From an uncultured Myxococcales bacterium (lineage in GTDB: Bacteria; Myxococcota_A; Polyangia; JAAYKL01): DNA of 64,000 nucleotides. This document shows, piece after piece, positions 1-64,000 of this stretch (positions within the stretch are counted from its first letter, which is position 1; each line of letters opens with the position of its first letter). The stretch is taken from contig CAZHCG010000002.1 of assembly GCA_964530995.1 (NCBI GenBank), positions 23,558-87,557 of the forward strand. Reading direction: 5' to 3'. A program made the position numbers and the translations under genes. Below the pieces are notes generated by a model that saw nothing but the letters and a program-made list of their open reading frames with translations, had not been told where the DNA came from and did no database searches.

Positions 1-273
1 GTACGCTCCCAGCGAGACGCCGCCGCTGACCGTCACTGCGAGCGGCACCGGCAGCGGCGGCCTGGCCCGCTCCTCGGACGGCTCCGGCTCGGTCCCCGCG
101 TCGGGATCCACCCCGGCGTCGGCGGGCTCGACTCCGGCGTCGGCCGAAGCCGCCGCGACCGGCTCCGTCCGTTCACTCTCTCCCCCGCCGGCTGCGAGAG
201 CGAACAGCGAGACCGCCGCGGCCGCGAGGCCGACCGCGCAGCAACTGGCGGATCTGGACCGATTCACCCGCAT
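1..273 (-). CDS. Partial secreted protein (3' portion only; start ATG near 271-273 on the minus strand, rest beyond the window edge)
   Basis: Minus-strand translation gives MRVNRSRSASCCAVGLAAAAVSLFALAAGGG followed by Ala/Asp/Pro-rich sequence, a signal-peptide-like N-terminus. Absent from the ORF track because it is truncated by the window start. Confidence 0.3.
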   Translation of the reverse strand, partial: MRVNRSRSASCCAVGLAAAAVSLFALAAGGGESERTEPVAAASADAGVEPADAGVDPDAGTEPEPSEERARPPLPVPLAVTVSGGVSLGAY

Positions 274-444
274 CACTCCAATCGAGCAAGAAACCCGCGA
301 ACGGCGACGATTATCGAGGCGTCCCGCCGCGCGATCAAGCAGCATCGCCCCGGAGTGCTCCAGCGGTCAGAAGGTTTTTCCATCAGATAGGCTCACGTGG
401 GACGGGACAGGCTCGAGGTTCGGCTCCGGCTCCGACCCAAAATC

Positions 445-1200
445 TCACCCCGACCGGGGTCGCCTGCAGCTCAGGGGCTGGATCGGTCTGTCGATGTGGT
501 AGCGGATGAAATCGTCCAGGGCGGATTCCATCTCGTCCAGCGCCTTTCCTCCGGCCGGCGCGTCTACCAGCCGGTCCAGCGAAGCGCTCTGCAAAACCCT
601 CAGCCCGGCGGCGGCGGCGGCGCTCAGCAAGTGCGGGCCGCCGCCGCAGGGAGTGCAGATCACCCCTCCCCGGCGGGGGTCGAAGCGCACCGGCCTTCCG
701 GGCGGCACGGGCCTTCCGCAGGCGTTGCAACGCGCGGATCCCACTCCGACCCCGGCCAGCGCCAGCGCTCGCATCGCGGCCGCGGCGCTCAGCCGGCGGC
801 ACTGCTCGGGCTCGGCCCGCGCCAGCAGGGGCAGAGCTTCGCTCAGCAGGGCGAACGCTCCGGGCTCCGGCTGGTCCTCGGGCAGCAGCTCCCGGAGCAG
901 ACCCAGCAGCAGCGAGGCGCCCTCGATTCTGTCCAGGCTTCGCGCCAGGCCCGTGTTGGCCTCGATCAGCGATGCCTCGGCCAGCCGCAGCAGGCTGCCC
1001 TTGCCCGGCGCCAGCGAGACCTCGATCAGGGAAAAGGCCTCCAGCGCCCCGGCGAACCTGCGGCTGCTCTTGCGCGCACCCCTGGCGATCGCCGAGATCC
1101 TCCCGCGCTTTTCGGTCAACAGAGTCACCACTCTGTCCGACTCGCCGTAGTCGACCGAGCGCAGCAGAAAGGCCCGGGAGGTGACGGTCGGCGCGGCCAC
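445..1200 (-). CDS. recO: DNA repair protein RecO
   Basis: 251 aa. N-terminal OB-fold signature FLLRSVDYGESDRVV, a C-terminal Cys cluster (CNACG...CTPCGG) and a length typical of RecO. Confidence 0.8.
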   Translation of the reverse strand: MAAPTVTSRAFLLRSVDYGESDRVVTLLTEKRGRISAIARGARKSSRRFAGALEAFSLIEVSLAPGKGSLLRLAEASLIEANTGLARSLDRIEGASLLLGLLRELLPEDQPEPGAFALLSEALPLLARAEPEQCRRLSAAAAMRALALAGVGVGSARCNACGRPVPPGRPVRFDPRRGGVICTPCGGGPHLLSAAAAAGLRVLQSASLDRLVDAPAGGKALDEMESALDDFIRYHIDRPIQPLSCRRPRSG

Positions 1201-1203
1201 GGC

Positions 1204-2574
1204 TCAGAGGAAAACGTTGATGATCTTGAAGTAGATCAGGACGCCCAGCACGTCGATCGTGGTGGTGACGAACGGGCCGGTGGCCACCGCCGGATCGATC
1301 CGCAAGCGCGCCAACAGCAGCGGCATCGTCGCCCCGACCACGGCGGCCAGCAGCATCGAGATCGCCGAGGCCGATCCCACCAGCCCGGCCAGCAGCAGCA
1401 GGTTCTGCCCGGTGCCCTCCCGCATCTGGATCAGCCCCCAGCCGCCCAGCGCGGCACCGTACAGAACTCCCAGCAGCAGCCCGACCGCCAGCTCTCTGCC
1501 GAGCACGCGCCAGAACTGCTTGACGTCGGTGCGGCGCGTGGCCAGGCCGCGCACCACGATCGCCAGCGACTGCGTGCCCACGTTGCCCGCCATCCCGATG
1601 ATGATCGGAATGAAGGCGGCCAGCGCCAGCACGCCGGTCAGCGTCTGTTCGTAGTGGCCGATGATGATCGAGGCGACCACGCCTCCGCCCCAGGCCACCG
1701 CCAGCCACGGCGCGCGGCGCGCGAACGAGCCGAGCACCGACTGCTTGGCTTCCAGCGCCTCTCCGGCGCCGGCCATCTTGAGGATGTCCTCGGTGGCCTC
1801 CTCGCGCAGCACGTCGATCACGTCGTCGACCGTGACCATGCCGACCAGCTTGTTGGTGTCGTCGACGACCGGTACGGCCAGCAGGTCGTAGCGGGCCACG
1901 ATCCGGGCCACATCCTCCTGGTCCTCGTCGGTGCGCACCGAGACGACGTGGGGGTTCATGATCTCCTCGAGCGGACTGTTGGGTCTCGAGATCACCAGTT
2001 GCCGCAGCGAGAGCACGCCGACCAGCGAGTGGTGGTCGTTGACCACGTAGATGTAGAATGCCATCTCCACGTCCGGGGAGATCTGGATGATCTTGATCGC
2101 CTCCTCGGCGCTGACGTCCTGGGAGATGGCCAGCACGTCCGGGCTCATGATCCCGCCGGCGGTGGTCGCTCCGTAGCGCAGCAGCTCGGCGACCTCGTCC
2201 GAGTCCTCGTCCGGCAGCGCCGCGATCAGCTCGGCGGCCACCTCCTCGTCGAGCTCGCCGAGGATGTCGGCGCGATCGTCGCCGGACATCGCGCTCAACA
2301 GCTCCACGACCCGCTCGACCGGCATCGAGGAGATCAGCTCCACCGCGAAGTCGAGCGGCAGCGAGGCCACGACCTCGGCCCGGTACTCCTCGTCCTCGGC
2401 CAGCGCGAGCAGCCGTTGCTGCTCCTCGGGAAGGAAGCGATCGAAGACGTGGGACAGGTCGACCGGGTGCGTCCGCTTCAAGATGCGGCGGATGTTGGGA
2501 TCGGCGCTGCGCCTGAGCAGCCGCTTGAGCGTGTCGGTGAACAGGTGGCTCTGTCCTCGCAACGCTTCGATCAT
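1204..2574 (-). CDS. mgtE: Magnesium transporter MgtE
   Basis: 456 aa. MgtE N-domain, tandem CBS domains and a C-terminal TM domain with GNVGTQS and PFVTTTIDVLGVLIYF motifs. Confidence 0.9.
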   Translation of the reverse strand: MIEALRGQSHLFTDTLKRLLRRSADPNIRRILKRTHPVDLSHVFDRFLPEEQQRLLALAEDEEYRAEVVASLPLDFAVELISSMPVERVVELLSAMSGDDRADILGELDEEVAAELIAALPDEDSDEVAELLRYGATTAGGIMSPDVLAISQDVSAEEAIKIIQISPDVEMAFYIYVVNDHHSLVGVLSLRQLVISRPNSPLEEIMNPHVVSVRTDEDQEDVARIVARYDLLAVPVVDDTNKLVGMVTVDDVIDVLREEATEDILKMAGAGEALEAKQSVLGSFARRAPWLAVAWGGGVVASIIIGHYEQTLTGVLALAAFIPIIIGMAGNVGTQSLAIVVRGLATRRTDVKQFWRVLGRELAVGLLLGVLYGAALGGWGLIQMREGTGQNLLLLAGLVGSASAISMLLAAVVGATMPLLLARLRIDPAVATGPFVTTTIDVLGVLIYFKIINVFL

Positions 2575-2586
2575 CGCGACATCCTC

Positions 2587-3381
2587 TCAGAGATCGGAGA
2601 GCGCATCGGTGCACTGGCGCCCGATCTCGCTGCCCGGATCGATTTGTTCGCAACGATCGAACGCCTCGCGCGCCCGCTCGTCGTCGCCGAGGCGCAGATG
2701 GGTTATTCCCAGCAGCCGGTGAGCCTGCTGGATCTCTCCGCAGCGCTCGTCCTCGGAGCCGATCGCGTCGGTCAGGCTCTGCTCGGCGGCCCGATAGTCT
2801 CCGCTCAGGTAGTAGGCCTGCCCGAGGCGGTACTTGCCCACGCAGAACCGCGACTGGTCGAAGGTCGCGCGGCGCAGCACCTCTATCGCCTTTTCGTGCT
2901 CTCCCAGCTCGATGTAGGCCCAGCCCAGGTTGCCCATCGCGAGCCACGGCTCCCGGTTGAGCACCTCATCGGCCGCCTCCTCGAGAAACCGGATCGCCTC
3001 GGCGTAGCGCTGCTGGTGGATCAGCAAGACGCCCAGGCTGTTGAGCGCCTCGCAGCGCGCAGCCGGTCGATTCTCGCCCCGCAGCCGCACGGCATCCCGC
3101 AGGTGGTGCTCGGCCCGGTCGAGCTCGCCGCGGCCGAGCCGAAGCGTGCCCAGCAGGTAGTGGGCGTCGTCGTTGTCGGGGTTCTTTTCCACGGCGCGGG
3201 TCAGGTGCCTGATCGCGGCGAGGTTGTCGTGCTCGTCGTACCAGGCGATGTGGGCCGCCTCGTAGAATCGGTCGGACTGGCGGCGCGCCTTGTCGGATAT
3301 CTCCGGGCCGCAGGACCCCAGCATCGCGCCCGTGAGCCACAGGCCGGCGGTCAGCATCGCTTTGGGCGCAACGTTTCGCAT
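2587..3381 (-). CDS. TPR-repeat lipoprotein
   Basis: Signal peptide plus LGSCG lipobox. Repeated 34-residue Tyr/Ala/Leu-patterned helical repeats (AHYLLGTLRL, AWAYIELGEHEKAI, YYLSGDYRAAEQ). Confidence 0.6.
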   Translation of the reverse strand: MRNVAPKAMLTAGLWLTGAMLGSCGPEISDKARRQSDRFYEAAHIAWYDEHDNLAAIRHLTRAVEKNPDNDDAHYLLGTLRLGRGELDRAEHHLRDAVRLRGENRPAARCEALNSLGVLLIHQQRYAEAIRFLEEAADEVLNREPWLAMGNLGWAYIELGEHEKAIEVLRRATFDQSRFCVGKYRLGQAYYLSGDYRAAEQSLTDAIGSEDERCGEIQQAHRLLGITHLRLGDDERAREAFDRCEQIDPGSEIGRQCTDALSDL

Positions 3382-3506
3382 CGTGGTTCCCCGAGGCCGC
3401 CCGACGGGGACGGCAGGCGCCGGGACCGAATAGCAGGGAACCTTTCGCCGGTCAAGCGACGGAAAAGAAAAAGGTCTTTGTTATGAAGAGGTTAACTCGT
3501 CAAATC

Positions 3507-4127
3507 TCAAATCGCATTGAACGAGGCGCGTTTCTGCTGGGGGGCTATCTGCGAGGCGTTCACCTTGAACTTGACGTGGACCACGTCCATCTTGACGATG
3601 TTGTCGTCCTCGTGGCCGGCGCCGATCAGCACCGTCAGCTCGTCCCCGCTGGAAGTGGACTTGCGTCCTTCCTCGATGTCCTTTTTCGCCTTGAGCACGA
3701 CCGTGTTCTTTCCCTTCTTCAACCAGGCCGAGATCTCGGTGATCACCGCGTCGTCCCCGGCCTCTATCACCGCGCGCTCCACTCCGTTGATCTCGAGCAC
3801 CACGTCGTACTGGGCACGCCCCTGGGGCGACGGCTTGGTGGCGAGGAAGTACTTGGTCCTCAGCTCCGGGTTGGCGCCCGCCTCGCTGCGGTCGGACGAG
3901 GATTCCTCCTCGCCGGCCTCCTCGTCCGCCACCTCGACCTTGTAGTGCGGCGCGCTGAGATGGATGTCGCCGTTCTCGTCGATGTGACATTTGACGTCCT
4001 TGAACGTGCGGTCCTTGACGTGCGAGATATCCACGCCGTTGAGGTAGACGGCCCTGGCCGCCGCGGCGAGCGGGGCGGCCAGGATCACGACGGCGACGAG
4101 GCCGGCGATTGCGCTGCGTTTCTTCAT
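3507..4127 (-). CDS. Secreted hypothetical protein
   Basis: 206 aa with a cleavable signal peptide (MKKRSAIAGLVAVVILAAPLAAAARA) and no recognisable catalytic motif. Confidence 0.5.
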   Translation of the reverse strand: MKKRSAIAGLVAVVILAAPLAAAARAVYLNGVDISHVKDRTFKDVKCHIDENGDIHLSAPHYKVEVADEEAGEEESSSDRSEAGANPELRTKYFLATKPSPQGRAQYDVVLEINGVERAVIEAGDDAVITEISAWLKKGKNTVVLKAKKDIEEGRKSTSSGDELTVLIGAGHEDDNIVKMDVVHVKFKVNASQIAPQQKRASFNAI

Positions 4128-4195
4128 CTCGATTCCTCCTTGGACGAGTCGACCCCTCGCTCAGTTGAGACGCGAAGACAGAGAGAAAATTTAGA

Positions 4196-4858
4196 TCAGC
4201 CCTTGCGCAGCTCTTCCTTCATGCCCATCAGCCGGTAGAGCTTGCGCAGCGCCTCCACATCGAACACCTGCAGCGCCTCCCCCGCGATCGACAGGTAGCC
4301 GTTCTCCTTGAGCTCGAGGATCCCCCGCTTGACGGTGTCCACGTCGAGCCCGATCCGCGAGGAGAGCTCGATCGGCGAGATCGGCAGCAGAGTGCTGCCG
4401 TTGGCGTCGGGAGGCGTTCCCTGCGAGAGCTTGATCAGGGTGTTGACGATCTTGCTCTGGCTGTCGCGCAGCATCATGTTCTCGATGCGCTCCTCCGACG
4501 ACTGCAGCCTGCGCACCAGCTGCCCGATCAGCTTGAGCGCGATCGCGGGCTGACCCTCGAGCAGGTGCTCGAAATCGTCCGCCTCGAAGGCCAGCACCCG
4601 GCAGTCGCCCAGCGCCACGGCCGAGGCGGGCCGGCGGTGGCCGCGAGCCAACGCCGATTCGCCGAAGATGTCCCCGGCGCGCAGAATCGCGATATCCCTC
4701 TCGACGAGCCGCACCCGCTTGATCACGCGGACCCGCCCGTCGATCACCATGAACACCTCGGTCGACTCGTCGTCCTCGGCGTAGATGATCTCTCCGCCCT
4801 CGTAACTGCGGCCGAAGCGCTCGAACAGCCGTTCGGATTCCTGGGATTCCGGCTTCAT
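4196..4858 (-). CDS. Crp/Fnr-family transcriptional regulator (cNMP-binding domain plus HTH)
   Basis: 220 aa. N-terminal cyclic-nucleotide-binding beta-roll (GDIFGESAL motif) and a C-terminal HTH (ISPIELSSRIGLDVDTVKRGILELKENG). Confidence 0.8.
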   Translation of the reverse strand: MKPESQESERLFERFGRSYEGGEIIYAEDDESTEVFMVIDGRVRVIKRVRLVERDIAILRAGDIFGESALARGHRRPASAVALGDCRVLAFEADDFEHLLEGQPAIALKLIGQLVRRLQSSEERIENMMLRDSQSKIVNTLIKLSQGTPPDANGSTLLPISPIELSSRIGLDVDTVKRGILELKENGYLSIAGEALQVFDVEALRKLYRLMGMKEELRKG

Positions 4859-5052
4859 TTCACGGTGGATTCTAGGGGATGGCCCGAAAAAAGCAAAACG
4901 TCATCGGCAGGATTCTTGCATGTAAAGCACCGTTGGTACGGTGCGTCCCCGATCGCGAAAGGAGCTTTCGGGCCGGCAATCTCGCTTGATAGCACTTGAA
5001 TTTGTGGCATGATGCCTCGTCGATCAGAAATGGAAACGGCGTCGACGCGAAG

Positions 5053-5421
5053 ATGACGATGGAGCGCAAAAGAAGACTGGCCGCGCACGTGATGCTGGCT
5101 GCCTTCCTCTCGTGGCAGCTCAGCGCGGTGATGCACCTCCTGCTCGTCACTCACGTCATCCAACCAGACGGCAGCGTCGCCGACATCGATCCCGAGAGCG
5201 GCGAGTCCGTTCCCGAGCGCGGTGGACCGAACCCGCTCGACGACGGTTGCCCCTATCTCTACCAGATCACGGTCTCGAGCGCCCTGACCAGCGAGAGCGT
5301 CTCGGCCGTCTCCGCGGTCGCGGTCGTCGAGCCAGTCCCGCTCCCGCGGGAGGTCGACCGCGTCGATCGGGGCGATGAGATCTACAGGCTCTCGCCTTCC
5401 AACTCGCCCCCGTTCGCCTGA
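5053..5421 (+). CDS. Small hypothetical membrane-anchored protein
   Basis: Internal Met of ORF 4996..5421, followed by a hydrophobic segment LAAHVMLAAFLSWQLSAVMHLLLV. Preceded by a lower-GC promoter-like region (TTGATA...). Weak evidence. Confidence 0.25.
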   Translation: MTMERKRRLAAHVMLAAFLSWQLSAVMHLLLVTHVIQPDGSVADIDPESGESVPERGGPNPLDDGCPYLYQITVSSALTSESVSAVSAVAVVEPVPLPREVDRVDRGDEIYRLSPSNSPPFA

Positions 5422-5514
5422 GCTACCGAGCAGCCGGGCCCGCGAGGGCTCGATGGCGACGACGGAATCTGCGGCCCCCGAAACGGTCCGCAGCGGTGGT
5501 GAAGGGCGAAAAGG

Positions 5515-6954
5515 ATGAGGAAAAAGAGCACATTGATCGCGCTGTCCGCGACGTTGCTGATCTGCGAGCTGGCGATCGCGCAGGAAGAGGCAAAGGACGC
5601 CTCCGGGCGGGACGATTCCGAGACCGGCGAAGAGGCGAGCGGCGAGGAGGACGCCGCCGGCGACGAGGGCCGCGTGCTCGAGCTGCAAGAGCGCGTGGCC
5701 GAGCTGGAAGAGGAGATGCAGGCGCTGACCGAGCGCGCCGAGCAGGACGAGCTGGAGAAGCTGGTGGCCGAGGCCGAGGCGGCCGCCGACGCCCCCGAGG
5801 AGGAGGAGGCACCCGAAGAGCGCACCTTTCTCTGGGGCGCGCTGGCCCTGCAGAAGCTCAACCCGGAGCTGAGCGTCAGCGCCGATTTCCTGGCGGGGCT
5901 GATCATCGACGACGCGAAAAATCCCCATTTCTACGCCGGGGCCGACGACAGGAGCACGATGGTGATCCGTGAGCTGGGGTTCCAGATCCAGCACGTGCTC
6001 GATCCCTACTCGATGTTCAAGGCGGCGGTGAACTTCTTCCCCGAGCCGCATCCCGGCGTGGAGGTCGAGGAGGTCTACATGACCTGGTTCGGCGCGATCC
6101 CCTCGGTCTCGCTGACCGTGGGGCGCTTTCGCCAGAACCTGGGCGTGGTCAACCGCTGGCACGGGCACGACCTGGACCAGACCGACTACCCGCTGGCGAT
6201 GAGCGCGGTGCTGGGCGAGGGCGGCGTGGCCGGGACCGGGCTGGCGCTCAAGTGGTTCATGCCGCCGCTGTGGGCCTCGGCCAACGAGTTCTCGCTGGAG
6301 GTGGCGACCGGCGAGAACGACACGCTGTTCGCCGGCGAGTTCGTCAGCGTGCCGACGGTGATGGGCCACCTCAAGAACTACTGGGACCTGAGCGAGTCGA
6401 CCTACATGGAGCTGGGTCTGAGCGGAATGTGGGGGGTCAACAACCGCCGCGGATACGTCAACGAGGACGACCGGCTGGTGGACGAGCCCTGGCGCCACAC
6501 CGCGGTCGCGGCGGCCGACCTGACGCTCAACTGGAACCCGCTCCAGCAGGCCAAGTACCGTTCCTTCACCTGGCGCAGCGAAGGCTACTTCGTCTTCAAG
6601 CAGGTGCCGGGCGACGAGGAGGCGATCGGCTCGGGAGTCGGAACCGCGGACGGCGAGCGGATCGGTGTCGGGGCCTACTCGTACATCGATTTCCAGCTGG
6701 CCACGCGCTGGTTCGCCGGGGTGCGCGGAGACGCGGCCGTTCCCACGGTGCGCACCAAAAACAAGATCGCCTGGGACGTGGTGCCCTACCTCACGTTCTG
6801 GCAAAGCGAGTTCGTCTACCTGCGGCTGGAGTACAGCCACGGGCAGGACATTCCGATCGAGCGGCCGGACGGCACGCTCGCGCTGAGAACGGACGACCGG
6901 GTGATGCTCCAGCTAGACTGGGCGGCCGGTCCCCACAAGCACGAGAAATACTGA
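5515..6954 (+). CDS. Outer-membrane beta-barrel (porin-like) protein with an acidic coiled-coil N-terminal segment
   Basis: Signal peptide, a D/E-rich coiled-coil segment (ELQERVAELEEEMQALTERAEQDELEKL), then alternating amphipathic beta-strands ending in an aromatic C-terminal residue region. First gene of the metal-uptake operon. Confidence 0.65.
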   Translation: MRKKSTLIALSATLLICELAIAQEEAKDASGRDDSETGEEASGEEDAAGDEGRVLELQERVAELEEEMQALTERAEQDELEKLVAEAEAAADAPEEEEAPEERTFLWGALALQKLNPELSVSADFLAGLIIDDAKNPHFYAGADDRSTMVIRELGFQIQHVLDPYSMFKAAVNFFPEPHPGVEVEEVYMTWFGAIPSVSLTVGRFRQNLGVVNRWHGHDLDQTDYPLAMSAVLGEGGVAGTGLALKWFMPPLWASANEFSLEVATGENDTLFAGEFVSVPTVMGHLKNYWDLSESTYMELGLSGMWGVNNRRGYVNEDDRLVDEPWRHTAVAAADLTLNWNPLQQAKYRSFTWRSEGYFVFKQVPGDEEAIGSGVGTADGERIGVGAYSYIDFQLATRWFAGVRGDAAVPTVRTKNKIAWDVVPYLTFWQSEFVYLRLEYSHGQDIPIERPDGTLALRTDDRVMLQLDWAAGPHKHEKY

Positions 6955-6955
6955 G

Positions 6956-8035
6956 ATGAAGATAACGAGGAGAAAAACTATGAAACGGCTTGCAACGACA
7001 ATCGCGATCGCGGCGCTGGCGCTGGCCGCGTCGCTCAACGGCGGACGAGCGCTGGCCGGCGACAAGCTCGAGGTGGTGGTCACCTCGGCGGCCTACGCTC
7101 CGATCGCGCGCTACATCGGCGGAGACGAGGTCGAGGTCAGCTACATCGTGCGCGGCAACCAGGACCCTCACATCGTGCGGCCCAAGCCCTCGCTGGCGGT
7201 CAAGCTGAGCAGGGCCGACGTCTTCGTCGCGACCGGGATGGACCTCGAGATGTGGGCCCCGGCGCTGGTCGACATGTCCAACAATCCCGACATCCGCAGC
7301 GGCCAGAAGGGCTACGTCTCGGCCAGCGCGGGAATCGATATCATCGAAAAGCCGGTCACGGTCAGCCGGGCCGAGGGCGACGTGCACATCTACGGCAACC
7401 CGCACATCCACACCAGCCCGCTCAACGGCAAGGTGATCGCGGAGAACATCTGCACCGGGCTGAAGAAGAACGCGCCCGAGCACTCCGACTACTTCGAGCA
7501 GAAACTCAAACGCTTCAAGCGCGAGATCAACCGCCGCACCTTCGGCTCGGAGCTGGTCGAGATGGTGGGCGGCAAGACGCTGACCAAGCTCGCGCAGCGG
7601 GGCCGGCTGATCTCGTTTCTGGAGGGCAAGGAGTACAAGGGCAAGTCGCTGATCGACTACCTGGGCGGCTGGATGAAGCAGGCGATGCCGCTGCGCGGCA
7701 AGAAGCTGGTCGACTACCACAAGAACTGGAGCTACTTCGCGCAGCTGTTCGGCGTCGAAATCGTCGAGCACATGGAGCCCAAGCCCGGAATCCCGCCCAC
7801 GCCCGGCCACGTCTCGGCCGTGATCGACAAGATGAAGAACGAGAACATCAAAGTGATGCTGGCCGCCAACTACTTCGACATCGGTCGCGTGCGGCATGTG
7901 GCCTCGCGCGTCGGCGCCGTTCCGGTCATCACCGCGCTGGGCCCGGGCGGAGAGCGCGGAATGAACACGTTTTTCGACCAGTTCGATATCTGGATCTCGA
8001 AGCTGACCTCGGCTTTCGAGCAGACCGCCCAGTAG
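6956..8035 (+). CDS. Metal (Zn/Mn) ABC transporter substrate-binding protein, ZnuA/TroA family
   Basis: Signal peptide plus the cluster-9 solute-binding fold, with metal-binding His (NPHIHTSP, GHVSAVID). The start may be the downstream Met (MKRLATT). Confidence 0.8.
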   Translation: MKITRRKTMKRLATTIAIAALALAASLNGGRALAGDKLEVVVTSAAYAPIARYIGGDEVEVSYIVRGNQDPHIVRPKPSLAVKLSRADVFVATGMDLEMWAPALVDMSNNPDIRSGQKGYVSASAGIDIIEKPVTVSRAEGDVHIYGNPHIHTSPLNGKVIAENICTGLKKNAPEHSDYFEQKLKRFKREINRRTFGSELVEMVGGKTLTKLAQRGRLISFLEGKEYKGKSLIDYLGGWMKQAMPLRGKKLVDYHKNWSYFAQLFGVEIVEHMEPKPGIPPTPGHVSAVIDKMKNENIKVMLAANYFDIGRVRHVASRVGAVPVITALGPGGERGMNTFFDQFDIWISKLTSAFEQTAQ

Positions 8036-8068
8036 AGCGCCGCGCGCTCGCGGCATCGAGGTGGATTC

Positions 8069-9388
8069 ATGAACATGCTGGAGTTGATGGCGGCTCCGTT
8101 CGCCGAGTGCCTGATCCTGGTCGCAATCCACACCTATCTCGGAATCCACGTGCTGCGGCGGAGGGTGATCTTCGTCGACCTGGCGCTGGCCCAGACCGCG
8201 GCGCTGGGGACCACGGTCGGATTCATGTTCGGAATAGTGCCCGAGACGCCGGCCGCGCTGATCTACTCGATAACCTTCACCTTCGTCGCCGCGGCGATCT
8301 TCGCCTTGACCCGCCTGCGCGGAGAGCGGGTTCCCCAGGAGGCGGTGATCGGGCTGTTCTACGCCCTGACCGCCTCGGTGGCCGTGCTGGTCGTACAGAA
8401 GACGCAGGGCGCCGAGCACCTGGACAGCATCCTGGTCGGAGGCCTGCTCTGGGTCGAGTGGTCGGACGTGATCTCCGCGCTGATCGCCTACTCGGTGATC
8501 GGAGCGATCCACGTGGTCTTCAGCCGTCAGTTCCGCCTGATCTCCAACAACCCGTCGCAGGCCTACGAGCGGGGGATGAACGTCCGCGCCTGGGATTTCC
8601 TCTTCTACCTGACCTTCGGCTTCGTGATCTCGTTTTCGGTGCGCGTGGCCGGAGTGCTGCTGGTCTTCGTCTTCCTGGTCGCGCCGGCGATCATGGCCTT
8701 CATGATCACCGATCGGCTCAAATGGCAGCTGATCGTCGGCTGGTCGATGGGGACGATCGTGACCACGATCGGATTGCTGATCTCCTACGGAGCCGACCTG
8801 CCGAGCGGACCCACGGTGGTCTCCTTCTACGGAGTGGTGCTCGCGATCGGGGCGCTGGTGCTCTACGTGGTCAAGGCGCGAAGGACGGGCCGCGCTTTGG
8901 GCTGGGTCGCTCTGGGCGTGTCCGCGGCGGCGGCGATCTCGCTGGCCGTCTACGGCGAGGGCCTGCTGCTGGGCGGCAGCTCGCTGGCGACCGACGAGAA
9001 GCTGGTCGCGGTGGGGGACGAGATGGAACGGGTGTCAAGAAGGGCGCACCAACGGAAGATCATCGAGGAGAACTCCGAGGTGGCGCGCCTCGAGCGCGAG
9101 GTGGGGGGCGGGGTTCCCGCCTCCAGCCTGGTCAGCTACATCGAGCTGGAGGACTCCGAGTCGCGCCTGGAGTTCATCCGCCGCGAGATCGAGCGCCACG
9201 AGAAAAGCGGGCTGCCGCTGCTGATCTGCTTCCTCTCCGACCCGGAGACCGGAATCTTCTTCAGGGCCGAAGCGCTGGGCATCATCGAGGAGCGGCTGGG
9301 CGAGGACTTCGGCTACGACCCGGAAAAGAAGCCCGGCCGGAACAGCGAGGCGCTGAGCAGAATCCGCGCCGCGATCTCCGACCTCTGA
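8069..9388 (+). CDS. Metal ABC transporter permease (ZnuB-like) fused to a ~170-aa C-terminal coiled-coil extension
   Basis: The first ~270 aa have the ZnuB/TroC permease topology (YLGIHVLRRRVIFVDLALAQ). The C-terminal part is a hydrophilic E/R-rich domain. No ATPase gene is adjacent. Confidence 0.75.
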   Translation: MNMLELMAAPFAECLILVAIHTYLGIHVLRRRVIFVDLALAQTAALGTTVGFMFGIVPETPAALIYSITFTFVAAAIFALTRLRGERVPQEAVIGLFYALTASVAVLVVQKTQGAEHLDSILVGGLLWVEWSDVISALIAYSVIGAIHVVFSRQFRLISNNPSQAYERGMNVRAWDFLFYLTFGFVISFSVRVAGVLLVFVFLVAPAIMAFMITDRLKWQLIVGWSMGTIVTTIGLLISYGADLPSGPTVVSFYGVVLAIGALVLYVVKARRTGRALGWVALGVSAAAAISLAVYGEGLLLGGSSLATDEKLVAVGDEMERVSRRAHQRKIIEENSEVARLEREVGGGVPASSLVSYIELEDSESRLEFIRREIERHEKSGLPLLICFLSDPETGIFFRAEALGIIEERLGEDFGYDPEKKPGRNSEALSRIRAAISDL

Positions 9389-9389
9389 G

Positions 9390-9863
9390 CTAGTCGCCGA
9401 TCATCGCGGCGATTCGCTCCAGGCCGATCCGATCGGCTTCGAAGAAGGCGTCGAGCTCGTTGGAGTCCACGTCGAGCACGCCGACGACCGCGCCCTCGGC
9501 CCCGCGCACCGGAATCGCGATCTCGCTGCGCGAGCGCGCGTCGCAGACGATGTGCCCCTCGAACGCGTGGACGTCCGGCACTACGATCGTCTCGCCGCGC
9601 TGGACGCAGGACCAGCACACGCCGCTGCCCCGCGGCTCGAGGATCGCGCAGGCCAGCGCCCCCTGGTAGGGACCGACCAGCAGATCCCGGCCCACCGCGC
9701 GGTAGAACCCGGTCCAGACGAAGTGCGGCATCTTGGCGTGCAACAGCGCCGCGGTGGTCGCCATCCGCGCGTCGGTGTCCAGCGCGGGGACGAACAGCTC
9801 CTCTAGCTGCTCGGCGATCCGTTCGTAGCGCCCGGCGTAACGTTGAGCGTCTCTTTCAGGCAT
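9390..9863 (-). CDS. GAF-domain protein (free methionine-R-sulfoxide reductase-like)
   Basis: 157 aa single GAF domain with the conserved Cys pattern (CAILEPRGSGVCWSC) of fRMsr/YebR-type proteins. Confidence 0.7.
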   Translation of the reverse strand: MPERDAQRYAGRYERIAEQLEELFVPALDTDARMATTAALLHAKMPHFVWTGFYRAVGRDLLVGPYQGALACAILEPRGSGVCWSCVQRGETIVVPDVHAFEGHIVCDARSRSEIAIPVRGAEGAVVGVLDVDSNELDAFFEADRIGLERIAAMIGD

Positions 9864-10983
9864 GCGGGCCCCCTGACTCGTCTGCGGCGCGCTCGAAAGA
9901 GGACGAGCCGGCGGCCTGCTCGACCAGCAGCCGCTTGGTCCGGCTCTTGGTGCGCTTGATCATCTCCCGCTTGTACTCGTAGGGGATGAACGCCGACTTG
10001 ACACCCGCCATCACCAGGTCCAGCACGTCGGCCGGGTAGAGATCGTAATCGCGGTAGGCGCGATGGAACTCGTCGGTCATCGTGGTATCGGTGATCAGCC
10101 GGTTGTCGGTGTTGATCGTCACGCGCAGCCCCATGTCCATGTAGAAACGGAACGGATGGGTGGAGAAATCCTCGACCGCGCCGGTCTGCACGTTGCTCGA
10201 GATGCAGATCTCGAGCGGAATGCGGTGGTCGTTGACGTAGTTGAGCAGGTCGCCGTCCTCGCGCAGGCGCGTGCCGTGTCCGACCCGGTGCGCTCCGCAG
10301 TAATGCAGCGCCTGGTGGATGCTGTCCGGGCCGTACGCCTCGCCGGCGTGGATGGTGACGTTGACGTTGTTGGAGAGAATCAAATTGAAGGCCTCGAGAT
10401 GATCCTTGGCAGGGTAGTTGTGCTCGCTGCCGGCCAGGTCGAAGCCTACCACGCCGCGGTTCTTGAACGCCACCGCCAGCTCGGCGAGCCGCAGGCTGAC
10501 GTCGGGGGAGATGTTGCGAATCCCGCTGACGATCACGCCGCTACGGATGCCGTGGTCGGTCTCGGCGTCGCGCAGGCCGGACAGCACGGACTCCAGGATC
10601 GCCGCGGTGGACAGCTTGCGACGCGTGTGCAAGATGGGCGAGTAGCGCACCTCCATGTACTCGATGTTCTCGGCCGCCGCGTCCTCGGCCAGCTCGTAGG
10701 CGGCGCGGTACAGCGCGTGGTCGGTCTGCAGCACCTTGAGCGTGGTCTCGAAGACCTGCAAGTACTCGTGGAGCGAGCCGTGGCGCGCCCCGGGTCGCAG
10801 CAACTCGACGAGGCTCTCCTCGTCCTCGGCGCCGAGCGAGATTTGATCCTGCTCGGCCAGCTCCAGCATCGTCCGCGGCCGCAGCGATCCGTCGAGATGC
10901 ACGTGCAGATCGACCTTGGGCAGCTTCTCGAAAAAAGCCCTGTCGAGCGCTATGGGTCGCTGTGCGATGTCGTCGAAATCCAT
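9856..10983 (-). CDS. add: Adenosine deaminase
   Basis: Metal-dependent hydrolase motifs VDLHVHLDGS and HAGE plus the C-terminal TINTDN motif. Start taken at the internal Met MDFDD; the ORF-track N-terminal extension is Arg/Gly junk. Overlaps the GAF gene by 8 nt. Confidence 0.8.
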   Translation of the reverse strand: MDFDDIAQRPIALDRAFFEKLPKVDLHVHLDGSLRPRTMLELAEQDQISLGAEDEESLVELLRPGARHGSLHEYLQVFETTLKVLQTDHALYRAAYELAEDAAAENIEYMEVRYSPILHTRRKLSTAAILESVLSGLRDAETDHGIRSGVIVSGIRNISPDVSLRLAELAVAFKNRGVVGFDLAGSEHNYPAKDHLEAFNLILSNNVNVTIHAGEAYGPDSIHQALHYCGAHRVGHGTRLREDGDLLNYVNDHRIPLEICISSNVQTGAVEDFSTHPFRFYMDMGLRVTINTDNRLITDTTMTDEFHRAYRDYDLYPADVLDLVMAGVKSAFIPYEYKREMIKRTKSRTKRLLVEQAAGSSSFERAADESGGPHA

Positions 10984-10997
10984 CCGGCCTCTTCGTC

Positions 10998-12236
10998 CTA
11001 CTCGGCGAGCGCCACCCGCGCGATCACCTGCGCATCGCCGAGGATGTTGCTCAGGCTCGCGTTCTCGTTGGGGGTGTGCATCGTCTCCTCCATCCGCGAC
11101 CAGACCACGCACGGCAGCCCCTTGCGCCTCAAGAAGGCGGCCACGGTTCCGCCGCCGATCCCGATCGGCCCGGCCTCCACACCGTAGACCTCCTCGATCG
11201 CGGACTTGAGCAGGCCGACCACCGGCGCGTCGACCGGGGTGGGCGGAGCCGCCTCCTCGCGCTGGGTGAAGGTGATCTCTCCTTCGACGCCGAAGTCCTC
11301 CTCCACGCTTGCCAGGATTCTGCCCATCTCGGCCTCCACGTTCTCCAGCGGGTAGCGCGGCAGCACGCGGCAGTCCAGGTGGAAGACGTCCTCGCCGGGC
11401 ATGATGTTGACCGCGCCGACGTTGGCCTCCTTCTTGGTCGGAGTGAACGTGCTTCGCGGCGGATCGAAGACGCCGTCACTGTCGCCGAACACCTCGGCCA
11501 GCTTCTCCAGCCGCACCACCAGGTGGGCCCCGGCGCGCATCGCGTTGGTTCCCTTTTCCGGCATCGAGGCGTGGCAGCTCTTGCCCACCAGGCGGAAGCG
11601 GGCCCACATGATCGCCTTTTCGGCGACCTCGATCTCGCTGCCGTCCGCCGCGCCTCCGTCCGGAACGATGATGATGTCGTCCTTTCCGAACGGATTGCGC
11701 TGCTCGAGCACGTAGCCGATCCCGAGCTTGGATCCGCACTCCTCGTCGGCGACGAACAGGATCGCGTAGTCGTGGGGAAGCTCGGCCTCGCACTCCTTGA
11801 TCGCCTTGGCGACCATCAAGGAGGCGACCAGCCCCTGGTGGTTGTCCTCCACCCCGCGCCCGTAGAGCGTGTCGCCGTCGACCTCGAGCTTCCACGGATC
11901 GGTCTTCCAATCGCCGCGGTCTCCGGGCGGCACCACGTCGGTGTGGACCATCACCCAGGTGGTCTTTCCGCTCGAGCGGCCCGGAATCCTGGCGATCAGG
12001 CTCGGCCTGACCCCCTCGGGTACCCGATCGTCCGGCGCCTCGATCCGCTCCAGGTCGTCGATGCCGAGCTCGCGGAGGTACTTCTCCAAAAAGGCCACCT
12101 TGCGCGACTCGCCGGCCTGCTCTGGGGGCGGATCGTACTCGGGGCTCAGCGCCGGGATCGCCACCAGCTCGCGCTCCAGCTCGACGACTGCGTCGCGGTA
12201 GGACGCGATTCTTTCGACCATTTTCGAGATATCCAT
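10998..12236 (-). CDS. M20-family metallopeptidase (ArgE/DapE-like)
   Basis: HTDVVPP, GRGVEDNHQG and EEcGS motifs typical of M20 dinuclear zinc peptidases. Start chosen at the internal Met MDISKMVERIASY. Confidence 0.75.
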   Translation of the reverse strand: MDISKMVERIASYRDAVVELERELVAIPALSPEYDPPPEQAGESRKVAFLEKYLRELGIDDLERIEAPDDRVPEGVRPSLIARIPGRSSGKTTWVMVHTDVVPPGDRGDWKTDPWKLEVDGDTLYGRGVEDNHQGLVASLMVAKAIKECEAELPHDYAILFVADEECGSKLGIGYVLEQRNPFGKDDIIIVPDGGAADGSEIEVAEKAIMWARFRLVGKSCHASMPEKGTNAMRAGAHLVVRLEKLAEVFGDSDGVFDPPRSTFTPTKKEANVGAVNIMPGEDVFHLDCRVLPRYPLENVEAEMGRILASVEEDFGVEGEITFTQREEAAPPTPVDAPVVGLLKSAIEEVYGVEAGPIGIGGGTVAAFLRRKGLPCVVWSRMEETMHTPNENASLSNILGDAQVIARVALAE

Positions 12237-12348
12237 TCCTCTCGACCTCCTCGGGATATCCCCCCGGGACAATGGACTGATACTAGTGCCGCCCGCCGCG
12301 ACGGTCAAATCCACCAGGAGACGGACGGGCCGGGAATCGAACAGCGGC

Positions 12349-12377
12349 TTGACAGGAGCGCCGCTCGAGTGGATAAA
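12349..12377 (+). promoter_or_regulatory. Putative sigma70-type promoter for tRNA-Leu (TTGACA - 17 nt - GATAAA)
   Basis: A perfect -35 hexamer 17 nt from an A/T-rich -10, about 16 nt upstream of the tRNA 5' end. Confidence 0.35.
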
Positions 12378-12393
12378 CGCTGACTCGACGCCG

Positions 12394-12481
12394 GCGCGGA
12401 TGGCGGAATTTGGTAGACGCGCTAGGTTGAGGGCCTAGTGAGGGTTTCCCTCATGGGGGTTCGAGTCCCCCTCCGCGCACC
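12394..12481 (+). tRNA. tRNA-Leu (anticodon GAG)
   Basis: Manual fold: acceptor stem GCGCGGA/TCCGCGC, D-arm GCGGAATTTGGTAGACGC, anticodon stem CTAGG/CCTAG with loop TTGAGGG. A long variable arm (GAGGGTTTCCCTCAT), T-arm GGGGGTTCGAGTCCCCC, discriminator A, and no encoded CCA. Near-identical architecture to E. coli tRNA-Leu. Confidence 0.85.
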
Positions 12482-12731
12482 GGGAAAAGCCGCTGTTTCC
12501 TTTATCCGTTCAAAAAAAACGGTAGACGACACCCTGTTTCGGCGTCAGCGCGCACCGGCGGTACCACCCAAAGATGGCAGGATTATTGCTAGCTCGTATT
12601 GGAGATGGGGTTGGAACGACCCAGGGAGAATGCCGCAAGACGTGTTGACATAGTTGAACAAAGCCGCTTGAATGCATCTCACCGTTCTCCCCGTGGCGGT
12701 GACGTCCCCATGAAAGGAGAATGGGGACGCC

Positions 12732-14006
12732 TTGCTGAAAGGAACGCGTACCGTGCAAAAACGCCTGGTTATCATTCTGTGGACGACAGCTCTGTTGACA
12801 TCGACCGGTCTCGCCGCGGCCCAGGAGGGCGACGAGGAGGAACCGGAGGCCCCGGCGCTGGATGATCCCTACGCCACGGCCGAGGAGGAGCAGCCCGCCG
12901 CAGACGAGGAAGAGCCCGCCGCCGAGGAGGAGCAGCCCGCCGCAGGGGAGGGTGAAGAGGAAGAGGGAGAAGAGGAAGACGGCGAAAAGCCGTTCCGCCG
13001 CACGTTCGCCGGCACCTCTCTGAGCTGGGACAACTCCTTCACGGCCCGCTCGCTCGACAAGAACTACCAGTACTCATACAATCCAAACTACTCGATGGGA
13101 TTCGGCCTCGCTCCGGTGTGGAACATCTCCGACGAGGTCAGCCTGTCCACGTCGATCGGGTTCGACACCGAGCTGACCAACAGCGATTTTTCCAACAAGA
13201 AACGCGAGACGTTCTTCCGCGATATTCCGATCAACCTGGGCTACACGCACAGCTTCGACGTAAATGACGACGTCAAGTTCCGCACCGGGCTCGACGGCGG
13301 AGCGGTGCTGCCCACCTCGCGGATGTCACGCTACACCACGATGTACACCTCGCTCAAGCTGGGCACCCAGGCCACCTTCTCGTTCCCCAACGTTCTCGAA
13401 GGGCTTTCCCTGGGCTGGAGGCCGGGATTCACCAAGTACTTCCACGAGTCGGTGACTCCCAGGCCGGACGCCAACCCGCTGGACGAGACCCCGATTCCGG
13501 ACACCGAGCGAGCCACCTCGACGCGCTACCAGGCGCTGGCCTACGACGCCTACGCGATCAATCCCACGTTCAGCGTCGCCAACACGCTGAGCCTCAGCCT
13601 CGGTCTGGTCTCCACCTTGTCGTTCGCCTTTTCCTACACTCACAATTACATCTACAAGTACAAGCCGAGCGACATCGGCGGCTCGGACGACGGGATCTGC
13701 ACGGATCCGCAGGGCTGCGACGATCCGCGCGACACGGACCACAACGAGCGCGGGATCTACAGCCAGAGCTTCTCCTACATGCTGAGCTACGGTCTGCCCG
13801 AGCCGGTGCAGATGATCAGCCTCAACCTCGGCGCGATCACGGCATCCAACCAGCTCGCGCCCAGCGGCGAGTACCGCAAGCCGTTCTTCAACCGCGAGAC
13901 GGTGATCACCTTCGGTCTAAGCCTGGACATCGACGGCGCGATCCGCGCAGCCCAGGGCAAAGACGAAGAAGATGGACAGGAGGAGGAGGAGGGCGAGGAA
14001 GAGTAG
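12732..14006 (+). CDS. Outer-membrane beta-barrel protein with polyacidic N- and C-terminal segments
   Basis: Signal peptide (likely a GTG start near 12753, QKRLVIILWTTALLTSTGLAAA), a ~70-aa E/D/P-rich segment, then alternating beta-strands rich in Y/N/S/T/G. The C-terminus is DEEDGQEEEEGEEE. Confidence 0.6.
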   Translation: MLKGTRTVQKRLVIILWTTALLTSTGLAAAQEGDEEEPEAPALDDPYATAEEEQPAADEEEPAAEEEQPAAGEGEEEEGEEEDGEKPFRRTFAGTSLSWDNSFTARSLDKNYQYSYNPNYSMGFGLAPVWNISDEVSLSTSIGFDTELTNSDFSNKKRETFFRDIPINLGYTHSFDVNDDVKFRTGLDGGAVLPTSRMSRYTTMYTSLKLGTQATFSFPNVLEGLSLGWRPGFTKYFHESVTPRPDANPLDETPIPDTERATSTRYQALAYDAYAINPTFSVANTLSLSLGLVSTLSFAFSYTHNYIYKYKPSDIGGSDDGICTDPQGCDDPRDTDHNERGIYSQSFSYMLSYGLPEPVQMISLNLGAITASNQLAPSGEYRKPFFNRETVITFGLSLDIDGAIRAAQGKDEEDGQEEEEGEEE

Positions 14007-14030
14007 GCCCCCGCTCGCCCGCCGTCCCCG

Positions 14031-14837
14031 ATGCCTCCCGACGAATCGCAGCAGAAAAAAGGCGCCTCCATCTTCCGCTGGCTGACGGTCGGCGCCGCCG
14101 GCTTCGGCGGCTGGGCCGTGGCCAACCTGCTGCTGCTCGCGGCCCTGCCCCTGTTGGCGCTGGTCGCGCTGATCGGCCGCCGTCGCGGAGCGGTCGCCTT
14201 GCGCCGCTTCGGCTCGTGGTTTCTGCGCTCGTTCTTCGTCCGTTACCTCAGCGCGGTGCGCCTGCTGGGCTTCGCCGAGCTGCCGGATCCGGCGTCGACC
14301 CGCGGGCCGCCCCGTCTATACGTGGCCAACCACCGCTCCTGGATCGACGCGCTGCTGGCGCTGGCGCTGTTTCCCGGCGTGCGCGTGCCGGTCAGCGCCG
14401 GCTACCTGCGGGTGCCGCTGTTGGGAATCCTGATTCGCTGGAGCGGATCGATCCCGGTCGACACGGCGAGCGCGGCCTCGGCGCTGGAGGGAATCGGCCG
14501 CGCCAGGCGAGCGCTGGAGGCGGGCGACTCCCTGTTCGCCTTTCCCGAGGGACGGCGCGCCGCCGGACGGCGCCCGCTGCCCTTCTCGGACGTCTTTTTC
14601 CGCGTGGCGATCGATGCCGGAGTCCCGATCGTGCCGGTGGTGCTGCACTCCGACGAGCCGTACCTCGCGCCCGGGCCCGGCAGCTGGTTGCCGAGGCGCC
14701 GCGCCACGTGGAGAATCCGGGTCCTGGAGGAGTCGACCCCGGACCCGCGGGACAGGCCCGCGGACCTCGGCCGTCGCGCGCGCAAGCTGCTGGCGGAGCA
14801 GCTGGCCGAGCTGGATCCGCCGGAAAGGACGAGATGA
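14031..14837 (+). CDS. plsC: 1-acyl-sn-glycerol-3-phosphate acyltransferase (PlsC family)
   Basis: HxxxxD acyltransferase motif (NHRSWID), FPEGRR motif and an N-terminal TM segment. Its stop overlaps the fabZ start (ATGA). Confidence 0.8.
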   Translation: MPPDESQQKKGASIFRWLTVGAAGFGGWAVANLLLLAALPLLALVALIGRRRGAVALRRFGSWFLRSFFVRYLSAVRLLGFAELPDPASTRGPPRLYVANHRSWIDALLALALFPGVRVPVSAGYLRVPLLGILIRWSGSIPVDTASAASALEGIGRARRALEAGDSLFAFPEGRRAAGRRPLPFSDVFFRVAIDAGVPIVPVVLHSDEPYLAPGPGSWLPRRRATWRIRVLEESTPDPRDRPADLGRRARKLLAEQLAELDPPERTR

Positions 14838-15286
14838 AAGAGTTGCAAGTCGGACGTGAAAGAATCGAGGAGCTGCTGCCTCACCGCGAGCCGTTCCTGT
14901 TCGTCGACCGCGTGCTCCGGCTGGAGGTCGACCGCAAGATCCTGGCCGAGCGCGAGCTGCGCGCCAACGAGCCGCAGTTCTCCGGGCACTTTCCGGGGCG
15001 TCCGATCATGCCGGGCGTGCTGGTCACCGAGGCGCTGGCGCAGACAGCGGGGCTGTTGATCGCGCTGTCCGCCGAGCAGCGAAAGGAGCGTCCCCAGGGG
15101 CGCATCTTCTACCTGGCCCGCGCCGACATGAAGTGGACCGCGCCGGTCGAGCCCGGCGATACGCTGAAGCTGGAGGCGAGCCTGCACAGAGCCTTCGGAG
15201 CGTTGATCGCCTTTCGCGTGCGCGCCTGCACTCGACGCGTCGACGTGGCCAGCGGCTCGCTGACGCTGGCGCGCGTCGAACAGTGA
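14834..15286 (+). CDS. fabZ: 3-hydroxyacyl-ACP dehydratase FabZ
   Basis: 150 aa hotdog fold with the HFPGRPIMPGVL catalytic motif. Start verified at the ATG overlapping the plsC stop. Confidence 0.85.
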   Translation: MKELQVGRERIEELLPHREPFLFVDRVLRLEVDRKILAERELRANEPQFSGHFPGRPIMPGVLVTEALAQTAGLLIALSAEQRKERPQGRIFYLARADMKWTAPVEPGDTLKLEASLHRAFGALIAFRVRACTRRVDVASGSLTLARVEQ

Positions 15287-15297
15287 GATCGAAGTCG

Positions 15298-15831
15298 ATG
15301 GCCGACGAAGAACACCGTGAGAACCGGCGCCGCTGGTACGCGGTGCACGTCAAGTCCAACCAGGAGCGCACCACCTCCCGCTTCCTGGAGGGACGCGCGG
15401 TCGAGGTCTTCCTGCCCACTTATCGCACAGTCTCCAGCCGCCGCGATCGGCGCGTGGAGCTGGTCCGCCCGCTGTTCACCGGCTACCTGTTCGCGCGCGT
15501 CGATCCGCGATCGCCGGAGCGGATCGAGATCCTGAGGGCCCCGGGCACGGTGCGGATCGTCGGTTTCGGAGAGACGCCCACCCCGGTCGACGACGATGTG
15601 GTGGAGAGCCTGATGATCCTGGTGGGATGCGGGGAGGACGAAGTGCGCCCGCATCCGCTGGTGCGGGCCGGTCAGCGCGTGCGTGTCGCTGACGGACCGT
15701 TCGCCGGCGCCTCGGGAGTGCTCTCCGTCGTCGAGGGACGCCGGCCGCGGCTGGTGGTCGAGGTCTCCTTTCTCGGAAGGGCCGTGGCGGTTCCGGTCTC
15801 TCCGGAGCAGGTCCGGCCGCTGCTGCCCTGA
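15298..15831 (+). CDS. NusG-family transcription antiterminator paralog (NGN plus KOW domains)
   Basis: 177 aa. NGN domain (WYAVHVKSNQE...FLPTYR...RPLFTGYLFARVD) and KOW motif (GQRVRVADGPFAGASGVLSVVEG). It does not sit in a secE-nusG-rplK context, so it is a specialised paralog. Confidence 0.75.
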   Translation: MADEEHRENRRRWYAVHVKSNQERTTSRFLEGRAVEVFLPTYRTVSSRRDRRVELVRPLFTGYLFARVDPRSPERIEILRAPGTVRIVGFGETPTPVDDDVVESLMILVGCGEDEVRPHPLVRAGQRVRVADGPFAGASGVLSVVEGRRPRLVVEVSFLGRAVAVPVSPEQVRPLLP

Positions 15832-15832
15832 G

Positions 15833-16027
15833 CTATTCGCCCAGCCCCAGCGCCTCGGCCAGCTGCCGGGCGTCCACGGTCTTGGGAATCACGGCGTCTA
15901 TCCCGGCCGAGCGCTCCAGCTCGTCCATGCTGGCACCGGTGAGAATCACCGCAGCGGTAATCGAAGGGTAGCGCTCGCGCCAATCGGCGGCGACGTCCAT
16001 CCCTTCGGGCTGATGCGGTCCGACCCC
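15833..16027 (-). pseudogene. Truncated response-regulator receiver domain (C-terminal ~64 codons only)
   Basis: Minus-strand frame GVGPHQPEGMDVAADWRERYPSITAAVILTGASMDELERSAGIDAVIPKTVDARQLAEALGLGE. This matches receiver alpha3-beta5 (MDG, ILTGA, PK), but the phospho-acceptor Asp region is absent. The frame is closed by a TAA inside an abrupt AT-rich junction at 16027-16066. Confidence 0.55.
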
Positions 16028-16186
16028 TTATAATGCTCATACCATTTACCATAAAGTCAACGAACGGCGGCGAATCGCCCCGGATCGCCGTTTCGCCGCT
16101 CTCGCCGCCGTTTCGCCACTCGACCGGAACGCGGGCAGCCCGCGCGCCTGCTGCCTTTCGACTCTCGACAGCTTGCGGCACGGTGC

Positions 16187-18676
16187 TTGCTTTTCGGCTC
16201 CGGCATGTCCCCTTTGCCCGCAATTGCTGTTTCCTTCGCCGCCGGTGTCGGCCTGGGCCTGCTGGCTCCAACCGCGGTACAGGGAGCGATCGCCGCGGCG
16301 GCGATCGGCGCGGTCGGATTCTCGCTGGCCAGACGAGCCGGGACGGGCCTGTTGCCGGTGGCGGCCGCGGTCGCGCTGGCGCTGGGCTGGCTGCGCGCGC
16401 CGACGCCCGAGGATCGGCCTCGCGCGCCGGAGCCGCGGGGGCCGTGCGAGCGCGTGCTGCGAGGTACCCTGGCGCGTCCCGTGCTGACGGTCGAGGGCCG
16501 CCACCGGCTCGCGATCGACCTCGACGCCTGCACGGGTTGTCTCGGCGAGCCGCGCGTCTCGGGATGGCGCCGCTGCGGCGGACGGCTCTACGTCACTGCG
16601 CTGGAAGGCCCGAGGCCTCGACTGCGGCAGGGCGACCTGGTGCGCCTGCGGAGCACTGCGCGGCCGTGGCGACGACCGGCCAATCCGCCCGGCGGAAAAC
16701 AGGCCGAAGAGCATCTCTACCTTTCGGCCGTCGTCCCCCACGCCGGGGCGATCGCGCTGGAGGAGACGCGCTCCAGATTCGCGACCCGGCGCGTCGACGA
16801 GCTCCGAGCCGGGTTGGCAGAGTTCTGGAGCGACGCTCTCGAGGAGGCTCCCTCGCGCCTGGCGCGCGCTCTGGGCCTGGGCCAGTCCGCCGCGCTCTCC
16901 AGCGAGCAGCGCGAGGCGTTCCGGCGGACCGGCACCGCCCACCTGCTGGCGATCAGCGGCCTGCACCTGGGACTGGTCGTGCTGGCGGTCTTCTGGCTGC
17001 TGCGCCTCGCGCTGCTGCGCGTGCCTCCGCTGGCCAGGCGCCTGGATCCGGCCCGGATCGCCGCGGCGGCGACGATTCCGGTCGCGGTCGCCTTCACCCT
17101 GCTGACCGGTGCCCGCACACCGACGATCAGGGCCTGCGCGATGGCTGTTTTCCTGCTCTCCGGGCGAGCTCTCGCTCAGCGGGGACGCGCGCTGGAATCG
17201 CTCTCGCTGGCCGGCGCTGCGCTGCTGGCCGCTGATCCGACCTCGCTCGTCGAGCCGGGCTTCCAGCTCAGCTTCGCGGCGGTGATCGCCTTTCTGCTGG
17301 TGCTGCGTCCCGTCGCCCGGACCGGGGATGATCTCGCGACCCTGCCCGGCGGAAACGACGCCGAGCAGGGAAGGCTGCGATCCGGGCTGCGGGCCGCGGC
17401 CGGCTGGTTTGCTCGACTGCTGCGCTCCACCCTCGCCGCCTCGGCAGCAACCGTTCCGCTGGTGCTGCTGCACTTCGATCGCGCCTCTGTGGTCGGCGTG
17501 CCGGCCAACCTGCTGGCCGTCCCGGCGGTCAGCCTGCTGGTGCTGCCCGCGGTGCTGGTCACCGAGCTCGCCGCGATCTTCTCTCCGGCGGCCGCCTCGA
17601 TCGCGGCGCGGGCGGTGGAGCCGCTGCTGGCCGTTCTCGAGGGATCGCTGCGCTCCCTGGCCGAGCTGCCGTGCGTGATCTCCGACCCGTCGCCAACGGT
17701 CGTGGTCGGGGTGTTCGCGCTCGCCGTCGCGGTGCTGCTGCTGCTCGCCGGGCGGCCCAGGCTCGCGGCGATACCGGGCGCCGCCTTCGCGCTGCTGATC
17801 TCGGCGGCGGTCGCGCTCGACGCTCCGAAGATCCCCCGCGATCGCCTCACCGTCGACTTCCTCGACGTCGGCCAGGGCGACTCCTCGCTGGTCACCTTCC
17901 CGCGCGGCGAGCACTGGCTGATCGACTGCGGCGGAACCGCCGGCCGCGATCCCGGAGGCGACGTGGTGACTCCCGTGCTGGAACGGCTGGGCGTGGAGCG
18001 ACTGGAGACGGTGGTGCTGACCCACCCGGATCTGGATCACGTCGCCGGCCTGCCCGCGATCGCGCGCGGCTTCGAGCTGGGAAGCATCTGGGACAACGGC
18101 CAGGGCGCGGACGAGGGCGCCCACCCGGCCTACGCCGAGCTTCTGGACATCGCCGCGCAAAAGAGCGTCCGGGTTTTTCGCACGCGCGAGATCTGCGGCG
18201 AGCACAGAGTCGGCGCGGCGAGCCTCGAGGTGCTGCACCCCTGCCACGACCGGGTCGGCTACGATCCCACCCTCGAGTTGAACGAAAACTCGATCGTCGT
18301 CCGCATCGACTACGGTCGAACATCGTTCCTGCTGAGCGGAGACCTCGGCGCGGCCGGCGAGCGGATTCTGCTGGCGAACCACGCCCGCCTGCAAGCCGAC
18401 GTGCTCAAGCTGGGGCACCACGGCAGCCGCAGCTCCTCGACCCCGGAGTTTCTCGAGGCGGTCTCGCCGGCGGTGGCGGTCGCCAGCTGCGGCCCCTGGA
18501 ACCGCCACGGGATGCCGCACCGCAGGGTCCGCCTCGCGCTCGCCGAGCGGACCGTCTCTCTGTTCCGCACCGATCGCCAGGGAGCGATCCGCGCCACCAG
18601 CGACGGCGACCGGATCGCAATCAGCGCCACGAGAACGACGGGGGAGGGGCTCGAGCGGAAGTTGACAGGTAGATGA
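16187..18676 (+). CDS. comEC: DNA internalisation-related competence protein ComEC/Rec2
   Basis: 829 aa. Polytopic N-terminal domain, a competence domain and a C-terminal metallo-beta-lactamase domain (LTVDFLDVGQGDSSLV, THPDLDHVAGL, LKLGHHGSRSSS). Confidence 0.85.
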   Translation: MLFGSGMSPLPAIAVSFAAGVGLGLLAPTAVQGAIAAAAIGAVGFSLARRAGTGLLPVAAAVALALGWLRAPTPEDRPRAPEPRGPCERVLRGTLARPVLTVEGRHRLAIDLDACTGCLGEPRVSGWRRCGGRLYVTALEGPRPRLRQGDLVRLRSTARPWRRPANPPGGKQAEEHLYLSAVVPHAGAIALEETRSRFATRRVDELRAGLAEFWSDALEEAPSRLARALGLGQSAALSSEQREAFRRTGTAHLLAISGLHLGLVVLAVFWLLRLALLRVPPLARRLDPARIAAAATIPVAVAFTLLTGARTPTIRACAMAVFLLSGRALAQRGRALESLSLAGAALLAADPTSLVEPGFQLSFAAVIAFLLVLRPVARTGDDLATLPGGNDAEQGRLRSGLRAAAGWFARLLRSTLAASAATVPLVLLHFDRASVVGVPANLLAVPAVSLLVLPAVLVTELAAIFSPAAASIAARAVEPLLAVLEGSLRSLAELPCVISDPSPTVVVGVFALAVAVLLLLAGRPRLAAIPGAAFALLISAAVALDAPKIPRDRLTVDFLDVGQGDSSLVTFPRGEHWLIDCGGTAGRDPGGDVVTPVLERLGVERLETVVLTHPDLDHVAGLPAIARGFELGSIWDNGQGADEGAHPAYAELLDIAAQKSVRVFRTREICGEHRVGAASLEVLHPCHDRVGYDPTLELNENSIVVRIDYGRTSFLLSGDLGAAGERILLANHARLQADVLKLGHHGSRSSSTPEFLEAVSPAVAVASCGPWNRHGMPHRRVRLALAERTVSLFRTDRQGAIRATSDGDRIAISATRTTGEGLERKLTGR

Positions 18677-18703
18677 GCGTGGGTAATACTACTATCAGTA
18701 GTA
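18662..18703 (+). promoter_or_regulatory. Putative mazEF promoter/operator (TTGACA -35, TAATAC -10, 17-bp palindrome TACTACTATCAGTAGTA)
   Basis: An AT-rich patch inside otherwise GC-rich DNA. A perfect -35, a 17-nt spacer, and a perfect inverted repeat overlapping the -10/+1 just upstream of the mazE start. Confidence 0.4.
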
Positions 18704-18717
18704 ATAATGGTATAACA

Positions 18718-18975
18718 ATGGCGAGCGTCAAGACAGCGATCTCCGTGCCGCGCGAAATCTTCGAGCAGGCAGATCTTCTCGCCGAGGAGCTGGGGATCTC
18801 TCGCAGCCGCGTCTTCGCGCTGGCGGTGAAGAGGCTGGCCCGCCTGTTGGAGAACCGTCGGTTGCTCGAGGAGATCAACGCAGCCCACGTCGACGGCGAA
18901 AGAGGCGAAAGCGAAAAGCGGCTCCGCGAAGCGATGCGCGACAAGCACCGCTTATTGTTGCGGGAACAATGGTAG
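18718..18975 (+). CDS. mazE: Type II antitoxin, MazE/ribbon-helix-helix-like
   Basis: 85 aa from the internal Met (MASVKTAISVPREIFEQADLLAEELGISRSRVFALAVKRL). Overlaps mazF by 7 nt. The ORF-track N-terminal extension is the AT-rich operator. Confidence 0.65.
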   Translation: MASVKTAISVPREIFEQADLLAEELGISRSRVFALAVKRLARLLENRRLLEEINAAHVDGERGESEKRLREAMRDKHRLLLREQW

Positions 18976-19328
18976 CCAGGCAGGGGGATATCTTCTGGAT
19001 AGATCTCGGTCGCCCGTCCGGGTCGGGTCCGGGCTACAGGCATCCGCATGTCGTGATTCAAAACGATCTGTTCAACAAGAGCGGGATTAGAACAGTGGTG
19101 GTCTGCGCCCTGACCACGAGCAGGAGGCTCGCCGCCTCGCCGGGAAACGTGCCGCTGAAGAAGAAGACGGCCAACCTGCCCAGGAGCTGCACGGTCAACG
19201 TCTCGCAGATCTTCACCGTGGACAGACGAGACCTTGTGGAGAAGATCGGCACCCTCTCTTCCGAGACGGTGCGCCGTATTCTGGACGGAGTCCGCCTTTT
19301 GACCGAGCCGCGGGACGTGGAGCCGTAG
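18969..19328 (+). CDS. mazF: MazF/PemK-family endoribonuclease toxin
   Basis: 119 aa. RGDIFWIDLG...GYRHPHVVIQND...RTVVVCALTTS matches the PemK/MazF fold. Confidence 0.8.
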   Translation: MVARQGDIFWIDLGRPSGSGPGYRHPHVVIQNDLFNKSGIRTVVVCALTTSRRLAASPGNVPLKKKTANLPRSCTVNVSQIFTVDRRDLVEKIGTLSSETVRRILDGVRLLTEPRDVEP

Positions 19329-19366
19329 CCGCTCGTTTCGCGGAGCGCTCGAACGCGATGCCCTTT

Positions 19367-19395
19367 TTTACAGGACGATCGCGCCTGGCTATAAT
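19367..19395 (+). promoter_or_regulatory. Near-consensus sigma70 promoter (TTTACA - 17 nt - TATAAT) giving a near-leaderless MNT-HepT transcript
   Basis: A perfect TATAAT 7-8 nt upstream of the ATG at 19402. Preceded by a GC-rich dyad plus T-run (possible mazF terminator). Confidence 0.45.
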
Positions 19396-19401
19396 CGAGG
19401 T

Positions 19402-19857
19402 ATGAGCTTCACCGAGCAGATGGCGCTGCTGCCGCGACCGGTGGCCGGAGCGGTCGAGGAGATGGTCGCGCGGGACGAGGTCGACCTCGTGCTCCTCTTC
19501 GGCTCGAGAGCGCGCGGAGAGCACGGTCCGATGAGCGACGTCGACCTCGCGGTGCGGACGAACGAGAACGTCGAGAACATTCACGATTGGAAGCTCGCGA
19601 CTCTGGCGCGACTGGCCGGACCCGTCCAGAGCGTAGACCTCGTGCTCCTCGAGCAGGCCTCCCCGGCCCTGCGCTACCGCGTCGCCCGGGACGGCCTCCC
19701 CCTGTGGACGCGGGACGAGCGCGCGCTCCACGCCTTTCGTTTCGAAGCCGTGCGCGACTGGCTCGACTTCGAGCCGGTGACGCGCGCCCACAACGCCGCC
19801 CTGGCCCGGCGAATCGCCGACGGGACCTTCGGAAAGGGGGAGCCGCGCGATGGTTGA
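19402..19857 (+). CDS. Nucleotidyltransferase (MNT-type antitoxin of a HepT/MNT pair)
   Basis: Pol-beta-type NTase motif LFGSRARGEHGPMSDVDLAV. Overlaps the downstream HEPN gene by 8 nt. Confidence 0.8.
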   Translation: MSFTEQMALLPRPVAGAVEEMVARDEVDLVLLFGSRARGEHGPMSDVDLAVRTNENVENIHDWKLATLARLAGPVQSVDLVLLEQASPALRYRVARDGLPLWTRDERALHAFRFEAVRDWLDFEPVTRAHNAALARRIADGTFGKGEPRDG

Positions 19858-20287
19858 TCCCGAGGTGATCCGCACCCGGATCGAGCACGCCGAGGAAGCG
19901 CTGCGCCGCCTGGCTGTCGTCCGCGCTCGTGGGCGTGAGGCCTTCCTCGCGAGTTGGGAGAATCGCGACATCGCCGAGCGGAACCTGCAAACGTTGATCC
20001 AGGCCGTGATCGACGTGGGCAACCACATCGTCACGGACGCCGGCTTGGGCGCTCCGGTACGCTACACCGACATCCTCGAGAAGATGTCGCGGGCCGGGGT
20101 GATCGCCGGCGACCTGGCGAGCCGGCTCGTGCCGGTCCTGGGCATGCGAAACGTGCTCGTCCACGAGTACGTCAAGCTCGAAGCCCAGAAGGTGTGGGAC
20201 GCGATCGCCGACACCTCGGCCATCGAGGAGATCATCGCCGCGGTGGCCGAGAGATGCCTGGCGCCCGGGGGTAAGGCGACATCCTGA
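19850..20287 (+). CDS. HepT-like HEPN RNase toxin (DUF86)
   Basis: 145 aa with the HEPN R-x4-HxY motif (RNVLVHEY) near the C-terminus. Confidence 0.8.
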   Translation: MVDPEVIRTRIEHAEEALRRLAVVRARGREAFLASWENRDIAERNLQTLIQAVIDVGNHIVTDAGLGAPVRYTDILEKMSRAGVIAGDLASRLVPVLGMRNVLVHEYVKLEAQKVWDAIADTSAIEEIIAAVAERCLAPGGKATS

Positions 20288-20301
20288 GGTATTCGTCGAG
20301 G

Positions 20302-20517
20302 ATGAGAACCACGCTGAACATCGACGACGCCCTTCTCGCACAGGCGAGTAGCCTCACCGGGATCTCCGAGAAGACCGCGCTCGTGCGCGCGGGCCTCGAG
20401 GCGCTCGTCGAGCGCGAGAACGCCCGGCGCCTGACGCGGCTCGGCGGAAACGCGACGAGGCCTCCTGAAAATCGACCTTGCATCGCCGGCCCGGCAACGT
20501 GTAGCTTTTCGGCCTGA
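20302..20517 (+). CDS. Orphan VapB-like ribbon-helix-helix antitoxin / putative transcriptional regulator
   Basis: 71 aa. MRTTLNIDDALLAQASSLTG is a typical RHH N-terminus of VapB antitoxins. There is no PIN toxin downstream; the next gene is the 989-aa ORF 44 nt away. Confidence 0.6.
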   Translation: MRTTLNIDDALLAQASSLTGISEKTALVRAGLEALVERENARRLTRLGGNATRPPENRPCIAGPATCSFSA

Positions 20518-20561
20518 ATCTGGGTGGCCTCGGGCGTTACTCGATCGAGCTTGCGTGTTCA

Positions 20562-23531
20562 ATGGGAAGAAGAAAGAGAAAACGCAAGAAGCGTAGCGGT
20601 GGCGGCGGCGCGGCGGCGATCGGCGAGCTGGGAACCTCGGCGGAGGAAGCGGCGCGCGTCGAGGATCTCTTCCGCGGCGGCGCTTTCAGGGAGGCCCTCT
20701 CGCGAGCCAAGGCGCTGCACCGGCGCGACCGTACGGACGAGACCGAGGATCTCGTCGCCCGGGCCTACTCGGCGCGCGCCGACGCGATGATCGCCTCGGG
20801 GATGAGAGTCGAGGCGAAGGCCCTGCTCGACGTGGTCGAGAGCGATTTTCCCCGGCACCGCGAGATCGCGCTCCGCGGCCGGGCCTGCCTGGCGGCTTTG
20901 ACAGGGAAGGTCGACGCCCTGCTCGCTCCCCTGGCCCGCGACGATTTTCCAGAGGAGAAGCGGCGCGAGATCGAGGACGACATCCGGCGCTTCGTGGTCG
21001 ATCCGCGGCAGGTGGCCGGGTGCGGGGTTCTGAGCCGCGAGCACCCGCTGCGCCTCGCCGCCGGCGAGCTGTCCGCGGCGCTGGAGGCGGCGACGAGCGG
21101 GCCGGTCGGAGAGGAGGAGCTGGCCTGTCCGAGCGTGTCCCGCCGCAGCCCGCTGGCGCCCTGGAAGCTGCTCGCCCGCGCGATCGCCGCCTTCTACCGG
21201 CGCGACGACGCTGCGTGCGAGGAGCTGATCGGGGCGCTGCCGCCCGAATGCGCGCCCGCCGCGATCGCTCCGGCTTTCGGCGTCCTACTCGGCGGAGCGC
21301 GGCCGCGAATCGCCACGCCGCCGGTCGTGGCGCTGGTCGACGCCGTGCTCGGCGAGCGCGCTCGGCTGCGCGACGCCCTCGCCGCCGTGGACGAAACCAT
21401 CGCCGCGGGCAAGCGCCGGAAAGTGGGGCGGGTGGTCGGAGCGGCGATGAAGGAGTGCGAGCGGAGAGCGCCCGAGCTGGCACGGCGCCTCGCACAGCGG
21501 ATCGCGGCGCGGTGCTTGCTGGCGTACGTCCCGTTCGGTCATGTCCGCCGAGCGCTAGGCGGTAGAATAACGGTCGATTCCGATTTCTGGCGGCTGTTCG
21601 TGCGCACCAACGAGATCCTGGCCGAGCGCCACGGCGAGGCCGTATCGCTGTGCAACGCCTGCGCAGGCCTGGAGGAGCTCCGCAGGCACTCCCAGGCCGA
21701 GGGCCGGTTCTCGAAGGGCGGTCCAGAGGAAGCGACCCTCTATCTGCGCATGATCGACCTGCTCGATTGGCCACCCGACGCCGTCGTCGAGGAGGCGCGC
21801 GCCGTGTTCGAGGCGGAAGGGGGTGGGGATGGCCTGGCCCATCTCTACGAGGGCCAACCACCTGAAATCCGGGCGCGCTCTTCGCTGGTGGACGGATGTG
21901 ATTCGTACTTCCTCTACCCGGAGCTAATCTGGGAACGCGCGTGCCGCGCCGATCCGGATCCCGAGATTTTTTGCCGCAGGTTGGAGTGGACAGCGGCCAG
22001 GAACGGGGACTGGAGAGCGCTGGACGAGATTGCGCTCGCCTGGCGCGACGCCGCACCCGACGACGTGCGACCGCTCCTCCATCTGGCGCGCTCCGCCGAA
22101 AAGCGGGGCTCGCTGAACAAGGCGCTCGGACATGTCGAGCGCGCGGAGACGATCGAACCCAACCGAGGCGACGTGCAAAGGGCGCGGAGACGGCTGCTCA
22201 CGGCTACGGCGCGGCGACACCTGACGCAACGCAAGCTGCACCTGGTCGAGCGCGACCTCGACCGCCTGGGGCGACTGCCCGGCGCGGAAGAAGCCGGGAG
22301 ACGCGCGATGACAACGGCGCTGCGCTTTTGCAAGCACATCCTGTCGGGCGATATCGAGAGCGCGCGGAGCGGACTGGTCGCTCTGTACGAGCTGCTGGGC
22401 GATGAGCTGGCAGCCGGGGCGCTGTGCGAGGCGACGGCCGAGCCGGACGGCGCGCTCCTCTCCGCGGCCGGAAATCTCCTGCCGGACGCGCCCGCTCTCC
22501 TAGCTCCCGGCTCGATTGCGCTGGCGGCCGCGCGGGTCTGTGGGATCGGGGAGGATCACGAGACTCCGCTGGGCCCGCCCCGGCAGTGGAGGAGGAGAAT
22601 TCTCGACGATCTGGCCGCCGGATCGGGCGCGCTGGGAGCCGCCGAGCTGGCGGCTCTCGCCCGAGCCGCAACGCGCGCGCGCCAGTACGATTTGGCCTAC
22701 GCGGCTTCGGGTGCCGGATTGGCCCTCGGACCGCCGCACACGGCGCGTTTCTTGCTGCTGCGGGCCAATAGCCTGCCGCCATCGAGGTGGCTGCGGATCT
22801 TGATGTGCCTGCGGGCCGCGCTCGGTCTGGCCCGCAGACAGGGCGACAACCAGCTCGTCGCCGAGATCTTGACCGCCCACCGCGAGAGCGGGCGCCGAAC
22901 GAGGAGCCCTGCGTCGCCGCCGGGAGGCGGCGTGCTGGAAGAGCTGGATTTCTCCCGGACGGACGAGGTTGTCCTGCGGGAGCGGGAGGCGGCCTCAAGG
23001 CCCTCGTCGACAGGCTACGATCCGACGGACTCCTGGTGGACCGAGGAGCTGGCGCCGTGCGACTGCCCTGCCTGCCGGCGCGCGCGGGGGGAGCCGCCAT
23101 TGCCGCAGCAAGAGGAGTTCGAGGACGTTTTCGACCAGGGGGACGAGGAAGATTCGGTCATCGATTCGTTGGATTCGCTGGGCGAGATCCTGATGTCCCA
23201 GCTAAACATGCCCCCGGAGATGCTGCACGAGTTCGTCGAGGAGATGATCGACCGCGAGGGCAACCCCATGCCCGACCTGCCACCTCGGCTGGCTGCCTGC
23301 ATGCTCGAGATCGCGATTCGCTTCGGCCCCCGGATGATGGAGAATCCCGACCTGGAAGAGCTGAAAAAACGAGCTCCCGATCTCCACAGGCGCCTGGGCG
23401 AGGCGATACGCCAGACCGAGGCTTCCGGAGAGCTTCCGACCATTTGGTCCGAATCGACAGGACGCAAGAAGAGAAAAGACAAGAAGAAAAAGAACGGAAA
23501 AAAGAAAAAGAGAAAGAGCCGCCGTCGATAA
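20562..23531 (+). CDS. Large (989 aa) predicted all-helical hypothetical protein with polybasic N- and C-terminal tails
   Basis: A long uninterrupted ORF with no competing gene on either strand, 27 nt upstream of the J-like gene. N-terminus MGRRKRKRKKRSGGGG; C-terminus RKKRKDKKKKNGKKKKRKSRRR preceded by an acidic stretch. A CDCPACRRARGE Cys knuckle is present. No known catalytic motif recognised. Confidence 0.6.
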   Translation: MGRRKRKRKKRSGGGGAAAIGELGTSAEEAARVEDLFRGGAFREALSRAKALHRRDRTDETEDLVARAYSARADAMIASGMRVEAKALLDVVESDFPRHREIALRGRACLAALTGKVDALLAPLARDDFPEEKRREIEDDIRRFVVDPRQVAGCGVLSREHPLRLAAGELSAALEAATSGPVGEEELACPSVSRRSPLAPWKLLARAIAAFYRRDDAACEELIGALPPECAPAAIAPAFGVLLGGARPRIATPPVVALVDAVLGERARLRDALAAVDETIAAGKRRKVGRVVGAAMKECERRAPELARRLAQRIAARCLLAYVPFGHVRRALGGRITVDSDFWRLFVRTNEILAERHGEAVSLCNACAGLEELRRHSQAEGRFSKGGPEEATLYLRMIDLLDWPPDAVVEEARAVFEAEGGGDGLAHLYEGQPPEIRARSSLVDGCDSYFLYPELIWERACRADPDPEIFCRRLEWTAARNGDWRALDEIALAWRDAAPDDVRPLLHLARSAEKRGSLNKALGHVERAETIEPNRGDVQRARRRLLTATARRHLTQRKLHLVERDLDRLGRLPGAEEAGRRAMTTALRFCKHILSGDIESARSGLVALYELLGDELAAGALCEATAEPDGALLSAAGNLLPDAPALLAPGSIALAAARVCGIGEDHETPLGPPRQWRRRILDDLAAGSGALGAAELAALARAATRARQYDLAYAASGAGLALGPPHTARFLLLRANSLPPSRWLRILMCLRAALGLARRQGDNQLVAEILTAHRESGRRTRSPASPPGGGVLEELDFSRTDEVVLREREAASRPSSTGYDPTDSWWTEELAPCDCPACRRARGEPPLPQQEEFEDVFDQGDEEDSVIDSLDSLGEILMSQLNMPPEMLHEFVEEMIDREGNPMPDLPPRLAACMLEIAIRFGPRMMENPDLEELKKRAPDLHRRLGEAIRQTEASGELPTIWSESTGRKKRKDKKKKNGKKKKRKSRRR

Positions 23532-23558
23532 CGCGGAGGATCACCGAGGTCGAAACAG

Positions 23559-23867
23559 ATGGACGAGCATGTCGAAAACGACGATCCCTGGGCCGTTCTG
23601 GGAGTAGGGCACGACGCCACATCTGACGAGATACGCGGCGCCTACCTGGATTGTGTACGGCGCAACCCGCCCGAAGGGAACCCCGAAGCGTTCGAGCGGA
23701 TTCGCGACGCCTACGAGGCCATCTCCGATCCTCGCCGACGGATCGAGCGTCTGCTGCTCGCGGACGATCCGGAAAGACCGCTGGCGGCCCTGCTCGACGA
23801 TCTGCCGGCCGAGCGCCGCTTCGTCGGTCTCGGCCCCTGGCTGGCTGTCATCGCGAAAGGAAAATAG
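23559..23867 (+). CDS. J-like domain protein lacking the HPD motif
   Basis: 102 aa. DPWAVLGV...SDEIRGAYLDCVRRNPPEGNPEAFERIRDAYEAISDPRRR aligns to J-domain helices I-IV, but HPD is replaced by NPP. There is no G/F region, zinc finger or C-terminal substrate-binding domain. Confidence 0.6.
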   Translation: MDEHVENDDPWAVLGVGHDATSDEIRGAYLDCVRRNPPEGNPEAFERIRDAYEAISDPRRRIERLLLADDPERPLAALLDDLPAERRFVGLGPWLAVIAKGK

Positions 23868-23871
23868 GGAA

Positions 23872-24657
23872 ATGGAGGGCGAACAGCGGGACAGAGTCGA
23901 CCAGACGGCCTCTCGCGTGGCGGAGTGGGTCCGTGCTGTCCTCGCCGACGAGGCACCGCCGGCCGGTGTCGCCCCCGAGATCCTATCGGCTGCCGAGAGA
24001 AACGGGGGCAAGGGCGCGGAAAAGGGCGGCGGTTACGATCTGCACTCGCTGTGGTCGGCGCTGACGACCCTGGCCCGGGAGATCGGCCTCCAGGGGCGAT
24101 CGTTCGACCGACTCCGCGGCGACCTCTCCTCCGTGGCAGGACTTTCCGAGCGCGTGGACGCCGCGCTCGCCGCCTGCCGTGAGAACCCTACCGGAGCACA
24201 CGCCGGCCGCGAGGGCGAAGCGCACGAGTCGGTCCGGCGGGAGATGGTCGAGATACTGATCGATCTGCGCGAGCGGCTCGATCGGAGCCAGAACACGGCG
24301 CGGCGCGGGCTGGCTGCGGCGCGGGAGTCGGTCGCGTCCTCGTGGGTGCTGCGCGCGTTCGGCACGCGCGCCGCCGGACAAACGATCGAGGCGGCCGAGG
24401 CGATTGCCGACGGCGATCTGCTGGGCCTGGAGCGGATCGAGGAGCTGTTGCGCGAGTGGGGCGTGACCCGGTCGAAGTGCGAGGGGCGGCCTTTCGATCC
24501 CGCACGCATGCGAGCGGTGGAGATCGTGAGGACGGACGCCGAACCGGAAGGCCGGGTGCTCGGAGTCGTCCGCAACGGGTACGAGTGGCGGGGTCGGGTG
24601 ATCCGGCACGCCGAAGTCGAGGTCGCCAGGCGGGAGACAGAGGGAGAAGAACGATGA
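23872..24657 (+). CDS. Divergent GrpE-like nucleotide-exchange factor
   Basis: 261 aa. The C-terminal beta-domain matches GrpE (FDPARMRAVEIVRTD...GVVRNGYEWRGRVIRHAEVEVAR), after a long helical region. Its stop overlaps the Hsp70 start (ATGA). Confidence 0.65.
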   Translation: MEGEQRDRVDQTASRVAEWVRAVLADEAPPAGVAPEILSAAERNGGKGAEKGGGYDLHSLWSALTTLAREIGLQGRSFDRLRGDLSSVAGLSERVDAALAACRENPTGAHAGREGEAHESVRREMVEILIDLRERLDRSQNTARRGLAAARESVASSWVLRAFGTRAAGQTIEAAEAIADGDLLGLERIEELLREWGVTRSKCEGRPFDPARMRAVEIVRTDAEPEGRVLGVVRNGYEWRGRVIRHAEVEVARRETEGEER

Positions 24658-26447
24658 GCGGTGAGACGACGGCAGGTATCGATCTGGGTACGAGCAACTC
24701 GGAGATCGCGATGTTCGACGGAGACCGGGTGCGGGTGCTCGCTGCGGACGGCGAGGAGATGCTGCCTTCCTGCGTGGGGCTGTCCGCCTCCGGTGAGCTG
24801 CTCGTCGGCGCGCCGGCGCGCAACCAGCACTTGCTCTACCCGGAGCGCACCGCGCGTGGAATAAAGCGGATGATGGGCACGGAAGACGAGATCGAGCTGG
24901 GCGATCGCCGCTTCAGCCCCCAGGAACTCTCCGCCCTCTTGCTGCGCGAGCTGGTCGAGCGGGCCGCGCGCGAGTTGGGGAGCGCCCCTCGGCGGGCCGT
25001 GATCACGGTGCCGGCCTACTTCTCCGACGCCCAGCGGCAGGCCACTCGCGAGGCCGGGGCGCTGGCCGGCCTGGAGGTCGAGCGCATACTCAACGAGCCC
25101 ACCGCAGCCTGTCTGGCCTACGGCCGCGGGGGCGCCGGTGAGACCGTGATGGCTTACGATCTCGGCGGCGGAACGCTGGACGTCTCGCTGGTGCGCCTGG
25201 AGGGCAACGTGACCGAGGTGCTCGCTAGCCACGGCGACAACCGGCTCGGCGGAGACGATTTCACCCAGATCCTGTTCAATCGCCTCGCAGACGTCTTTGC
25301 CGAAGAGCACGGCATGGATCTCCGCCGCGGCGATCCGGCCGCCCGTTCCCGCCTGTGGTGGGCGGCGGAGGCGGCCAAGCGCAGGCTCAGCGAGGAGCCC
25401 TACGCCGAGATCAGGGAAGACGGGCTCGGCCAGCGCGACGGCAAGCCGCTGCACCTCGAGCTGGAGATCGGCAAAAACGAGTACGACGAGATGATCCGCC
25501 CGCTGGTGGAAAAGACGATGGAAAGCGTGACCCGGGCGATGGACGACTCCGGGGTCGGGGCTCGCGAGCTGGACGCCGTGCTGCTCGTCGGCGGCTCGAC
25601 ACGGACCCCGTTGGTTCGTGAACTGCTGCAAAATCGCCTCGAGCTCGAACCACACGAAGAAATCCACCCCGATCTGTGTGTGGCGCTGGGCGCGGGTGTG
25701 CTGGCCTCGAGAATCGACGGGCGGGAGGTCTCGAATGTGCTCGTGGACGTCTCGCCGTACTCGTTCGGCATCTCGTTCCTCGGCGAGCGGGGGGGCGCCC
25801 CCTACCCCTACTGCTACAGGCCGATCATCCGCGCCAACTCGGCGCTTCCGGTCACACGCACCGAACGCTATACGACCGCAACCCCCTATCAGCGCGAGGC
25901 CCGCATCGACGTCTTCCAGGGAGAAGACGCGGACGCGCTGCGCAACATCCCGGTGGGATCGTTCACCGTCGAGGATCTGAACCCCAGGGAGGACCCCAAC
26001 GAAATCCTGTGCAAGATGAGGTTGGATCTCGACGGAATGCTGAACGTCTCCGCGATCGAGAAGGAGACCGGACACGCCAAGCACGTCGCGATAGACGGCG
26101 CGCTGGCCCGCAAGAGCGAAGCGGAGATCGAAGCGGCCCGGGAGCGGCTGGAGACCCTTTTTGGCGACCGCGTCGGAGAGGGAGAAACCGCTGGAGCGGC
26201 GCCCGAGGACGCCTCCGGGCGAGACGGCTCGTCGGCGAGCCCGGACTGGCGCGAGGCAGTGGCACGTTCCGATGCGCTGGTCGGACGCTCGCAACGTCTG
26301 CTCGAGAAGATGCACGCCGAAGACAAGGAGGAGGCGATCGACCTCCACGAGGCGATTCGCCACGCGGTCGAGTCCGGCGACGAGGCCGCCCTGAGCGCTG
26401 CGGTGCGGGAGCTGGAGGATCTCGTGTTCTTCGTGGAGGGCAGATGA
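24654..26447 (+). CDS. Hsp70-family chaperone (DnaK paralog, 598 aa)
   Basis: GIDLGTSNS, DLGGGTLDVS and VLLVGGSTRTPLV NBD motifs, plus a substrate-binding domain (VLVDVSPYSFGISFLGE) and helical lid. Start verified at the ATG overlapping the GrpE-like stop. Shorter than canonical DnaK and not in a dnaK-dnaJ context. Confidence 0.85.
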   Translation: MSGETTAGIDLGTSNSEIAMFDGDRVRVLAADGEEMLPSCVGLSASGELLVGAPARNQHLLYPERTARGIKRMMGTEDEIELGDRRFSPQELSALLLRELVERAARELGSAPRRAVITVPAYFSDAQRQATREAGALAGLEVERILNEPTAACLAYGRGGAGETVMAYDLGGGTLDVSLVRLEGNVTEVLASHGDNRLGGDDFTQILFNRLADVFAEEHGMDLRRGDPAARSRLWWAAEAAKRRLSEEPYAEIREDGLGQRDGKPLHLELEIGKNEYDEMIRPLVEKTMESVTRAMDDSGVGARELDAVLLVGGSTRTPLVRELLQNRLELEPHEEIHPDLCVALGAGVLASRIDGREVSNVLVDVSPYSFGISFLGERGGAPYPYCYRPIIRANSALPVTRTERYTTATPYQREARIDVFQGEDADALRNIPVGSFTVEDLNPREDPNEILCKMRLDLDGMLNVSAIEKETGHAKHVAIDGALARKSEAEIEAARERLETLFGDRVGEGETAGAAPEDASGRDGSSASPDWREAVARSDALVGRSQRLLEKMHAEDKEEAIDLHEAIRHAVESGDEAALSAAVRELEDLVFFVEGR

Positions 26448-26728
26448 GCGCCGACCCGCCGAGATCGCGGTGCCCGGTCTGCCGGGCGCGCTTTCGCGGC
26501 ACGACCGGGTGTTCCCGCTGCGGCGCGGATCTCGAGCCGCTGATGACGATCGAGATTCTGGCCTGGCGAGCCAGGCAGGCCGCGCGCGCGGAGCTGCTCG
26601 CCGGCTCTCCGTCGAAAGCGATGCGGTGGGCCGTGCGCGCCCAGAGACTGCGCGCGACAGGCGCCGGGCGGGATCTCGAGATCCTGGCTGCGGCGCTGCT
26701 GGAGGCGGAAGAGCTGCTCGGAGAATGA
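26444..26728 (+). CDS. Small zinc-ribbon protein translationally coupled to Hsp70
   Basis: 94 aa with CPVC-x13-CSRC followed by an Ala/Arg-rich helix. Its ATG overlaps the Hsp70 stop (ATGA). Confidence 0.5.
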   Translation: MSADPPRSRCPVCRARFRGTTGCSRCGADLEPLMTIEILAWRARQAARAELLAGSPSKAMRWAVRAQRLRATGAGRDLEILAAALLEAEELLGE

Positions 26729-26774
26729 CCGGCGCTCCGGGGAGACGGCAAGAGATTTTCGTCGGGCCTCGTAA

Positions 26775-26882
26775 TCAACGCTCGTAGTGGCCGCCGATCG
26801 CCAGGACGTGGACGGCTTCGTCGTCGAAGGCGCAGACGATCTTTCGGCCAACTCTGATTGAATAGTACGGCTTTCCCGACTG
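26775..26882 (-). pseudogene. RelE/ParE-family toxin remnant (C-terminal 35 codons)
   Basis: Minus frame QSGKPYYSIRVGRKIVCAFDDEAVHVLAIGGHYER* matches the RelE/ParE C-terminus (YRxRVGDYRxxYxxDDExxxVxVLxxGHR). An in-frame TAA lies immediately upstream, so the N-terminal two-thirds is missing. Confidence 0.45.
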
Positions 26883-26890
26883 TTAGTCGA

Positions 26891-26927
26891 GCACCGCGGC
26901 GAGCGTTCGCGACTATCGCGCTTGACC
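26891..26927 (+). repeat. 37-bp imperfect direct repeat, copy 1 (gcaccgcggcgagcgttcgcgactatcgcgcttgacc)
   Basis: 34/37 identical to copy 2 at 27919..27955, about 1.03 kb downstream. It lies in the 5' region of the RHH remnant. Confidence 0.6.
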
Positions 26928-27056
26928 TTTCCGAGGGATCTCCTCGAGCAGGCCGACCGCGTTGCCAAGAGGGAATCGCGCAGCCGCAGCGAGCTGGTCC
27001 GGGAGGCGCTGCGCGCATACCTCGACCGGCGTCCCGAGTCGGAGACCGTCCCGTGA
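26922..27056 (+). CDS. Small RHH (CopG/VapB-like) antitoxin, possibly with a TTG start, or an N-terminally eroded gene
   Basis: Frame ...LTFPRDLLEQADRVAKRESRSRSELVREALRAYLDRRPESETVP* is a typical RHH antitoxin. There is no in-frame ATG (the open frame extends back to 26862). Its stop overlaps the GTG of the vapC remnant (GTGA). Confidence 0.4.
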   Translation: MTFPRDLLEQADRVAKRESRSRSELVREALRAYLDRRPESETVP

Positions 27057-27154
27057 TCCTGGCCGATACCTAGATCTGGGTCGATTTCCTGCGGCGAGGC
27101 GAGCCGGCGCTCGCCCGAGCGGACGAGATGGGTCACTTGCGGAACACCAGATAG
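27053..27154 (+). pseudogene. vapC (PIN toxin) remnant with a premature TAG at codon 7, truncated after ~33 codons
   Basis: VILADT*IWVDFLRRGEPALARADEMGHLRNTR resembles the VapC N-terminus (MILADTSIWIDFLRG...). It has an in-frame TAG at 27071-73, and the frame ends in the AT-rich promoter of the next TA module. Confidence 0.45.
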
Positions 27155-27185
27155 TATAACATAATGGTTTCATAAAGGAGTTATT

Positions 27186-27452
27186 ATGGATCACAAGGAA
27201 ACGGCTACTCTCTCCATCAAGAAGGTTCCCGGCACGCTCAAGCGCCGCCTGGCACGCCGGGCCGCGGCCGCGCACCGCAGTCTGAACGGCGAGCTGCTCC
27301 ACATCCTCGAGTCGGCCGTGGCAGAGGCCCGGCCCGACGAGGAGGGGATCGAGGAACGGCTCGAGCGGCTGAAGGCCGTCCGGGAGGCGATCGGAGGCCC
27401 GGGGATGACCGACGAGCAAGTCGAAGCGGCCATCGCCGAGAAACGGCCTTGA
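27186..27452 (+). CDS. RHH antitoxin (FitA/VapB-like)
   Basis: 88 aa. TLSIKKVPGTLKRRLARRAAAAHRSLNGELLHILESAV is the RHH fold. Overlaps the PIN gene by 4 nt. An AT-rich promoter patch lies at 27140-27185. Confidence 0.7.
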   Translation: MDHKETATLSIKKVPGTLKRRLARRAAAAHRSLNGELLHILESAVAEARPDEEGIEERLERLKAVREAIGGPGMTDEQVEAAIAEKRP

Positions 27453-27853
27453 TCGTCGTCGATACCAACATCGTCGTGCCGCTCGTGATCCCGGGCGAGA
27501 GAACGGAGATCGTCGAGCGACTCTTGCGACGCGACCCGGCCTGGCGGGCGCCGCCGCTCCTGTTCTCGGAGCTGCGCAACGTGCTGCTCGCCTACTTTCG
27601 AAAAGGGCTGGCGACCCGTTCCCAGTGCCTGAACGCGATCGAGGCCGTCCGCGGGCTTCTCGACTCCCGGGCCGAAGACGAGCCGGATGACAGCCACGTG
27701 CTCCGGCTCGCCGGCGATTCGGGCTGCACAGCGTACGACTGCGAGTTCGTGGCCATGGCCGAGCGCCTGCGATGCCGGCTCGTCACCTGGGACCGGCAGG
27801 TGCTCGCGGCGTTCGGCGAGCGGGCCGTCACTCCCGAGGTCATTTGCGGCTGA
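27449..27853 (+). CDS. vapC: PIN-domain toxin VapC
   Basis: 134 aa. MIVVDTNIVV start, conserved acidic residues (D5, E in LFSELRNV, D in YDCEFVAMA). Confidence 0.8.
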   Translation: MIVVDTNIVVPLVIPGERTEIVERLLRRDPAWRAPPLLFSELRNVLLAYFRKGLATRSQCLNAIEAVRGLLDSRAEDEPDDSHVLRLAGDSGCTAYDCEFVAMAERLRCRLVTWDRQVLAAFGERAVTPEVICG

Positions 27854-27918
27854 AAAGAGCCCCGCCGGCCGGACCGAGCAGAGCCGGCCGGCCCTTGCGG
27901 CCCGGAGCCCGCATCGTT

Positions 27919-27955
27919 GCACCCCGGCGAGCGTTCGCGACTATTGCGCTCGACC
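27919..27955 (+). repeat. 37-bp imperfect direct repeat, copy 2, overlapping the lspA stop codon
   Basis: gcaccccggcgagcgttcgcgactattgcgctcgacc. Positions 27941-27955 are the last codons and stop of lspA on the minus strand. Confidence 0.6.
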
Positions 27956-28576
27956 CGCCTTGTCCGCGGCGGGCTTCTTTGCGCGGTCGTCCTTCTTGCC
28001 CGGCAGCATCTGGAGGATCATCAACCCGATCCCGATCACGATCGCGGCGTCGGCCACGTTGAAGGTCGGCCAGTGGCGCTCGACTCCGCCCACGGTCACG
28101 TACCAGTCGACGAAATCGACCACGTAGCGGTAGACCAGCCGGTCGATCAGGTTGCCCACCGCGCCGCCCAGCACGAACGGCAGCGCGTAGAGCATCATCC
28201 GCTGCTCGGCCGGGGTCTTGCGGTACAGGTAGGGGATGAAGGCCGCCGCCAGCAGCGAGATCAGAATGAAAAAGGGGTAGCGGAACGACTCGGGCACGCG
28301 GCTCATCAGGCCGAAGGCGCTGGCGCAGTTCTCCACGTACTTGAAGTTGAACAGCCCGTCGATCACCTCGATCGACTCGCGGTGCCTCCGCACGAAGCGC
28401 TCGCGCGCGACCTCCTCGGCGCCGCTGGCGCAGACCGGGTACTCCTCGCCGCGGGCGTGGAAGGTCTCGTCGACCAGCGCGTGCAGGGCCCACTGCTTGC
28501 TGGCCTGGTCCGCCGCCACGGTCAGCGCGAACAGCACGACAAGACCGATCAGCGGCTTTTTCGCTCGTTTGGCCAC
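27941..28576 (-). CDS. lspA: Lipoprotein signal peptidase II
   Basis: 211 aa, four TM segments, conserved FNVADAAI and GAVGNLIDR motifs. Immediately downstream of ileS, the conserved ileS-lspA operon. Confidence 0.85.
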   Translation of the reverse strand: MAKRAKKPLIGLVVLFALTVAADQASKQWALHALVDETFHARGEEYPVCASGAEEVARERFVRRHRESIEVIDGLFNFKYVENCASAFGLMSRVPESFRYPFFILISLLAAAFIPYLYRKTPAEQRMMLYALPFVLGGAVGNLIDRLVYRYVVDFVDWYVTVGGVERHWPTFNVADAAIVIGIGLMILQMLPGKKDDRAKKPAADKAGRAQ

Positions 28577-28582
28577 GGCTGC

Positions 28583-31387
28583 TCAGACCTCCGCCTCGCC
28601 GCGCGCGACGAGATCCTCGACGACCCCGGCGCAGCGCGCGCACAGCTCGGGACGACGCGCGTCCTGTCCGATTCCGTGCCCGTAGCGCCAGCAGCGCGGG
28701 CACTTGGCGGCCTCGCTCCTGGAGGTGGTCACCGCGAGCGGACCTCGGCCCTCTTCCACCTCCACGCCCGAGACGATGAACAGGTCGGCCAGCGCCCGCC
28801 CGCCCACCTCGCGCAGCAGCTCCAGGGTCGCGCCCGAGGCGCGAATCCCGATCTCGGCCTCCAGCGAGTTGCCGATCTGCTTGGCAGCGCGCCGCTCCTC
28901 GAGCAGCTTGGTCACCTGCCGCCGCACCTCTCGCAGCGCTTCCATCCGATCGAGCAGCGCCTCGTCGCGCCACTGGCCGGGTACCTCGGGGAAGCCGGCC
29001 AGAAAGACCGAGTCCGGCTCTCCGGAGCCGGCCGGCAGGTTCTGCCAGACGTCCTCGGCGGTGAAGCTCAGCACCGGCGCCAGCGCGCGGGCGGTGTCGC
29101 GGGCCAGCGCGTACAGCACGGTCTGCGCCGAGCGCCGCGAAAGGCCCTCGGGCGCGTCGCAGTAGACGCGATCCTTGATGATGTCCAGGTAGAAGGAGGA
29201 CAGCTCCACCGTGGCCAGCTCGATCGTGCCGTGGAAGACGTGGTGGAAATCGTACTCGTCGTAGGCGCGATCGATCCTGTCCAGGTAGCGCCCGAAGCGC
29301 GCCAGCATCCAGCGATCCAGCTCGGTCATCTCTGCGAGCGGCACGGCGTGCTCGGCCGGGTCGAAGCCGTGCAGGTTGCCCAGCATGAAGCGGAAGGTGT
29401 TGCGGATCTTGCGGTACGACTCCACCAGGCTCTTGAGGATCCCCTGCGAGAACGCGATGTCCGAGCGGTAGTCCTCGTAGCCGACCCACAGCCTCAGGAT
29501 CTCGGCGCCCTGCTGGTCGACGATCTTCTGCGGCGGCACGAAGTTGCGCTGGCTCTTGGAGAGGATCTCGCCTTTCTCGTTGGTGATGAAACCGTGGGTC
29601 AGCACCGCGCGGTAGGGCGCGTGTCCGCGCGTCGCGGTCGCGGTCAGCAGCGCGGTGTGGAACCAGCCGCGGTGCTGGTCCGAGCCCTCGAGGTAGAGGT
29701 CGACCGGCACCGACATCCCCTCGCGCCGCTGGGCGACCGCGGCCCAGCTGACGCCCGACTCGAACCAGACGTCGACGATGTTGGCCTCCTTGCCGAAGGA
29801 ACGCCCGCCGCAGGCCGCGCATTCCACTCCGTCGGGCAGCAGCTCGGCGGCCTCGCGCTTCCACCACTCGTCGCTGCCGTGCTCGCCGAAGATCTTCGCC
29901 ACGTGGCGGATCACCCCGGCGTCGACCAGCGGCTCGCCGCACTTCTCGCAGAAGAAGAACGGCAAAGGCACGCCCCAGACCCGCTGGCGCGAGATGCACC
30001 AGTCCGGGCGGTTCTCCACCATTCCGTGGATGCGGTCGCGACCCCAGGGCGGAATCCAGCGCGTGCGATCGATCTCGGCCAGCGCCTCTTCGCGCAGGCC
30101 GGTGCGATCCATCGAGACGAACCACTGCGGAGTGGCGCGGAAGATCACCGGCTGCTTGCAGCGCCAGCAGGCCGGGTACTGGTGGTCGATCGTCTGGTCG
30201 GGCGGGTTGAGCAGCGCGCCGCTTTCTGCGAGGAGCTCGACGATCTCCGGGTTGGCGTCGAACACGCCCTTGCCGGCCCAGCGCTCGACCTCGTCGGTGA
30301 ACCTGCCGTTCTCGTCGACCGGCGCGTAGGCGTCTATTCCGTGCCCGGCGCACAGCACGTAGTCCTCCTGCCCGTGACCGGGCGCGGTGTGCACGCAGCC
30401 GGTCCCGGCCTCGAGCGTCACGTAGTCCGCGACCAGGATCGGCACCTCGCGCTCGATGAACGGGTGCCGCACGCGCAGCCCGGCCAGCCGCTGGCCGGGG
30501 ACGGCCCGCCCGAGCGGCTCGGCCTCGACCCGGCAGTCCCCAAAAGCTCTCTCGGCCATCTCCTCGGCCACGACCACCCGCTGCTCGCCGACCGCGTAGG
30601 CCCGGTAGCGGTACGAAGGGTGGACCGCGACGACCAGCGAGGCGGGCAGCGTCCAGGGGGTGGTCGTCCAGATCATGACCGAGGGCGGCGCGCCGTCCTT
30701 CTCCAGGCCGAGCGCCTCGGCCAGCTCGTCGGCGTCGAGCGCCGGATACGTTACGTAGATCGACGGCGAGGTGTGCTCGCCGTACTCGACCTCGGCCTCG
30801 GCCAGCGCGGTCCGGCAGCCGGCGCACCAGTAGACCGGTTTGTGGCCGCGGTAGACCAGGCCGCGCTCCACGATCCGCGCCAGCTCCTCGACGATCACCT
30901 GCTCGTAGTCGCGATCGATCGTGCGGTAGGCCTCGTCCCACAGCGAGAAGACGCCCAGGCGCCGCAGCTCGGCGAGCTGGTGGTTCGACCACTTCAGCGC
31001 GAACTGCTCGCAGCGCTTGCGGATCGAGAGCCGGTCCGCCTCGTCCGAGGGCTTGCCCAGCTCGCGCTCCACGTTGAGCTCGATCGGCAGTCCGTGGCAG
31101 TCCCAGCCCGGAATGTAGCGCACGTGCCGGCCCTTGAGCGAACGGTACTTGGTCACGATGTCCTTGAGCACCTTGTTCAGCACGTGCCCGTGGTGAATCC
31201 CGCCGTTGGCGTAGGGCGGGCCGTCGTGGAAGACGAAGCGCTCGCCGCCGGAGGTCTTGTCCAGCAGCCGCTCGTAGACCCGCTTCTCCTTCCACAGCTC
31301 GAGGAACTCCGGCTCCCGGCTGGAGAGCGAGGCCTTCATCGGAAAGCCGGTGCGCGGCAGGCAGATCGTGTCTTTGTAGTCGACCAT
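28583..31387 (-). CDS. ileS: Isoleucyl-tRNA synthetase
   Basis: 934 aa. HIGH-type motif (PYANGGIHHGH), KMSKS (ILSKSQRN variant region), editing domain, and a C-terminal zinc-binding CPRCW...CARC. Confidence 0.95.
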   Translation of the reverse strand: MVDYKDTICLPRTGFPMKASLSSREPEFLELWKEKRVYERLLDKTSGGERFVFHDGPPYANGGIHHGHVLNKVLKDIVTKYRSLKGRHVRYIPGWDCHGLPIELNVERELGKPSDEADRLSIRKRCEQFALKWSNHQLAELRRLGVFSLWDEAYRTIDRDYEQVIVEELARIVERGLVYRGHKPVYWCAGCRTALAEAEVEYGEHTSPSIYVTYPALDADELAEALGLEKDGAPPSVMIWTTTPWTLPASLVVAVHPSYRYRAYAVGEQRVVVAEEMAERAFGDCRVEAEPLGRAVPGQRLAGLRVRHPFIEREVPILVADYVTLEAGTGCVHTAPGHGQEDYVLCAGHGIDAYAPVDENGRFTDEVERWAGKGVFDANPEIVELLAESGALLNPPDQTIDHQYPACWRCKQPVIFRATPQWFVSMDRTGLREEALAEIDRTRWIPPWGRDRIHGMVENRPDWCISRQRVWGVPLPFFFCEKCGEPLVDAGVIRHVAKIFGEHGSDEWWKREAAELLPDGVECAACGGRSFGKEANIVDVWFESGVSWAAVAQRREGMSVPVDLYLEGSDQHRGWFHTALLTATATRGHAPYRAVLTHGFITNEKGEILSKSQRNFVPPQKIVDQQGAEILRLWVGYEDYRSDIAFSQGILKSLVESYRKIRNTFRFMLGNLHGFDPAEHAVPLAEMTELDRWMLARFGRYLDRIDRAYDEYDFHHVFHGTIELATVELSSFYLDIIKDRVYCDAPEGLSRRSAQTVLYALARDTARALAPVLSFTAEDVWQNLPAGSGEPDSVFLAGFPEVPGQWRDEALLDRMEALREVRRQVTKLLEERRAAKQIGNSLEAEIGIRASGATLELLREVGGRALADLFIVSGVEVEEGRGPLAVTTSRSEAAKCPRCWRYGHGIGQDARRPELCARCAGVVEDLVARGEAEV

Positions 31388-31649
31388 GTAAACGAACCTC
31401 TATTGACAATCGGACGGCACTCGCTCTTCTCGCCGTTCCACCTCGCCCCGCCGGAGCGCAGCCCCGCGGCGGGGAGACGAAACATAGCACGTATCGCGGA
31501 TTTGGGTAGCTCCCGCAACTTTCCCGCAACTTTCACGGCTTTCGCAAACCATGGGGACAGATCGTCTCCAATCAGAACCAAATCCGTGGTACAAGTCGTC
31601 AGCATCAAAAGTGTAAAGTTGGCATCTGGCTGTACGGAGGTGATTCCCG

Positions 31650-34600
31650 ATGAGGTGGTTCGTTTCTAGAGCGATGCTCTGCTGGCTCGCGGCCGGGATG
31701 CTCCTGGCCGCCTGCGGCGAGAAGGACGAGGAGGTCGAGGACGGCGAGCAGAACCAGCGCCCGCTGGCGGTGGCTGACGGTCCGACCCAGGTCTCGATCG
31801 GAGGCGCGGTCACGCTCGACGGCTCGGGCAGCAGCGATCCGGACGGCGACGAGATCGCCTACCTCTGGCAGCAGGTCTTCGGTCCCGCGGTGGACGGCTC
31901 CAGCCCGCTGGAGGAGACCCTCTCGTTCAACGCGCCGCTCGAGGAGGCGACGCTCGGGTTCCAGCTGGTTGTCAACGACGGGCTCGAGGAGTCGTTGCCG
32001 GCCTACGTCGAGTTCGACGTGGTCGACGACAACGCCTCGCCGGTCGCCGACGCGGGCGAGGACCAGGCGACGCCGGGCGGCGAGACAGTGACGCTCTCCG
32101 GCTCGGGCAGCGACTCGGACGGGGACGCGCTGAGCTACGAGTGGGCGCAGGTCAGCGGCGACTACGTGGAGCTGGACGGCTCCGACAGCGCCGAGTGCTC
32201 CTTCGTCGCTCCCGAGAGCAACACCGTGCTGGCCTTCGAGCTGAGCGTCTCCGACGGGCTGCACACCTCCGAGCCGGATCTGGTGCTGGTCACCGTGCTG
32301 TGGAGCGGCGCGCCCTACGCCGACGCCGGCCCGGACCAGGTGGTCGAGCCCGGCCAGAGCGTGGTGCTCGACGGCTCCGGGGTCGACCCGGACGGAGCGC
32401 CGCTCGACTACTCGTGGAGCCAGCTCTCGGGCGAGACGGTCTCGCTCTCGGCGGGCGACATCCCCGACCCGACCTTCACCGCGCCCCAGACCGGCGGGGA
32501 GCTGGTCTTCGAGCTGATCGTCTCCAACGAGGTGCACAGCAGCGATCCCGACCAGGTCACGATCGCGGTCGACCGGCGGCCGATCGCCGACGCCGGCGAG
32601 CTCCAGATCGTCGCGTCGGGCGAGGTGGTGCAGCTCGACGGCAGCGGCAGCCTGGATCCGGACGGCGACTCGCTGAGCTACGAGTGGTCGCAGATCGCAG
32701 GCTCTCCGGTCGCGCTGGACGATCCGTTCGCGGCGCAGCCCTCGTTCACCGCTCCGGACGAGGACGTCAGCCTCGTCTTCCAGCTGGTGGTCGCGGACTC
32801 CTACTCCGAGAGCTACGCCGACGCGGTCGCGATCCAGGTCCAGCACAACCGCCCGCCCGAGGCCGACGCCGGCTCCAACGTGGGCACGCTCAACGGCCAG
32901 ACCGCGATCCTGGAGGGCTCGGCCAGCGACCCGGACGGCGATTCGATCATCGAGTATCAGTGGGAGGTGATCGGCACCCCGCCGGGCGGGGACGACTACC
33001 AGCTGAGCGGCCAGAGCTCGCCGACCGCTCACTTCACCCCGTTCGCCAAGGGGGAGTACACCCTCTCGCTGGCGGCGGCCGACGCAGAGGGCTTCGGCGC
33101 TCCGGATCTGGTCACGGTCGACTCCGAGAACAACCCGCCCACGGCCGAGGCCGGCGAGGACGTCACCCTGGTCAACACCCAGACCGCGGTGCTGGCCGGC
33201 TCGGGCGGCGACTACGACGGCGACGATCTCGCCTACCAGTGGTCGGTGACCGGCTCCCCGCAGGACGCCGCTTGGGACCTGATCGACGGCGACACGGATC
33301 ACCCGCGGCTGACGCCCCACACCAAGGGGAGCTACACCGTGCAGCTGATCGTCGACGACGGCGAGGACGCCAGCGCGCCGGACACGCTGACGCTGACCGC
33401 GACCAACAATCCTCCCGAGGTGGACGCCGGCGACGACTTCTCGGTGGCCGAGCTGGCACCGGCCCAGCTGGCGCCCGCGGTCACGGACCCGGACGGAGAG
33501 ACGCTGGACTACTGGTGGGAGATCGTCTCCACCGATCCCGAGGGCTCGAGCGGCAGCTTTTCCGACGCGAGCGCCGAGGCGCCCGAGCTGAGCGCCGACT
33601 CGCTGGGTCGCTACACGCTGCGGCTGACGGTCACCGACGGCGACCTGGCCTCGGACTGGGACGAGGTGAGCGTCGACTTCTACACACTGCCCGGCGAGGA
33701 GGAGCACGTCTTCGTCGCGGTGGAGGGCGACGACGCGGGCGGCTCCTGCGGCAGCAAGGCCGCGCCCTGCGCCACGCTCGGAACCGCGGTCCAGCTCGCC
33801 GACGCCGAGGGCAAGGATGTGATCGTCTCGGCCGGCGAGTACCAGCTCGTCGACCGCTCCCTCGAGCTGCCGCCGGGCCTGCGCCTGCTGGGCGGCTACG
33901 ATCCGGACAGCTGGGAGCGCGACGTGGATCAGTTCGAGACCGTCGTGCGCCCGGGCGGCCGGGTCGAGGAGAGCGGGGCGCTGATCGGGGACGGCCTGGA
34001 CAACGACTGCGACGCGCTGGTCGACGAGCCCGAGTGCATTGTCGAGGAGGAGGTCTGCAACAACCGCGACGACGACTGCGACGGCGTGGTCGACGACGTG
34101 CTCGCGGGCGAGTGCGGAGACGAGCTGGAGCCCAACGACGCCTCGGGCGACGCGGCCGCGATAGATTTCGGCGTGGCCTACGAGGGACTGGAGATAGTCG
34201 ACAGCGACACCGCCGACTGGTTCAGCTTCGAGCTGGCGGAGCTTCCCTCGAGCGGCGAGGGCTGGGAGCTGGAGATCCAGCTCGCCTGCAGCGAGTACTG
34301 CCCGACCGACGCCGCCGAGCAGATCGGGCTCGAGGTCTACCTGGACGGCACCGATCCGGCCGACCTGTTCTACAGCGACGAGACCGTCTACAGCGGCGGA
34401 ACCCACTACCCGATCGAGATCGACGTGCCGGCCGCCGAGGCGCAGACCGGGACCTACTACCTGGCGGTCAGCGCTCCGGCCTACGGCGGCTACTACGGCA
34501 ATTCGGCCGGGTACGATCTGGTCGCGGCGCTGCGCGAGGCGGGGCACGATCCCCAGGCGGGCGGGCTGTACGACCGGGCGCGACCCGAGTGCCGCGACTC

Positions 34601-35804
34601 GTACGTCTTCGGAATCGAGGGCGCTGTGCAGATGTTCCAGCCCGGCGACGAGAACGTGATCGGCGGGCTCACGATCCACGGGCAGACGGACACGGTCCAG
34701 TCCGCTCTGCCCGCCCCCTACCAGGACTTCGGCTCGGTGATCTACTGCGACGGCTGCGCCGTCGCGATCGAGGACTGCGAGATCCGCGAGTCCCAGGTGG
34801 CGCGCCGCGAGATCGCCGGCGACGGCTCGGACCGCTCGGCCGCGATCCTGGTCAGGGATTCCTTGAGCTACCCGGTGCGCGTGGAGCGCAACCGAATCCA
34901 CCTGGGATACACCAAGCGGGCCCGCGGGGTGTCGCTGCGCAACCTGGGCGACATGATCGTGCGCGAGAACGACTTCTTCGCCGACGACGCCAGCGACGAT
35001 CCCTACCTGGAGAGGTACGCCTTCGTTCACCTCGACTTCGAGGACTACGGCGACGAGCGGATGATCGTCGACGGCAACATCTTCGCTCTGAGCGGCAACG
35101 CGGGGCAGAACTGCCGGGCGATCCACAGCGAGGAGGCCTCCGACTACCACCTGTTCGGCGAGATGTTCGTGAGCAACAACCTGTTCGTCGCAGAGGGCTC
35201 GTGCGAGACCCACGCGCCGGTCTACCTGGCCACCAAGGAGCTGAACGACTCCCAGTTGCATCCCCACACCCTGCTGCTGGGCAACACGTTCGTCGGGCAG
35301 GGGCACTCCACCGCGATCCGGCTCTCCGAGAGCCACCACGGCAGCGCGGACATCGCGGTGGTCGGCAACTACATCGAGGGCTTCGAGCACGGGATGTACG
35401 CCGACTACTATCGCCCCTACCTGGGCAACAACGCCTTTTTCGACGTGGATCACTGCGTCTACACATACACGGGCATCGACTGCGAGCCGCCCGACTGCGA
35501 CGGCTGCATCGCCGCCGAGTTCGCCGACGTGGACGACGGCCTGTGGGCCTCGCAGGACAACTGGTACGCGAGCTGCGAGTTCGTCGATCCTTCCGTCTAC
35601 GACTACACGCCGGCGGCCGGCTCCTTCTGCGCGGACTCGGGCCACATGCTGGAGATCCCGATCGAGTTCCCGCAGACGCCGAGCTGGATGGAGCACGACC
35701 TGCTCGGCGCGGATCGACCGGTCGATATCGACGGCGCGGACTGCCCGGACGGCGGGACGTGCGACGGCTCCGACATCGGGGCCTTCGAGCGCCAGGGCGA
35801 TTGA
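31650..35804 (+). CDS. Giant surface lipoprotein: ~9 tandem PKD/Ig-like repeats followed by Cys-rich and right-handed beta-helix regions
   Basis: Lipobox LLAACGE. Repeated ~90-aa units with ADAGxDQ...V-LDGSGSxDPDGDxLxYxWxQxSG. Then CxxC-rich modules and beta-helix-like repeats (NNLFVAEG, GNTFVGQG, GNYIEGF). Confidence 0.75.
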   Translation: MRWFVSRAMLCWLAAGMLLAACGEKDEEVEDGEQNQRPLAVADGPTQVSIGGAVTLDGSGSSDPDGDEIAYLWQQVFGPAVDGSSPLEETLSFNAPLEEATLGFQLVVNDGLEESLPAYVEFDVVDDNASPVADAGEDQATPGGETVTLSGSGSDSDGDALSYEWAQVSGDYVELDGSDSAECSFVAPESNTVLAFELSVSDGLHTSEPDLVLVTVLWSGAPYADAGPDQVVEPGQSVVLDGSGVDPDGAPLDYSWSQLSGETVSLSAGDIPDPTFTAPQTGGELVFELIVSNEVHSSDPDQVTIAVDRRPIADAGELQIVASGEVVQLDGSGSLDPDGDSLSYEWSQIAGSPVALDDPFAAQPSFTAPDEDVSLVFQLVVADSYSESYADAVAIQVQHNRPPEADAGSNVGTLNGQTAILEGSASDPDGDSIIEYQWEVIGTPPGGDDYQLSGQSSPTAHFTPFAKGEYTLSLAAADAEGFGAPDLVTVDSENNPPTAEAGEDVTLVNTQTAVLAGSGGDYDGDDLAYQWSVTGSPQDAAWDLIDGDTDHPRLTPHTKGSYTVQLIVDDGEDASAPDTLTLTATNNPPEVDAGDDFSVAELAPAQLAPAVTDPDGETLDYWWEIVSTDPEGSSGSFSDASAEAPELSADSLGRYTLRLTVTDGDLASDWDEVSVDFYTLPGEEEHVFVAVEGDDAGGSCGSKAAPCATLGTAVQLADAEGKDVIVSAGEYQLVDRSLELPPGLRLLGGYDPDSWERDVDQFETVVRPGGRVEESGALIGDGLDNDCDALVDEPECIVEEEVCNNRDDDCDGVVDDVLAGECGDELEPNDASGDAAAIDFGVAYEGLEIVDSDTADWFSFELAELPSSGEGWELEIQLACSEYCPTDAAEQIGLEVYLDGTDPADLFYSDETVYSGGTHYPIEIDVPAAEAQTGTYYLAVSAPAYGGYYGNSAGYDLVAALREAGHDPQAGGLYDRARPECRDSYVFGIEGAVQMFQPGDENVIGGLTIHGQTDTVQSALPAPYQDFGSVIYCDGCAVAIEDCEIRESQVARREIAGDGSDRSAAILVRDSLSYPVRVERNRIHLGYTKRARGVSLRNLGDMIVRENDFFADDASDDPYLERYAFVHLDFEDYGDERMIVDGNIFALSGNAGQNCRAIHSEEASDYHLFGEMFVSNNLFVAEGSCETHAPVYLATKELNDSQLHPHTLLLGNTFVGQGHSTAIRLSESHHGSADIAVVGNYIEGFEHGMYADYYRPYLGNNAFFDVDHCVYTYTGIDCEPPDCDGCIAAEFADVDDGLWASQDNWYASCEFVDPSVYDYTPAAGSFCADSGHMLEIPIEFPQTPSWMEHDLLGADRPVDIDGADCPDGGTCDGSDIGAFERQGD
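31770..33480 (+). repeat. Tandem ~270-bp coding repeats (PKD-like domains) within the giant lipoprotein gene
   Basis: A recurrent nucleotide/peptide unit (gacgccggcgag...ctcgacggctcgggcagc...ccggacggcgac...tac.agtgg) occurs about 9 times. Confidence 0.5.
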
Positions 35805-35815
35805 GGAGGCGAGGA

Positions 35816-35986
35816 TGACGCTCGCGAGGAGAGTTCTCTCGGCCGCGGCGCTGGCGGCCGCGCTGGCCGCCGGTTGCGGCGGGGCCGCGCCCGCGCCCTC
35901 GGAGCCCGGGATTCCCGAGCCGCCCGACGTGGATATCCCCGATCCGGCGGCGGACCCGGAGCAGGGCGACGCCGGCGCGGGCTAGG
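35816..35986 (+). CDS. Small lipoprotein (56 aa)
   Basis: ATG 12 nt after the upstream stop. MTLARRVLSAAALAAALAAGCGG lipobox, then a Pro/Asp-rich tail. Below the ORF-track length cut-off. Confidence 0.3.
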
Positions 35987-35992
35987 GATCTC

Positions 35993-37075
35993 TCAACGCA
36001 GCTCGCCCAGCACGTGCGCGGCGATCTCGTCGTGGGGGCGCGGCGATCGGTTCAGCACGGTCCAGCCCCGGGCGGCCGAGACCCAGCGCGCCGAGAAGGT
36101 GCTGCGCAGCGGGGTGGCGGAAGCCGAGAGGCCGCGCCGCCGCTCGCCGAACCCGAGCGGGACCAGGCAGGGGTAGGGATAGCGGATCCGGGGCGGCTCG
36201 TCCCAGTAGGCGGGTCGCGTCCCGAGCTCGCGCCCGGCCCAGCTCGCCAGCGCTCGCGGCAGAAAGGCCAGCGCGGCCAGCGCGGTCTTGAAGAAGACGT
36301 CGGGCAGGACCAGCACCGGAGCCCCGCGCAGGCGACCGAGGCCGACGTGCTTGCAAGGCTGCAGGTCGAGCTTCCAAAACAGCGTCTCGAACCCGGGCAG
36401 CGCACCACCGGTCAGCCTCTTGATCTCGTCGTAGCGCCCGGGTCGTCCGTCCGAGACCACGATCCCCAGGTCGGTCCCGCCCTCGGGGAAGGACAGCTCG
36501 CCGATCGCGCCGAGCGGCTCCACGCTCAGCTCGACCTCGTGGTAGGAGCCGAGCAGCCCGCGCAGCCAGGACTCGACCGCCTCGAAGAAGGGACGACCCT
36601 CGAAGATCGCCACGCGGATCCGCGGCCTGCGCAGCGCACGCACGCTCTCGACGCCGAACAGGGCCAGCTGCGAGACGTCGCGGTGGGAGATCACCGCGCC
36701 GGCCGGCACCACCTCGTCCCCGGCGGCGTACTCGGAGCCGCTGCGGACCACGTGCTGGGTCGAGGCGTCGCTTCGCGGATCGTCTCCGTCCAGCGCCTCG
36801 ACGGGAATCACCGCCTCGGCCCCGGCCGGAATCGGCTCGCCGGTGCGCACCGGGCTGCCCTGCTCGGGCGTCTCGCCCGGGCGGAGCGCGACGCCGTCCA
36901 TCATCGACAGGTCGCTCGCCGGAAACGGGCGCAAGGCGCGCACATCCTCGGCGGCGACGCGCCCCACCGCCTCGCGCAGCGGCACCTCCTCGACCGGCAC
37001 GCTCGCGGGCAGGCCGTCCAGCAGCAGCTCCAGCGCCCGCTCGTGGCTCGGCTTGTAGAGAAAGCCGCCCGAGCC
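35993..37075 (-). CDS. moeA: MoeA-like molybdopterin molybdenumtransferase (divergent; start uncertain, probably non-ATG)
   Basis: The C-terminal ~365 aa of the 889-aa ORF match MoeA (ALELLLDGLPASVPVEEVPLREAVGRVAAEDVRALRPFPASDLSMMDGVALR; later PVLVLPDVFFKTALAALAFL). The upstream part of that ORF is off-frame junk. Confidence 0.55.
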   Translation of the reverse strand, partial: GSGGFLYKPSHERALELLLDGLPASVPVEEVPLREAVGRVAAEDVRALRPFPASDLSMMDGVALRPGETPEQGSPVRTGEPIPAGAEAVIPVEALDGDDPRSDASTQHVVRSGSEYAAGDEVVPAGAVISHRDVSQLALFGVESVRALRRPRIRVAIFEGRPFFEAVESWLRGLLGSYHEVELSVEPLGAIGELSFPEGGTDLGIVVSDGRPGRYDEIKRLTGGALPGFETLFWKLDLQPCKHVGLGRLRGAPVLVLPDVFFKTALAALAFLPRALASWAGRELGTRPAYWDEPPRIRYPYPCLVPLGFGERRRGLSASATPLRSTFSARWVSAARGWTVLNRSPRPHDEIAAHVLGELR

Positions 37076-37161
37076 GGAGTCGTGTTTGACAGCACCCACG
37101 GGGAGAAAATACACCACTTTCCGCCGCCGGCGAAAGAGGCGGGCGGCGGGGAGCAGGGAGG

Positions 37162-37266
37162 CTGAGCGGCATCGACCCGATCCTGCCGGAGCTGATCGAA
37201 GCGCTGGAGCGCGCCGCGGTGCTGGTCGCCCCTTTCGGATCGGGCAAGACCACCGGCGTGCCGCCC
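37162..37266 (+). pseudogene. 5' remnant of an HrpB-like DEAH-box helicase gene (~35 codons including the Walker A motif)
   Basis: LSGIDPILPELIEALERAAVLVAPFGSGKTTGVPP matches the HrpB N-terminus (LPELL.AL......LL.APTGAGKST). The frame then diverges into non-helicase sequence overlapping ftsY. Confidence 0.4.
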
Positions 37267-37480
37267 GTCCCACGGCCCGAACCAGACCGCGCCGCGAGCG
37301 GAAGAAGCGCTGAGGCGGTTTGCCGGTCGCTGGGAGACCATCTGTATATTGGTGGTGGATTCCGGGATCGCGAGGGCTTGACTTTTGGCTTACAGGGAGG
37401 CTTAAATAGCGCCCGTATTCCGACGGACACACAACTGAAAAGCGTTGCGGATTCAACGCTTTATCATTTGGAGGCCGCAG

Positions 37481-38776
37481 ATGAGCACGCCCGTTGTCAT
37501 CGGCATCGTCGCCGCCATCGCAGTCGTCGTCATCATCGTGGTGGCCGTCTCGCGGCGCAAGAAGCCCGAGAAAGAAGAGCGGCTCGAGCAGCCGGCCGCC
37601 GAACGAGCGCTGGCCGTCGAGGAGAAAGCCGAGCCGGCCGAGCCCGCCGCCGAGGAGCCGGAGCCGAAGGCGGAGGAACCGGCCGAGCCCGCGGCCGAAG
37701 AACCGCTCGAGCCCGCCGCCGAGGAGCCGGAGCCGAAGGCGGAGGAACCGGCCGAGGCGGAGGAAGAGGCCGCGCCCGGCGTGAGGCTCGAGGAGGAGGA
37801 GGAGGAGCGGGCCGCCGCAGCGGAGCTCAAGGCCGCCAAGAGGGAACGGAAGCTGCGCAAGCTGCGGCAGGGTCTGGCGCCGACCAGGGGAGGTCTGATC
37901 GCCAAGATCGGTTCGCTGATCAAGGGTAAAAAGGAGATCGATCCGGAGCTGCTCGGCGACCTGGAAGACACCTTGCTGACCGCGGACGTGGGAACCAAGA
38001 CCACCGAGTGGCTGGTCGGCATGCTGCGCGAGGCTCTCGACAAGGACGAGCTCTCCGACGAGGAAGCGGTCTGGGGACTGCTCGAGCAGGAAGTGACCAA
38101 GGCGCTCTCGCTGGAGACCCCCGAGTGGGAGATCGACGCCGACAAGCCATTTTGCGTGATGGTCGTGGGTGTCAACGGAGTGGGCAAGACCACCACGATC
38201 GGCAAGCTCTGCTCCAAGCTCACGGAGCAAAACCGCGAGATCGTGCTCGCCGCGGCCGACACCTTCCGCGCCGCCGCGGTCAACCAGCTCGAGATCTGGG
38301 GCAGGCGCACCGGGTGCGAGGTGGTCAAGTCCAAGGAGGGTGCCGATCCCTCCTCGGTGGTCTTCGACGCGATCAAGCGCGCCGAGGAGAGCGGCGCCGG
38401 CCTGGTGATGGCGGACACGGCCGGGAGGCTGCACACCAAGACGCCGCTGATGGAAGAGCTGAAGAAAGTCAAGCGCGTGATGGGCAAGGCGCACGAGGGT
38501 GCTCCTCACAGGGTGATGCTCGTGCTGGATGCGACCACCGGCCAGAACGCCCTGCAACAGGTCGCGGAGTTCAACCAGGCCCTGGGCGTCACCGACCTGG
38601 TGTTGACCAAGCTCGACGGGACGGCCAAGGGGGGAGTCATCATCGGCGTCTGCCACGAGCACGGCATTCCGGTGCGCTACATCGGCATCGGCGAGGCGAA
38701 GGACGATCTGCGCAGCTTCGCCGTCGAGGATTTCGTCGAGGCGCTGTTCCTGCGCGAAGACGAGCAGGAAGGCTGA
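37481..38776 (+). CDS. ftsY: Signal recognition particle receptor FtsY
   Basis: N-terminal TM anchor, an acidic EPAEPAAEEPEPKAEEPAE-repeat A-domain, then the NG domain (VGVNGVGKTTTIGKL, DTAGRLH, TKLDGTAKGG). Confidence 0.9.
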   Translation: MSTPVVIGIVAAIAVVVIIVVAVSRRKKPEKEERLEQPAAERALAVEEKAEPAEPAAEEPEPKAEEPAEPAAEEPLEPAAEEPEPKAEEPAEAEEEAAPGVRLEEEEEERAAAAELKAAKRERKLRKLRQGLAPTRGGLIAKIGSLIKGKKEIDPELLGDLEDTLLTADVGTKTTEWLVGMLREALDKDELSDEEAVWGLLEQEVTKALSLETPEWEIDADKPFCVMVVGVNGVGKTTTIGKLCSKLTEQNREIVLAAADTFRAAAVNQLEIWGRRTGCEVVKSKEGADPSSVVFDAIKRAEESGAGLVMADTAGRLHTKTPLMEELKKVKRVMGKAHEGAPHRVMLVLDATTGQNALQQVAEFNQALGVTDLVLTKLDGTAKGGVIIGVCHEHGIPVRYIGIGEAKDDLRSFAVEDFVEALFLREDEQEG

Positions 38777-38850
38777 AGCGCCGGGTTCGGGGGGCGCGGC
38801 GAGCGCGGATGCGAAGAGATTGAGAGCGGGTCAAATAGTAAAAATAAAAA

Positions 38851-38880
38851 TTGATTGCGAAACTGGCTGTATGCTATAGT
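38851..38880 (+). promoter_or_regulatory. Putative sigma70 promoter (TTGATT - 18 nt - TATAGT) in a ~130-bp AT-rich intergenic island
   Basis: Region 38826-38950 is roughly 25-30% GC in a 70% GC genome. Consensus-like hexamers sit ~95 nt upstream of the OMP gene at 38976. Confidence 0.4.
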
Positions 38881-38975
38881 GAGCGACCAATGAAGCTCTT
38901 GCAAATTAATTCAATTATTATCAATACTTACGCAGCACGGCATACGTCACGAAGCGATCGCGAGAGGAACAACCG

Positions 38976-40004
38976 ATGAAAAGAGCACGCGTCGAGCTGG
39001 CGGTGATGTTGGCTTGTCTATTCCTCGTGCCTTCCGCGGCCTTCGCCCAGGACGATATGATGTCGTTCACGGAGGAGGAGACCGCGGAAGACGAGGCCGC
39101 ATCCCCCGCGGGCGAGGAGGGTGAAGCCGACATGGCCTTCGGCGAGGAAGAGGCCTCGGAAGAAGAGGAAGGTCTCTTCGAGGAAGAGGGCGAGGAAGGT
39201 GCCGGGGAAGCAGAGGGCGGCGTCACCGATGCCGACATCATGAGCGCGCTGGGCGAGGAAGGCGCGGGAGCGGGCGCCGCTGCTCCGGCCGAGGGCGAGG
39301 GTCCCCAGGAAGGCGACAAGGAGTGGGACCGCCACCCGATCTGGGCCGTCCAGCAGGTGTACGCCCTGCGCGCCGGCCGCGTCGACGTGCAGCCGTCGTT
39401 CGGCATCTCGATGAACGACCCGTTCGTACAGCACCAGTCGATCAACCTGGGCGCGTCCTACTACATCACCGAGGTGCTGGCCGCCGGGCTGAGCTTCAAT
39501 TTCTATCGCTGGCTCGACGCCCCCACCGACCTCAACTTCTCGGTCAGCCGCGCCACGCACCAGACGGTTCCGATCAACGAGTACTTCTGGGGCGGGCAGC
39601 TGAACTTCTCCTACGTCCCGATCTACGGGAAGTTCGCGATGTTCAAGGAGTGGATCGTCCACTGGGACGTGTGGGTGATCGGCGGCGGCGGCTTCATCTT
39701 CACGCGGCCGATCCCGGTGATCGACCCCGAGTACCGGGAGTTCGATTACTCGGCGAAGTTCTCTTTCAACGTGGGTCTGGGCGGACGCCTCTACCTGACG
39801 CGTTTCCTCGCGATCTACCTCGAGCTGCGCGACTACATCTTCCCCGAGGAGCTCGAGAGCCTCGAGACCTCTTTCGACGAGGAAGAACGAGGAGACAAGA
39901 AGAATTGGCTGGACGAGGACTACAAGCTGACCAACAACGTGATGCTGCACGTCGGCGTCAGCCTGTTCGTGCCCTTTATATTCGAGTACGAGCTGCCGAA
40001 GTAG
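38976..40004 (+). CDS. Outer-membrane beta-barrel protein with a polyacidic N-terminal segment
   Basis: Signal peptide (LFLVPSAAFA), a ~100-aa E/D/G-rich region, then amphipathic beta-strands, ending ...FIFEYELPK. Confidence 0.65.
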   Translation: MKRARVELAVMLACLFLVPSAAFAQDDMMSFTEEETAEDEAASPAGEEGEADMAFGEEEASEEEEGLFEEEGEEGAGEAEGGVTDADIMSALGEEGAGAGAAAPAEGEGPQEGDKEWDRHPIWAVQQVYALRAGRVDVQPSFGISMNDPFVQHQSINLGASYYITEVLAAGLSFNFYRWLDAPTDLNFSVSRATHQTVPINEYFWGGQLNFSYVPIYGKFAMFKEWIVHWDVWVIGGGGFIFTRPIPVIDPEYREFDYSAKFSFNVGLGGRLYLTRFLAIYLELRDYIFPEELESLETSFDEEERGDKKNWLDEDYKLTNNVMLHVGVSLFVPFIFEYELPK

Positions 40005-40017
40005 GAAGGGGACACGA

Positions 40018-40989
40018 ATGCTTGACGGACGAAAGGGGCTAGGAACCATGAAGCGACTCATCCTGGCGTTGGCCTTCGCAGTGGTCGCGGTCTGCGGGAC
40101 GACCAAGACGGCCTCGGCGCAGGAGATCCTGCTCGAGGGTCCGCTAGCAGGCGCGCCGGCCGTGCGCAAGCTCGTCCAGCACCGCGAGATGCGTTTCTCG
40201 GCCGGGCCGCAGTTCGGATACACGATTCTGAACGACTACATGCACAACTTCCTGCTCGGCGCCCGGCTCGAGTTCAACGTCTTCGACTGGCTGGGCATCG
40301 GTGCCATCGCCTACTACGCGTTGAACGCGCCGACCAAGTTGACTCAGCACATCTCCAACTCCGAGGATATCGGAGGAAGCTCGACGCAACCGTCCGAGTC
40401 CAACTGGCCGAGCTACACCGGCGCCAACAATTTCGAGAACCAGGTGGGGCTGATGAAGGGCATGTACCTCGCTCAGCTCTCGGCGGTTCCCCTGCGCGGC
40501 AAGCTGGCCGTCTTCGAGAAGCTGTTCGTCGCGGTCGACGGTTACCTGTTCCTCGGCGGCGGCGTGGTCCACTACGAGCAACGCGAGACCTGCAACGGAA
40601 ACGACCCGTCGTCCAGCAACTACTGCGGCGATTGGAACGACTCCGACGCCTGGGATCCGCAACGCGAGTCCAAGGTCTGGGGTACCTTCACGGCGGGGAT
40701 CGGTTTCATGGTCTATTTCAACGACTGGTTCGCGGTCAACCTCGAGTACCGCCTGGCACCGTTCAAGTGGAACGCGGGCGGCACCGACGAGGCCGGTCAG
40801 GCCGGCACCCAGTGGGAGCTCGGCGAGGGCGAGGACGACGAGGTGCAGTGGCAGGCCACATCCAAGGGCGGCGACGGCGACTATCCCGACGGCAACATCG
40901 ACGACCAGGACATGACCTGGAACTCCAATCAGAGCATCGGTCTCGGGTTCATCTTCCACTTCCCCTTCGAGCCGACGATCGCCGAGTAA
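40018..40989 (+). CDS. Outer-membrane beta-barrel protein (paralogous neighbour)
   Basis: Signal peptide (MKRLILALAFAVVAVCGTTKTASA), alternating beta-strands, C-terminal GFIFHFPFEPTIAE. Confidence 0.6.
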   Translation: MLDGRKGLGTMKRLILALAFAVVAVCGTTKTASAQEILLEGPLAGAPAVRKLVQHREMRFSAGPQFGYTILNDYMHNFLLGARLEFNVFDWLGIGAIAYYALNAPTKLTQHISNSEDIGGSSTQPSESNWPSYTGANNFENQVGLMKGMYLAQLSAVPLRGKLAVFEKLFVAVDGYLFLGGGVVHYEQRETCNGNDPSSSNYCGDWNDSDAWDPQRESKVWGTFTAGIGFMVYFNDWFAVNLEYRLAPFKWNAGGTDEAGQAGTQWELGEGEDDEVQWQATSKGGDGDYPDGNIDDQDMTWNSNQSIGLGFIFHFPFEPTIAE

Positions 40990-41040
40990 GGGCGGCTCTC
41001 TTTTCGTGAAAAGCCAGAGCCTGCGGACCGGGCGGAGGTC

Positions 41041-41544
41041 TCACTCCTTCCGGATTCCCTCTTCGTAGTAAGTCTTCAGCTCCGAGCCCGTGACCTGGCA
41101 CTCCCGTTTGAACAGCCTGGCGATCGCGTCGTGATCGCGCTGCACGTCGCGACCCAGGGCATCCTTGACCAGGTGCCCCTCGCTTTCCAGCAGCTCGTCG
41201 AGCCGACAGCGAATCCCGTCGATCAGCTCGCGCTGCTCGTTGTAGACCTCGAAATCCTCGTAGCGCGGGGAAGCCTTGATGATGCGGAGCTGGGTCTCGA
41301 TCGCCAGCTTCCAGGCCGTAACCGAGAACTCGAGCCTGCGCATCGCGAACGAGCCGTGATCTCCGCTCTCGGCCTCCTCGACGGCCGCCCGACGCCGCTC
41401 GACCAGCTCGTTGACGCGAGCCACGTCGCCGGCCATCAGCTGTTCCTCGTCGAGGCTCGCCTTGACCTCGGGACAGGTCGGTCCGCACCCGGCCGCAACG
41501 AGAACCGATAGCGCGACGACCATTGCTGCTACGCGTTCTGTCAT
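41041..41544 (-). CDS. Hypothetical lipoprotein
   Basis: 167 aa. Signal plus lipobox VAAGCG. Helical, no recognised domain. Confidence 0.5.
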   Translation of the reverse strand: MTERVAAMVVALSVLVAAGCGPTCPEVKASLDEEQLMAGDVARVNELVERRRAAVEEAESGDHGSFAMRRLEFSVTAWKLAIETQLRIIKASPRYEDFEVYNEQRELIDGIRCRLDELLESEGHLVKDALGRDVQRDHDAIARLFKRECQVTGSELKTYYEEGIRKE

Positions 41545-41592
41545 TTTTCGTCTTGGCTCCTCGAACGGCGTTGTCTGGTTGGTTGTAAAATT

Positions 41593-41604
41593 CTAGTATA
41601 CTAG
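41593..41604 (+). promoter_or_regulatory. Perfect 12-bp palindrome CTAGTATACTAG immediately upstream of the response-regulator/J-domain gene
   Basis: Lies 6 nt before the ATG at 41610, within an AT-rich patch (ttgtaaaattctagtatactag). Confidence 0.35.
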
Positions 41605-41609
41605 TCGCG

Positions 41610-43646
41610 ATGAAGCAACACGGCAGCAAGGCGCGCGTGCTGGTGGTCGAGGACAACGACGACGTTCGCCGTGTGGTCAGCATCTATCTGAAATCCCACG
41701 GCTACGCCGTCGAGGAGGCCGCCGACGGACAGGCCGGCCTGGAAAAGGCCGCCGGCCTCCCCGACGTGGTGCTGCTCGACGTGCTGCTGCCGCGCCTCGA
41801 CGGTCTCGAGGTCCTGCGCCGGCTGCGCAAGGACGAGAAGACCGCGCGCCTGCCGGTGATCATGATGAGCGCCGTGCTCCAGACTCGCGACCTGCAAGCC
41901 GAAACCGCCAGGCTCCGGGTCTCCGGGTTTCTGCAAAAACCGTTTCAGGTCAAGCAGCTGATCTCCCAGATCGAGGGCGTGGTCTCCAGCGATCGCCGCG
42001 CAGAGAAAAAGGACGCAGCACGCAAGAAGACCGACCGCGACAGCGGTCCGGGCGGCGGCGCCAGACCCTCGCCCTCGCGCGAGCCCGAGGGCGTCCGCTA
42101 CCAGAGAGTACGGCTGCCCGAGTTCGGATCGCTGGACAAGCTGCCGATGCCCGAGCTGCTCCACGCGGTCTACGTCGAGGAGCGCACCGGCGTGCTGTCG
42201 ATCATCCACGGTCCCATGCAGAAGAAGATCTTCTTCGAAAACGGCTTTTCGGTCTACGCCGAGTCGTCTCTGCCCGAGGAGACCCTGGGCGCCCACATGC
42301 TGCGCAACGGACGCATCACCGCAGAGCAGAACGAGCGGGCGATCGCGGAGATGACCCGCAGCGGTCGCCGCTTCGGAGAGGTTCTGCTCAAGATGGAGCT
42401 GATAAGCCCGCACGAGCTGTTCGCCGAGATGGAATCCCACCTCTCGGAGAAGGTCGTCTCCACCTTCGGCTGGCTGACCGGGCAGTTCCGCTTCTCCCCG
42501 GGCGATTCGTGGAGGGAAGACGTGATAATCGCCCGGATGAATCCGGGACGAATTCTGCTCGACGGGGTCGCCCGTCACTGGTCGCCGGAGAGAATCCAGA
42601 AGCGGATACCGATCACCGACCGCAGCGTCGTGTTTTCACTGAGATCTTCGCCTTACCCGCACGAGCAGATCGGGCTGATTCCCCGCGAAGCCAAGGTCTT
42701 CCAGCTCGCTCGCAGGGGAGCCAGCGTGAGAGAAATCCTGCAGCAGGTTCCCGAAACGCAGTCCGTGGCTGCGCTGCTGTTCGGCCTGTTCGTGATGGAG
42801 CACGTCGGTTTCGTCCTCGATCCGCCGCGCGACAGCGAAATTCCGAAAGGCGCCGTCCAGAAAATCCGCCGCTCCGAGCCGCCGGCCACCCCGCGCGACG
42901 AGGAGCCGGCCAAGGGCCTGCTCGCCGAGTACCTCAAGCTCAGAACGGCCGACTACTTCAAGCTGCTGGGCCTCACGCGCGACTCCACCGAAGAGGAGAT
43001 CCGCGCCGCTTTCCAGCAGCGCCAGCGTCGCTACCACCCGGATACGCTGGCCGGCATCGACCGGGGGCTGGTCCACGAGAAGATCGAGGAGCTGTACATC
43101 CGCGTGCACACCGCCTACCGCACTCTGATCGATCCGGAAGGCCGCCGCCGCTACATCGCCAGGCTCGATCGAGAAGACGGACCCGAGCGGGCTTCCACGG
43201 ACGCGCGCACCCGCCCTTTGGAAACCCTCAAGGCGCAACCGGATCACGAGCGGCCTTTCGACGGAGGCCTGAGCGCGCTGCGCAACGGCGACTTCGATCT
43301 CGCGGCGAGGCTGTTCGCCCAGGCGGAGCAGCAGGATTCACATCCCAGGCACACCGCCTACCGCATCTGGGCGGAGTACCTGATGAAGCCGCACGATCGC
43401 AAAAGCGAGACCGAGCGAGCCTTCAACAAGCTGCAAAAGAAGCATCCCGACGAGGTCGCCTTCCCCTACCTGCTGGGCAAGCTGCACCTCAGGGAAAAGA
43501 GCAGGGCGCGGGCGATCAAGCACTTCGAAACCGCCCTCGAAGTAGACCCAGACCACATCGACTCGGCGCGACAGCTGCGCATCATCCGCATGCGACAGCG
43601 CTCGTCGGAGCACTCCGGCCTGTTCGACCTTCTCAAGCGCCGCTGA
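41610..43646 (+). CDS. Multidomain response regulator: receiver, PATAN/DUF4388-like, canonical J domain (HPD), TPR-like C-terminus
   Basis: Receiver (VLVVEDNDDVRR...VVLLDVLLPRLDG...KPF). J domain DYFKLLGLTRDSTEEEIRAAFQQRQRRYHPDTL with intact HPD. C-terminal TPR-like helices. Confidence 0.75.
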   Translation: MKQHGSKARVLVVEDNDDVRRVVSIYLKSHGYAVEEAADGQAGLEKAAGLPDVVLLDVLLPRLDGLEVLRRLRKDEKTARLPVIMMSAVLQTRDLQAETARLRVSGFLQKPFQVKQLISQIEGVVSSDRRAEKKDAARKKTDRDSGPGGGARPSPSREPEGVRYQRVRLPEFGSLDKLPMPELLHAVYVEERTGVLSIIHGPMQKKIFFENGFSVYAESSLPEETLGAHMLRNGRITAEQNERAIAEMTRSGRRFGEVLLKMELISPHELFAEMESHLSEKVVSTFGWLTGQFRFSPGDSWREDVIIARMNPGRILLDGVARHWSPERIQKRIPITDRSVVFSLRSSPYPHEQIGLIPREAKVFQLARRGASVREILQQVPETQSVAALLFGLFVMEHVGFVLDPPRDSEIPKGAVQKIRRSEPPATPRDEEPAKGLLAEYLKLRTADYFKLLGLTRDSTEEEIRAAFQQRQRRYHPDTLAGIDRGLVHEKIEELYIRVHTAYRTLIDPEGRRRYIARLDREDGPERASTDARTRPLETLKAQPDHERPFDGGLSALRNGDFDLAARLFAQAEQQDSHPRHTAYRIWAEYLMKPHDRKSETERAFNKLQKKHPDEVAFPYLLGKLHLREKSRARAIKHFETALEVDPDHIDSARQLRIIRMRQRSSEHSGLFDLLKRR

Positions 43647-43671
43647 GAGAGCCCGGGGTGAATCCTCGCCG

Positions 43672-44097
43672 TCAGCCGGTGGGCCATGAGAGATCCAGAG
43701 TCTTGATCTGGCACTGCTTCTCGTCGCAGAGGCTCATCTTGAGCTCGGCCCTGATCTGTCCCGCCTCGCCGGACGTCCGGTAGGGTACGCGAAAGAGCAC
43801 CTTGCTTTCGCCGAACTGGGAGGCGTCGTTCTTGCGGAACTTCTTCTTGCCCAGCTGCACGCCGTCCGGCGCCTCGATCGTCAGCTTCCACGGGTAGAGC
43901 GTGTTGCAGTGGTAGCCACCTCTGCCGCTGACCTCGACCGCCGCCACCACGTCGCGGCCGTCGGCCGCTGTCTTCACTTCGACCTGGTAGAAAGAGCCTT
44001 TCTGGCTGACTGTCGCGGCAAAGGCCCCTGTCGCCACGCTCGCCGTCGACAGCAGGGTCGCGATTGCCAACGCTCTCGGTTTGATGCACTGTCTCAT
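43672..44097 (-). CDS. Secreted hypothetical protein
   Basis: 141 aa. Signal peptide (ALAIATLLSTASVATGAFA); two Cys pairs. Confidence 0.5.
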   Translation of the reverse strand: MRQCIKPRALAIATLLSTASVATGAFAATVSQKGSFYQVEVKTAADGRDVVAAVEVSGRGGYHCNTLYPWKLTIEAPDGVQLGKKKFRKNDASQFGESKVLFRVPYRTSGEAGQIRAELKMSLCDEKQCQIKTLDLSWPTG

Positions 44098-44167
44098 CGA
44101 TGTCGCTCCTCTTCGATTCTATGACGCGGCAAGGCCGCGTCTGATACAACTTCTATGACCAAAAACG

Positions 44168-44968
44168 ATGGCAAAGGCAAACTGCGGCGACTCGACGACT
44201 GCTGACGCGCTTTTCGAGGGGCGTCTGATCCTGGAGCAGCCCGAGCGCGGGTATCGCTTCTCGGTCGACACCCCGTTGCTGATCTGGTTCGCCGCCCAGG
44301 GCAGGCGCGCCAGGTCCTGTGTCGACCTCGGCGCCGGCTGCGGCGCGCTGGGCCTGGCAGCGCTCGCCTGCGAGCTGGCGCAACTGGCGATCGGCGTCGA
44401 GATCCAGCCGCGGCTCGCCGCGCTGGCCCGCTCCAACGCGCGGCGCAACGGTTTCAAAGAACGCTATCGCCTGGTCGAGGGAGACATGCGCGATCCCGAC
44501 CCGCTGCTCGAGCCCCAACGCCTCGAGCTCGCGCTGGTCAACCCTCCCTTCTGGCCGGCCGACGATGGAGGCCGTCTCCCCGGCGATCCGGAGCGGTGCA
44601 CCGCCTGTCACGAGATCGCGATCGACCTTCGCGGTTGGATCGAGGTCGCCGCTCGCCTGCTGCACCCAGCGCGAGGAAGGCTCTGCGCCGTCTTCCCGGC
44701 ACGCCGCACAGACGATCTGCTCGTGGCGCTGAGCGAGCGCGGTCTGCGCGCCGAGCGGCTGACCCCGGTCTACTCCGCGCCGGGCGAGTCCGCCGAGCTG
44801 ACGTTGATCGAGGCCCGCCGCGGCCGCCCGGGACGCGTCTCGCTCTCGGAGCCGATCACGCTGCACGATGCCGGGGGCCGCCCGACCGCTCGGCTGGAAA
44901 CCGTGCTGAGCGGCGGATTCTCCCAGGCGCTGCTCGCCCGCCCGGACCGCCGCCGCAATCGAGACTGA
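44168..44968 (+). CDS. Class I SAM-dependent methyltransferase, N6-adenine type (tRNA m6A37 TrmN6/YfiC-like)
   Basis: SAM-binding VDLGAGCGALGL and the NPPF (motif IV) signature of N6-adenine/N5-glutamine methyltransferases. Confidence 0.7.
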   Translation: MAKANCGDSTTADALFEGRLILEQPERGYRFSVDTPLLIWFAAQGRRARSCVDLGAGCGALGLAALACELAQLAIGVEIQPRLAALARSNARRNGFKERYRLVEGDMRDPDPLLEPQRLELALVNPPFWPADDGGRLPGDPERCTACHEIAIDLRGWIEVAARLLHPARGRLCAVFPARRTDDLLVALSERGLRAERLTPVYSAPGESAELTLIEARRGRPGRVSLSEPITLHDAGGRPTARLETVLSGGFSQALLARPDRRRNRD

Positions 44969-44981
44969 TGCCGTTACCCGT

Positions 44982-47267
44982 TCAGTCCACCGCGGCACCG
45001 ACGATCTCGAAATCACCCAGCATGTCGAAGATGATCAGACCCTGCCCCGCCTGATCGATGATTATCAGCTCGTCCTCGGGGGTCGGCACTATGTCCGTCA
45101 TCTGGTTGCCCAGCACCGCGTAGAGCGGCCTGAAACCGCCGTCGGTCTCGAAGGTGAAGGCCAGCTCCTCGAACTCTTTCTTGCCCTGCGCGCCGCTGCC
45201 CTCCAGCCTGAAGGTGAAGTAGTAGTTGTAGAAGTCGTGGCCCTCGAAGACGCGCTGGCGCTTGTAGTGCAGGCGCTGCTCCTCCTCGTCCGGGTCCTCG
45301 GCGACCGGCACGCACTGGCCCTGCACGTCGTAGGAGCCGTGCTCGAGGTGCCCCGTGCTCGATCCCTTCAGGACCCAGTGCCGCCAGGCGCGAATCTCGT
45401 AGGTGAACGCCTGGCCGAAGCACTGCTCGTCCAGCCAGGGCGTCTGGCTGTCGAGGCGCTCCAGCCGCAGGCCGTCCCCGTCCAAAATCTCGGAGATCTG
45501 GTAGACGAGCTCCAGGTCCTCGAATTCGCTGCAATCCGCTCCCTCGAGCGGCGTCGGCTCGGAGGTGACGACGAACAGGTCGCCCTGGTAGCCCTCCAGC
45601 TCCGAGATGCCGTCGTACGTCTGGCCCTGGTCGCGACCGAGCACCCCTTGCGCGCAGTAGCTCTTGCTCTCGTCCACGACCACCAGGTGGCCCCCCTCGC
45701 CCGCCGCGGGCTCCAGCTCCCAGAGCACGGCCGCGCCGCTGACCCCGACCTCGCCCTCCCAGCTCAGCGTCCACTTCTCGCTCGACGAGCGCCGCGGATC
45801 GCAGGCGAAGCGAATTCCGTAGTCGTCGTCGGGCCCGAAATCGACGCCCTCCTGCTCGCAGTCCGGCAGCCCGGCGTCGCCGGCTCCGGCATCGGGCTCG
45901 GCGAAGTGGGCCAGATCGTCCGCCTCCTGCCCGGAGAGCTGCGTGCCGTCGGCCTCCAGGATCGGGTCCTCGACGACGTAGGGAAGATTTTCCTCGTCCG
46001 AGAGATCGACGGCGGAGCGCAACGAGTGGGGATCGAACGGATCCGCGTAGCTGTCGTCGGCATCGACGACGAACAGCGCCGCCTTGGAGGTGGAGACGAC
46101 TCCGAAGGTGCCGTTGAAGGTCAGCGTGGGATCGTCGTCCTCGCCCGGCTCCTCGTCGAGCCTCAGCATCGCGACCGCCTCGGCGCGACCGGGGAGATCG
46201 ATGCTGTAGGCATCCTCGGCCAGCGGGTCGTCCTCGTTGATCGGCAGGATCTCGCCTTCGAGAAGGTCGACGACCAGCACGCCGCCGCGCTCGTTCTCGA
46301 CCGCGTAGATCCAGCGCTCGAGGCGAGGCTCCAGGGCGATCGCGGAGCTGGTGAACTCCTCGAGCTCGAGGCGGCGCACCAGCGCCACCTCTCCCAGCGG
46401 CCCGGGCTCGGCGAGCTCCAGCGCCGCGGAGACGAGGATCTCGCTGTCGATCTCGGCCAGGTAGTGGCCGTCTATTCCGCCGACGAACAGCGCGGGCGTC
46501 TGCTCCGAGGCGACCAGCGCCCAGGGAGCGATCCCCTCCGGCGAATCGTCCTCCACGGCGTGGGGAATCCCGGTGGCCGAGTCGAGGCGCATGTAGCCCA
46601 GCTCGCAGCCCACGGCCGGAGCTTCTCCGCCCGTCGAGGCGGGGCAGAGATCCGGGTCGAGGGAGATCACCGAGAGGCGACCCATGGTCGGCATCGTGAC
46701 GAAAGCGAAGCGACCGCGGATCGACTCCGCCTTGGCGATCGCGATCCGTCCCCCGGGCCCGCTGAGCGGAATCACGACCGCCGGCACGATCTCTCCGGTG
46801 AACACTTCGGCGACCTCGATCACCGAGAGATCCTCGGTCTCGAGGTTCGAGGTCACCACCTTGCTCCCATCCCAGGTCGCCGCGATGTCGTTGGGCTGGC
46901 CGCCCACCGGCACGAAGCTGTTGTAGGGAATGCGCTCGTCCTGGTCGATGATCGACTGGGAGCCCACGTCCACCACCGCGACCTCTCCCGGAGTGGTCTG
47001 CGTGACGAAAGCCAGCAGGCCGGCCTCGGGGAGCGGCCCGCTGCAGTAGCCCTCGACGCCGTGTCCCGACGAGCGGCAGCAATCCAGGGGGTATGTCTCG
47101 GTCGCCACGCCGCCGTCGGCCTCGACGCGATCGTAGCAGACCAGCGCCACGTCCTGGGGACGGTCGAACTGGGAGATGTCGGCGTCCGGCGGGTTGTCCT
47201 CGCACGCCGAGGTCAGCAGCAGCGCCGTCAAAGCCAGGCCCGCGACTGCCGGTGAGCGATCAGTCAT
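44982..47267 (-). CDS. Large hypothetical lipoprotein (761 aa)
   Basis: Signal plus lipobox LLTSAC. Asp/Glu-rich, probably beta-rich. Overlaps the upstream YVTN gene by 8 nt (same operon). Confidence 0.55.
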   Translation of the reverse strand: MTDRSPAVAGLALTALLLTSACEDNPPDADISQFDRPQDVALVCYDRVEADGGVATETYPLDCCRSSGHGVEGYCSGPLPEAGLLAFVTQTTPGEVAVVDVGSQSIIDQDERIPYNSFVPVGGQPNDIAATWDGSKVVTSNLETEDLSVIEVAEVFTGEIVPAVVIPLSGPGGRIAIAKAESIRGRFAFVTMPTMGRLSVISLDPDLCPASTGGEAPAVGCELGYMRLDSATGIPHAVEDDSPEGIAPWALVASEQTPALFVGGIDGHYLAEIDSEILVSAALELAEPGPLGEVALVRRLELEEFTSSAIALEPRLERWIYAVENERGGVLVVDLLEGEILPINEDDPLAEDAYSIDLPGRAEAVAMLRLDEEPGEDDDPTLTFNGTFGVVSTSKAALFVVDADDSYADPFDPHSLRSAVDLSDEENLPYVVEDPILEADGTQLSGQEADDLAHFAEPDAGAGDAGLPDCEQEGVDFGPDDDYGIRFACDPRRSSSEKWTLSWEGEVGVSGAAVLWELEPAAGEGGHLVVVDESKSYCAQGVLGRDQGQTYDGISELEGYQGDLFVVTSEPTPLEGADCSEFEDLELVYQISEILDGDGLRLERLDSQTPWLDEQCFGQAFTYEIRAWRHWVLKGSSTGHLEHGSYDVQGQCVPVAEDPDEEEQRLHYKRQRVFEGHDFYNYYFTFRLEGSGAQGKKEFEELAFTFETDGGFRPLYAVLGNQMTDIVPTPEDELIIIDQAGQGLIIFDMLGDFEIVGAAVD

Positions 47268-48591
47268 GACCCTCCGGAAGACGCGGCTTTCCGATTTTCA
47301 CGATCCGGTCCGCGTCGTCGCGCAACAGGTTGAAGTAAGGGGGGCGCACCTCGATGATGCTGATCGTCGACTCGGAGAAGTTCGCCACGTAGGCCAGGCG
47401 CCGGTTCCGGTCGAACCAGATCGCGTGGGGCCCCTCGCCCACGGACTGCACGGCCAGCACCATCATCAGCTCGGTGTCCACGATGAAGACCTTGCCGATC
47501 AGGAAGCACAGCACGAAGGCGTAGGTCGCGTCGTCCGCCTCGCTCGCGGTTCCGGCGTCGTCCTCGTAGAGAGCCACCACCGAGGGATCGGTGCAGACCG
47601 AGGTCATGCCCACCATCCCGTGCGCGTCGGCGTCCAGCTCGAGCAGCGCCGAGGGCGTGCGGGTCGCCATGTAGACCGTTTCTCCGCCCGAGGTGACGGC
47701 CAGCCCGCGCCCGTCGGTGCCTGCGTACATCTCGTCTCCCAGATCGATGTGGCTCACCTGGCCGAAAAACGGGTTGTAGGAGTACTGGCCGGTCTGCGAG
47801 TCGGTGAGCACCTTGAGCACCGCCACCTGGGCCTGCTGGGAACGACCGGAGACGTAGACCTCCCGGTTGACCGGGTTGACCGCGATCCCGCTCGCGCCGG
47901 GAACGACGCCGCCCAGCACGTCGATCAGCTCTCCCTCGGCCTGCCCGCCGACGCTGCCGTCCCTGACGACGAACAGGGAGACCTCCCCGCCGGCCAGGTG
48001 CGTGGCGAATCCCAGGGTGGTGGTGTTGCCGCTGACCGGCTCCGGGTAGTCCAGCGCGGCTACTTCGTAGGGCTCGATCGGGAGCGAGTGGTCGTCGTTG
48101 CTCTCCACGCGGTGGGCGCTGTCGCAGCGCCGGTCGCCGCCCTCGCCGCAGCCGAGCAGATCGTCGTCCTCGGGCCCGCCCACGTCCACGAGCAGAATCG
48201 CGCGCTCTCCGCGCACGGGAATGATCGCCCGGTCTCCGGACGGCGTCAGCTCCAGGTCGCTGGCATAGGCTCCGACCCGGATTGTCTCCTCTTTTATCGT
48301 CAGCTCGGACTCGTCGACGAAAAGGTACTGCCCGTCGCGGCTGACCTCGCTGGAAGGATCGTCGAACCGGCTTTCCAAATCGCTGACGTCGATCAACATC
48401 AACGTGCCGGAATTGTACTCGAGGTCGAAATTGGAGTTGAGCACCATCAGGCGCTCGCCGCCGGCGACGCCCGCCAGCCCGACCGGGTAGATGAACCGAT
48501 CGCTGGGAGGATTCACGCCGTCCGTATCCGGCATGCACCCCGCCGCGAGCACGAGGACGACCGCGGCGGCGATGATTCTCGAGCGTCTCAT
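47260..48591 (-). CDS. YVTN-family beta-propeller repeat lipoprotein
   Basis: Lipobox LAAGCM. Repeated ~40-aa units ending in ...YV.N/...AV.P.....YVSG, typical of the 40-residue YVTN beta-propeller repeat. Confidence 0.65.
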   Translation of the reverse strand: MRRSRIIAAAVVLVLAAGCMPDTDGVNPPSDRFIYPVGLAGVAGGERLMVLNSNFDLEYNSGTLMLIDVSDLESRFDDPSSEVSRDGQYLFVDESELTIKEETIRVGAYASDLELTPSGDRAIIPVRGERAILLVDVGGPEDDDLLGCGEGGDRRCDSAHRVESNDDHSLPIEPYEVAALDYPEPVSGNTTTLGFATHLAGGEVSLFVVRDGSVGGQAEGELIDVLGGVVPGASGIAVNPVNREVYVSGRSQQAQVAVLKVLTDSQTGQYSYNPFFGQVSHIDLGDEMYAGTDGRGLAVTSGGETVYMATRTPSALLELDADAHGMVGMTSVCTDPSVVALYEDDAGTASEADDATYAFVLCFLIGKVFIVDTELMMVLAVQSVGEGPHAIWFDRNRRLAYVANFSESTISIIEVRPPYFNLLRDDADRIVKIGKPRLPEGHD

Positions 48592-48685
48592 GGCTGGGGG
48601 ATAGTAGACGAACCCTTCCCACCGCGCAAGCTGACGCCGCGCAGCTTTCGAGTCGAGACGGGCATGGAGCGAATCTCGAATCGGG

Positions 48686-50059
48686 CTAGAGAGCTTCGGG
48701 TTTGGGGTGGGTCACGGGCACCGGGATCACGTGCCGCTTGAGCACTTCGACCGTGTCGCGGGTGCCGAGCTGGTCGAAGAGGAACGAGAACTTGCTCTGG
48801 AGCTGCTCGCAGATCGCCGCGCGCACCTCCGCGGGCAAATCCCAGATCCGGCGCTTGAAGGGGCCGAAGGCCTTCTTGCGCGTCTTGTAGATGAACTGCT
48901 CGTCGGTCTGGCCCTCCTTGCGCTCCGAGGCGTTGTTCTCCTCGAGGTGCTTGTAGATCTCGTCGCGCAGCTCGGAGGGGAACTCGTCGTGATCATAGAT
49001 GATGTTCTGGAACCCGGTGGCCAGGTGGATCTCCGAGGCGCCGGTCTTGGGGAAGTGGTGGAACGCCTCGTCGGGCAGCGTGGAGGCGCCGTGCTGCACC
49101 GCTCCCGAGATGCCGTACTTCTCGCGCGCCGCCTTGGTGATCGACTCCAGCACGCCGAAGTCCAGCTTGACCTCGGCGACCGACCCGTCCGGGAGCGGCA
49201 CGCCGCCGTGCGAGGTTCCGGTCTGCACCGAGATCTTGGAGATGCCCTTGATATCGGGAGCGGTCTCGGCGAAACCGTCCATGAACGCGCAGAGTTCTTC
49301 GACGGTGCTGTTCTTTCCGCCCACCTCGCCGATCTCGCCGCCGACCGAGACGGTGATCCCCTCGGGCTGAATCTCGCGGATCAGCTTTGCGATCTCGGCG
49401 CAGCGCTCGTAGTTGGCCCGCTGCTGCTCCTCGAGCGTCTCCTTCTCGAGGTCGACCAGGGTCGAGCTGTCCACGTCGATGTTGTAGAAGCCGGCGGCGA
49501 TCGCCTCCCGGGTCAAAGCCTTGACTGACTCCACCTCGGGGGCGGGGTCCTTCTTCATCTTGGCCAGCTTGAACTGGAAGTGATCGCCCTGGAGCATCAC
49601 CGGCAGCTTCCAGCCCTCCTTGATCGCGGCGCCGAGCACCGAAGAGGTATACTCCGCGGGCCGCTGATCGGTGTAGCTCACCTCGGAGCGGGCGATCTCG
49701 AAGATGATCGGGCCGGTGCCCAGCTTCTCGGCCGCGGAGAAGACGGTCCGCGCCGCGTCGTAGGTCAGTCCGCGCAGGTTGATCGCCGGCACGGTGAAGC
49801 CGCTGACCTCGCCGCGACCCATCGCGTCGTAGAGACCCTGGATCGATGCCGAGCCGCATCCCAGCGCCTGGCTGGCCGACCAGATGATCCAGCGCGCGGC
49901 CTCGCGCACGTCCTCTTCGCCGAAGACGGCGCTGCGCACCAGGCGATCGATCGGCTCGCCGCGCAGGGCGCCTGCATCGGTGACGTCCACACCTTCGTCC
50001 TTGATCTCGACGACTCCAAAAATCGACGATTTCAGTTCTTCCAAACTGGCGTACGGCAT
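48686..50059 (-). CDS. Class II (zinc) fructose-bisphosphate aldolase family protein, long form
   Basis: Alignable to E. coli FbaA: FTVPAINLRGLTYDAA (cf. FALPAVNCVGTDSINAV), QGDHF (cf. HTDHC), GEIGEVGG, QHGASTLPDE (cf. FHGGSGSTAQE). Start taken at MPYASLEEL. Confidence 0.7.
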   Translation of the reverse strand: MPYASLEELKSSIFGVVEIKDEGVDVTDAGALRGEPIDRLVRSAVFGEEDVREAARWIIWSASQALGCGSASIQGLYDAMGRGEVSGFTVPAINLRGLTYDAARTVFSAAEKLGTGPIIFEIARSEVSYTDQRPAEYTSSVLGAAIKEGWKLPVMLQGDHFQFKLAKMKKDPAPEVESVKALTREAIAAGFYNIDVDSSTLVDLEKETLEEQQRANYERCAEIAKLIREIQPEGITVSVGGEIGEVGGKNSTVEELCAFMDGFAETAPDIKGISKISVQTGTSHGGVPLPDGSVAEVKLDFGVLESITKAAREKYGISGAVQHGASTLPDEAFHHFPKTGASEIHLATGFQNIIYDHDEFPSELRDEIYKHLEENNASERKEGQTDEQFIYKTRKKAFGPFKRRIWDLPAEVRAAICEQLQSKFSFLFDQLGTRDTVEVLKRHVIPVPVTHPKPEAL

Positions 50060-50177
50060 CGCAAGACTCCTTTCTCGCGTTCGGCAGGGCGCGGCCCCAC
50101 ATACCACCCGGACCCATCATACGATGCCGCCTACGCGATGCAAGCACGGCGCGGGGCGAAACCGAGCGCCGAATCGC

Positions 50178-51818
<1,641 letters not shown>

Positions 51819-51959
51819 CGTTCCTCCTGTGCCGGCTGATACTACCCGAAATCACCGTGCCTGGCATCGCCCGCACGGCCGCCGAGTGCAAGTGGGTGGA
51901 TGAGAAGTAGACGCCTCTGGATTTTTGCTGTAGGTTAATCTCAAGCGAGGAGGTGGACA

Positions 51960-52415
51960 ATGAAACGAGCATTTCTGATCTTGGGTTTGGGTGGGGTTCT
52001 TTTGGCCGGCGCCTGGGGATGTGACGATGGCGGCGGAGACGGCGGCGACGCGGACACCGACACCGACACCGATGCCGACTCGGACGCCGATACCGACACA
52101 GACTCGGACACCGATGCCGACTCGGACGCCGATACCGATACCGACACAGACTCGGACGCCGATACCGACACCGATGGCGACCCCACGCTGGATTCGAGCC
52201 ATGCGGGCTGGGAAGATCCGAAATGCGCCGACTGCCATCCCGATGCGCACCACCCGGAGATGGATCCCTACGAGTGCGCCTCGTGTCATGGCACCAACGG
52301 GGCCTGCGCCGGGCACGGAGGTGCCACGCCCTGCGCCGACTGCCACGCGGACAGCCACGGCGGCGGAGAGAGCTTTCCCGACCCGGAGTCGTGTCAGACC
52401 TGCCATCCCGATTGA
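51960..52415 (+). CDS. Small tetraheme c-type cytochrome lipoprotein with an Asp/Thr/Ser-repeat linker
   Basis: Lipobox LAGAWGC; (DTDxDS)n linker; four CxxCH motifs (CADCH, CASCH, CADCH, CQTCH) within ~65 residues. Confidence 0.7.
   Translation: MKRAFLILGLGGVLLAGAWGCDDGGGDGGDADTDTDTDADSDADTDTDSDTDADSDADTDTDTDSDADTDTDGDPTLDSSHAGWEDPKCADCHPDAHHPEMDPYECASCHGTNGACAGHGGATPCADCHADSHGGGESFPDPESCQTCHPD
52044..52185 (+). repeat. Coding microsatellite-like repeat (gacaccgac / gactcggac units) encoding a DTDTDADSDADTD... linker
   Basis: Periodic 6/9-nt units visible directly in the sequence. The same repeat class recurs at 58850-58960 and 59103-59190. Confidence 0.5.
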
Positions 52416-52466
52416 TCCGACTGCCGCGCGACTTGCTACGCCGGACGCGGTTTTGCTAAACAACCT

Positions 52467-53564
52467 TTGATGGGTTCGGCTCGCGACGACGAATCTGCGC
52501 TGGCCGGCCGGCTGATCCTGGCCGGCTTCGACGGCGCGGAGCTGCCCGACCGCTTGGCGCGCGACCTGGAGCGCGGCGCGCTGGCCGGGATCGTTCTGTT
52601 CGCGCGCAACGTGGAGAGCCCGGCCCAGGTGCGGCGCCTGACGGACGAGGCGCGGCGGGCCGCCGGCGGATCGCCGGCGCCGATCGTGGCCGTCGACCAG
52701 GAAGGCGGCCGCGTTGTGCGCCTGCGCGAGCCGCTGACCGTGCTGCCGACTGCCCGAGCGCTGGGTGCGATCGACGATCCCGAGCTCACCGAGCGGGCCG
52801 GACGGCTGGTCGGCGCCGAGCTGCGCGCCTCGGGGTTCACGCTCGATTTTGCGCCGGTGCTCGACGTGGACATCAATCCCGACTCCCCGGTGATCGGCGA
52901 TCGTTCCTACGGGGCGAGCCCGGCCGCGGTGGTGCGCCACGGGCTGGCGTTCGCGCGCGGGCTGAAGGACGGCGGCGTGCTGCCCTGCGCCAAGCACTTT
53001 CCGGGACACGGTCGCGCCACGCTGGACAGCCACCTCTCGCTGCCGCGCATCGATTGCGGCCGCGAGAGCCTCGAGGCGGTCGAGCTGGAGCCGTTCCGCG
53101 CCTGGTGCCGCACCGGTCTGGGGCCGGTGATGACAGCCCACGCCGTCTACCCCGCCCTCGATCCGGAGCAGCCCGCCACCGCCAGCCGCGGCATCGTGCG
53201 GGGCGAGCTGCGGGAACGCCTGCGTTTCGGCGGCGCGGTGCTGAGCGACGACCTGGAGATGGGCGCTGTCGGAGACTCCGGGGGGCCGTCGGCCGTGGCG
53301 GTCCGCGCGCTGGCGGCCGGAGTGGACGGCATGCTCGTCTGTCGCAGCGCGGAGGTGCTCGACGAGGTGCGGGACGGCCTGGCGCGCGCTATCTCTTCCG
53401 AGCCCGGTCTGCTGCGCCGCGTGGAGGTCGCCTCCTCTCGCCTGGCGGCGCTGGGCGAGCCGCCGGGACCCGACGTCGAGCTCGAATGGCTGGGGTCGGC
53501 CGACCACCGGGCGGCCCGCTCGCCGGTCATCGAGCGGATCCGCGAGGCAACGAAAAAGAGTTGA
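52467..53564 (+). CDS. nagZ: Beta-N-acetylhexosaminidase NagZ (GH3)
   Basis: KHFPGHG motif, the Asp-His catalytic dyad region, and length/organisation of cytoplasmic NagZ. Confidence 0.85.
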   Translation: MMGSARDDESALAGRLILAGFDGAELPDRLARDLERGALAGIVLFARNVESPAQVRRLTDEARRAAGGSPAPIVAVDQEGGRVVRLREPLTVLPTARALGAIDDPELTERAGRLVGAELRASGFTLDFAPVLDVDINPDSPVIGDRSYGASPAAVVRHGLAFARGLKDGGVLPCAKHFPGHGRATLDSHLSLPRIDCGRESLEAVELEPFRAWCRTGLGPVMTAHAVYPALDPEQPATASRGIVRGELRERLRFGGAVLSDDLEMGAVGDSGGPSAVAVRALAAGVDGMLVCRSAEVLDEVRDGLARAISSEPGLLRRVEVASSRLAALGEPPGPDVELEWLGSADHRAARSPVIERIREATKKS

Positions 53565-55213
53565 GCGTCCACGGCAACACCAACGGCCTCAAGACCGCCC
53601 AGAAGCGCTCCTTGGAGCGGCTGGCCTCGCGGCGAATTCCGGCCGAAAGAATCGTCACTCCGGAGCTGTCCCAGTCGCTGGCGCTGATCTCGCGGGAGAT
53701 CGGACGCCAGGTGGGGCTGTTCATCGATCGCAGCGGTCAGGTGACGCGGGTCACCGTCGGCGACCAGCGCCGCATCTGGCTGCCCGACTTCGGACGCCTG
53801 CGCGCCGGCGAGCGCCGCTTCCGCGGCCTGCGGCTGGTGCACACCCATCTGCGCTCCGAGCCGCTCAGCCGCGACGACCTGACCGACCTGACACGGCTGC
53901 GGCTCGACATGGTGGTCGCCATCGGAGTCGCGCCGGAGGGAACGCCCGGCGCGGTCTACTACGCGCACCTGCTGCCTCCTTCGCCGGACGGGGAGCTGTA
54001 CCGCCAGGCGGGTCCGCTCAACCCGGGCATGCTCGACGACGACTTCACCGCGCTGATCGGCTCGCTGGAGGAGGAGTTTCGCCGCCGGGTGCGGTCCAGG
54101 CCGATCGAGGCGGCCGAAGGACGCGCGGTGCTGGCCTCGGTGGTGCGGGACCGGCGCCGGATTCCGGAGGCCGAGCGCTCGCTGGACGAAATCGGAGAGC
54201 TGGCGCGGACCTCGGGAGTGGAGGTGGTGGATCGCGTTATCCAGCTGCGCCCTCGGCCCGACCCGCTCTACGTGCTGGGCCGGGGCAAGCTCGAGGACGT
54301 GACGGTCCGCGCGATGCAGCACGACGCCGACCTCATGATCCTGGACACCGATCTCGATCCCAACCAGGCGCGCGCGATCGCTCAGTCGACCGAGCTGAAG
54401 GTGCTGGACCGCACGCAGCTGATCCTGGACGTCTTCGCCCGGCGCGCCCACTCGCTGGACGGCAAGCTCAAGGTGGAGCTGGCTCAACTCAAGTACCTGA
54501 TGCCCAGGCTGGGCGCGCGGGACGATTCGCTGTCGCGGCTGACCGGCGGGATCGGCGGGCGCGGGCCCGGCGAGACAAAGCTGGAGATCGGCCGCCGCCG
54601 CGCGCGGGACAGGATCGCCCGGCTGCAGAAGAAGCTCGACCGCCTGGCGAAAGGCCGCGCGCAGCGCCGCTCTCTGCGGCGCAGCTCGGGAGTGCCGGTG
54701 CTGTCGATCGTGGGCTACACCAACGCGGGCAAGTCTACTCTGCTCAACGCGCTGACCGACTCCGAGGTACCGGTCGAGAACCGGCTGTTCGCCACGCTCG
54801 ACACCTCGAGCCGCCGCCTGCGCTTCCCCCGCGAGCGTGAGGTGGTGATAACCGACACCGTGGGTTTCATCCGCGACCTGCCCCGGGATCTGATCGACGC
54901 TTTCAAGGCCACGCTCGAGGAGCTGGACGACGCCTCGCTGCTGCTGCACGTGGTCGACGCCGCCGATCCGGTGTATCGTGAGCAGATCGAATGCGTGGAG
55001 CGCATCCTGGCCGACCTCGGACTGGGGTCCAAGCCGAGGCTGGCCGTGCTGAACAAGACCGACCTGCTCGGCAGGGAGGAGGCCGCCGCCGCCGCGCAAT
55101 CCCTGGACGGAGTCGCAATCTCGGCCCGCAACCGCGAGACCCTCGGGCCCCTGCTGGAGCGGATCGAAAAAACCCTGTGGCTGGAAGACACACCCGATCC
55201 ACGTGAGGACTGA
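53561..55213 (+). CDS. hflX: GTPase HflX
   Basis: HflX N-domain, then G-domain ([24 protein letters not shown]). Probable TTG start overlapping the nagZ stop; the ORF-track N-terminal 169 aa are off-frame junk. Confidence 0.85.
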
Positions 55214-55250
55214 GTGGATCGAGCCGAGATCATTCTGTTTTCACGATCTT

Positions 55251-57032
55251 TCAGGGACGGTAATCGTAGGCTCCGATGTCCGCGGTGACACCCGGATTTC
55301 CGGTTCCCTCCAGGTCTGTCCAGCAGTTTCCGTCCGCGTCGTGCATCGGCGCTGCCTCCTCGTCTCCCACGTCGATGCAGGGCGAGAGCTGCTGCAAACG
55401 ATAATCTCCGTCGACCCACTTGTCGTCGCTCGCATCGTAAGGAGTACCCCCATCGTCCCAGTGTCCGGAATCGACGAACAGCGGCTGCTGGTCGATGTTG
55501 CCCTGGCCCGGGTAGCCGCCCCCGACGTCGCTGTAGGAGACGACCGGCTCGCTCCCGATCTCGTCGTGAATCTCCCCGCCCTCGTCGCCCCACAGGATGC
55601 AGTTGGTCACCTCGGGCTCCGCCAGCTCGGCGTTGTAGATTCCTCCCCCCTGCTGGGCCAGATTGCCGTTGAAGACCGTGTTGATCAGCCTGGGCTCGGC
55701 TCGCGTCCCGTCGTACATGCCTCCGCCGCTGGTGGCGACGTTGCCGACCACCAGCGTGCTGAGCAACCGCGGCCCGCCGTAGCTGACCGCCACGCCTCCG
55801 CCGTTGCGTCCCGCCAGATTCGCGCTCAGATCGCAGGCGGACAGAGAGCCCTCCGTCAGCTCGATCATCGCACCGCCGCCGTCCAGCTCGGCCCGATTGC
55901 TCTCGATGCTGCAGCGGCTGAGCTCCAGGTCGGTGAACCTGACGAACATGCCGCCGCCGTTCAGCTCGGAGCTGTTTCCGCTCACCGCGGTGTCCGCCAT
56001 GACCAGCTCGCCGCGATAGGTGACGATCCCCCCTCCGCTCGCTTGCGCCGAGTTCTCCTCGACCATGCTGTCGTGGATCTCCGGACTGCAACCGTTGTTG
56101 AACAACCCTCCCCCCTCTCCGAGCGCCTCGTTTTGGCGGATTTCCGTGTCGAGGAAGATGGGGAGGCAGGCCGAGTACATCTTCTCCAGGTACAGGGCGC
56201 CGCCGTGCTCTCCGGCGCGGTTGTCCACGAAAACCGTCTCCTCGAAGACCGGCAGGCCGTTGAGCACGTAGACCGCTCCACCTCGTTCGGCCCGGTTGCC
56301 AGAAAACGTCGTAGCCACGAAGCTGGGAGTGCTGTCGTAGACGAAGACCGCTCCGCCGTCGTAGGCCGCGTTGTCCTCCAGCTCGCAGTTCGCGATCGAG
56401 GTCGACGCCGCGTTGAGGTAGATCCCGCCGCCCCGGTGGTGGGGCGACTCTCCGACCGCGTTCCCGCCTCTCACGACGAACCCGTCGAGGCGCGAGTCGC
56501 TGGCGCCCATCACCACGTGGTAGACCCGCCCGTTTCCGTCCTGCTGGCGCCCCTCCAGCACGGTCGGATGCGTTTCGGGATCGCGCTGGTAGAGATACTG
56601 CTCGTCTCCCGCGAACCCGCCGTAGGCATCGACGTGCGGGTGCAGCTTGAAGGTGTCCAGCGGGTCGCCCTCCCAGGCGCGATAGGTGCCGTTCGCAACC
56701 CAGACCGAGCAGGAGCCGAGCACCTGCGCCGCGTCGTAGGCCGCTTCGATCCCCTCTTGCAGGTCGTCGAACGCGGTCTGCCAGGTGAAGCCGCAATCAT
56801 CGTCGCTTTCGGAATCGAAGCGCACGTAGCGGATGCAGCGCCCCAGCTGGTCGGTGTAATCCGGCGGGCACCCGTTGTCAGTGTCGGCGTGGCTCTCGGT
56901 CTCGGCCTCGGTCTCCGTCTCCGTGTCCGCCTCGGCCGGGTAGAACGGCACCTCGGGATCGTCTCGCCCGGCGCAGCCGGCGACCGAGGCCGCCGCGAGC
57001 GCCAAGCCGACCAGAATCAGACGAACGCGCAT
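55251..57032 (-). CDS. Right-handed parallel beta-helix repeat lipoprotein
   Basis: Start at the internal Met (MRVRLILVGLALAAASVAGCAG). TETETEAETE acidic linker. Many GGGxY/NN.A..GGA beta-helix turns (GGAVFVYD, GGAVYVLNG, GGALYLEK, GGGMFVRF, GGGVAVSYG). Confidence 0.65.
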   Translation of the reverse strand: MRVRLILVGLALAAASVAGCAGRDDPEVPFYPAEADTETETEAETESHADTDNGCPPDYTDQLGRCIRYVRFDSESDDDCGFTWQTAFDDLQEGIEAAYDAAQVLGSCSVWVANGTYRAWEGDPLDTFKLHPHVDAYGGFAGDEQYLYQRDPETHPTVLEGRQQDGNGRVYHVVMGASDSRLDGFVVRGGNAVGESPHHRGGGIYLNAASTSIANCELEDNAAYDGGAVFVYDSTPSFVATTFSGNRAERGGAVYVLNGLPVFEETVFVDNRAGEHGGALYLEKMYSACLPIFLDTEIRQNEALGEGGGLFNNGCSPEIHDSMVEENSAQASGGGIVTYRGELVMADTAVSGNSSELNGGGMFVRFTDLELSRCSIESNRAELDGGGAMIELTEGSLSACDLSANLAGRNGGGVAVSYGGPRLLSTLVVGNVATSGGGMYDGTRAEPRLINTVFNGNLAQQGGGIYNAELAEPEVTNCILWGDEGGEIHDEIGSEPVVSYSDVGGGYPGQGNIDQQPLFVDSGHWDDGGTPYDASDDKWVDGDYRLQQLSPCIDVGDEEAAPMHDADGNCWTDLEGTGNPGVTADIGAYDYRP

Positions 57033-57181
57033 CTCCACCTCTCGCGCGGGAGCCCAGAACACCTTGGGGACGACATACCCCATTGCTCCACCATGCAAAA
57101 AATAAGGCAACACGCGTGCCAACACAACTACAACTCGGTTAGGATGTGGGTGTGGAGCCCGGCAGGGTAAGGAGGATTCCC

Positions 57182-59101
57182 ATGCGTCATTTTTCAATCC
57201 CGCTGGCCGCGCTGCTGGCCGCATCCGCGCTCTCGGCCAGCGAAGAGGCTCGGGCCGAAGATCGCCGGACGCGACCATCCGTCCACCAGCTCGAGCTCCA
57301 GCGCCACCGCGAGCCGGCTCCCGCTCCCGCGCCGGCCGATCCACCCGCGGCGCGCCCCCTCGAACAGCGCGACCCGATTGTGCAGCGAATCGTCTACGGC
57401 TACTACCCGTACTGGTCCTCCGGCTACGAGGATCTCCAGTGGGAGCTGTTGACCCACGTGGCCTGGTTCGCCATCTCGCTCGACGCCGGCGGAAGCTCGG
57501 TGGACAGCAACGGCTGGCCGGGAAGCTGGACCGGGCTGGTCGACACGGCCCACGCCGAGGGGGTTCGCGTCGACGTGGCGTTCACCCTCTTCTCGTCGAG
57601 CGCGATCGAGACCCTGCTTACCAGCGCCGCCAACCGATCGAACGCGATCGACACGATCGTTTCCGCGATCGAGGACGGCGGCGCCGACGGCGCGGCGATC
57701 GACTTCGAGGGCGTTCCCTCGGCCGCGGCGGACGGGCTGGCGACCTTCCTCGCGGAGCTGAGGCAGCGCTTCGACGAGCTGGGCTGGTACGACAAGCAGA
57801 TCTCGGTGGCCGGGCCGGCGGTCGACTGGTCCGGGGCCTTCTACCTTTCCGAGCTGATCGACGCGATCGACATCTTTTTCATAATGGGTTACGATTACTT
57901 TTGGAGCGGCTCGTCCTACGCCGGTCCGACAGGAATCGTGCTCACCGACGAGCTCTGGGGCTCGTACACCTCCCACTCCCAGCTCCGATCGATGGCGACC
58001 TACGCCGGCCAGGTCGGCGAGCAGGAGCGGGCCAAGATCGTGCTGGGCGTTCCGTACTACGGGCGCGAGTGGACCACCGCCAGCGACCAGCTCGCGGCCG
58101 CGACCTACTCCAACGTCGGCTCGGTCACCTACGTCACCGCGATGAGCGATATCGAGGACCCGGACGTCGACTCGCTTTGGGATCCGCACTCCCTGGGGCC
58201 GTGGTACGTCTGGTGGGAAGGCGCCTCCTGGCACGAGGTCTACTACGAGGACGCCGAGAGCCTGGCCTGGAAGTACCGCTTCGCCCTGGAGCAGGGGATG
58301 GGCGGAATCGGAATCTGGGCGCTGCGCTACGACGCCGGGTACACCGAGCTGTGGGACGAGATCGAGTACGCCTTCGCATCCGACTTCGCGCCGCACGAGG
58401 GCGATCGGCTCGACCCGATTCCGGTCGCCGAGCTGCCTTTCGAAGACGCGCGCGACAGCTCGGATCTGGCCGCCGGCGGGATGTTCTTCGACTGGTACTC
58501 GTGCAACGACGCGCTCGCCGAGTGGGGGCGCGAGCACGTCTACCGGGTCGAAATCTGCCACCAGGGCACGCTGACCGCCTCGGTCGCGGGAGACGGCGGG
58601 GGCGTCGACAACGACGTGCACATCCTGTCCGCACCGTCCGAGGACGCCTGCCTGTCCCGCGGCCACAGCGAGGCCTCCTGGGAGGTGACGCCGGGGAGCT
58701 GGTACGTGGTGGTCGACACCTACGTCGAAGGGGGCGTCCCGTGCTGGGGCCCGTACGAGCTGACGATCGAAGGCGAAGGGATCCCCAATCCGCAGTGCGA
58801 CGGCGGACTGGTCTGCCAGCAGGGGGAGTGCGTCGATCCCGGCGCCGACGCGGACACGGACGCCGACTCCGACGCGGACTCCGACGTGGACACGGATGCC
58901 GACACGGACGCCGACGCCGACGCCGACTCCGACGCGGACGCCGACACGAGCTCCGGGCACGATACCGGGGCGGACAGCTCGACCGCGGCCGACGCGGAGG
59001 AAAGCTACCAGCCGGGCGATTCGTGCGGGTGCAGGACGCCGGGCGCCCGGCTGGAATCAGAACCCCTGGAGCTGCTGGCGAGGCTGGCCGGACAGCTCTG
59101 A
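57182..59101 (+). CDS. Secreted GH18-family (chitinase-like) glycoside hydrolase with a C-terminal module and DTD repeat tail
   Basis: Signal peptide. YGYYPYWS GH18 start motif. Catalytic-region variant DGGADGAAIDFEG (D-x-x-D-x-D-W-E with D4 to A and W to F, Glu retained). MGYDY substrate-binding motif. C-terminal DADTDADSDADSDVDTD tail. Confidence 0.75.
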   Translation: MRHFSIPLAALLAASALSASEEARAEDRRTRPSVHQLELQRHREPAPAPAPADPPAARPLEQRDPIVQRIVYGYYPYWSSGYEDLQWELLTHVAWFAISLDAGGSSVDSNGWPGSWTGLVDTAHAEGVRVDVAFTLFSSSAIETLLTSAANRSNAIDTIVSAIEDGGADGAAIDFEGVPSAAADGLATFLAELRQRFDELGWYDKQISVAGPAVDWSGAFYLSELIDAIDIFFIMGYDYFWSGSSYAGPTGIVLTDELWGSYTSHSQLRSMATYAGQVGEQERAKIVLGVPYYGREWTTASDQLAAATYSNVGSVTYVTAMSDIEDPDVDSLWDPHSLGPWYVWWEGASWHEVYYEDAESLAWKYRFALEQGMGGIGIWALRYDAGYTELWDEIEYAFASDFAPHEGDRLDPIPVAELPFEDARDSSDLAAGGMFFDWYSCNDALAEWGREHVYRVEICHQGTLTASVAGDGGGVDNDVHILSAPSEDACLSRGHSEASWEVTPGSWYVVVDTYVEGGVPCWGPYELTIEGEGIPNPQCDGGLVCQQGECVDPGADADTDADSDADSDVDTDADTDADADADSDADADTSSGHDTGADSSTAADAEESYQPGDSCGCRTPGARLESEPLELLARLAGQL

Positions 59102-59156
59102 CAGGTCCGACCCGTCGGACAAGTCCGACCCCGACCTGTCAGACCCGTCCGACCTG

Positions 59157-59987
59157 TCAGACCTGTCTGACCTCTCCGATCAACCAGGCCGCCCCTTCCG
59201 GCGAGTCGAGCAGCCTCGTCTGCTCGGACGGCTCGATCCGCGGCGGCTCCTCGGCGTGGCCGGGACCGGCGCCGGACTCCTCGCGCTCCTTGCGCAGCCG
59301 GCGGACCTCCTCCATCGGCAGCAGCTCTCCGAGCAGCCGGTCCAGGTAGAGCACCCCGTCGAGGTGGTCGAGCTCGTGCTGCCACAGCACGGCGTCGTAT
59401 CCCTCCGCCTCGGTGACCAGCTCTTCGCCGTCGACCGCCGTGTGCCGCACCCGAATCCAGCGGTTGCGGCGCACCATGCCCCCCACTCCCGGCACCGAAA
59501 GACAACCCTCGTAGCCCTCGACGCAGTCGTCGGAGCGCTCCAGGATCACCGGGTTGCGGACGAAGACGGTCTCGGGATGATCGATCTTGTAGCCCAGCAT
59601 CAGCGTCGCCACGCGCAGCGAAAGCCCGACCTGGGGGCCGGCCAGGCCGACCCCTCCCTCCTCGTTCATCGTGCGCTCCATCCGAACCGCCACCTCGTCG
59701 AGATCCAGCCCGGGGGGCACCTCGCGCGCGCGCCTCCTGAGCACGGTGCTGTCGTCGCAACCGCGCACGACGACTTCGAGCTCATTTTGAACGGCCTCCA
59801 CCAGTGGCCGCTCCTCGTCCGTCCACTCGAAGCTCTCCGCCGCGGAGCTCGCCTCCGGCCTCGCCGGCTCGGAAGGCGGCGGAGCTCCGGTCGGCGTCGC
59901 GGGCCGGCGTCCCGCGCAACCCGCCAGCCCGGCGGCTCCGACTGTCGTGGCGGCGGCGATGAAATTTCTTCTCGTCAATTCCTTCAT
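59157..59987 (-). CDS. def: Peptide deformylase homolog with an N-terminal Tat-type signal/lipobox and ~70-aa linker
   Basis: Start MKELTRRNFIAAATTVGAAGLAGCAG (twin-Arg plus lipobox). PDF motifs GVGLAGPQVG, EGCLSVPG and HELDHLDG are all present. Confidence 0.8.
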   Translation of the reverse strand: MKELTRRNFIAAATTVGAAGLAGCAGRRPATPTGAPPPSEPARPEASSAAESFEWTDEERPLVEAVQNELEVVVRGCDDSTVLRRRAREVPPGLDLDEVAVRMERTMNEEGGVGLAGPQVGLSLRVATLMLGYKIDHPETVFVRNPVILERSDDCVEGYEGCLSVPGVGGMVRRNRWIRVRHTAVDGEELVTEAEGYDAVLWQHELDHLDGVLYLDRLLGELLPMEEVRRLRKEREESGAGPGHAEEPPRIEPSEQTRLLDSPEGAAWLIGEVRQV

Positions 59988-59992
59988 TCGAG

Positions 59993-60922
59993 CTACTCCA
60001 TCCCCAGCAGGCGGGCGATCCCCGCCGTGTAGCGTTCGACGACCCAGGGGCCGACGAACAGGTGCTCCAGCGCGCCGAGCGCCAGGAAAGGCCCGAAGGG
60101 GATCCGCGACTTGAGAAACCCCGGGTCCGTCGCCGGCCGCTCTCCGTCTTGCTCTCGTTCCTCCTCCCCGATCTCCTCTTCGAACACCGGCTCGCTGTCC
60201 AGCCCCCGACGTCGGCGAGCGCGAATCACCACCCCCGCGATCAGCCCCTGGATCGCGCCGGCGAAAAGGGCGAACAGCGCCCCGCGGATACCGAAAAACG
60301 CCCCGATCATCGCCACCAGCCTGGCGTCCCCCTCGCCCATGCCCGGCTTGCCGGTCAACAGCCGGTAACCGTCGACGAACAGCAGGCGAATCGCCGCGTA
60401 TCCTCCCACCGCCGCGATCAACGGCTCCCGCCAGCCGAGATCGAGCAAAAAGGCGTTGGCCGCGAGGCCGACGGCGATTCCCGGCAAGGGAATCACGTCG
60501 GGAATCCAGTAGGTCTCCAAATCGATCAAGCCGGCGGTGACCATCGCCCAGCAGAAGGCGAACAGGACGAAGTACTCGGCCAGCCCCTGCTGGAACGAGG
60601 GCGGATCGGCCAGCAGCGTGAGCCGGATCACTCCCACGGACAGCAGCGCCAGCGCCGCCTCGACCACCACGTAGCGAGGCGAGAATCGCGCTTTGCACTC
60701 GCGGCAGCGGCCGCGCAGCACCAAAAAAGAAACGATCGGCACGTTGTTGTACCAGCGAACCGGTTTTCCGCAGGAGATGCAGTGCGAGGCCGGCCTCAAG
60801 ACCGACATCTCTCGGGGCCAGCGCACGATCACCACGTTGGCGAACGAGCCCCACAGCGCGCCGAACACCGCGGCCGCAGCGTACCACTGCCAGGCCGGCA
60901 GCAGGTGGTACGAATCGAACAT
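59993..60922 (-). CDS. pilD: Prepilin peptidase (A24 family, PilD)
   Basis: N-terminal tetra-Cys zinc motif (CISCGKP...CRECKARF), polytopic, conserved Asp-containing GxGDxRL motif (GMGEGDARLV). Confidence 0.8.
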   Translation of the reverse strand: MFDSYHLLPAWQWYAAAAVFGALWGSFANVVIVRWPREMSVLRPASHCISCGKPVRWYNNVPIVSFLVLRGRCRECKARFSPRYVVVEAALALLSVGVIRLTLLADPPSFQQGLAEYFVLFAFCWAMVTAGLIDLETYWIPDVIPLPGIAVGLAANAFLLDLGWREPLIAAVGGYAAIRLLFVDGYRLLTGKPGMGEGDARLVAMIGAFFGIRGALFALFAGAIQGLIAGVVIRARRRRGLDSEPVFEEEIGEEEREQDGERPATDPGFLKSRIPFGPFLALGALEHLFVGPWVVERYTAGIARLLGME

Positions 60923-61010
60923 CGACGGGAGTCTAGCAGAAAACCGGCGCGGCCGGGGAGCTCTCCCGACCGCGCCGTCTACGAACAGGTCGCTCTCGAA
61001 GCGAACGGGA

Positions 61011-62976
<1,966 letters not shown>

Positions 62977-63041
62977 GGCTGACCTCCTCCTGCTCAGCAA
63001 AAAAACCTTTTTTTTCGAAAACTTGCGGTCCTCTACTCCTC

Positions 63042-63069
63042 TTGAGCACTCAAAGGGTCCGAGTGCTCG
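63042..63069. promoter_or_regulatory. CIRCE element (HrcA operator) upstream of groESL: TTGAGCACTC-N9-GAGTGCTCG
   Basis: Matches CIRCE consensus TTAGCACTC-N9-GAGTGCTAA with 3 mismatches, 66-93 nt upstream of groES. Preceded on the minus strand by a TTGACA (63098-63103) / TAGGAT promoter. Confidence 0.6.
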
Positions 63070-63099
63070 CGAGACATCCTAATCACCGCTCGGGGGTTG

Positions 63100-63996
63100 T
63101 CAACGGCGTGGAGTGTTTTTTTCCGAAATTACATCGAGCTGCTCGGCAAAAGCCTCGATCCGCTCCGCGTTTCTGGTCGAGCTGTACTGCTCCGGATCGT
63201 TGTGATCCGCCTCGAGCACCAGATGGGGAGCTCCGCTGTCTTCCGTGACTCGCCTTTGCAGGCCGAACCGGCAGTTGGTGTTGGCCGGGCAGGTACGAGA
63301 GTCGTGCCACAGAATCCCGTCGCAGCGATACTTCTCGAGCTCGCTTGCTATGCGCAGGCCCTTGACCCGCTCGCTTCTGCAGACAAACAGTTCCGTGTAG
63401 GCGCGCGCCATCGACTCCCACGGCAGTTCGGCGTCGAGCGCGTCGAAAACCCACGATCCACAGTAGGTGGAAGCCACCACCGAAATCCCGAGCGCCTGGA
63501 AGGTGGACTCCAGCTCGCGCAGCGCCGGCCAGATCGGCATTCCCTCCCAGTAGAGCCGATGCCTCTCCGGATCGACAGGGGTAAAGCCTTCCTCGCGGCG
63601 AGACTCCAGCTCTTCGAGCAGCTCCTCGTAGCAGCCGACGGCCTGCTCGGTGCCGCGCGCAACCACCGCGGGCCCCATCGCCACCAGCTGGTCGAAGAAC
63701 GTCCAGGGGCTGCCCTCCGCGGCCGCTGTCTCCAGGCATCTTCCCCACAGGCCGGCGCAGAGCCGCGAGAGACGCACCACCTCGGCCAGTCGATCCTCCT
63801 CGACCGGTAGAGCGCCTTGCACCTCGAGCAACTGCTCGGCAAGCTCGCGGAGCTGTCCGGCGATGAAGGCCACGTGACCGCCCGTCACCTCGTCGACCTC
63901 GACGAAACCGTCCAGGGTCAGCAAGGGGACTCCCAGCCGGCGGGAATAGAAATCGAACCAGCGCCGGATTTCCACGCATTGGTTGGTGCTCGCCAC
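63100..63996 (-). CDS. 2-hydroxyacyl-CoA dehydratase family protein (HgdB/BcrC-type subunit); N-terminus may extend beyond the window
   Basis: YCGSWVFDALD, ARAYTELFVCRS and ILWHDSRTCPANTNCRFG resemble the D-component of 2-hydroxyglutaryl-CoA dehydratase / benzoyl-CoA reductase family (Cys ligands for an Fe-S cluster). Confidence 0.55.
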   Translation of the reverse strand: MASTNQCVEIRRWFDFYSRRLGVPLLTLDGFVEVDEVTGGHVAFIAGQLRELAEQLLEVQGALPVEEDRLAEVVRLSRLCAGLWGRCLETAAAEGSPWTFFDQLVAMGPAVVARGTEQAVGCYEELLEELESRREEGFTPVDPERHRLYWEGMPIWPALRELESTFQALGISVVASTYCGSWVFDALDAELPWESMARAYTELFVCRSERVKGLRIASELEKYRCDGILWHDSRTCPANTNCRFGLQRRVTEDSGAPHLVLEADHNDPEQYSSTRNAERIEAFAEQLDVISEKNTPRR

Positions 63997-64000
63997 CAGC

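Follow-up and report, generated by a model that had tools for sequence, protein, structure and literature searches.

The two 37-nt direct repeats that bracket an intact toxin–antitoxin (TA) pair in the 64-kb window (the whole stretch of DNA analysed here) are copies of the 3′ tail of lspA, the last piece of conserved backbone before a hypervariable TA island; comEC and lspA are convergent, and the island fills the gap between them. The repeat is best read as an ordinary recombination scar, not as a dedicated mobile-element site, and it probably arose when duplicative recombination (Campbell-type or unequal) stacked two island haplotypes that shared the lspA tail. Below, the window is compared with five contigs from relatives ~98% identical to it (L089–L093), a ~93% relative (L094) and L002, which belongs to the same metagenome-assembled genome (MAG) as L094. 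The features on which the argument turns are, in window coordinates:

20302–20447, + strand: 5′ two-thirds of VapB; the homology to L094 is lost at codon 49 and picked up again at 27020
20448–26759, + strand: strain-specific block within the island (989-aa protein, DnaJ, GrpE, Hsp70, Zn-ribbon ORF) that L090 and L094 lack
26760–26841, − strand: remnant of the yoeB 3′ end with 16 nt downstream, 93% identical to L090 8743–8824
26852–26890, − strand: yefM promoter/operator remnant (F39), found in relatives directly after the lspA tail
26891–26927, − strand: copy 1, an orphan lspA tail reading 'GQAR*' plus 22 nt, severed from lspA at its proximal edge
26928–27019, + strand: fragment r, from the interior of an RHH_1 antitoxin gene (Pfam RHH_1, 6.7e-8), with a non-homologous junction on each side
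27020–27115, + strand: last nine VapB codons and 5′ end of a PIN gene (the vapC pseudogene), 95% identical to L094 9254–9348
27186–27452, + strand: intact FitA-like RHH antitoxin (Pfam PF22513, 7e-10); dS 0.09 to the L094 orthologue
27449–27853, + strand: intact VapC PIN toxin (Pfam PIN, PF01850, 2.1e-8), 96% identical to the L094 orthologue P0124
27850–27892, − strand: hairpin followed by a U-run (ViennaRNA fold), a putative lspA terminator lying inside the 'cargo'; the hairpin is conserved in L094
27919–27955, − strand: copy 2, the functional lspA tail (last four codons, GRAQ, TAG stop and 22 nt of 3′ flank), contiguous with lspA
27941–28576, − strand: lspA, signal peptidase II (Pfam Peptidase_A8, 1.2e-35), by synteny the last gene of the conserved ileS–lspA block

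Results

A duplicated lspA tail

A repeat finder and a pattern search of the 64-kb window both recovered the pair at 26891–26927 and 27919–27955, identical at 34 of 37 positions, with a start-to-start distance of 1,028 nt, 991 bp of cargo between the copies and a perfect common core of 20 nt. The initial annotation, made from the letters alone, was thus accurate in describing imperfect 37-bp direct repeats 1.03 kb apart, of which the distal one overlaps the lspA stop. That stop is the TAG at 27941–27943, and copy 2 therefore consists of the last four lspA codons, the stop and 22 nt downstream. A match of this kind is not expected by chance (0 of 100 shuffles; none expected for a 37-nt pair). 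When the 60 nt on each side of both copies were aligned, no similarity extended beyond the 37 nt in either direction, and a longer, hidden duplication was rejected on these grounds.

The lspA–ileS backbone is ~99% identical between the window and L090, and the 22 nt past the stop are conserved among relatives that are ~93–98% identical. The VapC stop lies 88 nt from the lspA stop. The putative lspA terminator has a loop that is too long for the terminator scan.

The interval between the copies

The reported content of the interval (an RHH remnant, a vapC pseudogene and an intact FitA-like/VapC pair) agrees with both the Pfam assignments and the comparison with L094. The antitoxin stop and the VapC start overlap (TTGA) and both genes are intact, which fits a type II VapBC/FitAB pair. 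The pseudogene carries an in-frame TAG (TCG to TAG) and a 335-nt deletion between GCTCGCC microhomologies; the intact PIN protein of L094 is 118 aa long. Apart from the repeat, the rearrangements of the island are microhomology deletions, this one among them. We found nothing unusual about the TA genes themselves. Exact look-ups of VapC and FitA by DNA reference returned nothing on record, and PADLOC scans of FitA/VapC and of the Hsp70 block gave no defence-system match.

Fragment r, 92 nt long, is truncated at both ends, retaining only positions 7–39 of the RHH_1 profile and nine residues after the domain, and it has no homology to the VapB of L094 or L090. No homologue was found in any of the fetched loci (blastn, tblastn) or in a protein search. 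The left junction (26927|26928) interrupts lspA four codons short of its stop, and the first profile positions of the RHH gene are missing there. At the right junction (27019|27020), VapB's last nine codons are joined to the RHH domain. Since copy 1 is cut inside lspA and joined to a doubly truncated RHH fragment, its inner junction is illegitimate.

Empty sites, an uninterrupted array and a strain-variable gap

In all five contigs of the ~98% relatives a single lspA tail is followed by the left flank of copy 1 and then by intact yefM–yoeB (identified in L090 by Pfam PhdYeFM and YoeB_toxin); the tail and the next 39 nt align to window positions 26927–26852 at 93%. Because this single tail runs directly into the left flank of copy 1, these contigs represent the empty site for the 991-bp cargo. 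The interval is therefore polymorphic among strains, and the same contigs supply the comparison of the lspA 3′ end with relatives lacking the TA module that the initial annotation had recommended.

In L094, VapB, PIN, FitA, VapC and the terminator form an uninterrupted array with no repeat around it, which matches window positions 20302–20447, 27020–27115 and 27132–27915, the match ending 4 nt before copy 2. The PIN–FitA–VapC DNA is contiguous with VapB, HepT, MNT, MazEF and comEC. As this array is uninterrupted and free of the repeat, the cargo is not a discrete cassette, and the earlier view of the TA pair as repeat-bounded cargo does not hold.

Homology between the window and L002, L090 and L094 breaks no more than 4 nt from the distal edge of the tail, and three island variants start within about 4 nt after it: the yefM promoter, the VapC terminator and, in L002/L094, unrelated DNA. 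On a rough estimate that takes the 88 nt separating the VapC and lspA stops into account, such a coincidence near one point would be uncommon without being rare. Unrelated DNA separates terminator from tail in MAG BLK3-3. FitA–VapC–terminator directly adjoining the tail was found in no contig but the window strain's own, and neither donor nor parental haplotypes were observed directly. A duplicated lspA tail occurred at none of 78 other lspA loci (GTDB genomes, fetched flanks of up to 6 kb), in a scan of moderate sensitivity for which the window's own pair falls barely within the mismatch limit. Six TA families lie between comEC and lspA; their presence varies by strain and many of the genes are pseudogenes. 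In L096–L099, whose LspA is 68–69% identical, lspA is followed by neither comEC nor a Pfam-recognisable TA island, and the hot spot is therefore specific to the clade.

The flank of copy 1

Copy 1 retains its original neighbours, the yefM promoter and the yoeB remnant, a context that the initial annotation had overlooked. In L090 this promoter reads TTGACT–17 nt–TACTGT, with a palindrome AACAGT–N12–ACTGTT, 19 nt upstream of the yefM ATG; the copy in the window does not reach the threshold of the consensus promoter scan. About 467 nt, comprising yefM and the 5′ part of yoeB, have been lost from the window. An intact VapB C-terminus (RLGGTLP[ED]LREVPRRR) is kept in both L094 and L090, and the break in the window's VapB is therefore derived. 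Of the strain-specific block to the right of that break, the Zn-ribbon protein was matched by look-up in the same strain only.

Divergence and SNP phase

The three differences between the copies form a mixed L090/L002 pattern. Cargo-side sites match L002 and outer-flank sites match L090, a phase that is based on two informative sites and on proxy references. Island pieces coalesce deeper than the backbone. The stretch from yoeB through the promoter to copy 1 differs from L090 at 11 of 158 positions, more than the neutral rate of about 0.029 predicts (p = 0.007). FitA/VapC dS relative to L094 (0.08–0.09) is below that of pooled comEC, ileS and lspA (p = 0.002), but not below that of the adjacent lspA alone (p = 0.46). 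A long imported tract in lspA was rejected: relative to L090, the three SNPs in copy 2 are followed by none before position 28085.

Mobile-element machinery

The initial annotation had reported no integrase nearby, and the domain search agrees: it detected no domain of an integrase, a recombinase or a transposase in the ORFs at 12.7–45 kb. No terminal inverted repeats were detected in the cargo, whose ends score 7 where shuffled sequence averages 7.7, and the 1,065-bp unit had no blastn match in plasmid and phage collections. A transposon target-site duplication was rejected, as the 37-nt repeat is imperfect and neither terminal inverted repeats nor a transposase was found. An integron cassette was rejected as well: the sole GTT in the 37-mer precedes CGC and so misfits GTTRRRY, the cargo ends show no inverted-repeat structure and no IntI integrase was found.

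Discussion

A probable scar of stacked island haplotypes

Several features of the locus are those of a recombination scar: a conserved anchor borders a strain-variable region, a displaced 3′ fragment of that anchor is kept with its former neighbours, and a non-homologous junction truncates genes. At least two alternative versions of the island abut the same lspA tail, yefM–yoeB in the ~98% relatives and VapB–PIN–FitA–VapC in the ~93% relative, and the window carries both versions stacked, in the order yoeB remnant, yefM promoter, copy 1, RHH fragment, VapB end and PIN remnant, FitA–VapC, terminator, copy 2 and lspA. We infer that a single duplicative event probably produced this arrangement through homologous pairing and crossover within the shared lspA tail, plus one illegitimate joint that cut lspA four codons before its stop and cut an RHH antitoxin gene. 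It would amount to the Campbell-type insertion of a piece, either circularised or in tandem, that ran from the RHH fragment through FitA–VapC and terminator to the tail or, equivalently, to an unequal exchange. The SNP phase (two sites, proxy references) would fit a crossover within the 20-nt core, and the deeper coalescence of the island pieces and the derived break in VapB also speak for this model. The outer edge of the repeat would then mark the end of homology between the island versions, and its inner edge the accidental breakpoint in lspA. The event may have run in either direction: (i) the 1-kb VapC side came to lie next to lspA; or (ii) the 6.5-kb left-hand block arrived with a stray lspA tail. 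For RecA-mediated exchange, 37 nt of homology and a perfect core of 20 nt are short, and this counts against the stacking model, as do the failure to observe the parental haplotypes directly, the unrelated DNA between terminator and tail in MAG BLK3-3, the lack of a homologue of fragment r in the loci and proteins searched, and the clustered starts of the three island variants.

Of the two possibilities raised by the initial annotation, a duplication at an insertion site stands to the extent that the lspA 3′ end is duplicated at a junction, whereas a site for site-specific excision or exchange is not supported, in view of the repeat-free L094 array, the joint to a doubly truncated RHH gene and the missing terminal inverted repeats. 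The latter possibility would make the copies the attL and attR of a small integrase-less element (cis-mobilisable, or a decayed island), integrated site-specifically at the lspA 3′ end and excisable or exchangeable by an integrase encoded elsewhere in the genome. Several observations would suit attachment sites: imperfect direct repeats cover the 3′ end of a housekeeping gene and restore it, so that the gene stays intact, close relatives have a single-copy empty site, the SNP phase (two sites, proxy references) would allow a crossover within the core of 20 nt, and the starts of three variants, all some 4 nt or less from the distal edge of the tail, would be more natural under a site-specific process. 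We nonetheless regard this reading as improbable, given that the ORFs at 12.7–45 kb include no recombinase, that the cargo is continuous with VapB and its array in L094, that the inner end of copy 1 adjoins a gene fragment truncated on both sides, that terminal inverted repeats and plasmid or phage similarity are lacking, that the site is not reused at any of the 78 other lspA loci, and that the 19-mer core gave only chance matches in the metagenome collection. A related and decidedly improbable variant treats the distal edge of the tail as a site-specific insertion point at which a trans-acting recombinase swaps promoter-to-terminator TA cassettes. It draws on the same clustering of the three variant starts and on the identical boundaries of the yefM–yoeB cassette in two different contexts; if true, it would mean an integron-like cassette platform on a housekeeping gene in Polyangia, with the 37-mer pair as a still-active attL/attR.

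The repeat could also derive from a local tandem duplication in one ancestral genome, running from the interior of an antitoxin gene to lspA codon 207, of which later deletions and replacements left only 37 nt. The topology is the same as in a Campbell insertion, with the joint between tail and RHH fragment as the duplication junction, and the island contains several microhomology-mediated deletions. This origin is unlikely all the same: no similarity persists past the 37 nt on either side, the lspA-proximal copy must have suffered a deletion ending precisely at the distal edge of the tail, the other copy must have been replaced by the Hsp70 block and the yefM–yoeB cassette, and the mixed L090/L002 pattern fits two source lineages better than a recent self-duplication. 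The window and its relatives are metagenome assemblies, and the structure resembles two haplotypes in series, as if an assembler had joined co-existing strains at the shared 37-mer. We consider such an artefact very improbable: the exact run common to the copies is only 20 nt, in our judgement less than the k-mers that assemblers usually employ, a chimeric join would not account for the junction between tail and RHH fragment, which is expected in no parental haplotype, and the independently assembled Logan contig L001 (SRR7048224) is 100% identical over both copies and all junctions between them. It is equally hard to credit that selection has kept the 37-mer twice as a functional motif, be it bound by a protein or active as RNA, or that it belongs to a dispersed repeat family. 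The conserved 22 nt after the lspA stop and a weak predicted hairpin (about −12 kcal/mol) speak for a motif, but copy 1 sits amid pseudogene debris and relatives are single-copy. A search for further copies returned no third one in the 64-kb window (up to three mismatches allowed), and a scan of the metagenome_contigs collection with the 19-mer core gave seven matches, all with unrelated flanks and attributable to chance; a dispersed (REP-like) repeat was rejected accordingly. That collection is incomplete (JGI contig L089 has the 19-mer yet was not returned), so absence from it is weak evidence.

Known systems

The stacking of haplotypes that we favour has a close counterpart in the C-terminal displacement and orphan arrays at Rhs, CDI and T6SS effector–immunity loci, which are attributed to homology-facilitated illegitimate recombination (Kirchberger et al. 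2017, PMC5361080, citing Jackson 2009, de Vries & Wackernagel 2002, Prudhomme 2002 and Meier & Wackernagel 2003). As at those loci, a conserved anchor gene lies beside a variable toxin/immunity region, incoming DNA brings a new 3′ end with its cargo while the old 3′ end and its neighbours are kept downstream as orphans, and there is one non-homologous junction and no integrase. Here, however, the anchor is the housekeeping gene lspA in place of a polymorphic toxin gene, the cargo consists of type II TA pairs, and the displaced piece is only 12 coding nt, a stop and 3′ flank and hence generates no diversity of proteins. Moreover, the homologous segment is duplicated, which points to a circular or tandem intermediate and not to a plain one-sided replacement.

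In Campbell-type single-crossover integration, circular DNA enters through a short shared segment, which ends up as a direct repeat flanking the insert; its copies are donor/resident hybrids, and the reverse reaction restores a single copy. In the window, too, the entire shared segment flanks the insert as a direct repeat, but the window shows no replicon or suicide vector, its shared segment is only 37 nt, and the circle is hypothetical, its closure joint being the accidental junction between lspA and RHH. Integrase-less elements flanked by att sites are also known, among them the cis-mobilisable elements derived from ICESt1/ICESt3 (fda 3′ end) and pseudo-SCC (rlmH 3′ end). They share with our locus direct repeats containing a housekeeping 3′ end around a small recombinase-less cargo, and empty sites in related strains. 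Unlike theirs, our cargo runs on into its chromosomal neighbours in L094 and has a gene truncated at both ends as its inner boundary; the analysis found neither a cognate integrase nor a parent element, and 78 other lspA loci show no reuse. In being packed, strain-variable and rich in pseudogenes, the island resembles other chromosomal type II TA islands (VapBC, FitAB, YefM–YoeB, MazEF, MNT–HepT).

Neither a new kind of mobile element nor a new mechanism is revealed by this locus. Its value is as a well-bounded example of TA-island growth, in which gene sets sharing an anchor would be stacked instead of swapped, with an orphan piece of the anchor left as the scar. For annotators, it illustrates that a direct repeat over the 3′ end of a gene is not automatically an att site. 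The comEC–lspA gap is a hot spot of strain variation in Polyangia, differing even between genomes that are ~98% identical. The repeat has no dedicated function today, and rare RecA-type recombination between the copies could delete the 1,028-bp unit and leave lspA intact.

The repeat is an orphan lspA tail

The initial annotation had described a 37-bp imperfect direct repeat around a toxin–antitoxin (TA) module, and the repeat was readily recovered. A repeat finder returned a two-copy family in the window at 26891-26927 and 27919-27955 (92% identity, spacing 1028), a degenerate pattern search allowing ≤3 mismatches found 2 sites in the 64 kb with 0 expected from 100 shuffles, and a search with the 19-nt core gave the same two sites and no more. 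The copies differ at 3 positions, share a 20-nt perfect run and, when aligned with 60 nt of flank on either side, have no similarity beyond 37 nt. The whole region is 100% identical in a separately assembled contig (L001, Logan SRR7048224). Copy 2, read on the minus strand, is GGT CGA GCG CAA TAG plus 22 nt, i.e. the final four lspA codons with their stop, then the first part of the 3′ flank, in agreement with the earlier claim that it encodes the last residues of LspA on the opposite strand. Copy 1 (minus strand, GGT CAA GCG CGA TAG plus 22 nt) is likewise an lspA tail, but one not joined to any gene: the 37-nt repeat is an orphan lspA tail. Its reading as a dispersed or functional motif was unsupported, with two copies in the window and one tail per relative. 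Negative scans of the metagenome_contigs collection weigh little because that collection is incomplete; JGI contig L089 (Ga0153773_1012946) has the 19-mer core, yet the scan missed it.

The host lineage is Polyangia (Myxococcota; G+C 67%), and the gap between comEC and lspA, 9.3 kb, is a TA island:

16187-18676, plus strand: comEC, converging with lspA; left island border
Island, first part: MazF, MNT, HepT, then the VapB gene
Island, second part: 989-aa protein, DnaJ, GrpE, Hsp70, Zn-ribbon ORF
Island, third part: toxin C-terminal fragment (minus strand), copy 1, RHH remnant, PIN remnant, FitA-VapC, copy 2
27941..28576, minus strand: lspA (Peptidase_A8, 1.2e-35)

The content between the copies (RHH_1 remnant, PIN pseudogene, intact FitA-like RHH and intact PIN VapC) is as first annotated, as is the lack of an integrase nearby: predicted genes between 12.7 and 45 kb carry no integrase or transposase domain. 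As a circumstantial pointer to foreign-DNA uptake, comEC is a DNA-uptake channel gene. A terminator-like GC hairpin followed by CTTCTTT (27954-27973, plus strand) lies inside the last lspA codons, starting at the proximal edge of copy 2; this putative hairpin could stop transcription reading out of VapC.

Close relatives carry an empty site

Three other data sets supplied five contigs (L089-L093) with LspA variants in the same 90% cluster; over the stretch that begins at the PKD-protein gene, spans ileS and lspA and ends at window position 27919, they match the window at ~98-99%. Each has one tail, followed by the equivalent of window 26890-26852, the left flank of copy 1 (93% identity), and then by intact yefM and yoeB on the lspA strand (Pfam). 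As the single tail is continuous with the copy 1 flank, these contigs represent the empty site for the 991-bp cargo between the copies, and the comparison of lspA 3′ ends proposed initially thus finds the interval polymorphic among strains. Since the tail runs into that flank and then yefM, the 39-nt stretch next to copy 1 is the yefM promoter/operator, which in L090 reads TTGACT-17 nt-TACTGT, with a palindrome AACAGT-N12-ACTGTT, 19 nt upstream of the yefM ATG. The yoeB 3′ end aligns with window 26841-26760, so the 'RelE-like fragment' of the window is a yoeB remnant. Elsewhere in the island, MazF, the ORF upstream of it and MNT (window 18756-19841) are present in the window and in L094, a contig of the ~93% relative, and missing from L090, where HepT is truncated and fused to a VapB/PIN remnant without an MNT partner (L090 8884-9273).

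The ~93% relative, MAG BLK3-3.bin.217, has an uninterrupted array on L094: comEC, MazEF, MNT, HepT, VapB, an intact 118-aa PIN gene, FitA, VapC (96% identical to window VapC) and a terminator.

Matches between L094 and the window
L094 9083-9228; window 20302-20447; 83%
L094 9254-9348; window 27020-27115; 95%
L094 9684-10475; window 27132-27915; 94%

The match ends 4 nt short of copy 2, with unrelated DNA thereafter to the contig end. On L002, from the same MAG, ileS-lspA and one tail are followed by unrelated DNA; its homology with the window ends at 27923, 4 nt inside copy 2. Judged from these alignments, the cargo is not a discrete cassette. The VapB C-terminus RLGGTLP[ED]LREVPRRR is retained in both L094 and L090, whereas in the window the gene breaks off at codon 49 and continues into junk; 20448-27019 is therefore the DNA that the window has in excess of L094, with the Hsp70 block, the yoeB remnant, copy 1 and the yefM promoter beside it, and an RHH fragment of 92 nt. 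The RHH fragment (26928-27019) enters the RHH_1 profile at position 7, and all that follows it of VapB is the final nine codons; neither the fetched loci nor a protein search gave a homologue, and both its borders are thus non-homologous junctions. The PIN pseudogene carries TCG->TAG and a 335-nt deletion between two GCTCGCC motifs, which shows that events mediated by microhomology are common in the island.

The Hsp70 block, ~6.3 kb within the disrupted VapB (20448-26759), encodes the 989-aa protein (no significant Pfam match, no PADLOC hit), DnaJ, GrpE, an Hsp70-like protein and the Zn-ribbon ORF. Neither the 98% relative (L090) nor the 93% relative (L094) has it, and it resembles an accessory, chaperone-like module peculiar to this strain. 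The unrelated DNA of BLK3-3.bin.217 (L094 10476-10914 and L002 6655-7041), starting at points equal to window 27915 and 27923, counts as a third island variant sharing this boundary; both contigs end a few hundred nt on, and the DNA there may be a repeated element that breaks assembly.

Origin of the repeat

The two repeat edges have different origins. At the distal, outer edge the island versions stop being homologous, and this is where, within ~4 nt, the VapC terminator, the yefM promoter and the unrelated BLK3-3 DNA all begin; at the inner edge lspA was broken by accident, four codons short of its stop. A single crossover within the shared segment would yield the layout 'resident flank - tail - foreign piece - tail - gene', provided that one partner was circular or tandem, its closure joint being the lspA|RHH junction.

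Variable positions of the repeat, numbered in lspA orientation
Copy 1: 5 A, 11 G, 32 C
Copy 2: 5 G, 11 A, 32 G
L090: 5 A, 11 A, 32 C
L002: 5 A, 11 G, 32 G

The cargo-side sites (copy 1 position 11, copy 2 position 32) are of the L002 type, L002 sharing a MAG with L094, and the outer-flank sites (copy 1 position 32, copy 2 position 11) are of the L090 type, a phase that, with two informative sites, hints at a single crossover. Our best reading is that the repeat is a recombination scar in a fast-changing TA island. In one direction of the event, a yefM-yoeB genome would have gained the 1-kb VapC side beside its lspA; in the other, a VapC-type genome would have received, within VapB, a 6.5-kb piece with a stray lspA tail at its end. 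As evidence on the direction, dS of FitA/VapC against L094 (0.08-0.09) is below that of the pooled backbone (p=0.002; comEC 0.21, ileS 0.17, lspA 0.12), but not below that of adjacent lspA alone (p=0.46). The yoeB-promoter-copy 1 stretch differs from L090 at 11/158 positions, above the neutral inter-strain rate of ~0.029 (p=0.007), and lspA has no long divergent tract adjoining copy 2.

Alternative explanations and known systems

The initial annotation had offered either duplication at an insertion site or a site for site-specific recombination. The former stands in part, in that the lspA 3′ end is duplicated and an empty site exists. Site-specific integration at the lspA tail draws on that empty site, the repeat geometry and the coincidence of variant boundaries at the tail edge, although the last amounts to only two independent events in a space of 88 nt (chance likelihood judged ~10-20%); with no recombinase found nearby, cargo that is not discrete, a boundary gene fragment truncated on both sides, no inverted repeats, a unit without plasmid or phage similarity and no reuse of the site among 78 other lspA loci, we consider it unlikely, and a site-specific cassette platform there very unlikely. 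Tandem duplication followed by decay would give the same topology at the cost of more events, some necessarily precise, and keeps a small chance. A chimeric assembly, which cannot make the tail|RHH junction and is contradicted by the independent identical contig, is extremely improbable.

The type of event behind the scar is already known. Among described processes, the nearest is C-terminal displacement with orphan arrays at Rhs, CDI and T6SS effector-immunity loci, ascribed to homology-facilitated illegitimate recombination, in which three parts stand in series: a conserved anchor, a newly arrived 3′ end and its cargo, and the former 3′ end together with what adjoined it (PMC5361080). Here, in contrast, a housekeeping gene serves as the anchor, only 12 nt of coding sequence were displaced, and the shared segment is duplicated, Campbell-like. 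Att-flanked integrase-less elements are alike in outline, but the lspA tail departs from them in discreteness, recombinase and reuse. In deeper relatives, with LspA 68-69% identical, lspA is followed by neither comEC nor a recognisable TA island, so the hot spot is specific to the clade of the window. In one of them (L096 9119-9573, LspA 68% identical), two small overlapping ORFs of 86 and 65 aa without a Pfam hit lie ~500 nt after lspA on the opposite strand, and could be an unrecognised TA pair. Upstream of ileS, the intergenic stretch 31419-31669 is locally hypervariable: per 250 nt it shows 34 differences from L090 (background 0-10) and 71 from L002.

Follow-up and report, generated by a model that had tools for sequence, protein, structure and literature searches.

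We describe a peptide deformylase (PDF) paralogue that is probably an accessory enzyme. Tat is predicted to export it in folded form, with lipidation at Cys24 and activity on the N-formyl peptides of the envelope. The gene is complete and lies at 59157..59987 on the minus strand of the window, the whole 64,000-nucleotide stretch of DNA that was analysed; the open reading frame and its translation give 276 amino acids plus a stop codon. In the usual view, PDF works strictly co-translationally, docked on the ribosome, in the cytoplasm and in organelles, and it is on that basis that it serves as an antibiotic target. The existence of a large, conserved clade whose members bear export and lipidation signals implies that deformylation would also occur outside the cytoplasm. 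The group of PDFs with such predicted export and lipid anchoring is large and apparently unstudied. Our search of the literature returned nothing relevant on exported, periplasmic, Tat- or lipoprotein-type PDFs, and a 2025 survey of accessory PDFs makes no mention of signal-bearing forms (PMC12690207).

The exact same protein was found on two Logan contigs with identical neighbours, and a 91%-identical orthologue (locus L003) comes from a Polyangia metagenome-assembled genome. Carriers among the homologues are metagenome-assembled genomes and metagenomes only, with no cultured host among them.

The N-terminal signal and its start codon

The protein begins with MKELTRRNFIAAATTVGAAGLAGC, a Tat signal that ends in a lipobox. 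The signal peptide (aa 1-23; 59919..59987, minus strand) consists of an n-region containing the RR pair followed by an Ala/Gly/Thr-rich h-region, which at 16 aa and a mean Kyte-Doolittle hydropathy of 1.25 falls within the moderately hydrophobic stretch of about 12-20 residues characteristic of Tat signals. The twin-arginine motif T5-R6-R7-N8-F9-I10 (59958..59975, minus strand) is of the S/T-R-R-x-F-L-K type. At the end of the h-region, the lipobox L21-A22-G23-C24 (59916..59927, minus strand) conforms to the pattern [LVI][ASTVI][GAS]C, with Cys24 as the predicted lipidated residue 1 of the mature protein. Profile searches with the single protein gave sub-threshold matches over aa 4-23, both for PF10518 TAT_signal (15.9 bits, cutoff 22.7) and for TIGR01409 (14.7 bits, cutoff 16.7). 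When 50 family members were searched, matches with E <= 1 were obtained in 18 for PF10518 and in 14 for TIGR01409, and TAT_signal was the sole recurrent non-PDF family among them (18/50).

To define how well the signal is conserved, we compared it across the clade. At about 50-65% identity, more than 100 homologues found in metagenome genomes of Myxococcota retain [ST]-R-R-x-F-[LIV] followed by L-[ATS]-G-C, a family consensus that equals the textbook Tat plus lipobox consensus. Among the top 120 homologues, the RR pattern matched 94 and the lipobox pattern 105, the non-matching sequences being mostly fragments. An alignment of 50 sequences shows R6 and R7 in every one and C24 conserved at 90% or more, and in a set of 118 aligned homologues 114 retain the lipobox Cys. 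In 100 signal-bearing sequences scored around the RR pair, the -1 position was S/T in 51, +3 was F in 74 and +4 was L/I/V in 86; the residue at position -1 of the lipobox in these sequences was mostly G (83), with S (10) and A (7) making up the rest. The distance from RR to Cys had a median of 16 (range 12-28). The residue after the Cys was Ala (73) or Gly (21) and never Asp or Lys, and an Ala or Gly at this position makes the outer membrane or vesicles the likely destination. A neighbour-joining tree of the domain recovered the Tat clade as monophyletic, with about 39% identity to canonical PDFs. As judged from sequence, the N-terminal signal is a translated, conserved feature of the clade that is under selection, and the original prediction of export and lipid anchoring from a Tat signal and lipobox on a PDF core is upheld by these alignments.

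The same stretch has also been considered as an uncleaved anchor, with which the PDF would sit on the cytoplasmic side of the inner membrane and process membrane proteins as they are made. A tethered PDF is sensible in principle because SRP-targeted nascent chains escape soluble PDF (PMC5454389), and basic residues are found after the Cys too (C-A-G-R-R in the window). However, a transmembrane helix would need a longer and less polar stretch than this h-region, which has only 16 aa and a mean hydropathy of 1.25 and ends in a near-invariant lipobox Cys. Additionally, the conserved RR-x-F-L is a Tat targeting signal, and the N-terminal positive charges would put the C-terminal domain outside. 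We give the anchor almost no credence and favor export by Tat.

Between the signal and the catalytic domain, a Pro/Ala/Ser linker of ~70 aa had been proposed, which has to be revised: the disordered part covers about 26 aa, and the remainder is confidently folded. The disordered Pro/Ala-rich tether (aa 25-50; 59838..59915, minus strand; composition A7 P7 R3 S3) varies in sequence and length across the family, and in the AF2 model the mean pLDDT is 56-67 per 10-residue block over aa 21-50. The following pre-domain (aa 51-78, F-E-W-T-D-E-E-R-P-L-V ... E-V-V-V-R-G; 59754..59837, minus strand) is conserved and specific to lipoprotein-type PDFs. It reaches a pLDDT of 93-94 in the same model, and E59, F70 and V73 are at least 90% conserved in the 50-sequence alignment.

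The original prediction had allowed that the true start might be a downstream Met, and this was not borne out. In-frame GTG codons are present at positions 63 and 74, GAGGAG lies 11 nt 5' of GTG63, and a product initiated there would have a canonical PDF N-terminus. Translation from Val63 or Val74 would thus yield an ordinary cytoplasmic PDF with an untranslated 'signal'. Against such a mis-called start, the 62-73 upstream codons are conserved as protein in more than 100 homologues, with the RR pair invariant and the Cys retained in 97%. Comparison of codons 1-75 with L003 revealed 6, 8 and 19 substitutions at codon positions 1, 2 and 3, respectively, a third-position bias, and no indels. The GC3/GC2 pattern 5' of the internal GTG codons is of the coding type, and the residues preceding every internal start codon are conserved at the protein level; aa 51-62, directly ahead of GTG63, hold the near-invariant E59 and have a pLDDT above 93. 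The orthologues L004 and L086 carry a strong Shine-Dalgarno sequence, GGAGG, before the ATG that opens the signal, and L004 additionally has an in-frame stop just upstream of this codon. No internal start candidates were seen in these two loci, in a scan that ended early there at an 'LR' match. Lastly, the Shine-Dalgarno-like GAGGAG is made up of the codons of a conserved Glu-Glu. Since the RR pair and lipobox are conserved in homologues, a downstream start cannot account for the N-terminus, and we regard a mis-called start as very improbable.

A dual start would reconcile both products, with ATG1 giving the exported lipoprotein and GTG codon 63 a cytoplasmic isoform, possibly the sole def. 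In the window, L003, L083, L084 and L088, the conserved LR motif is indeed preceded, at a distance of about 18-21 codons, by a GTG or TTG, and a Shine-Dalgarno-like sequence lies ahead of this codon in the window, L003 and L084. However, chance alone would supply such codons, since GTG is used most often for Val at 67% G+C, and the Shine-Dalgarno-like sequence is a by-product of Glu-Glu coding. L004 and L086 are without such internal starts within the same shortened scan, fmt never adjoins the gene in the loci examined, and the identity of about 39% to canonical PDFs is the divergence expected of a specialised paralogue. We consider a dual start improbable and favor a single start at the signal-encoding ATG.

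Catalytic core and C-terminus

The catalytic domain (aa 79-218; 59334..59753, minus strand) matched PF01327 with 126.7 bits against a cutoff of 22.8 (E = 7.9e-37). TIGR00079 was passed marginally (106.4 bits, cutoff 103.95), and NF001159 scored slightly under its cutoff (122.5 bits, cutoff 125). Sequences of 79 solved PDFs match the protein at E <= 1e-10. The AF2 model has a pLDDT of 85 overall and above 93 for aa 51-240. Its best Foldseek match is the Thermotoga maritima PDF 1lme, with a target-normalised TM-score of 0.90 and an rmsd of 2.1 Å, and the best 50 of 162 matches (E <= 0.001) are all PDFs.

All three PDF motifs are intact, as had been read from the sequence originally, and their key columns are 100% conserved in the Tat clade. 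Motif 1, GVGLAGPQ (aa 112-119; 59631..59654, minus strand), contributes G112, G114 and Q119, which align to E. coli G43, G45 and Q50. Motif 2, EGCLS (aa 160-164; 59496..59510, minus strand), contains the metal ligand Cys162, and E160, C162, L163 and S164 align to E. coli E88, C90, L91 and S92. In motif 3, HELDH (aa 204-208; 59364..59378, minus strand), His204 and His208 bind the metal and Glu205 is the catalytic residue, with H204, E205 and H208 aligning to E. coli H132, E133 and H136. The S1' positions V113, V200 and L201 are hydrophobic, matching canonical PDFs. Thus, at the level of sequence and fold, the protein shares its catalytic core, oxyanion-hole residues and hydrophobic S1' pocket with ordinary type-1 PDFs.

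Near the active site, the Tat clade has conserved features of its own: Tyr or Trp aligns with E. coli E87 and Gly with R97, and there is a Trp202. These surroundings, together with the unique pre-domain and C-terminal motifs, would suit an exported protein that is not a general fMet-peptide deformylase but a decoy sequestering PDF inhibitors (actinonin-like hydroxamates) in the envelope, or an enzyme dedicated to a particular formylated toxin or natural product. In the latter case, it could process formylated Trojan-horse peptides prematurely, or inactivate formylated bacteriocins or gramicidin-type peptides. An inhibitor decoy would likewise need an intact metal site, and Myxococcota are predators exposed to the peptides of competitors. 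However, a pure decoy would have no need of the invariant catalytic Glu and oxyanion-hole residues, the S1' pocket residues lie within the canonical PDF range, and no biosynthetic or resistance cluster is consistently adjacent to the gene. A decoy or a dedicated enzyme of this kind is unlikely, though it deserves some weight, and deformylation of N-formyl peptides is the function that we favor.

The domain is followed by a conserved C-terminal helix, LGELLPMEEVRRLRKEREE (aa 219-237; 59277..59333, minus strand), modelled as a helix over residues 225-237. Conservation reaches 90% or more at P224, M225, E227, V228, R229 and R230, and R232 never varies. The protein ends in a variable acidic/Pro tail (59160..59276, minus strand; pLDDT < 50) with an end motif of the D-x-[LI]-E-G-[AS]-like type, here DSPEGAAWLIGEVRQV; a looser pattern, [LIMF]-[EQ]-[GN]-[ASLP] within the last 30 residues, was found in 57 of 120 homologues. 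We also checked the family for periplasm-type disulfide covariation of Cys77, Cys155 and Cys262 and found no consistent co-occurrence.

As a separate observation, the strongly conserved C-terminal helix looks like the one with which cytoplasmic PDFs dock on the ribosome, and this counts against an exported enzyme.

Predicted activity in the envelope

Taken together, the signal and the core suggest the following route. The enzyme would fold and bind its catalytic metal in the cytoplasm through Cys162, His204 and His208, and the Tat translocase, to which the conserved signal points, would export it in folded form. The conserved lipobox suggests that Cys24 would then be diacylglyceryl-modified, freed by signal peptidase II cleavage and N-acylated, leaving the enzyme to hang from a membrane by its ~26-aa Pro/Ala tether. 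Given its core, the anchored enzyme would hydrolyse the N-formyl group of fMet-peptides outside the cytoplasm. Fe(II)-PDFs are oxygen-labile, which would cause difficulty in an oxidising compartment if no different metal were used. If the route is correct, it is a clear case of Tat exporting a small mononuclear metallohydrolase that is normally cytoplasmic.

Because there is no translation outside the cytoplasm, the substrates must be pre-existing formyl peptides. Candidates are fMet kept on N-out membrane proteins, fragments of released signal peptides, the formyl peptides of prey or dead cells, and formylated peptide antibiotics. Deformylation would unblock N-termini for aminopeptidases. It would offer a possible way for predatory or degradative bacteria to feed on N-blocked peptides, and a possible defence against formylated peptide antibiotics. 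A pool of extracytoplasmic formylated N-termini is documented: SRP-targeted membrane and exported proteins retain formyl-Met, and both the fate of this pool and the role of the formyl-Met, 'if any', have been described as unknown (PMC5454389). An exported PDF would bear on the fate of the formyl-Met kept by these proteins.

Gene neighbourhood and related enzymes

The operon with a prepilin peptidase gene that was originally proposed holds up in the window as adjacency, and it does not extend to the rest of the family. The prepilin peptidase gene (309 aa, PF06750 and PF01478; 59993..60922, minus strand) lies upstream of the PDF gene, its stop codon is 5 nt before the PDF ATG, and GGAG is located within its last codons. 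A terminator-like GC-rich hairpin with a T-run follows groEL (60945..60977, minus strand; 13-pair stem with 12 GC pairs) and is the probable 5' boundary of a pilD-PDF transcription unit. In tblastn searches against the loci, PilD adjacency was found only in L001-L003, which are from the same or sister species (93% PilD identity). It was absent from L004-L007 and L083-L093, with no case in 13 other loci, and pilus genes were not found in the neighbour lists of nine further loci. Since the adjacency is absent from the 13 other loci, no functional inference can be drawn from it; the prepilin peptidase is an incidental, lineage-specific neighbour, and a functional tie to the peptidase or to type IV pili was rejected.

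No conserved neighbour that might indicate a substrate was found among the loci, nine of which had Pfam-annotated neighbour lists. Exported M3 oligopeptidases, located 3-5 kb away in two loci, were taken as coincidental, being not adjacent there and absent elsewhere. Neither fmt nor a second PDF gene was ever adjacent to the paralogue in 13 loci. In the window, a scan of six nearby open reading frames within about 8 kb showed no formyltransferase beside the gene, and tblastn with the family domain and E. coli Def revealed no second PDF in the 64 kb.

Comparison with type 1 (1B-like) Def, EC 3.5.1.88 (T. maritima 1LME, Thermus thermophilus 1V3Y, E. coli 1BS4), shows the same fold at 36-40% identity, with motifs 1-3, the metal ligands, the S1' pocket and the C-terminal helix shared. 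In contrast to these enzymes, the paralogue is extended at its N-terminus by about 78 residues, which make up the Tat signal, lipobox, tether and conserved pre-domain, and it has a 39-aa C-terminal tail and no fmt linkage. Additionally, at 276 aa it exceeds the about 150-200 aa of a housekeeping Def, and it carries an export signal. If the enzyme is extracytoplasmic and lipid-anchored as predicted, co-translational action at the ribosome would be excluded.

The organellar PDFs (plant PDF1A/PDF1B, human mitochondrial PDF and Plasmodium apicoplast PDF), which occur among the structural and sequence matches, likewise combine a PDF core with an N-terminal extension that targets it across a membrane. 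However, they enter compartments with formyl-Met-initiated translation and carry out the canonical task there, whereas the periplasm and cell surface are without ribosomes and the signal of the paralogue is of the bacterial Tat/lipoprotein type. Tat-dependent lipoproteins have been described in Streptomyces and haloarchaea. These share the twin-arginine motif, h-region and lipobox Cys with the paralogue and are presumably exported pre-folded and cofactor-loaded before lipidation. To our knowledge, no described Tat lipoprotein is a peptide deformylase, and none was found in the literature that we searched. Accessory PDFs on mobile elements and phage PDFs supplement the housekeeping def, and their termini are frequently altered (PMC12690207). 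Such enzymes, including the Vp16 PDF (5MTC), are cytoplasmic, whereas the Tat clade is chromosomal, defined by its export signal and found in variable contexts of the housekeeping type.

A parallel to the predicted architecture comes from Sec-type lipoprotein PDFs, which we found in metagenome genomes of 'Deltaproteobacteria' and Bacteroidales (for example P0219 and P0158; loci L016, L036 and L055). Their lipobox Cys is invariant in 24 of 24 aligned sequences and their catalytic motifs are intact. They share the pre-domain motif W/L-x-x-x-E-x-x-L with the Tat clade and have a similar C-terminal helix, L-x-P-x-x-E-[YV]-R-x-x-R. Unlike the Tat clade, they carry hydrophobic Sec/SPII signals without RR. 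We place the gene in a wider set of lipoprotein-type PDFs, within which it belongs to the Polyangia/Myxococcota branch with Tat signals.

A broader proposal, for which we see slightly less than an even chance, is that at least two phyla have dedicated extracytoplasmic deformylation, Myxococcota via Tat and Bacteroidales and other 'deltaproteobacteria' via Sec. The lipoprotein PDFs, located in the envelope, at the cell surface or on vesicles, would act on fMet termini that escaped the ribosome-bound enzyme, among them those of N-out membrane proteins, released signal peptides and foreign formyl peptides of prey, competitors or dead cells. This would open the termini to aminopeptidases, inactivate formylated peptide toxins or, in host-associated species, amount to erasure of formyl-peptide immune signals. 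The Bacteroidales relatives could modulate formyl-peptide signalling to host immune receptors.

The domains of the Tat-type and Sec-type PDFs have an identity of 0.39, the same as their identity to canonical PDFs. Common ancestry of the two types is hinted at solely by the pre-domain and C-terminal motifs that they share.

Enzyme identity and catalytic residues

The gene for the peptide deformylase (PDF) paralogue runs from 59987 to 59157 on the minus strand (831 nt; 276 codons plus stop). Its PF01327 Pep_deformylase domain (aa 79–218) scored 126.7 bits, where the gathering cutoff is 22.8, and the NCBIfam model TIGR00079 was passed narrowly (106.4 versus 103.95). All three PDF motifs are present: GVGLAGPQ (aa 112–119), EGCLS (aa 160–164) and HELDH (aa 204–208). 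At E ≤ 1e-10, a phmmer search of PDB sequences matched the protein to 79 distinct PDF chains, the best being 1V3Y from Thermus thermophilus and 1LME from Thermotoga maritima. An AlphaFold2 model computed from a 50-sequence family alignment had a mean pLDDT of 85, rising above 93 over residues 51 to about 240. The best 50 of its 162 Foldseek PDB matches (E ≤ 0.001) were all PDFs, led by 1LME (target-normalised TM-score 0.90, rmsd 2.1 Å).

We compared the Tat clade, the Myxococcota PDFs with a twin arginine and a lipobox, with E. coli Def column by column at every catalytic or metal-binding position. All ten (G43, G45, Q50, E88, C90, L91, S92, H132, E133 and H136) are 100% conserved, and the S1' pocket is still hydrophobic (V113, V200, L201). 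By profile, motif and predicted fold, the window protein displays all testable defining features of the PDF family, fully confirming the original prediction of an intact enzyme with three motifs. The C-terminal helix, LLPMEEVRRLRKE, is unusually conserved. Beyond it, many Tat-clade PDFs end in a variable acidic/Pro stretch followed by D-x-[LI]-E-G-[AS]-x-x-[LIV] (aa 238–276 of the protein studied here, 59160–59276), and a looser four-residue pattern falls within the last 30 residues of 57/120 homologues. In the model this tail has pLDDT below 50; a terminal D-x-L-E-G-A motif might direct sorting, bind a partner or act as an autoinhibitory peptide.

The N-terminal signal and its translation

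The protein begins MKELTRRNFIAAATTVGAAGLAGC, in which T-R-R-N-F-I agrees with the Tat consensus S/T-R-R-x-F-L-K and L-A-G-C with the lipobox consensus [LVI][ASTVI][GAS]C. The generic Tat-signal HMMs PF10518 and TIGR01409 both align at aa 4–23 below threshold (15.9 bits versus 22.7 and 14.7 versus 16.7), and they are the only recurring non-PDF families among the homologues (18/50 and 14/50 members, respectively). At the level of motifs and evolution, the evidence for a Tat signal is strong. The intervening h-region comprises 16 Ala/Gly/Thr-rich residues with a mean Kyte-Doolittle hydropathy of 1.25, and is too short and too polar to be a transmembrane helix. Its length and hydropathy, together with the lipobox, contradict a membrane anchor facing the cytoplasm, which we regard as extremely unlikely. 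Residues 25–50 are Pro/Ala-rich (A7, P7) and modelled with low confidence, as expected of a lipoprotein tether. Residues 51–78 (ESFEWTDEERPLVEAVQNELEVVVRGCD) have pLDDT 93–94 and near-invariant E59, F70 and V73. Thus the linker of about 70 aa proposed at first is, judged by pLDDT and conservation, a tether of about 26 aa followed by a structured, family-specific pre-domain.

Ahead of the PDF domain, in-frame starts occur only at ATG1, TTG4, GTG63 and GTG74. Four lines of evidence (conservation, substitutions, codon composition and ribosome-binding sites) favour ATG1. About 5.8 billion proteins were searched, yielding 3705 matches; we examined the best 120, which are mostly 220–290 aa long and originate in metagenome genomes of Polyangia, Myxococcota or 'Deltaproteobacteria'. 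The RR pattern was matched by 94/120 and the lipobox pattern by 105/120; the majority of the negatives are visibly shortened sequences. A 50-sequence alignment with a mean column identity of 49% shows no variation at R6 and R7 and conservation of 90% or more at C24, and the lipobox Cys occurs in 114/118 aligned homologues (consensus [ST]-R-R-x-F-[LIV] ... L-[ATS]-G-C). Family-wide conservation and the consensus motifs thereby bear out the predicted Tat signal and lipobox.

Compared with the 91%-identical orthologue of a sister Polyangia genome (L003), codons 1–75 differ at 24 codons, with position counts of 6, 8 and 19 and no indels, the signature of a region that is translated yet weakly constrained. 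Codons 41–70 have coding-type composition (GC3 0.8–1.0, GC2 0.3–0.65). GGAGG lies 7–8 nt 5' of the signal-encoding ATG in two other loci, L004 and L086, and in L004 an in-frame TGA directly precedes that ATG. In the window the ATG lies 5 nt past the upstream gene's stop, with GGAG inside the last codons of that gene. A mis-called start yielding a cytoplasmic enzyme, with the upstream segment untranslated, is contradicted by all four lines and appears very improbable, since the signal region is conserved and its substitutions are biased to third positions. We also doubt a dual start at ATG1 and GTG63: GAGGAG precedes the internal GTG in three loci, but it encodes a conserved Glu-Glu, a G+C content of 67% makes GTG the default choice for Val, and no such arrangement was seen in L004 or L086, where the scan ended early.

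Relatives within and beyond Myxococcota

We searched 1.84 billion cluster representatives exhaustively with a profile and obtained 195 at E ≤ 1e-30. The best 150 include more Tat-plus-lipobox proteins and many 215–260-aa proteins with classical hydrophobic lipoprotein signals, such as MKRFLTVIFLLLIVFSC and MRRVLLLLLLVLAGC. In an alignment of 24 of the latter, neither the lipobox Cys nor any catalytic residue varies. Their pre-domain motif, L/W-x-x-x-E-x-x-L, and their C-terminal helix, L-x-P-x-x-E-[YV]-R-x-x-R, both resemble those of the Tat clade. Lipoprotein-type PDFs are encoded by 18 of the 80 best loci in species-representative genomes: five are Myxococcota of the Tat type, and 13 are of the Sec type, mostly from Bacteroidales including Bacteroides sp. 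CAG:545 (L012, L016, L019, L030, L036, L040, L048, L050, L055, L067, L072, L073 and L080). These 13 share the motif G-x-W-[ST]-x-x-E-x-x-L-I, intact EGCLS and HExxH, and Sec-type lipoprotein signals; they are about 196–227 aa long, with an open reading frame of 465 aa in L030. They indicate that predicted exported PDFs extend beyond Myxococcota.

Neighbour joining on the catalytic domain places 36/40 sampled Tat-clade members in one group, together with N-truncated fragments. The common accessory motifs suggest one origin for all lipoprotein PDFs, though the domain tree does not resolve it: identity is 0.61 within the Tat clade and 0.39 to Sec-type and canonical PDFs alike. Members with a source name all come from metagenome genomes or metagenomes, and the databases label these proteins plainly 'peptide deformylase'. 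The search also returned 330–410-aa proteins with two tandem PDF-like domains and no obvious signal peptide (P0127, P0129, P0130, P0140, P0143, P0145, P0150, P0151, P0154, P0159, P0160, P0167, P0168 and P0170). Their first domain carries A-A-P-M or A-A-N-Q in motif 1 instead of A-A-P-Q and may be degenerate.

Housekeeping Def enzymes have no signal, are about 170 aa long and are linked to fmt; the window PDF shares none of these features, with a predicted export signal, 276 aa and no fmt among the six nearby ORFs scanned within about 8 kb. Organellar PDFs, the nearest conceptual precedent, likewise carry targeting peptides but, unlike the window PDF, enter compartments that translate. Tat-dependent lipoproteins are a known class, and we know of none with a PDF as cargo. 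In the searchable full-text literature we found PDFs described neither as exported or periplasmic nor as Tat-dependent or lipoproteins, and a 2025 survey of accessory PDFs (PMC12690207) leaves exported and lipoprotein forms unmentioned.

Proposed function and gene neighbourhood

We consider it fairly likely that the protein is a lipoprotein exported by Tat and that it deformylates formyl peptides outside the cytoplasm. The exported, lipid-anchored PDF first proposed is supported at the sequence level, apart from linker length and operon relevance. From what is known of Tat and lipoprotein biogenesis, it would fold and acquire its metal in the cytoplasm, the standard rationale for Tat use, be exported folded, and then be lipidated at Cys24 before cleavage by signal peptidase II. 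Because the residue after the lipobox Cys is Ala in 73 homologues, Gly in 21 and never Asp or Lys, the lipoprotein would probably be handed to the outer membrane, with vesicles or the surface as possible onward destinations. Since the periplasm has no ribosomes, an exported PDF could not deformylate co-translationally. With nothing altered at the active site, the simplest expectation is that it would hydrolyse N-formyl groups on fMet peptides that already exist. Envelope lipoprotein hydrolases abound in Myxococcota and Bacteroidales, both of them degraders, which would fit a role in unblocking N-termini for aminopeptidases. A pool of formylated termini is documented: SRP binding blocks deformylation, so that inner-membrane proteins (especially N-out) and signal peptides keep fMet, a retention whose role 'is not known' (PMC5454389) and which is also noted in PMC12690207. 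Candidate substrates would include these SRP-spared termini, formylated peptide antibiotics, and formyl peptides originating in prey or necromass. An exported decoy or specialised detoxifier would be compatible with clade-specific residues near the cleft, but gene context gives it no support and we judge it improbable.

Upstream of the PDF gene lies a prepilin peptidase gene (59993–60922, minus strand; PF06750 and PF01478). A strong terminator-like hairpin (60945–60977, minus strand; 12 GC among its 13 pairs, and a T-run behind them) separates it from groEL, so pilD and the PDF gene probably form a unit of two genes located downstream of groES-groEL. The adjacency recurs only in L003, whose PilD is 93% identical, and in L001 and L002, a pair of identical metagenome contigs. 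Around the PDF genes of L004–L007, L083, L084, L086, L088 and L090–L093 we saw no prepilin peptidase, no recurrent neighbour of any kind, and no fmt or second PDF gene; the window likewise holds no further PDF gene. Thus the operon with prepilin peptidase holds locally, with a 5-nt gap, and carries no functional weight. In two unrelated loci, oligopeptidases of the M3 family that themselves bear lipoprotein or Sec signals are encoded 3–5 kb from the predicted exported PDF (L084, 11615–13690; L086, 14021–15913). Oligopeptidases are known degraders of signal peptides; this proximity may be coincidental.

On the side opposite the prepilin peptidase, a GH18 glycosidase gene (57146–59101, plus strand) converges with the PDF gene. 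A 9-bp tandem repeat (59105–59173; consensus GTCCGACCC, about 8 copies, palindromic core GTCNGAC) fills the 55-nt gap between them and overlaps the final PDF codons; possible functions are those of a bidirectional terminator-like array or a protein-binding one. The glycosidase has a signal-like N-terminal sequence, an acidic D-[AST]-D-A repeat (6/18-nt period, especially 58839–58948) and a C-terminal tail in its last ~35 codons, ...DSCGCRTPGARLESEPLELLARLAGQL, that resembles a myxobacterial C-terminal sorting tag. A large beta-helix/Chlamydia-PMP-repeat protein is also encoded here (55251–57344, minus strand; PF02415, PF13229, DUF1565); if an internal Met is taken as its start, its N-terminus, …LILVGLALAAASVAGCAG, resembles that of a lipoprotein. 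Many envelope proteins are encoded in this neighbourhood.
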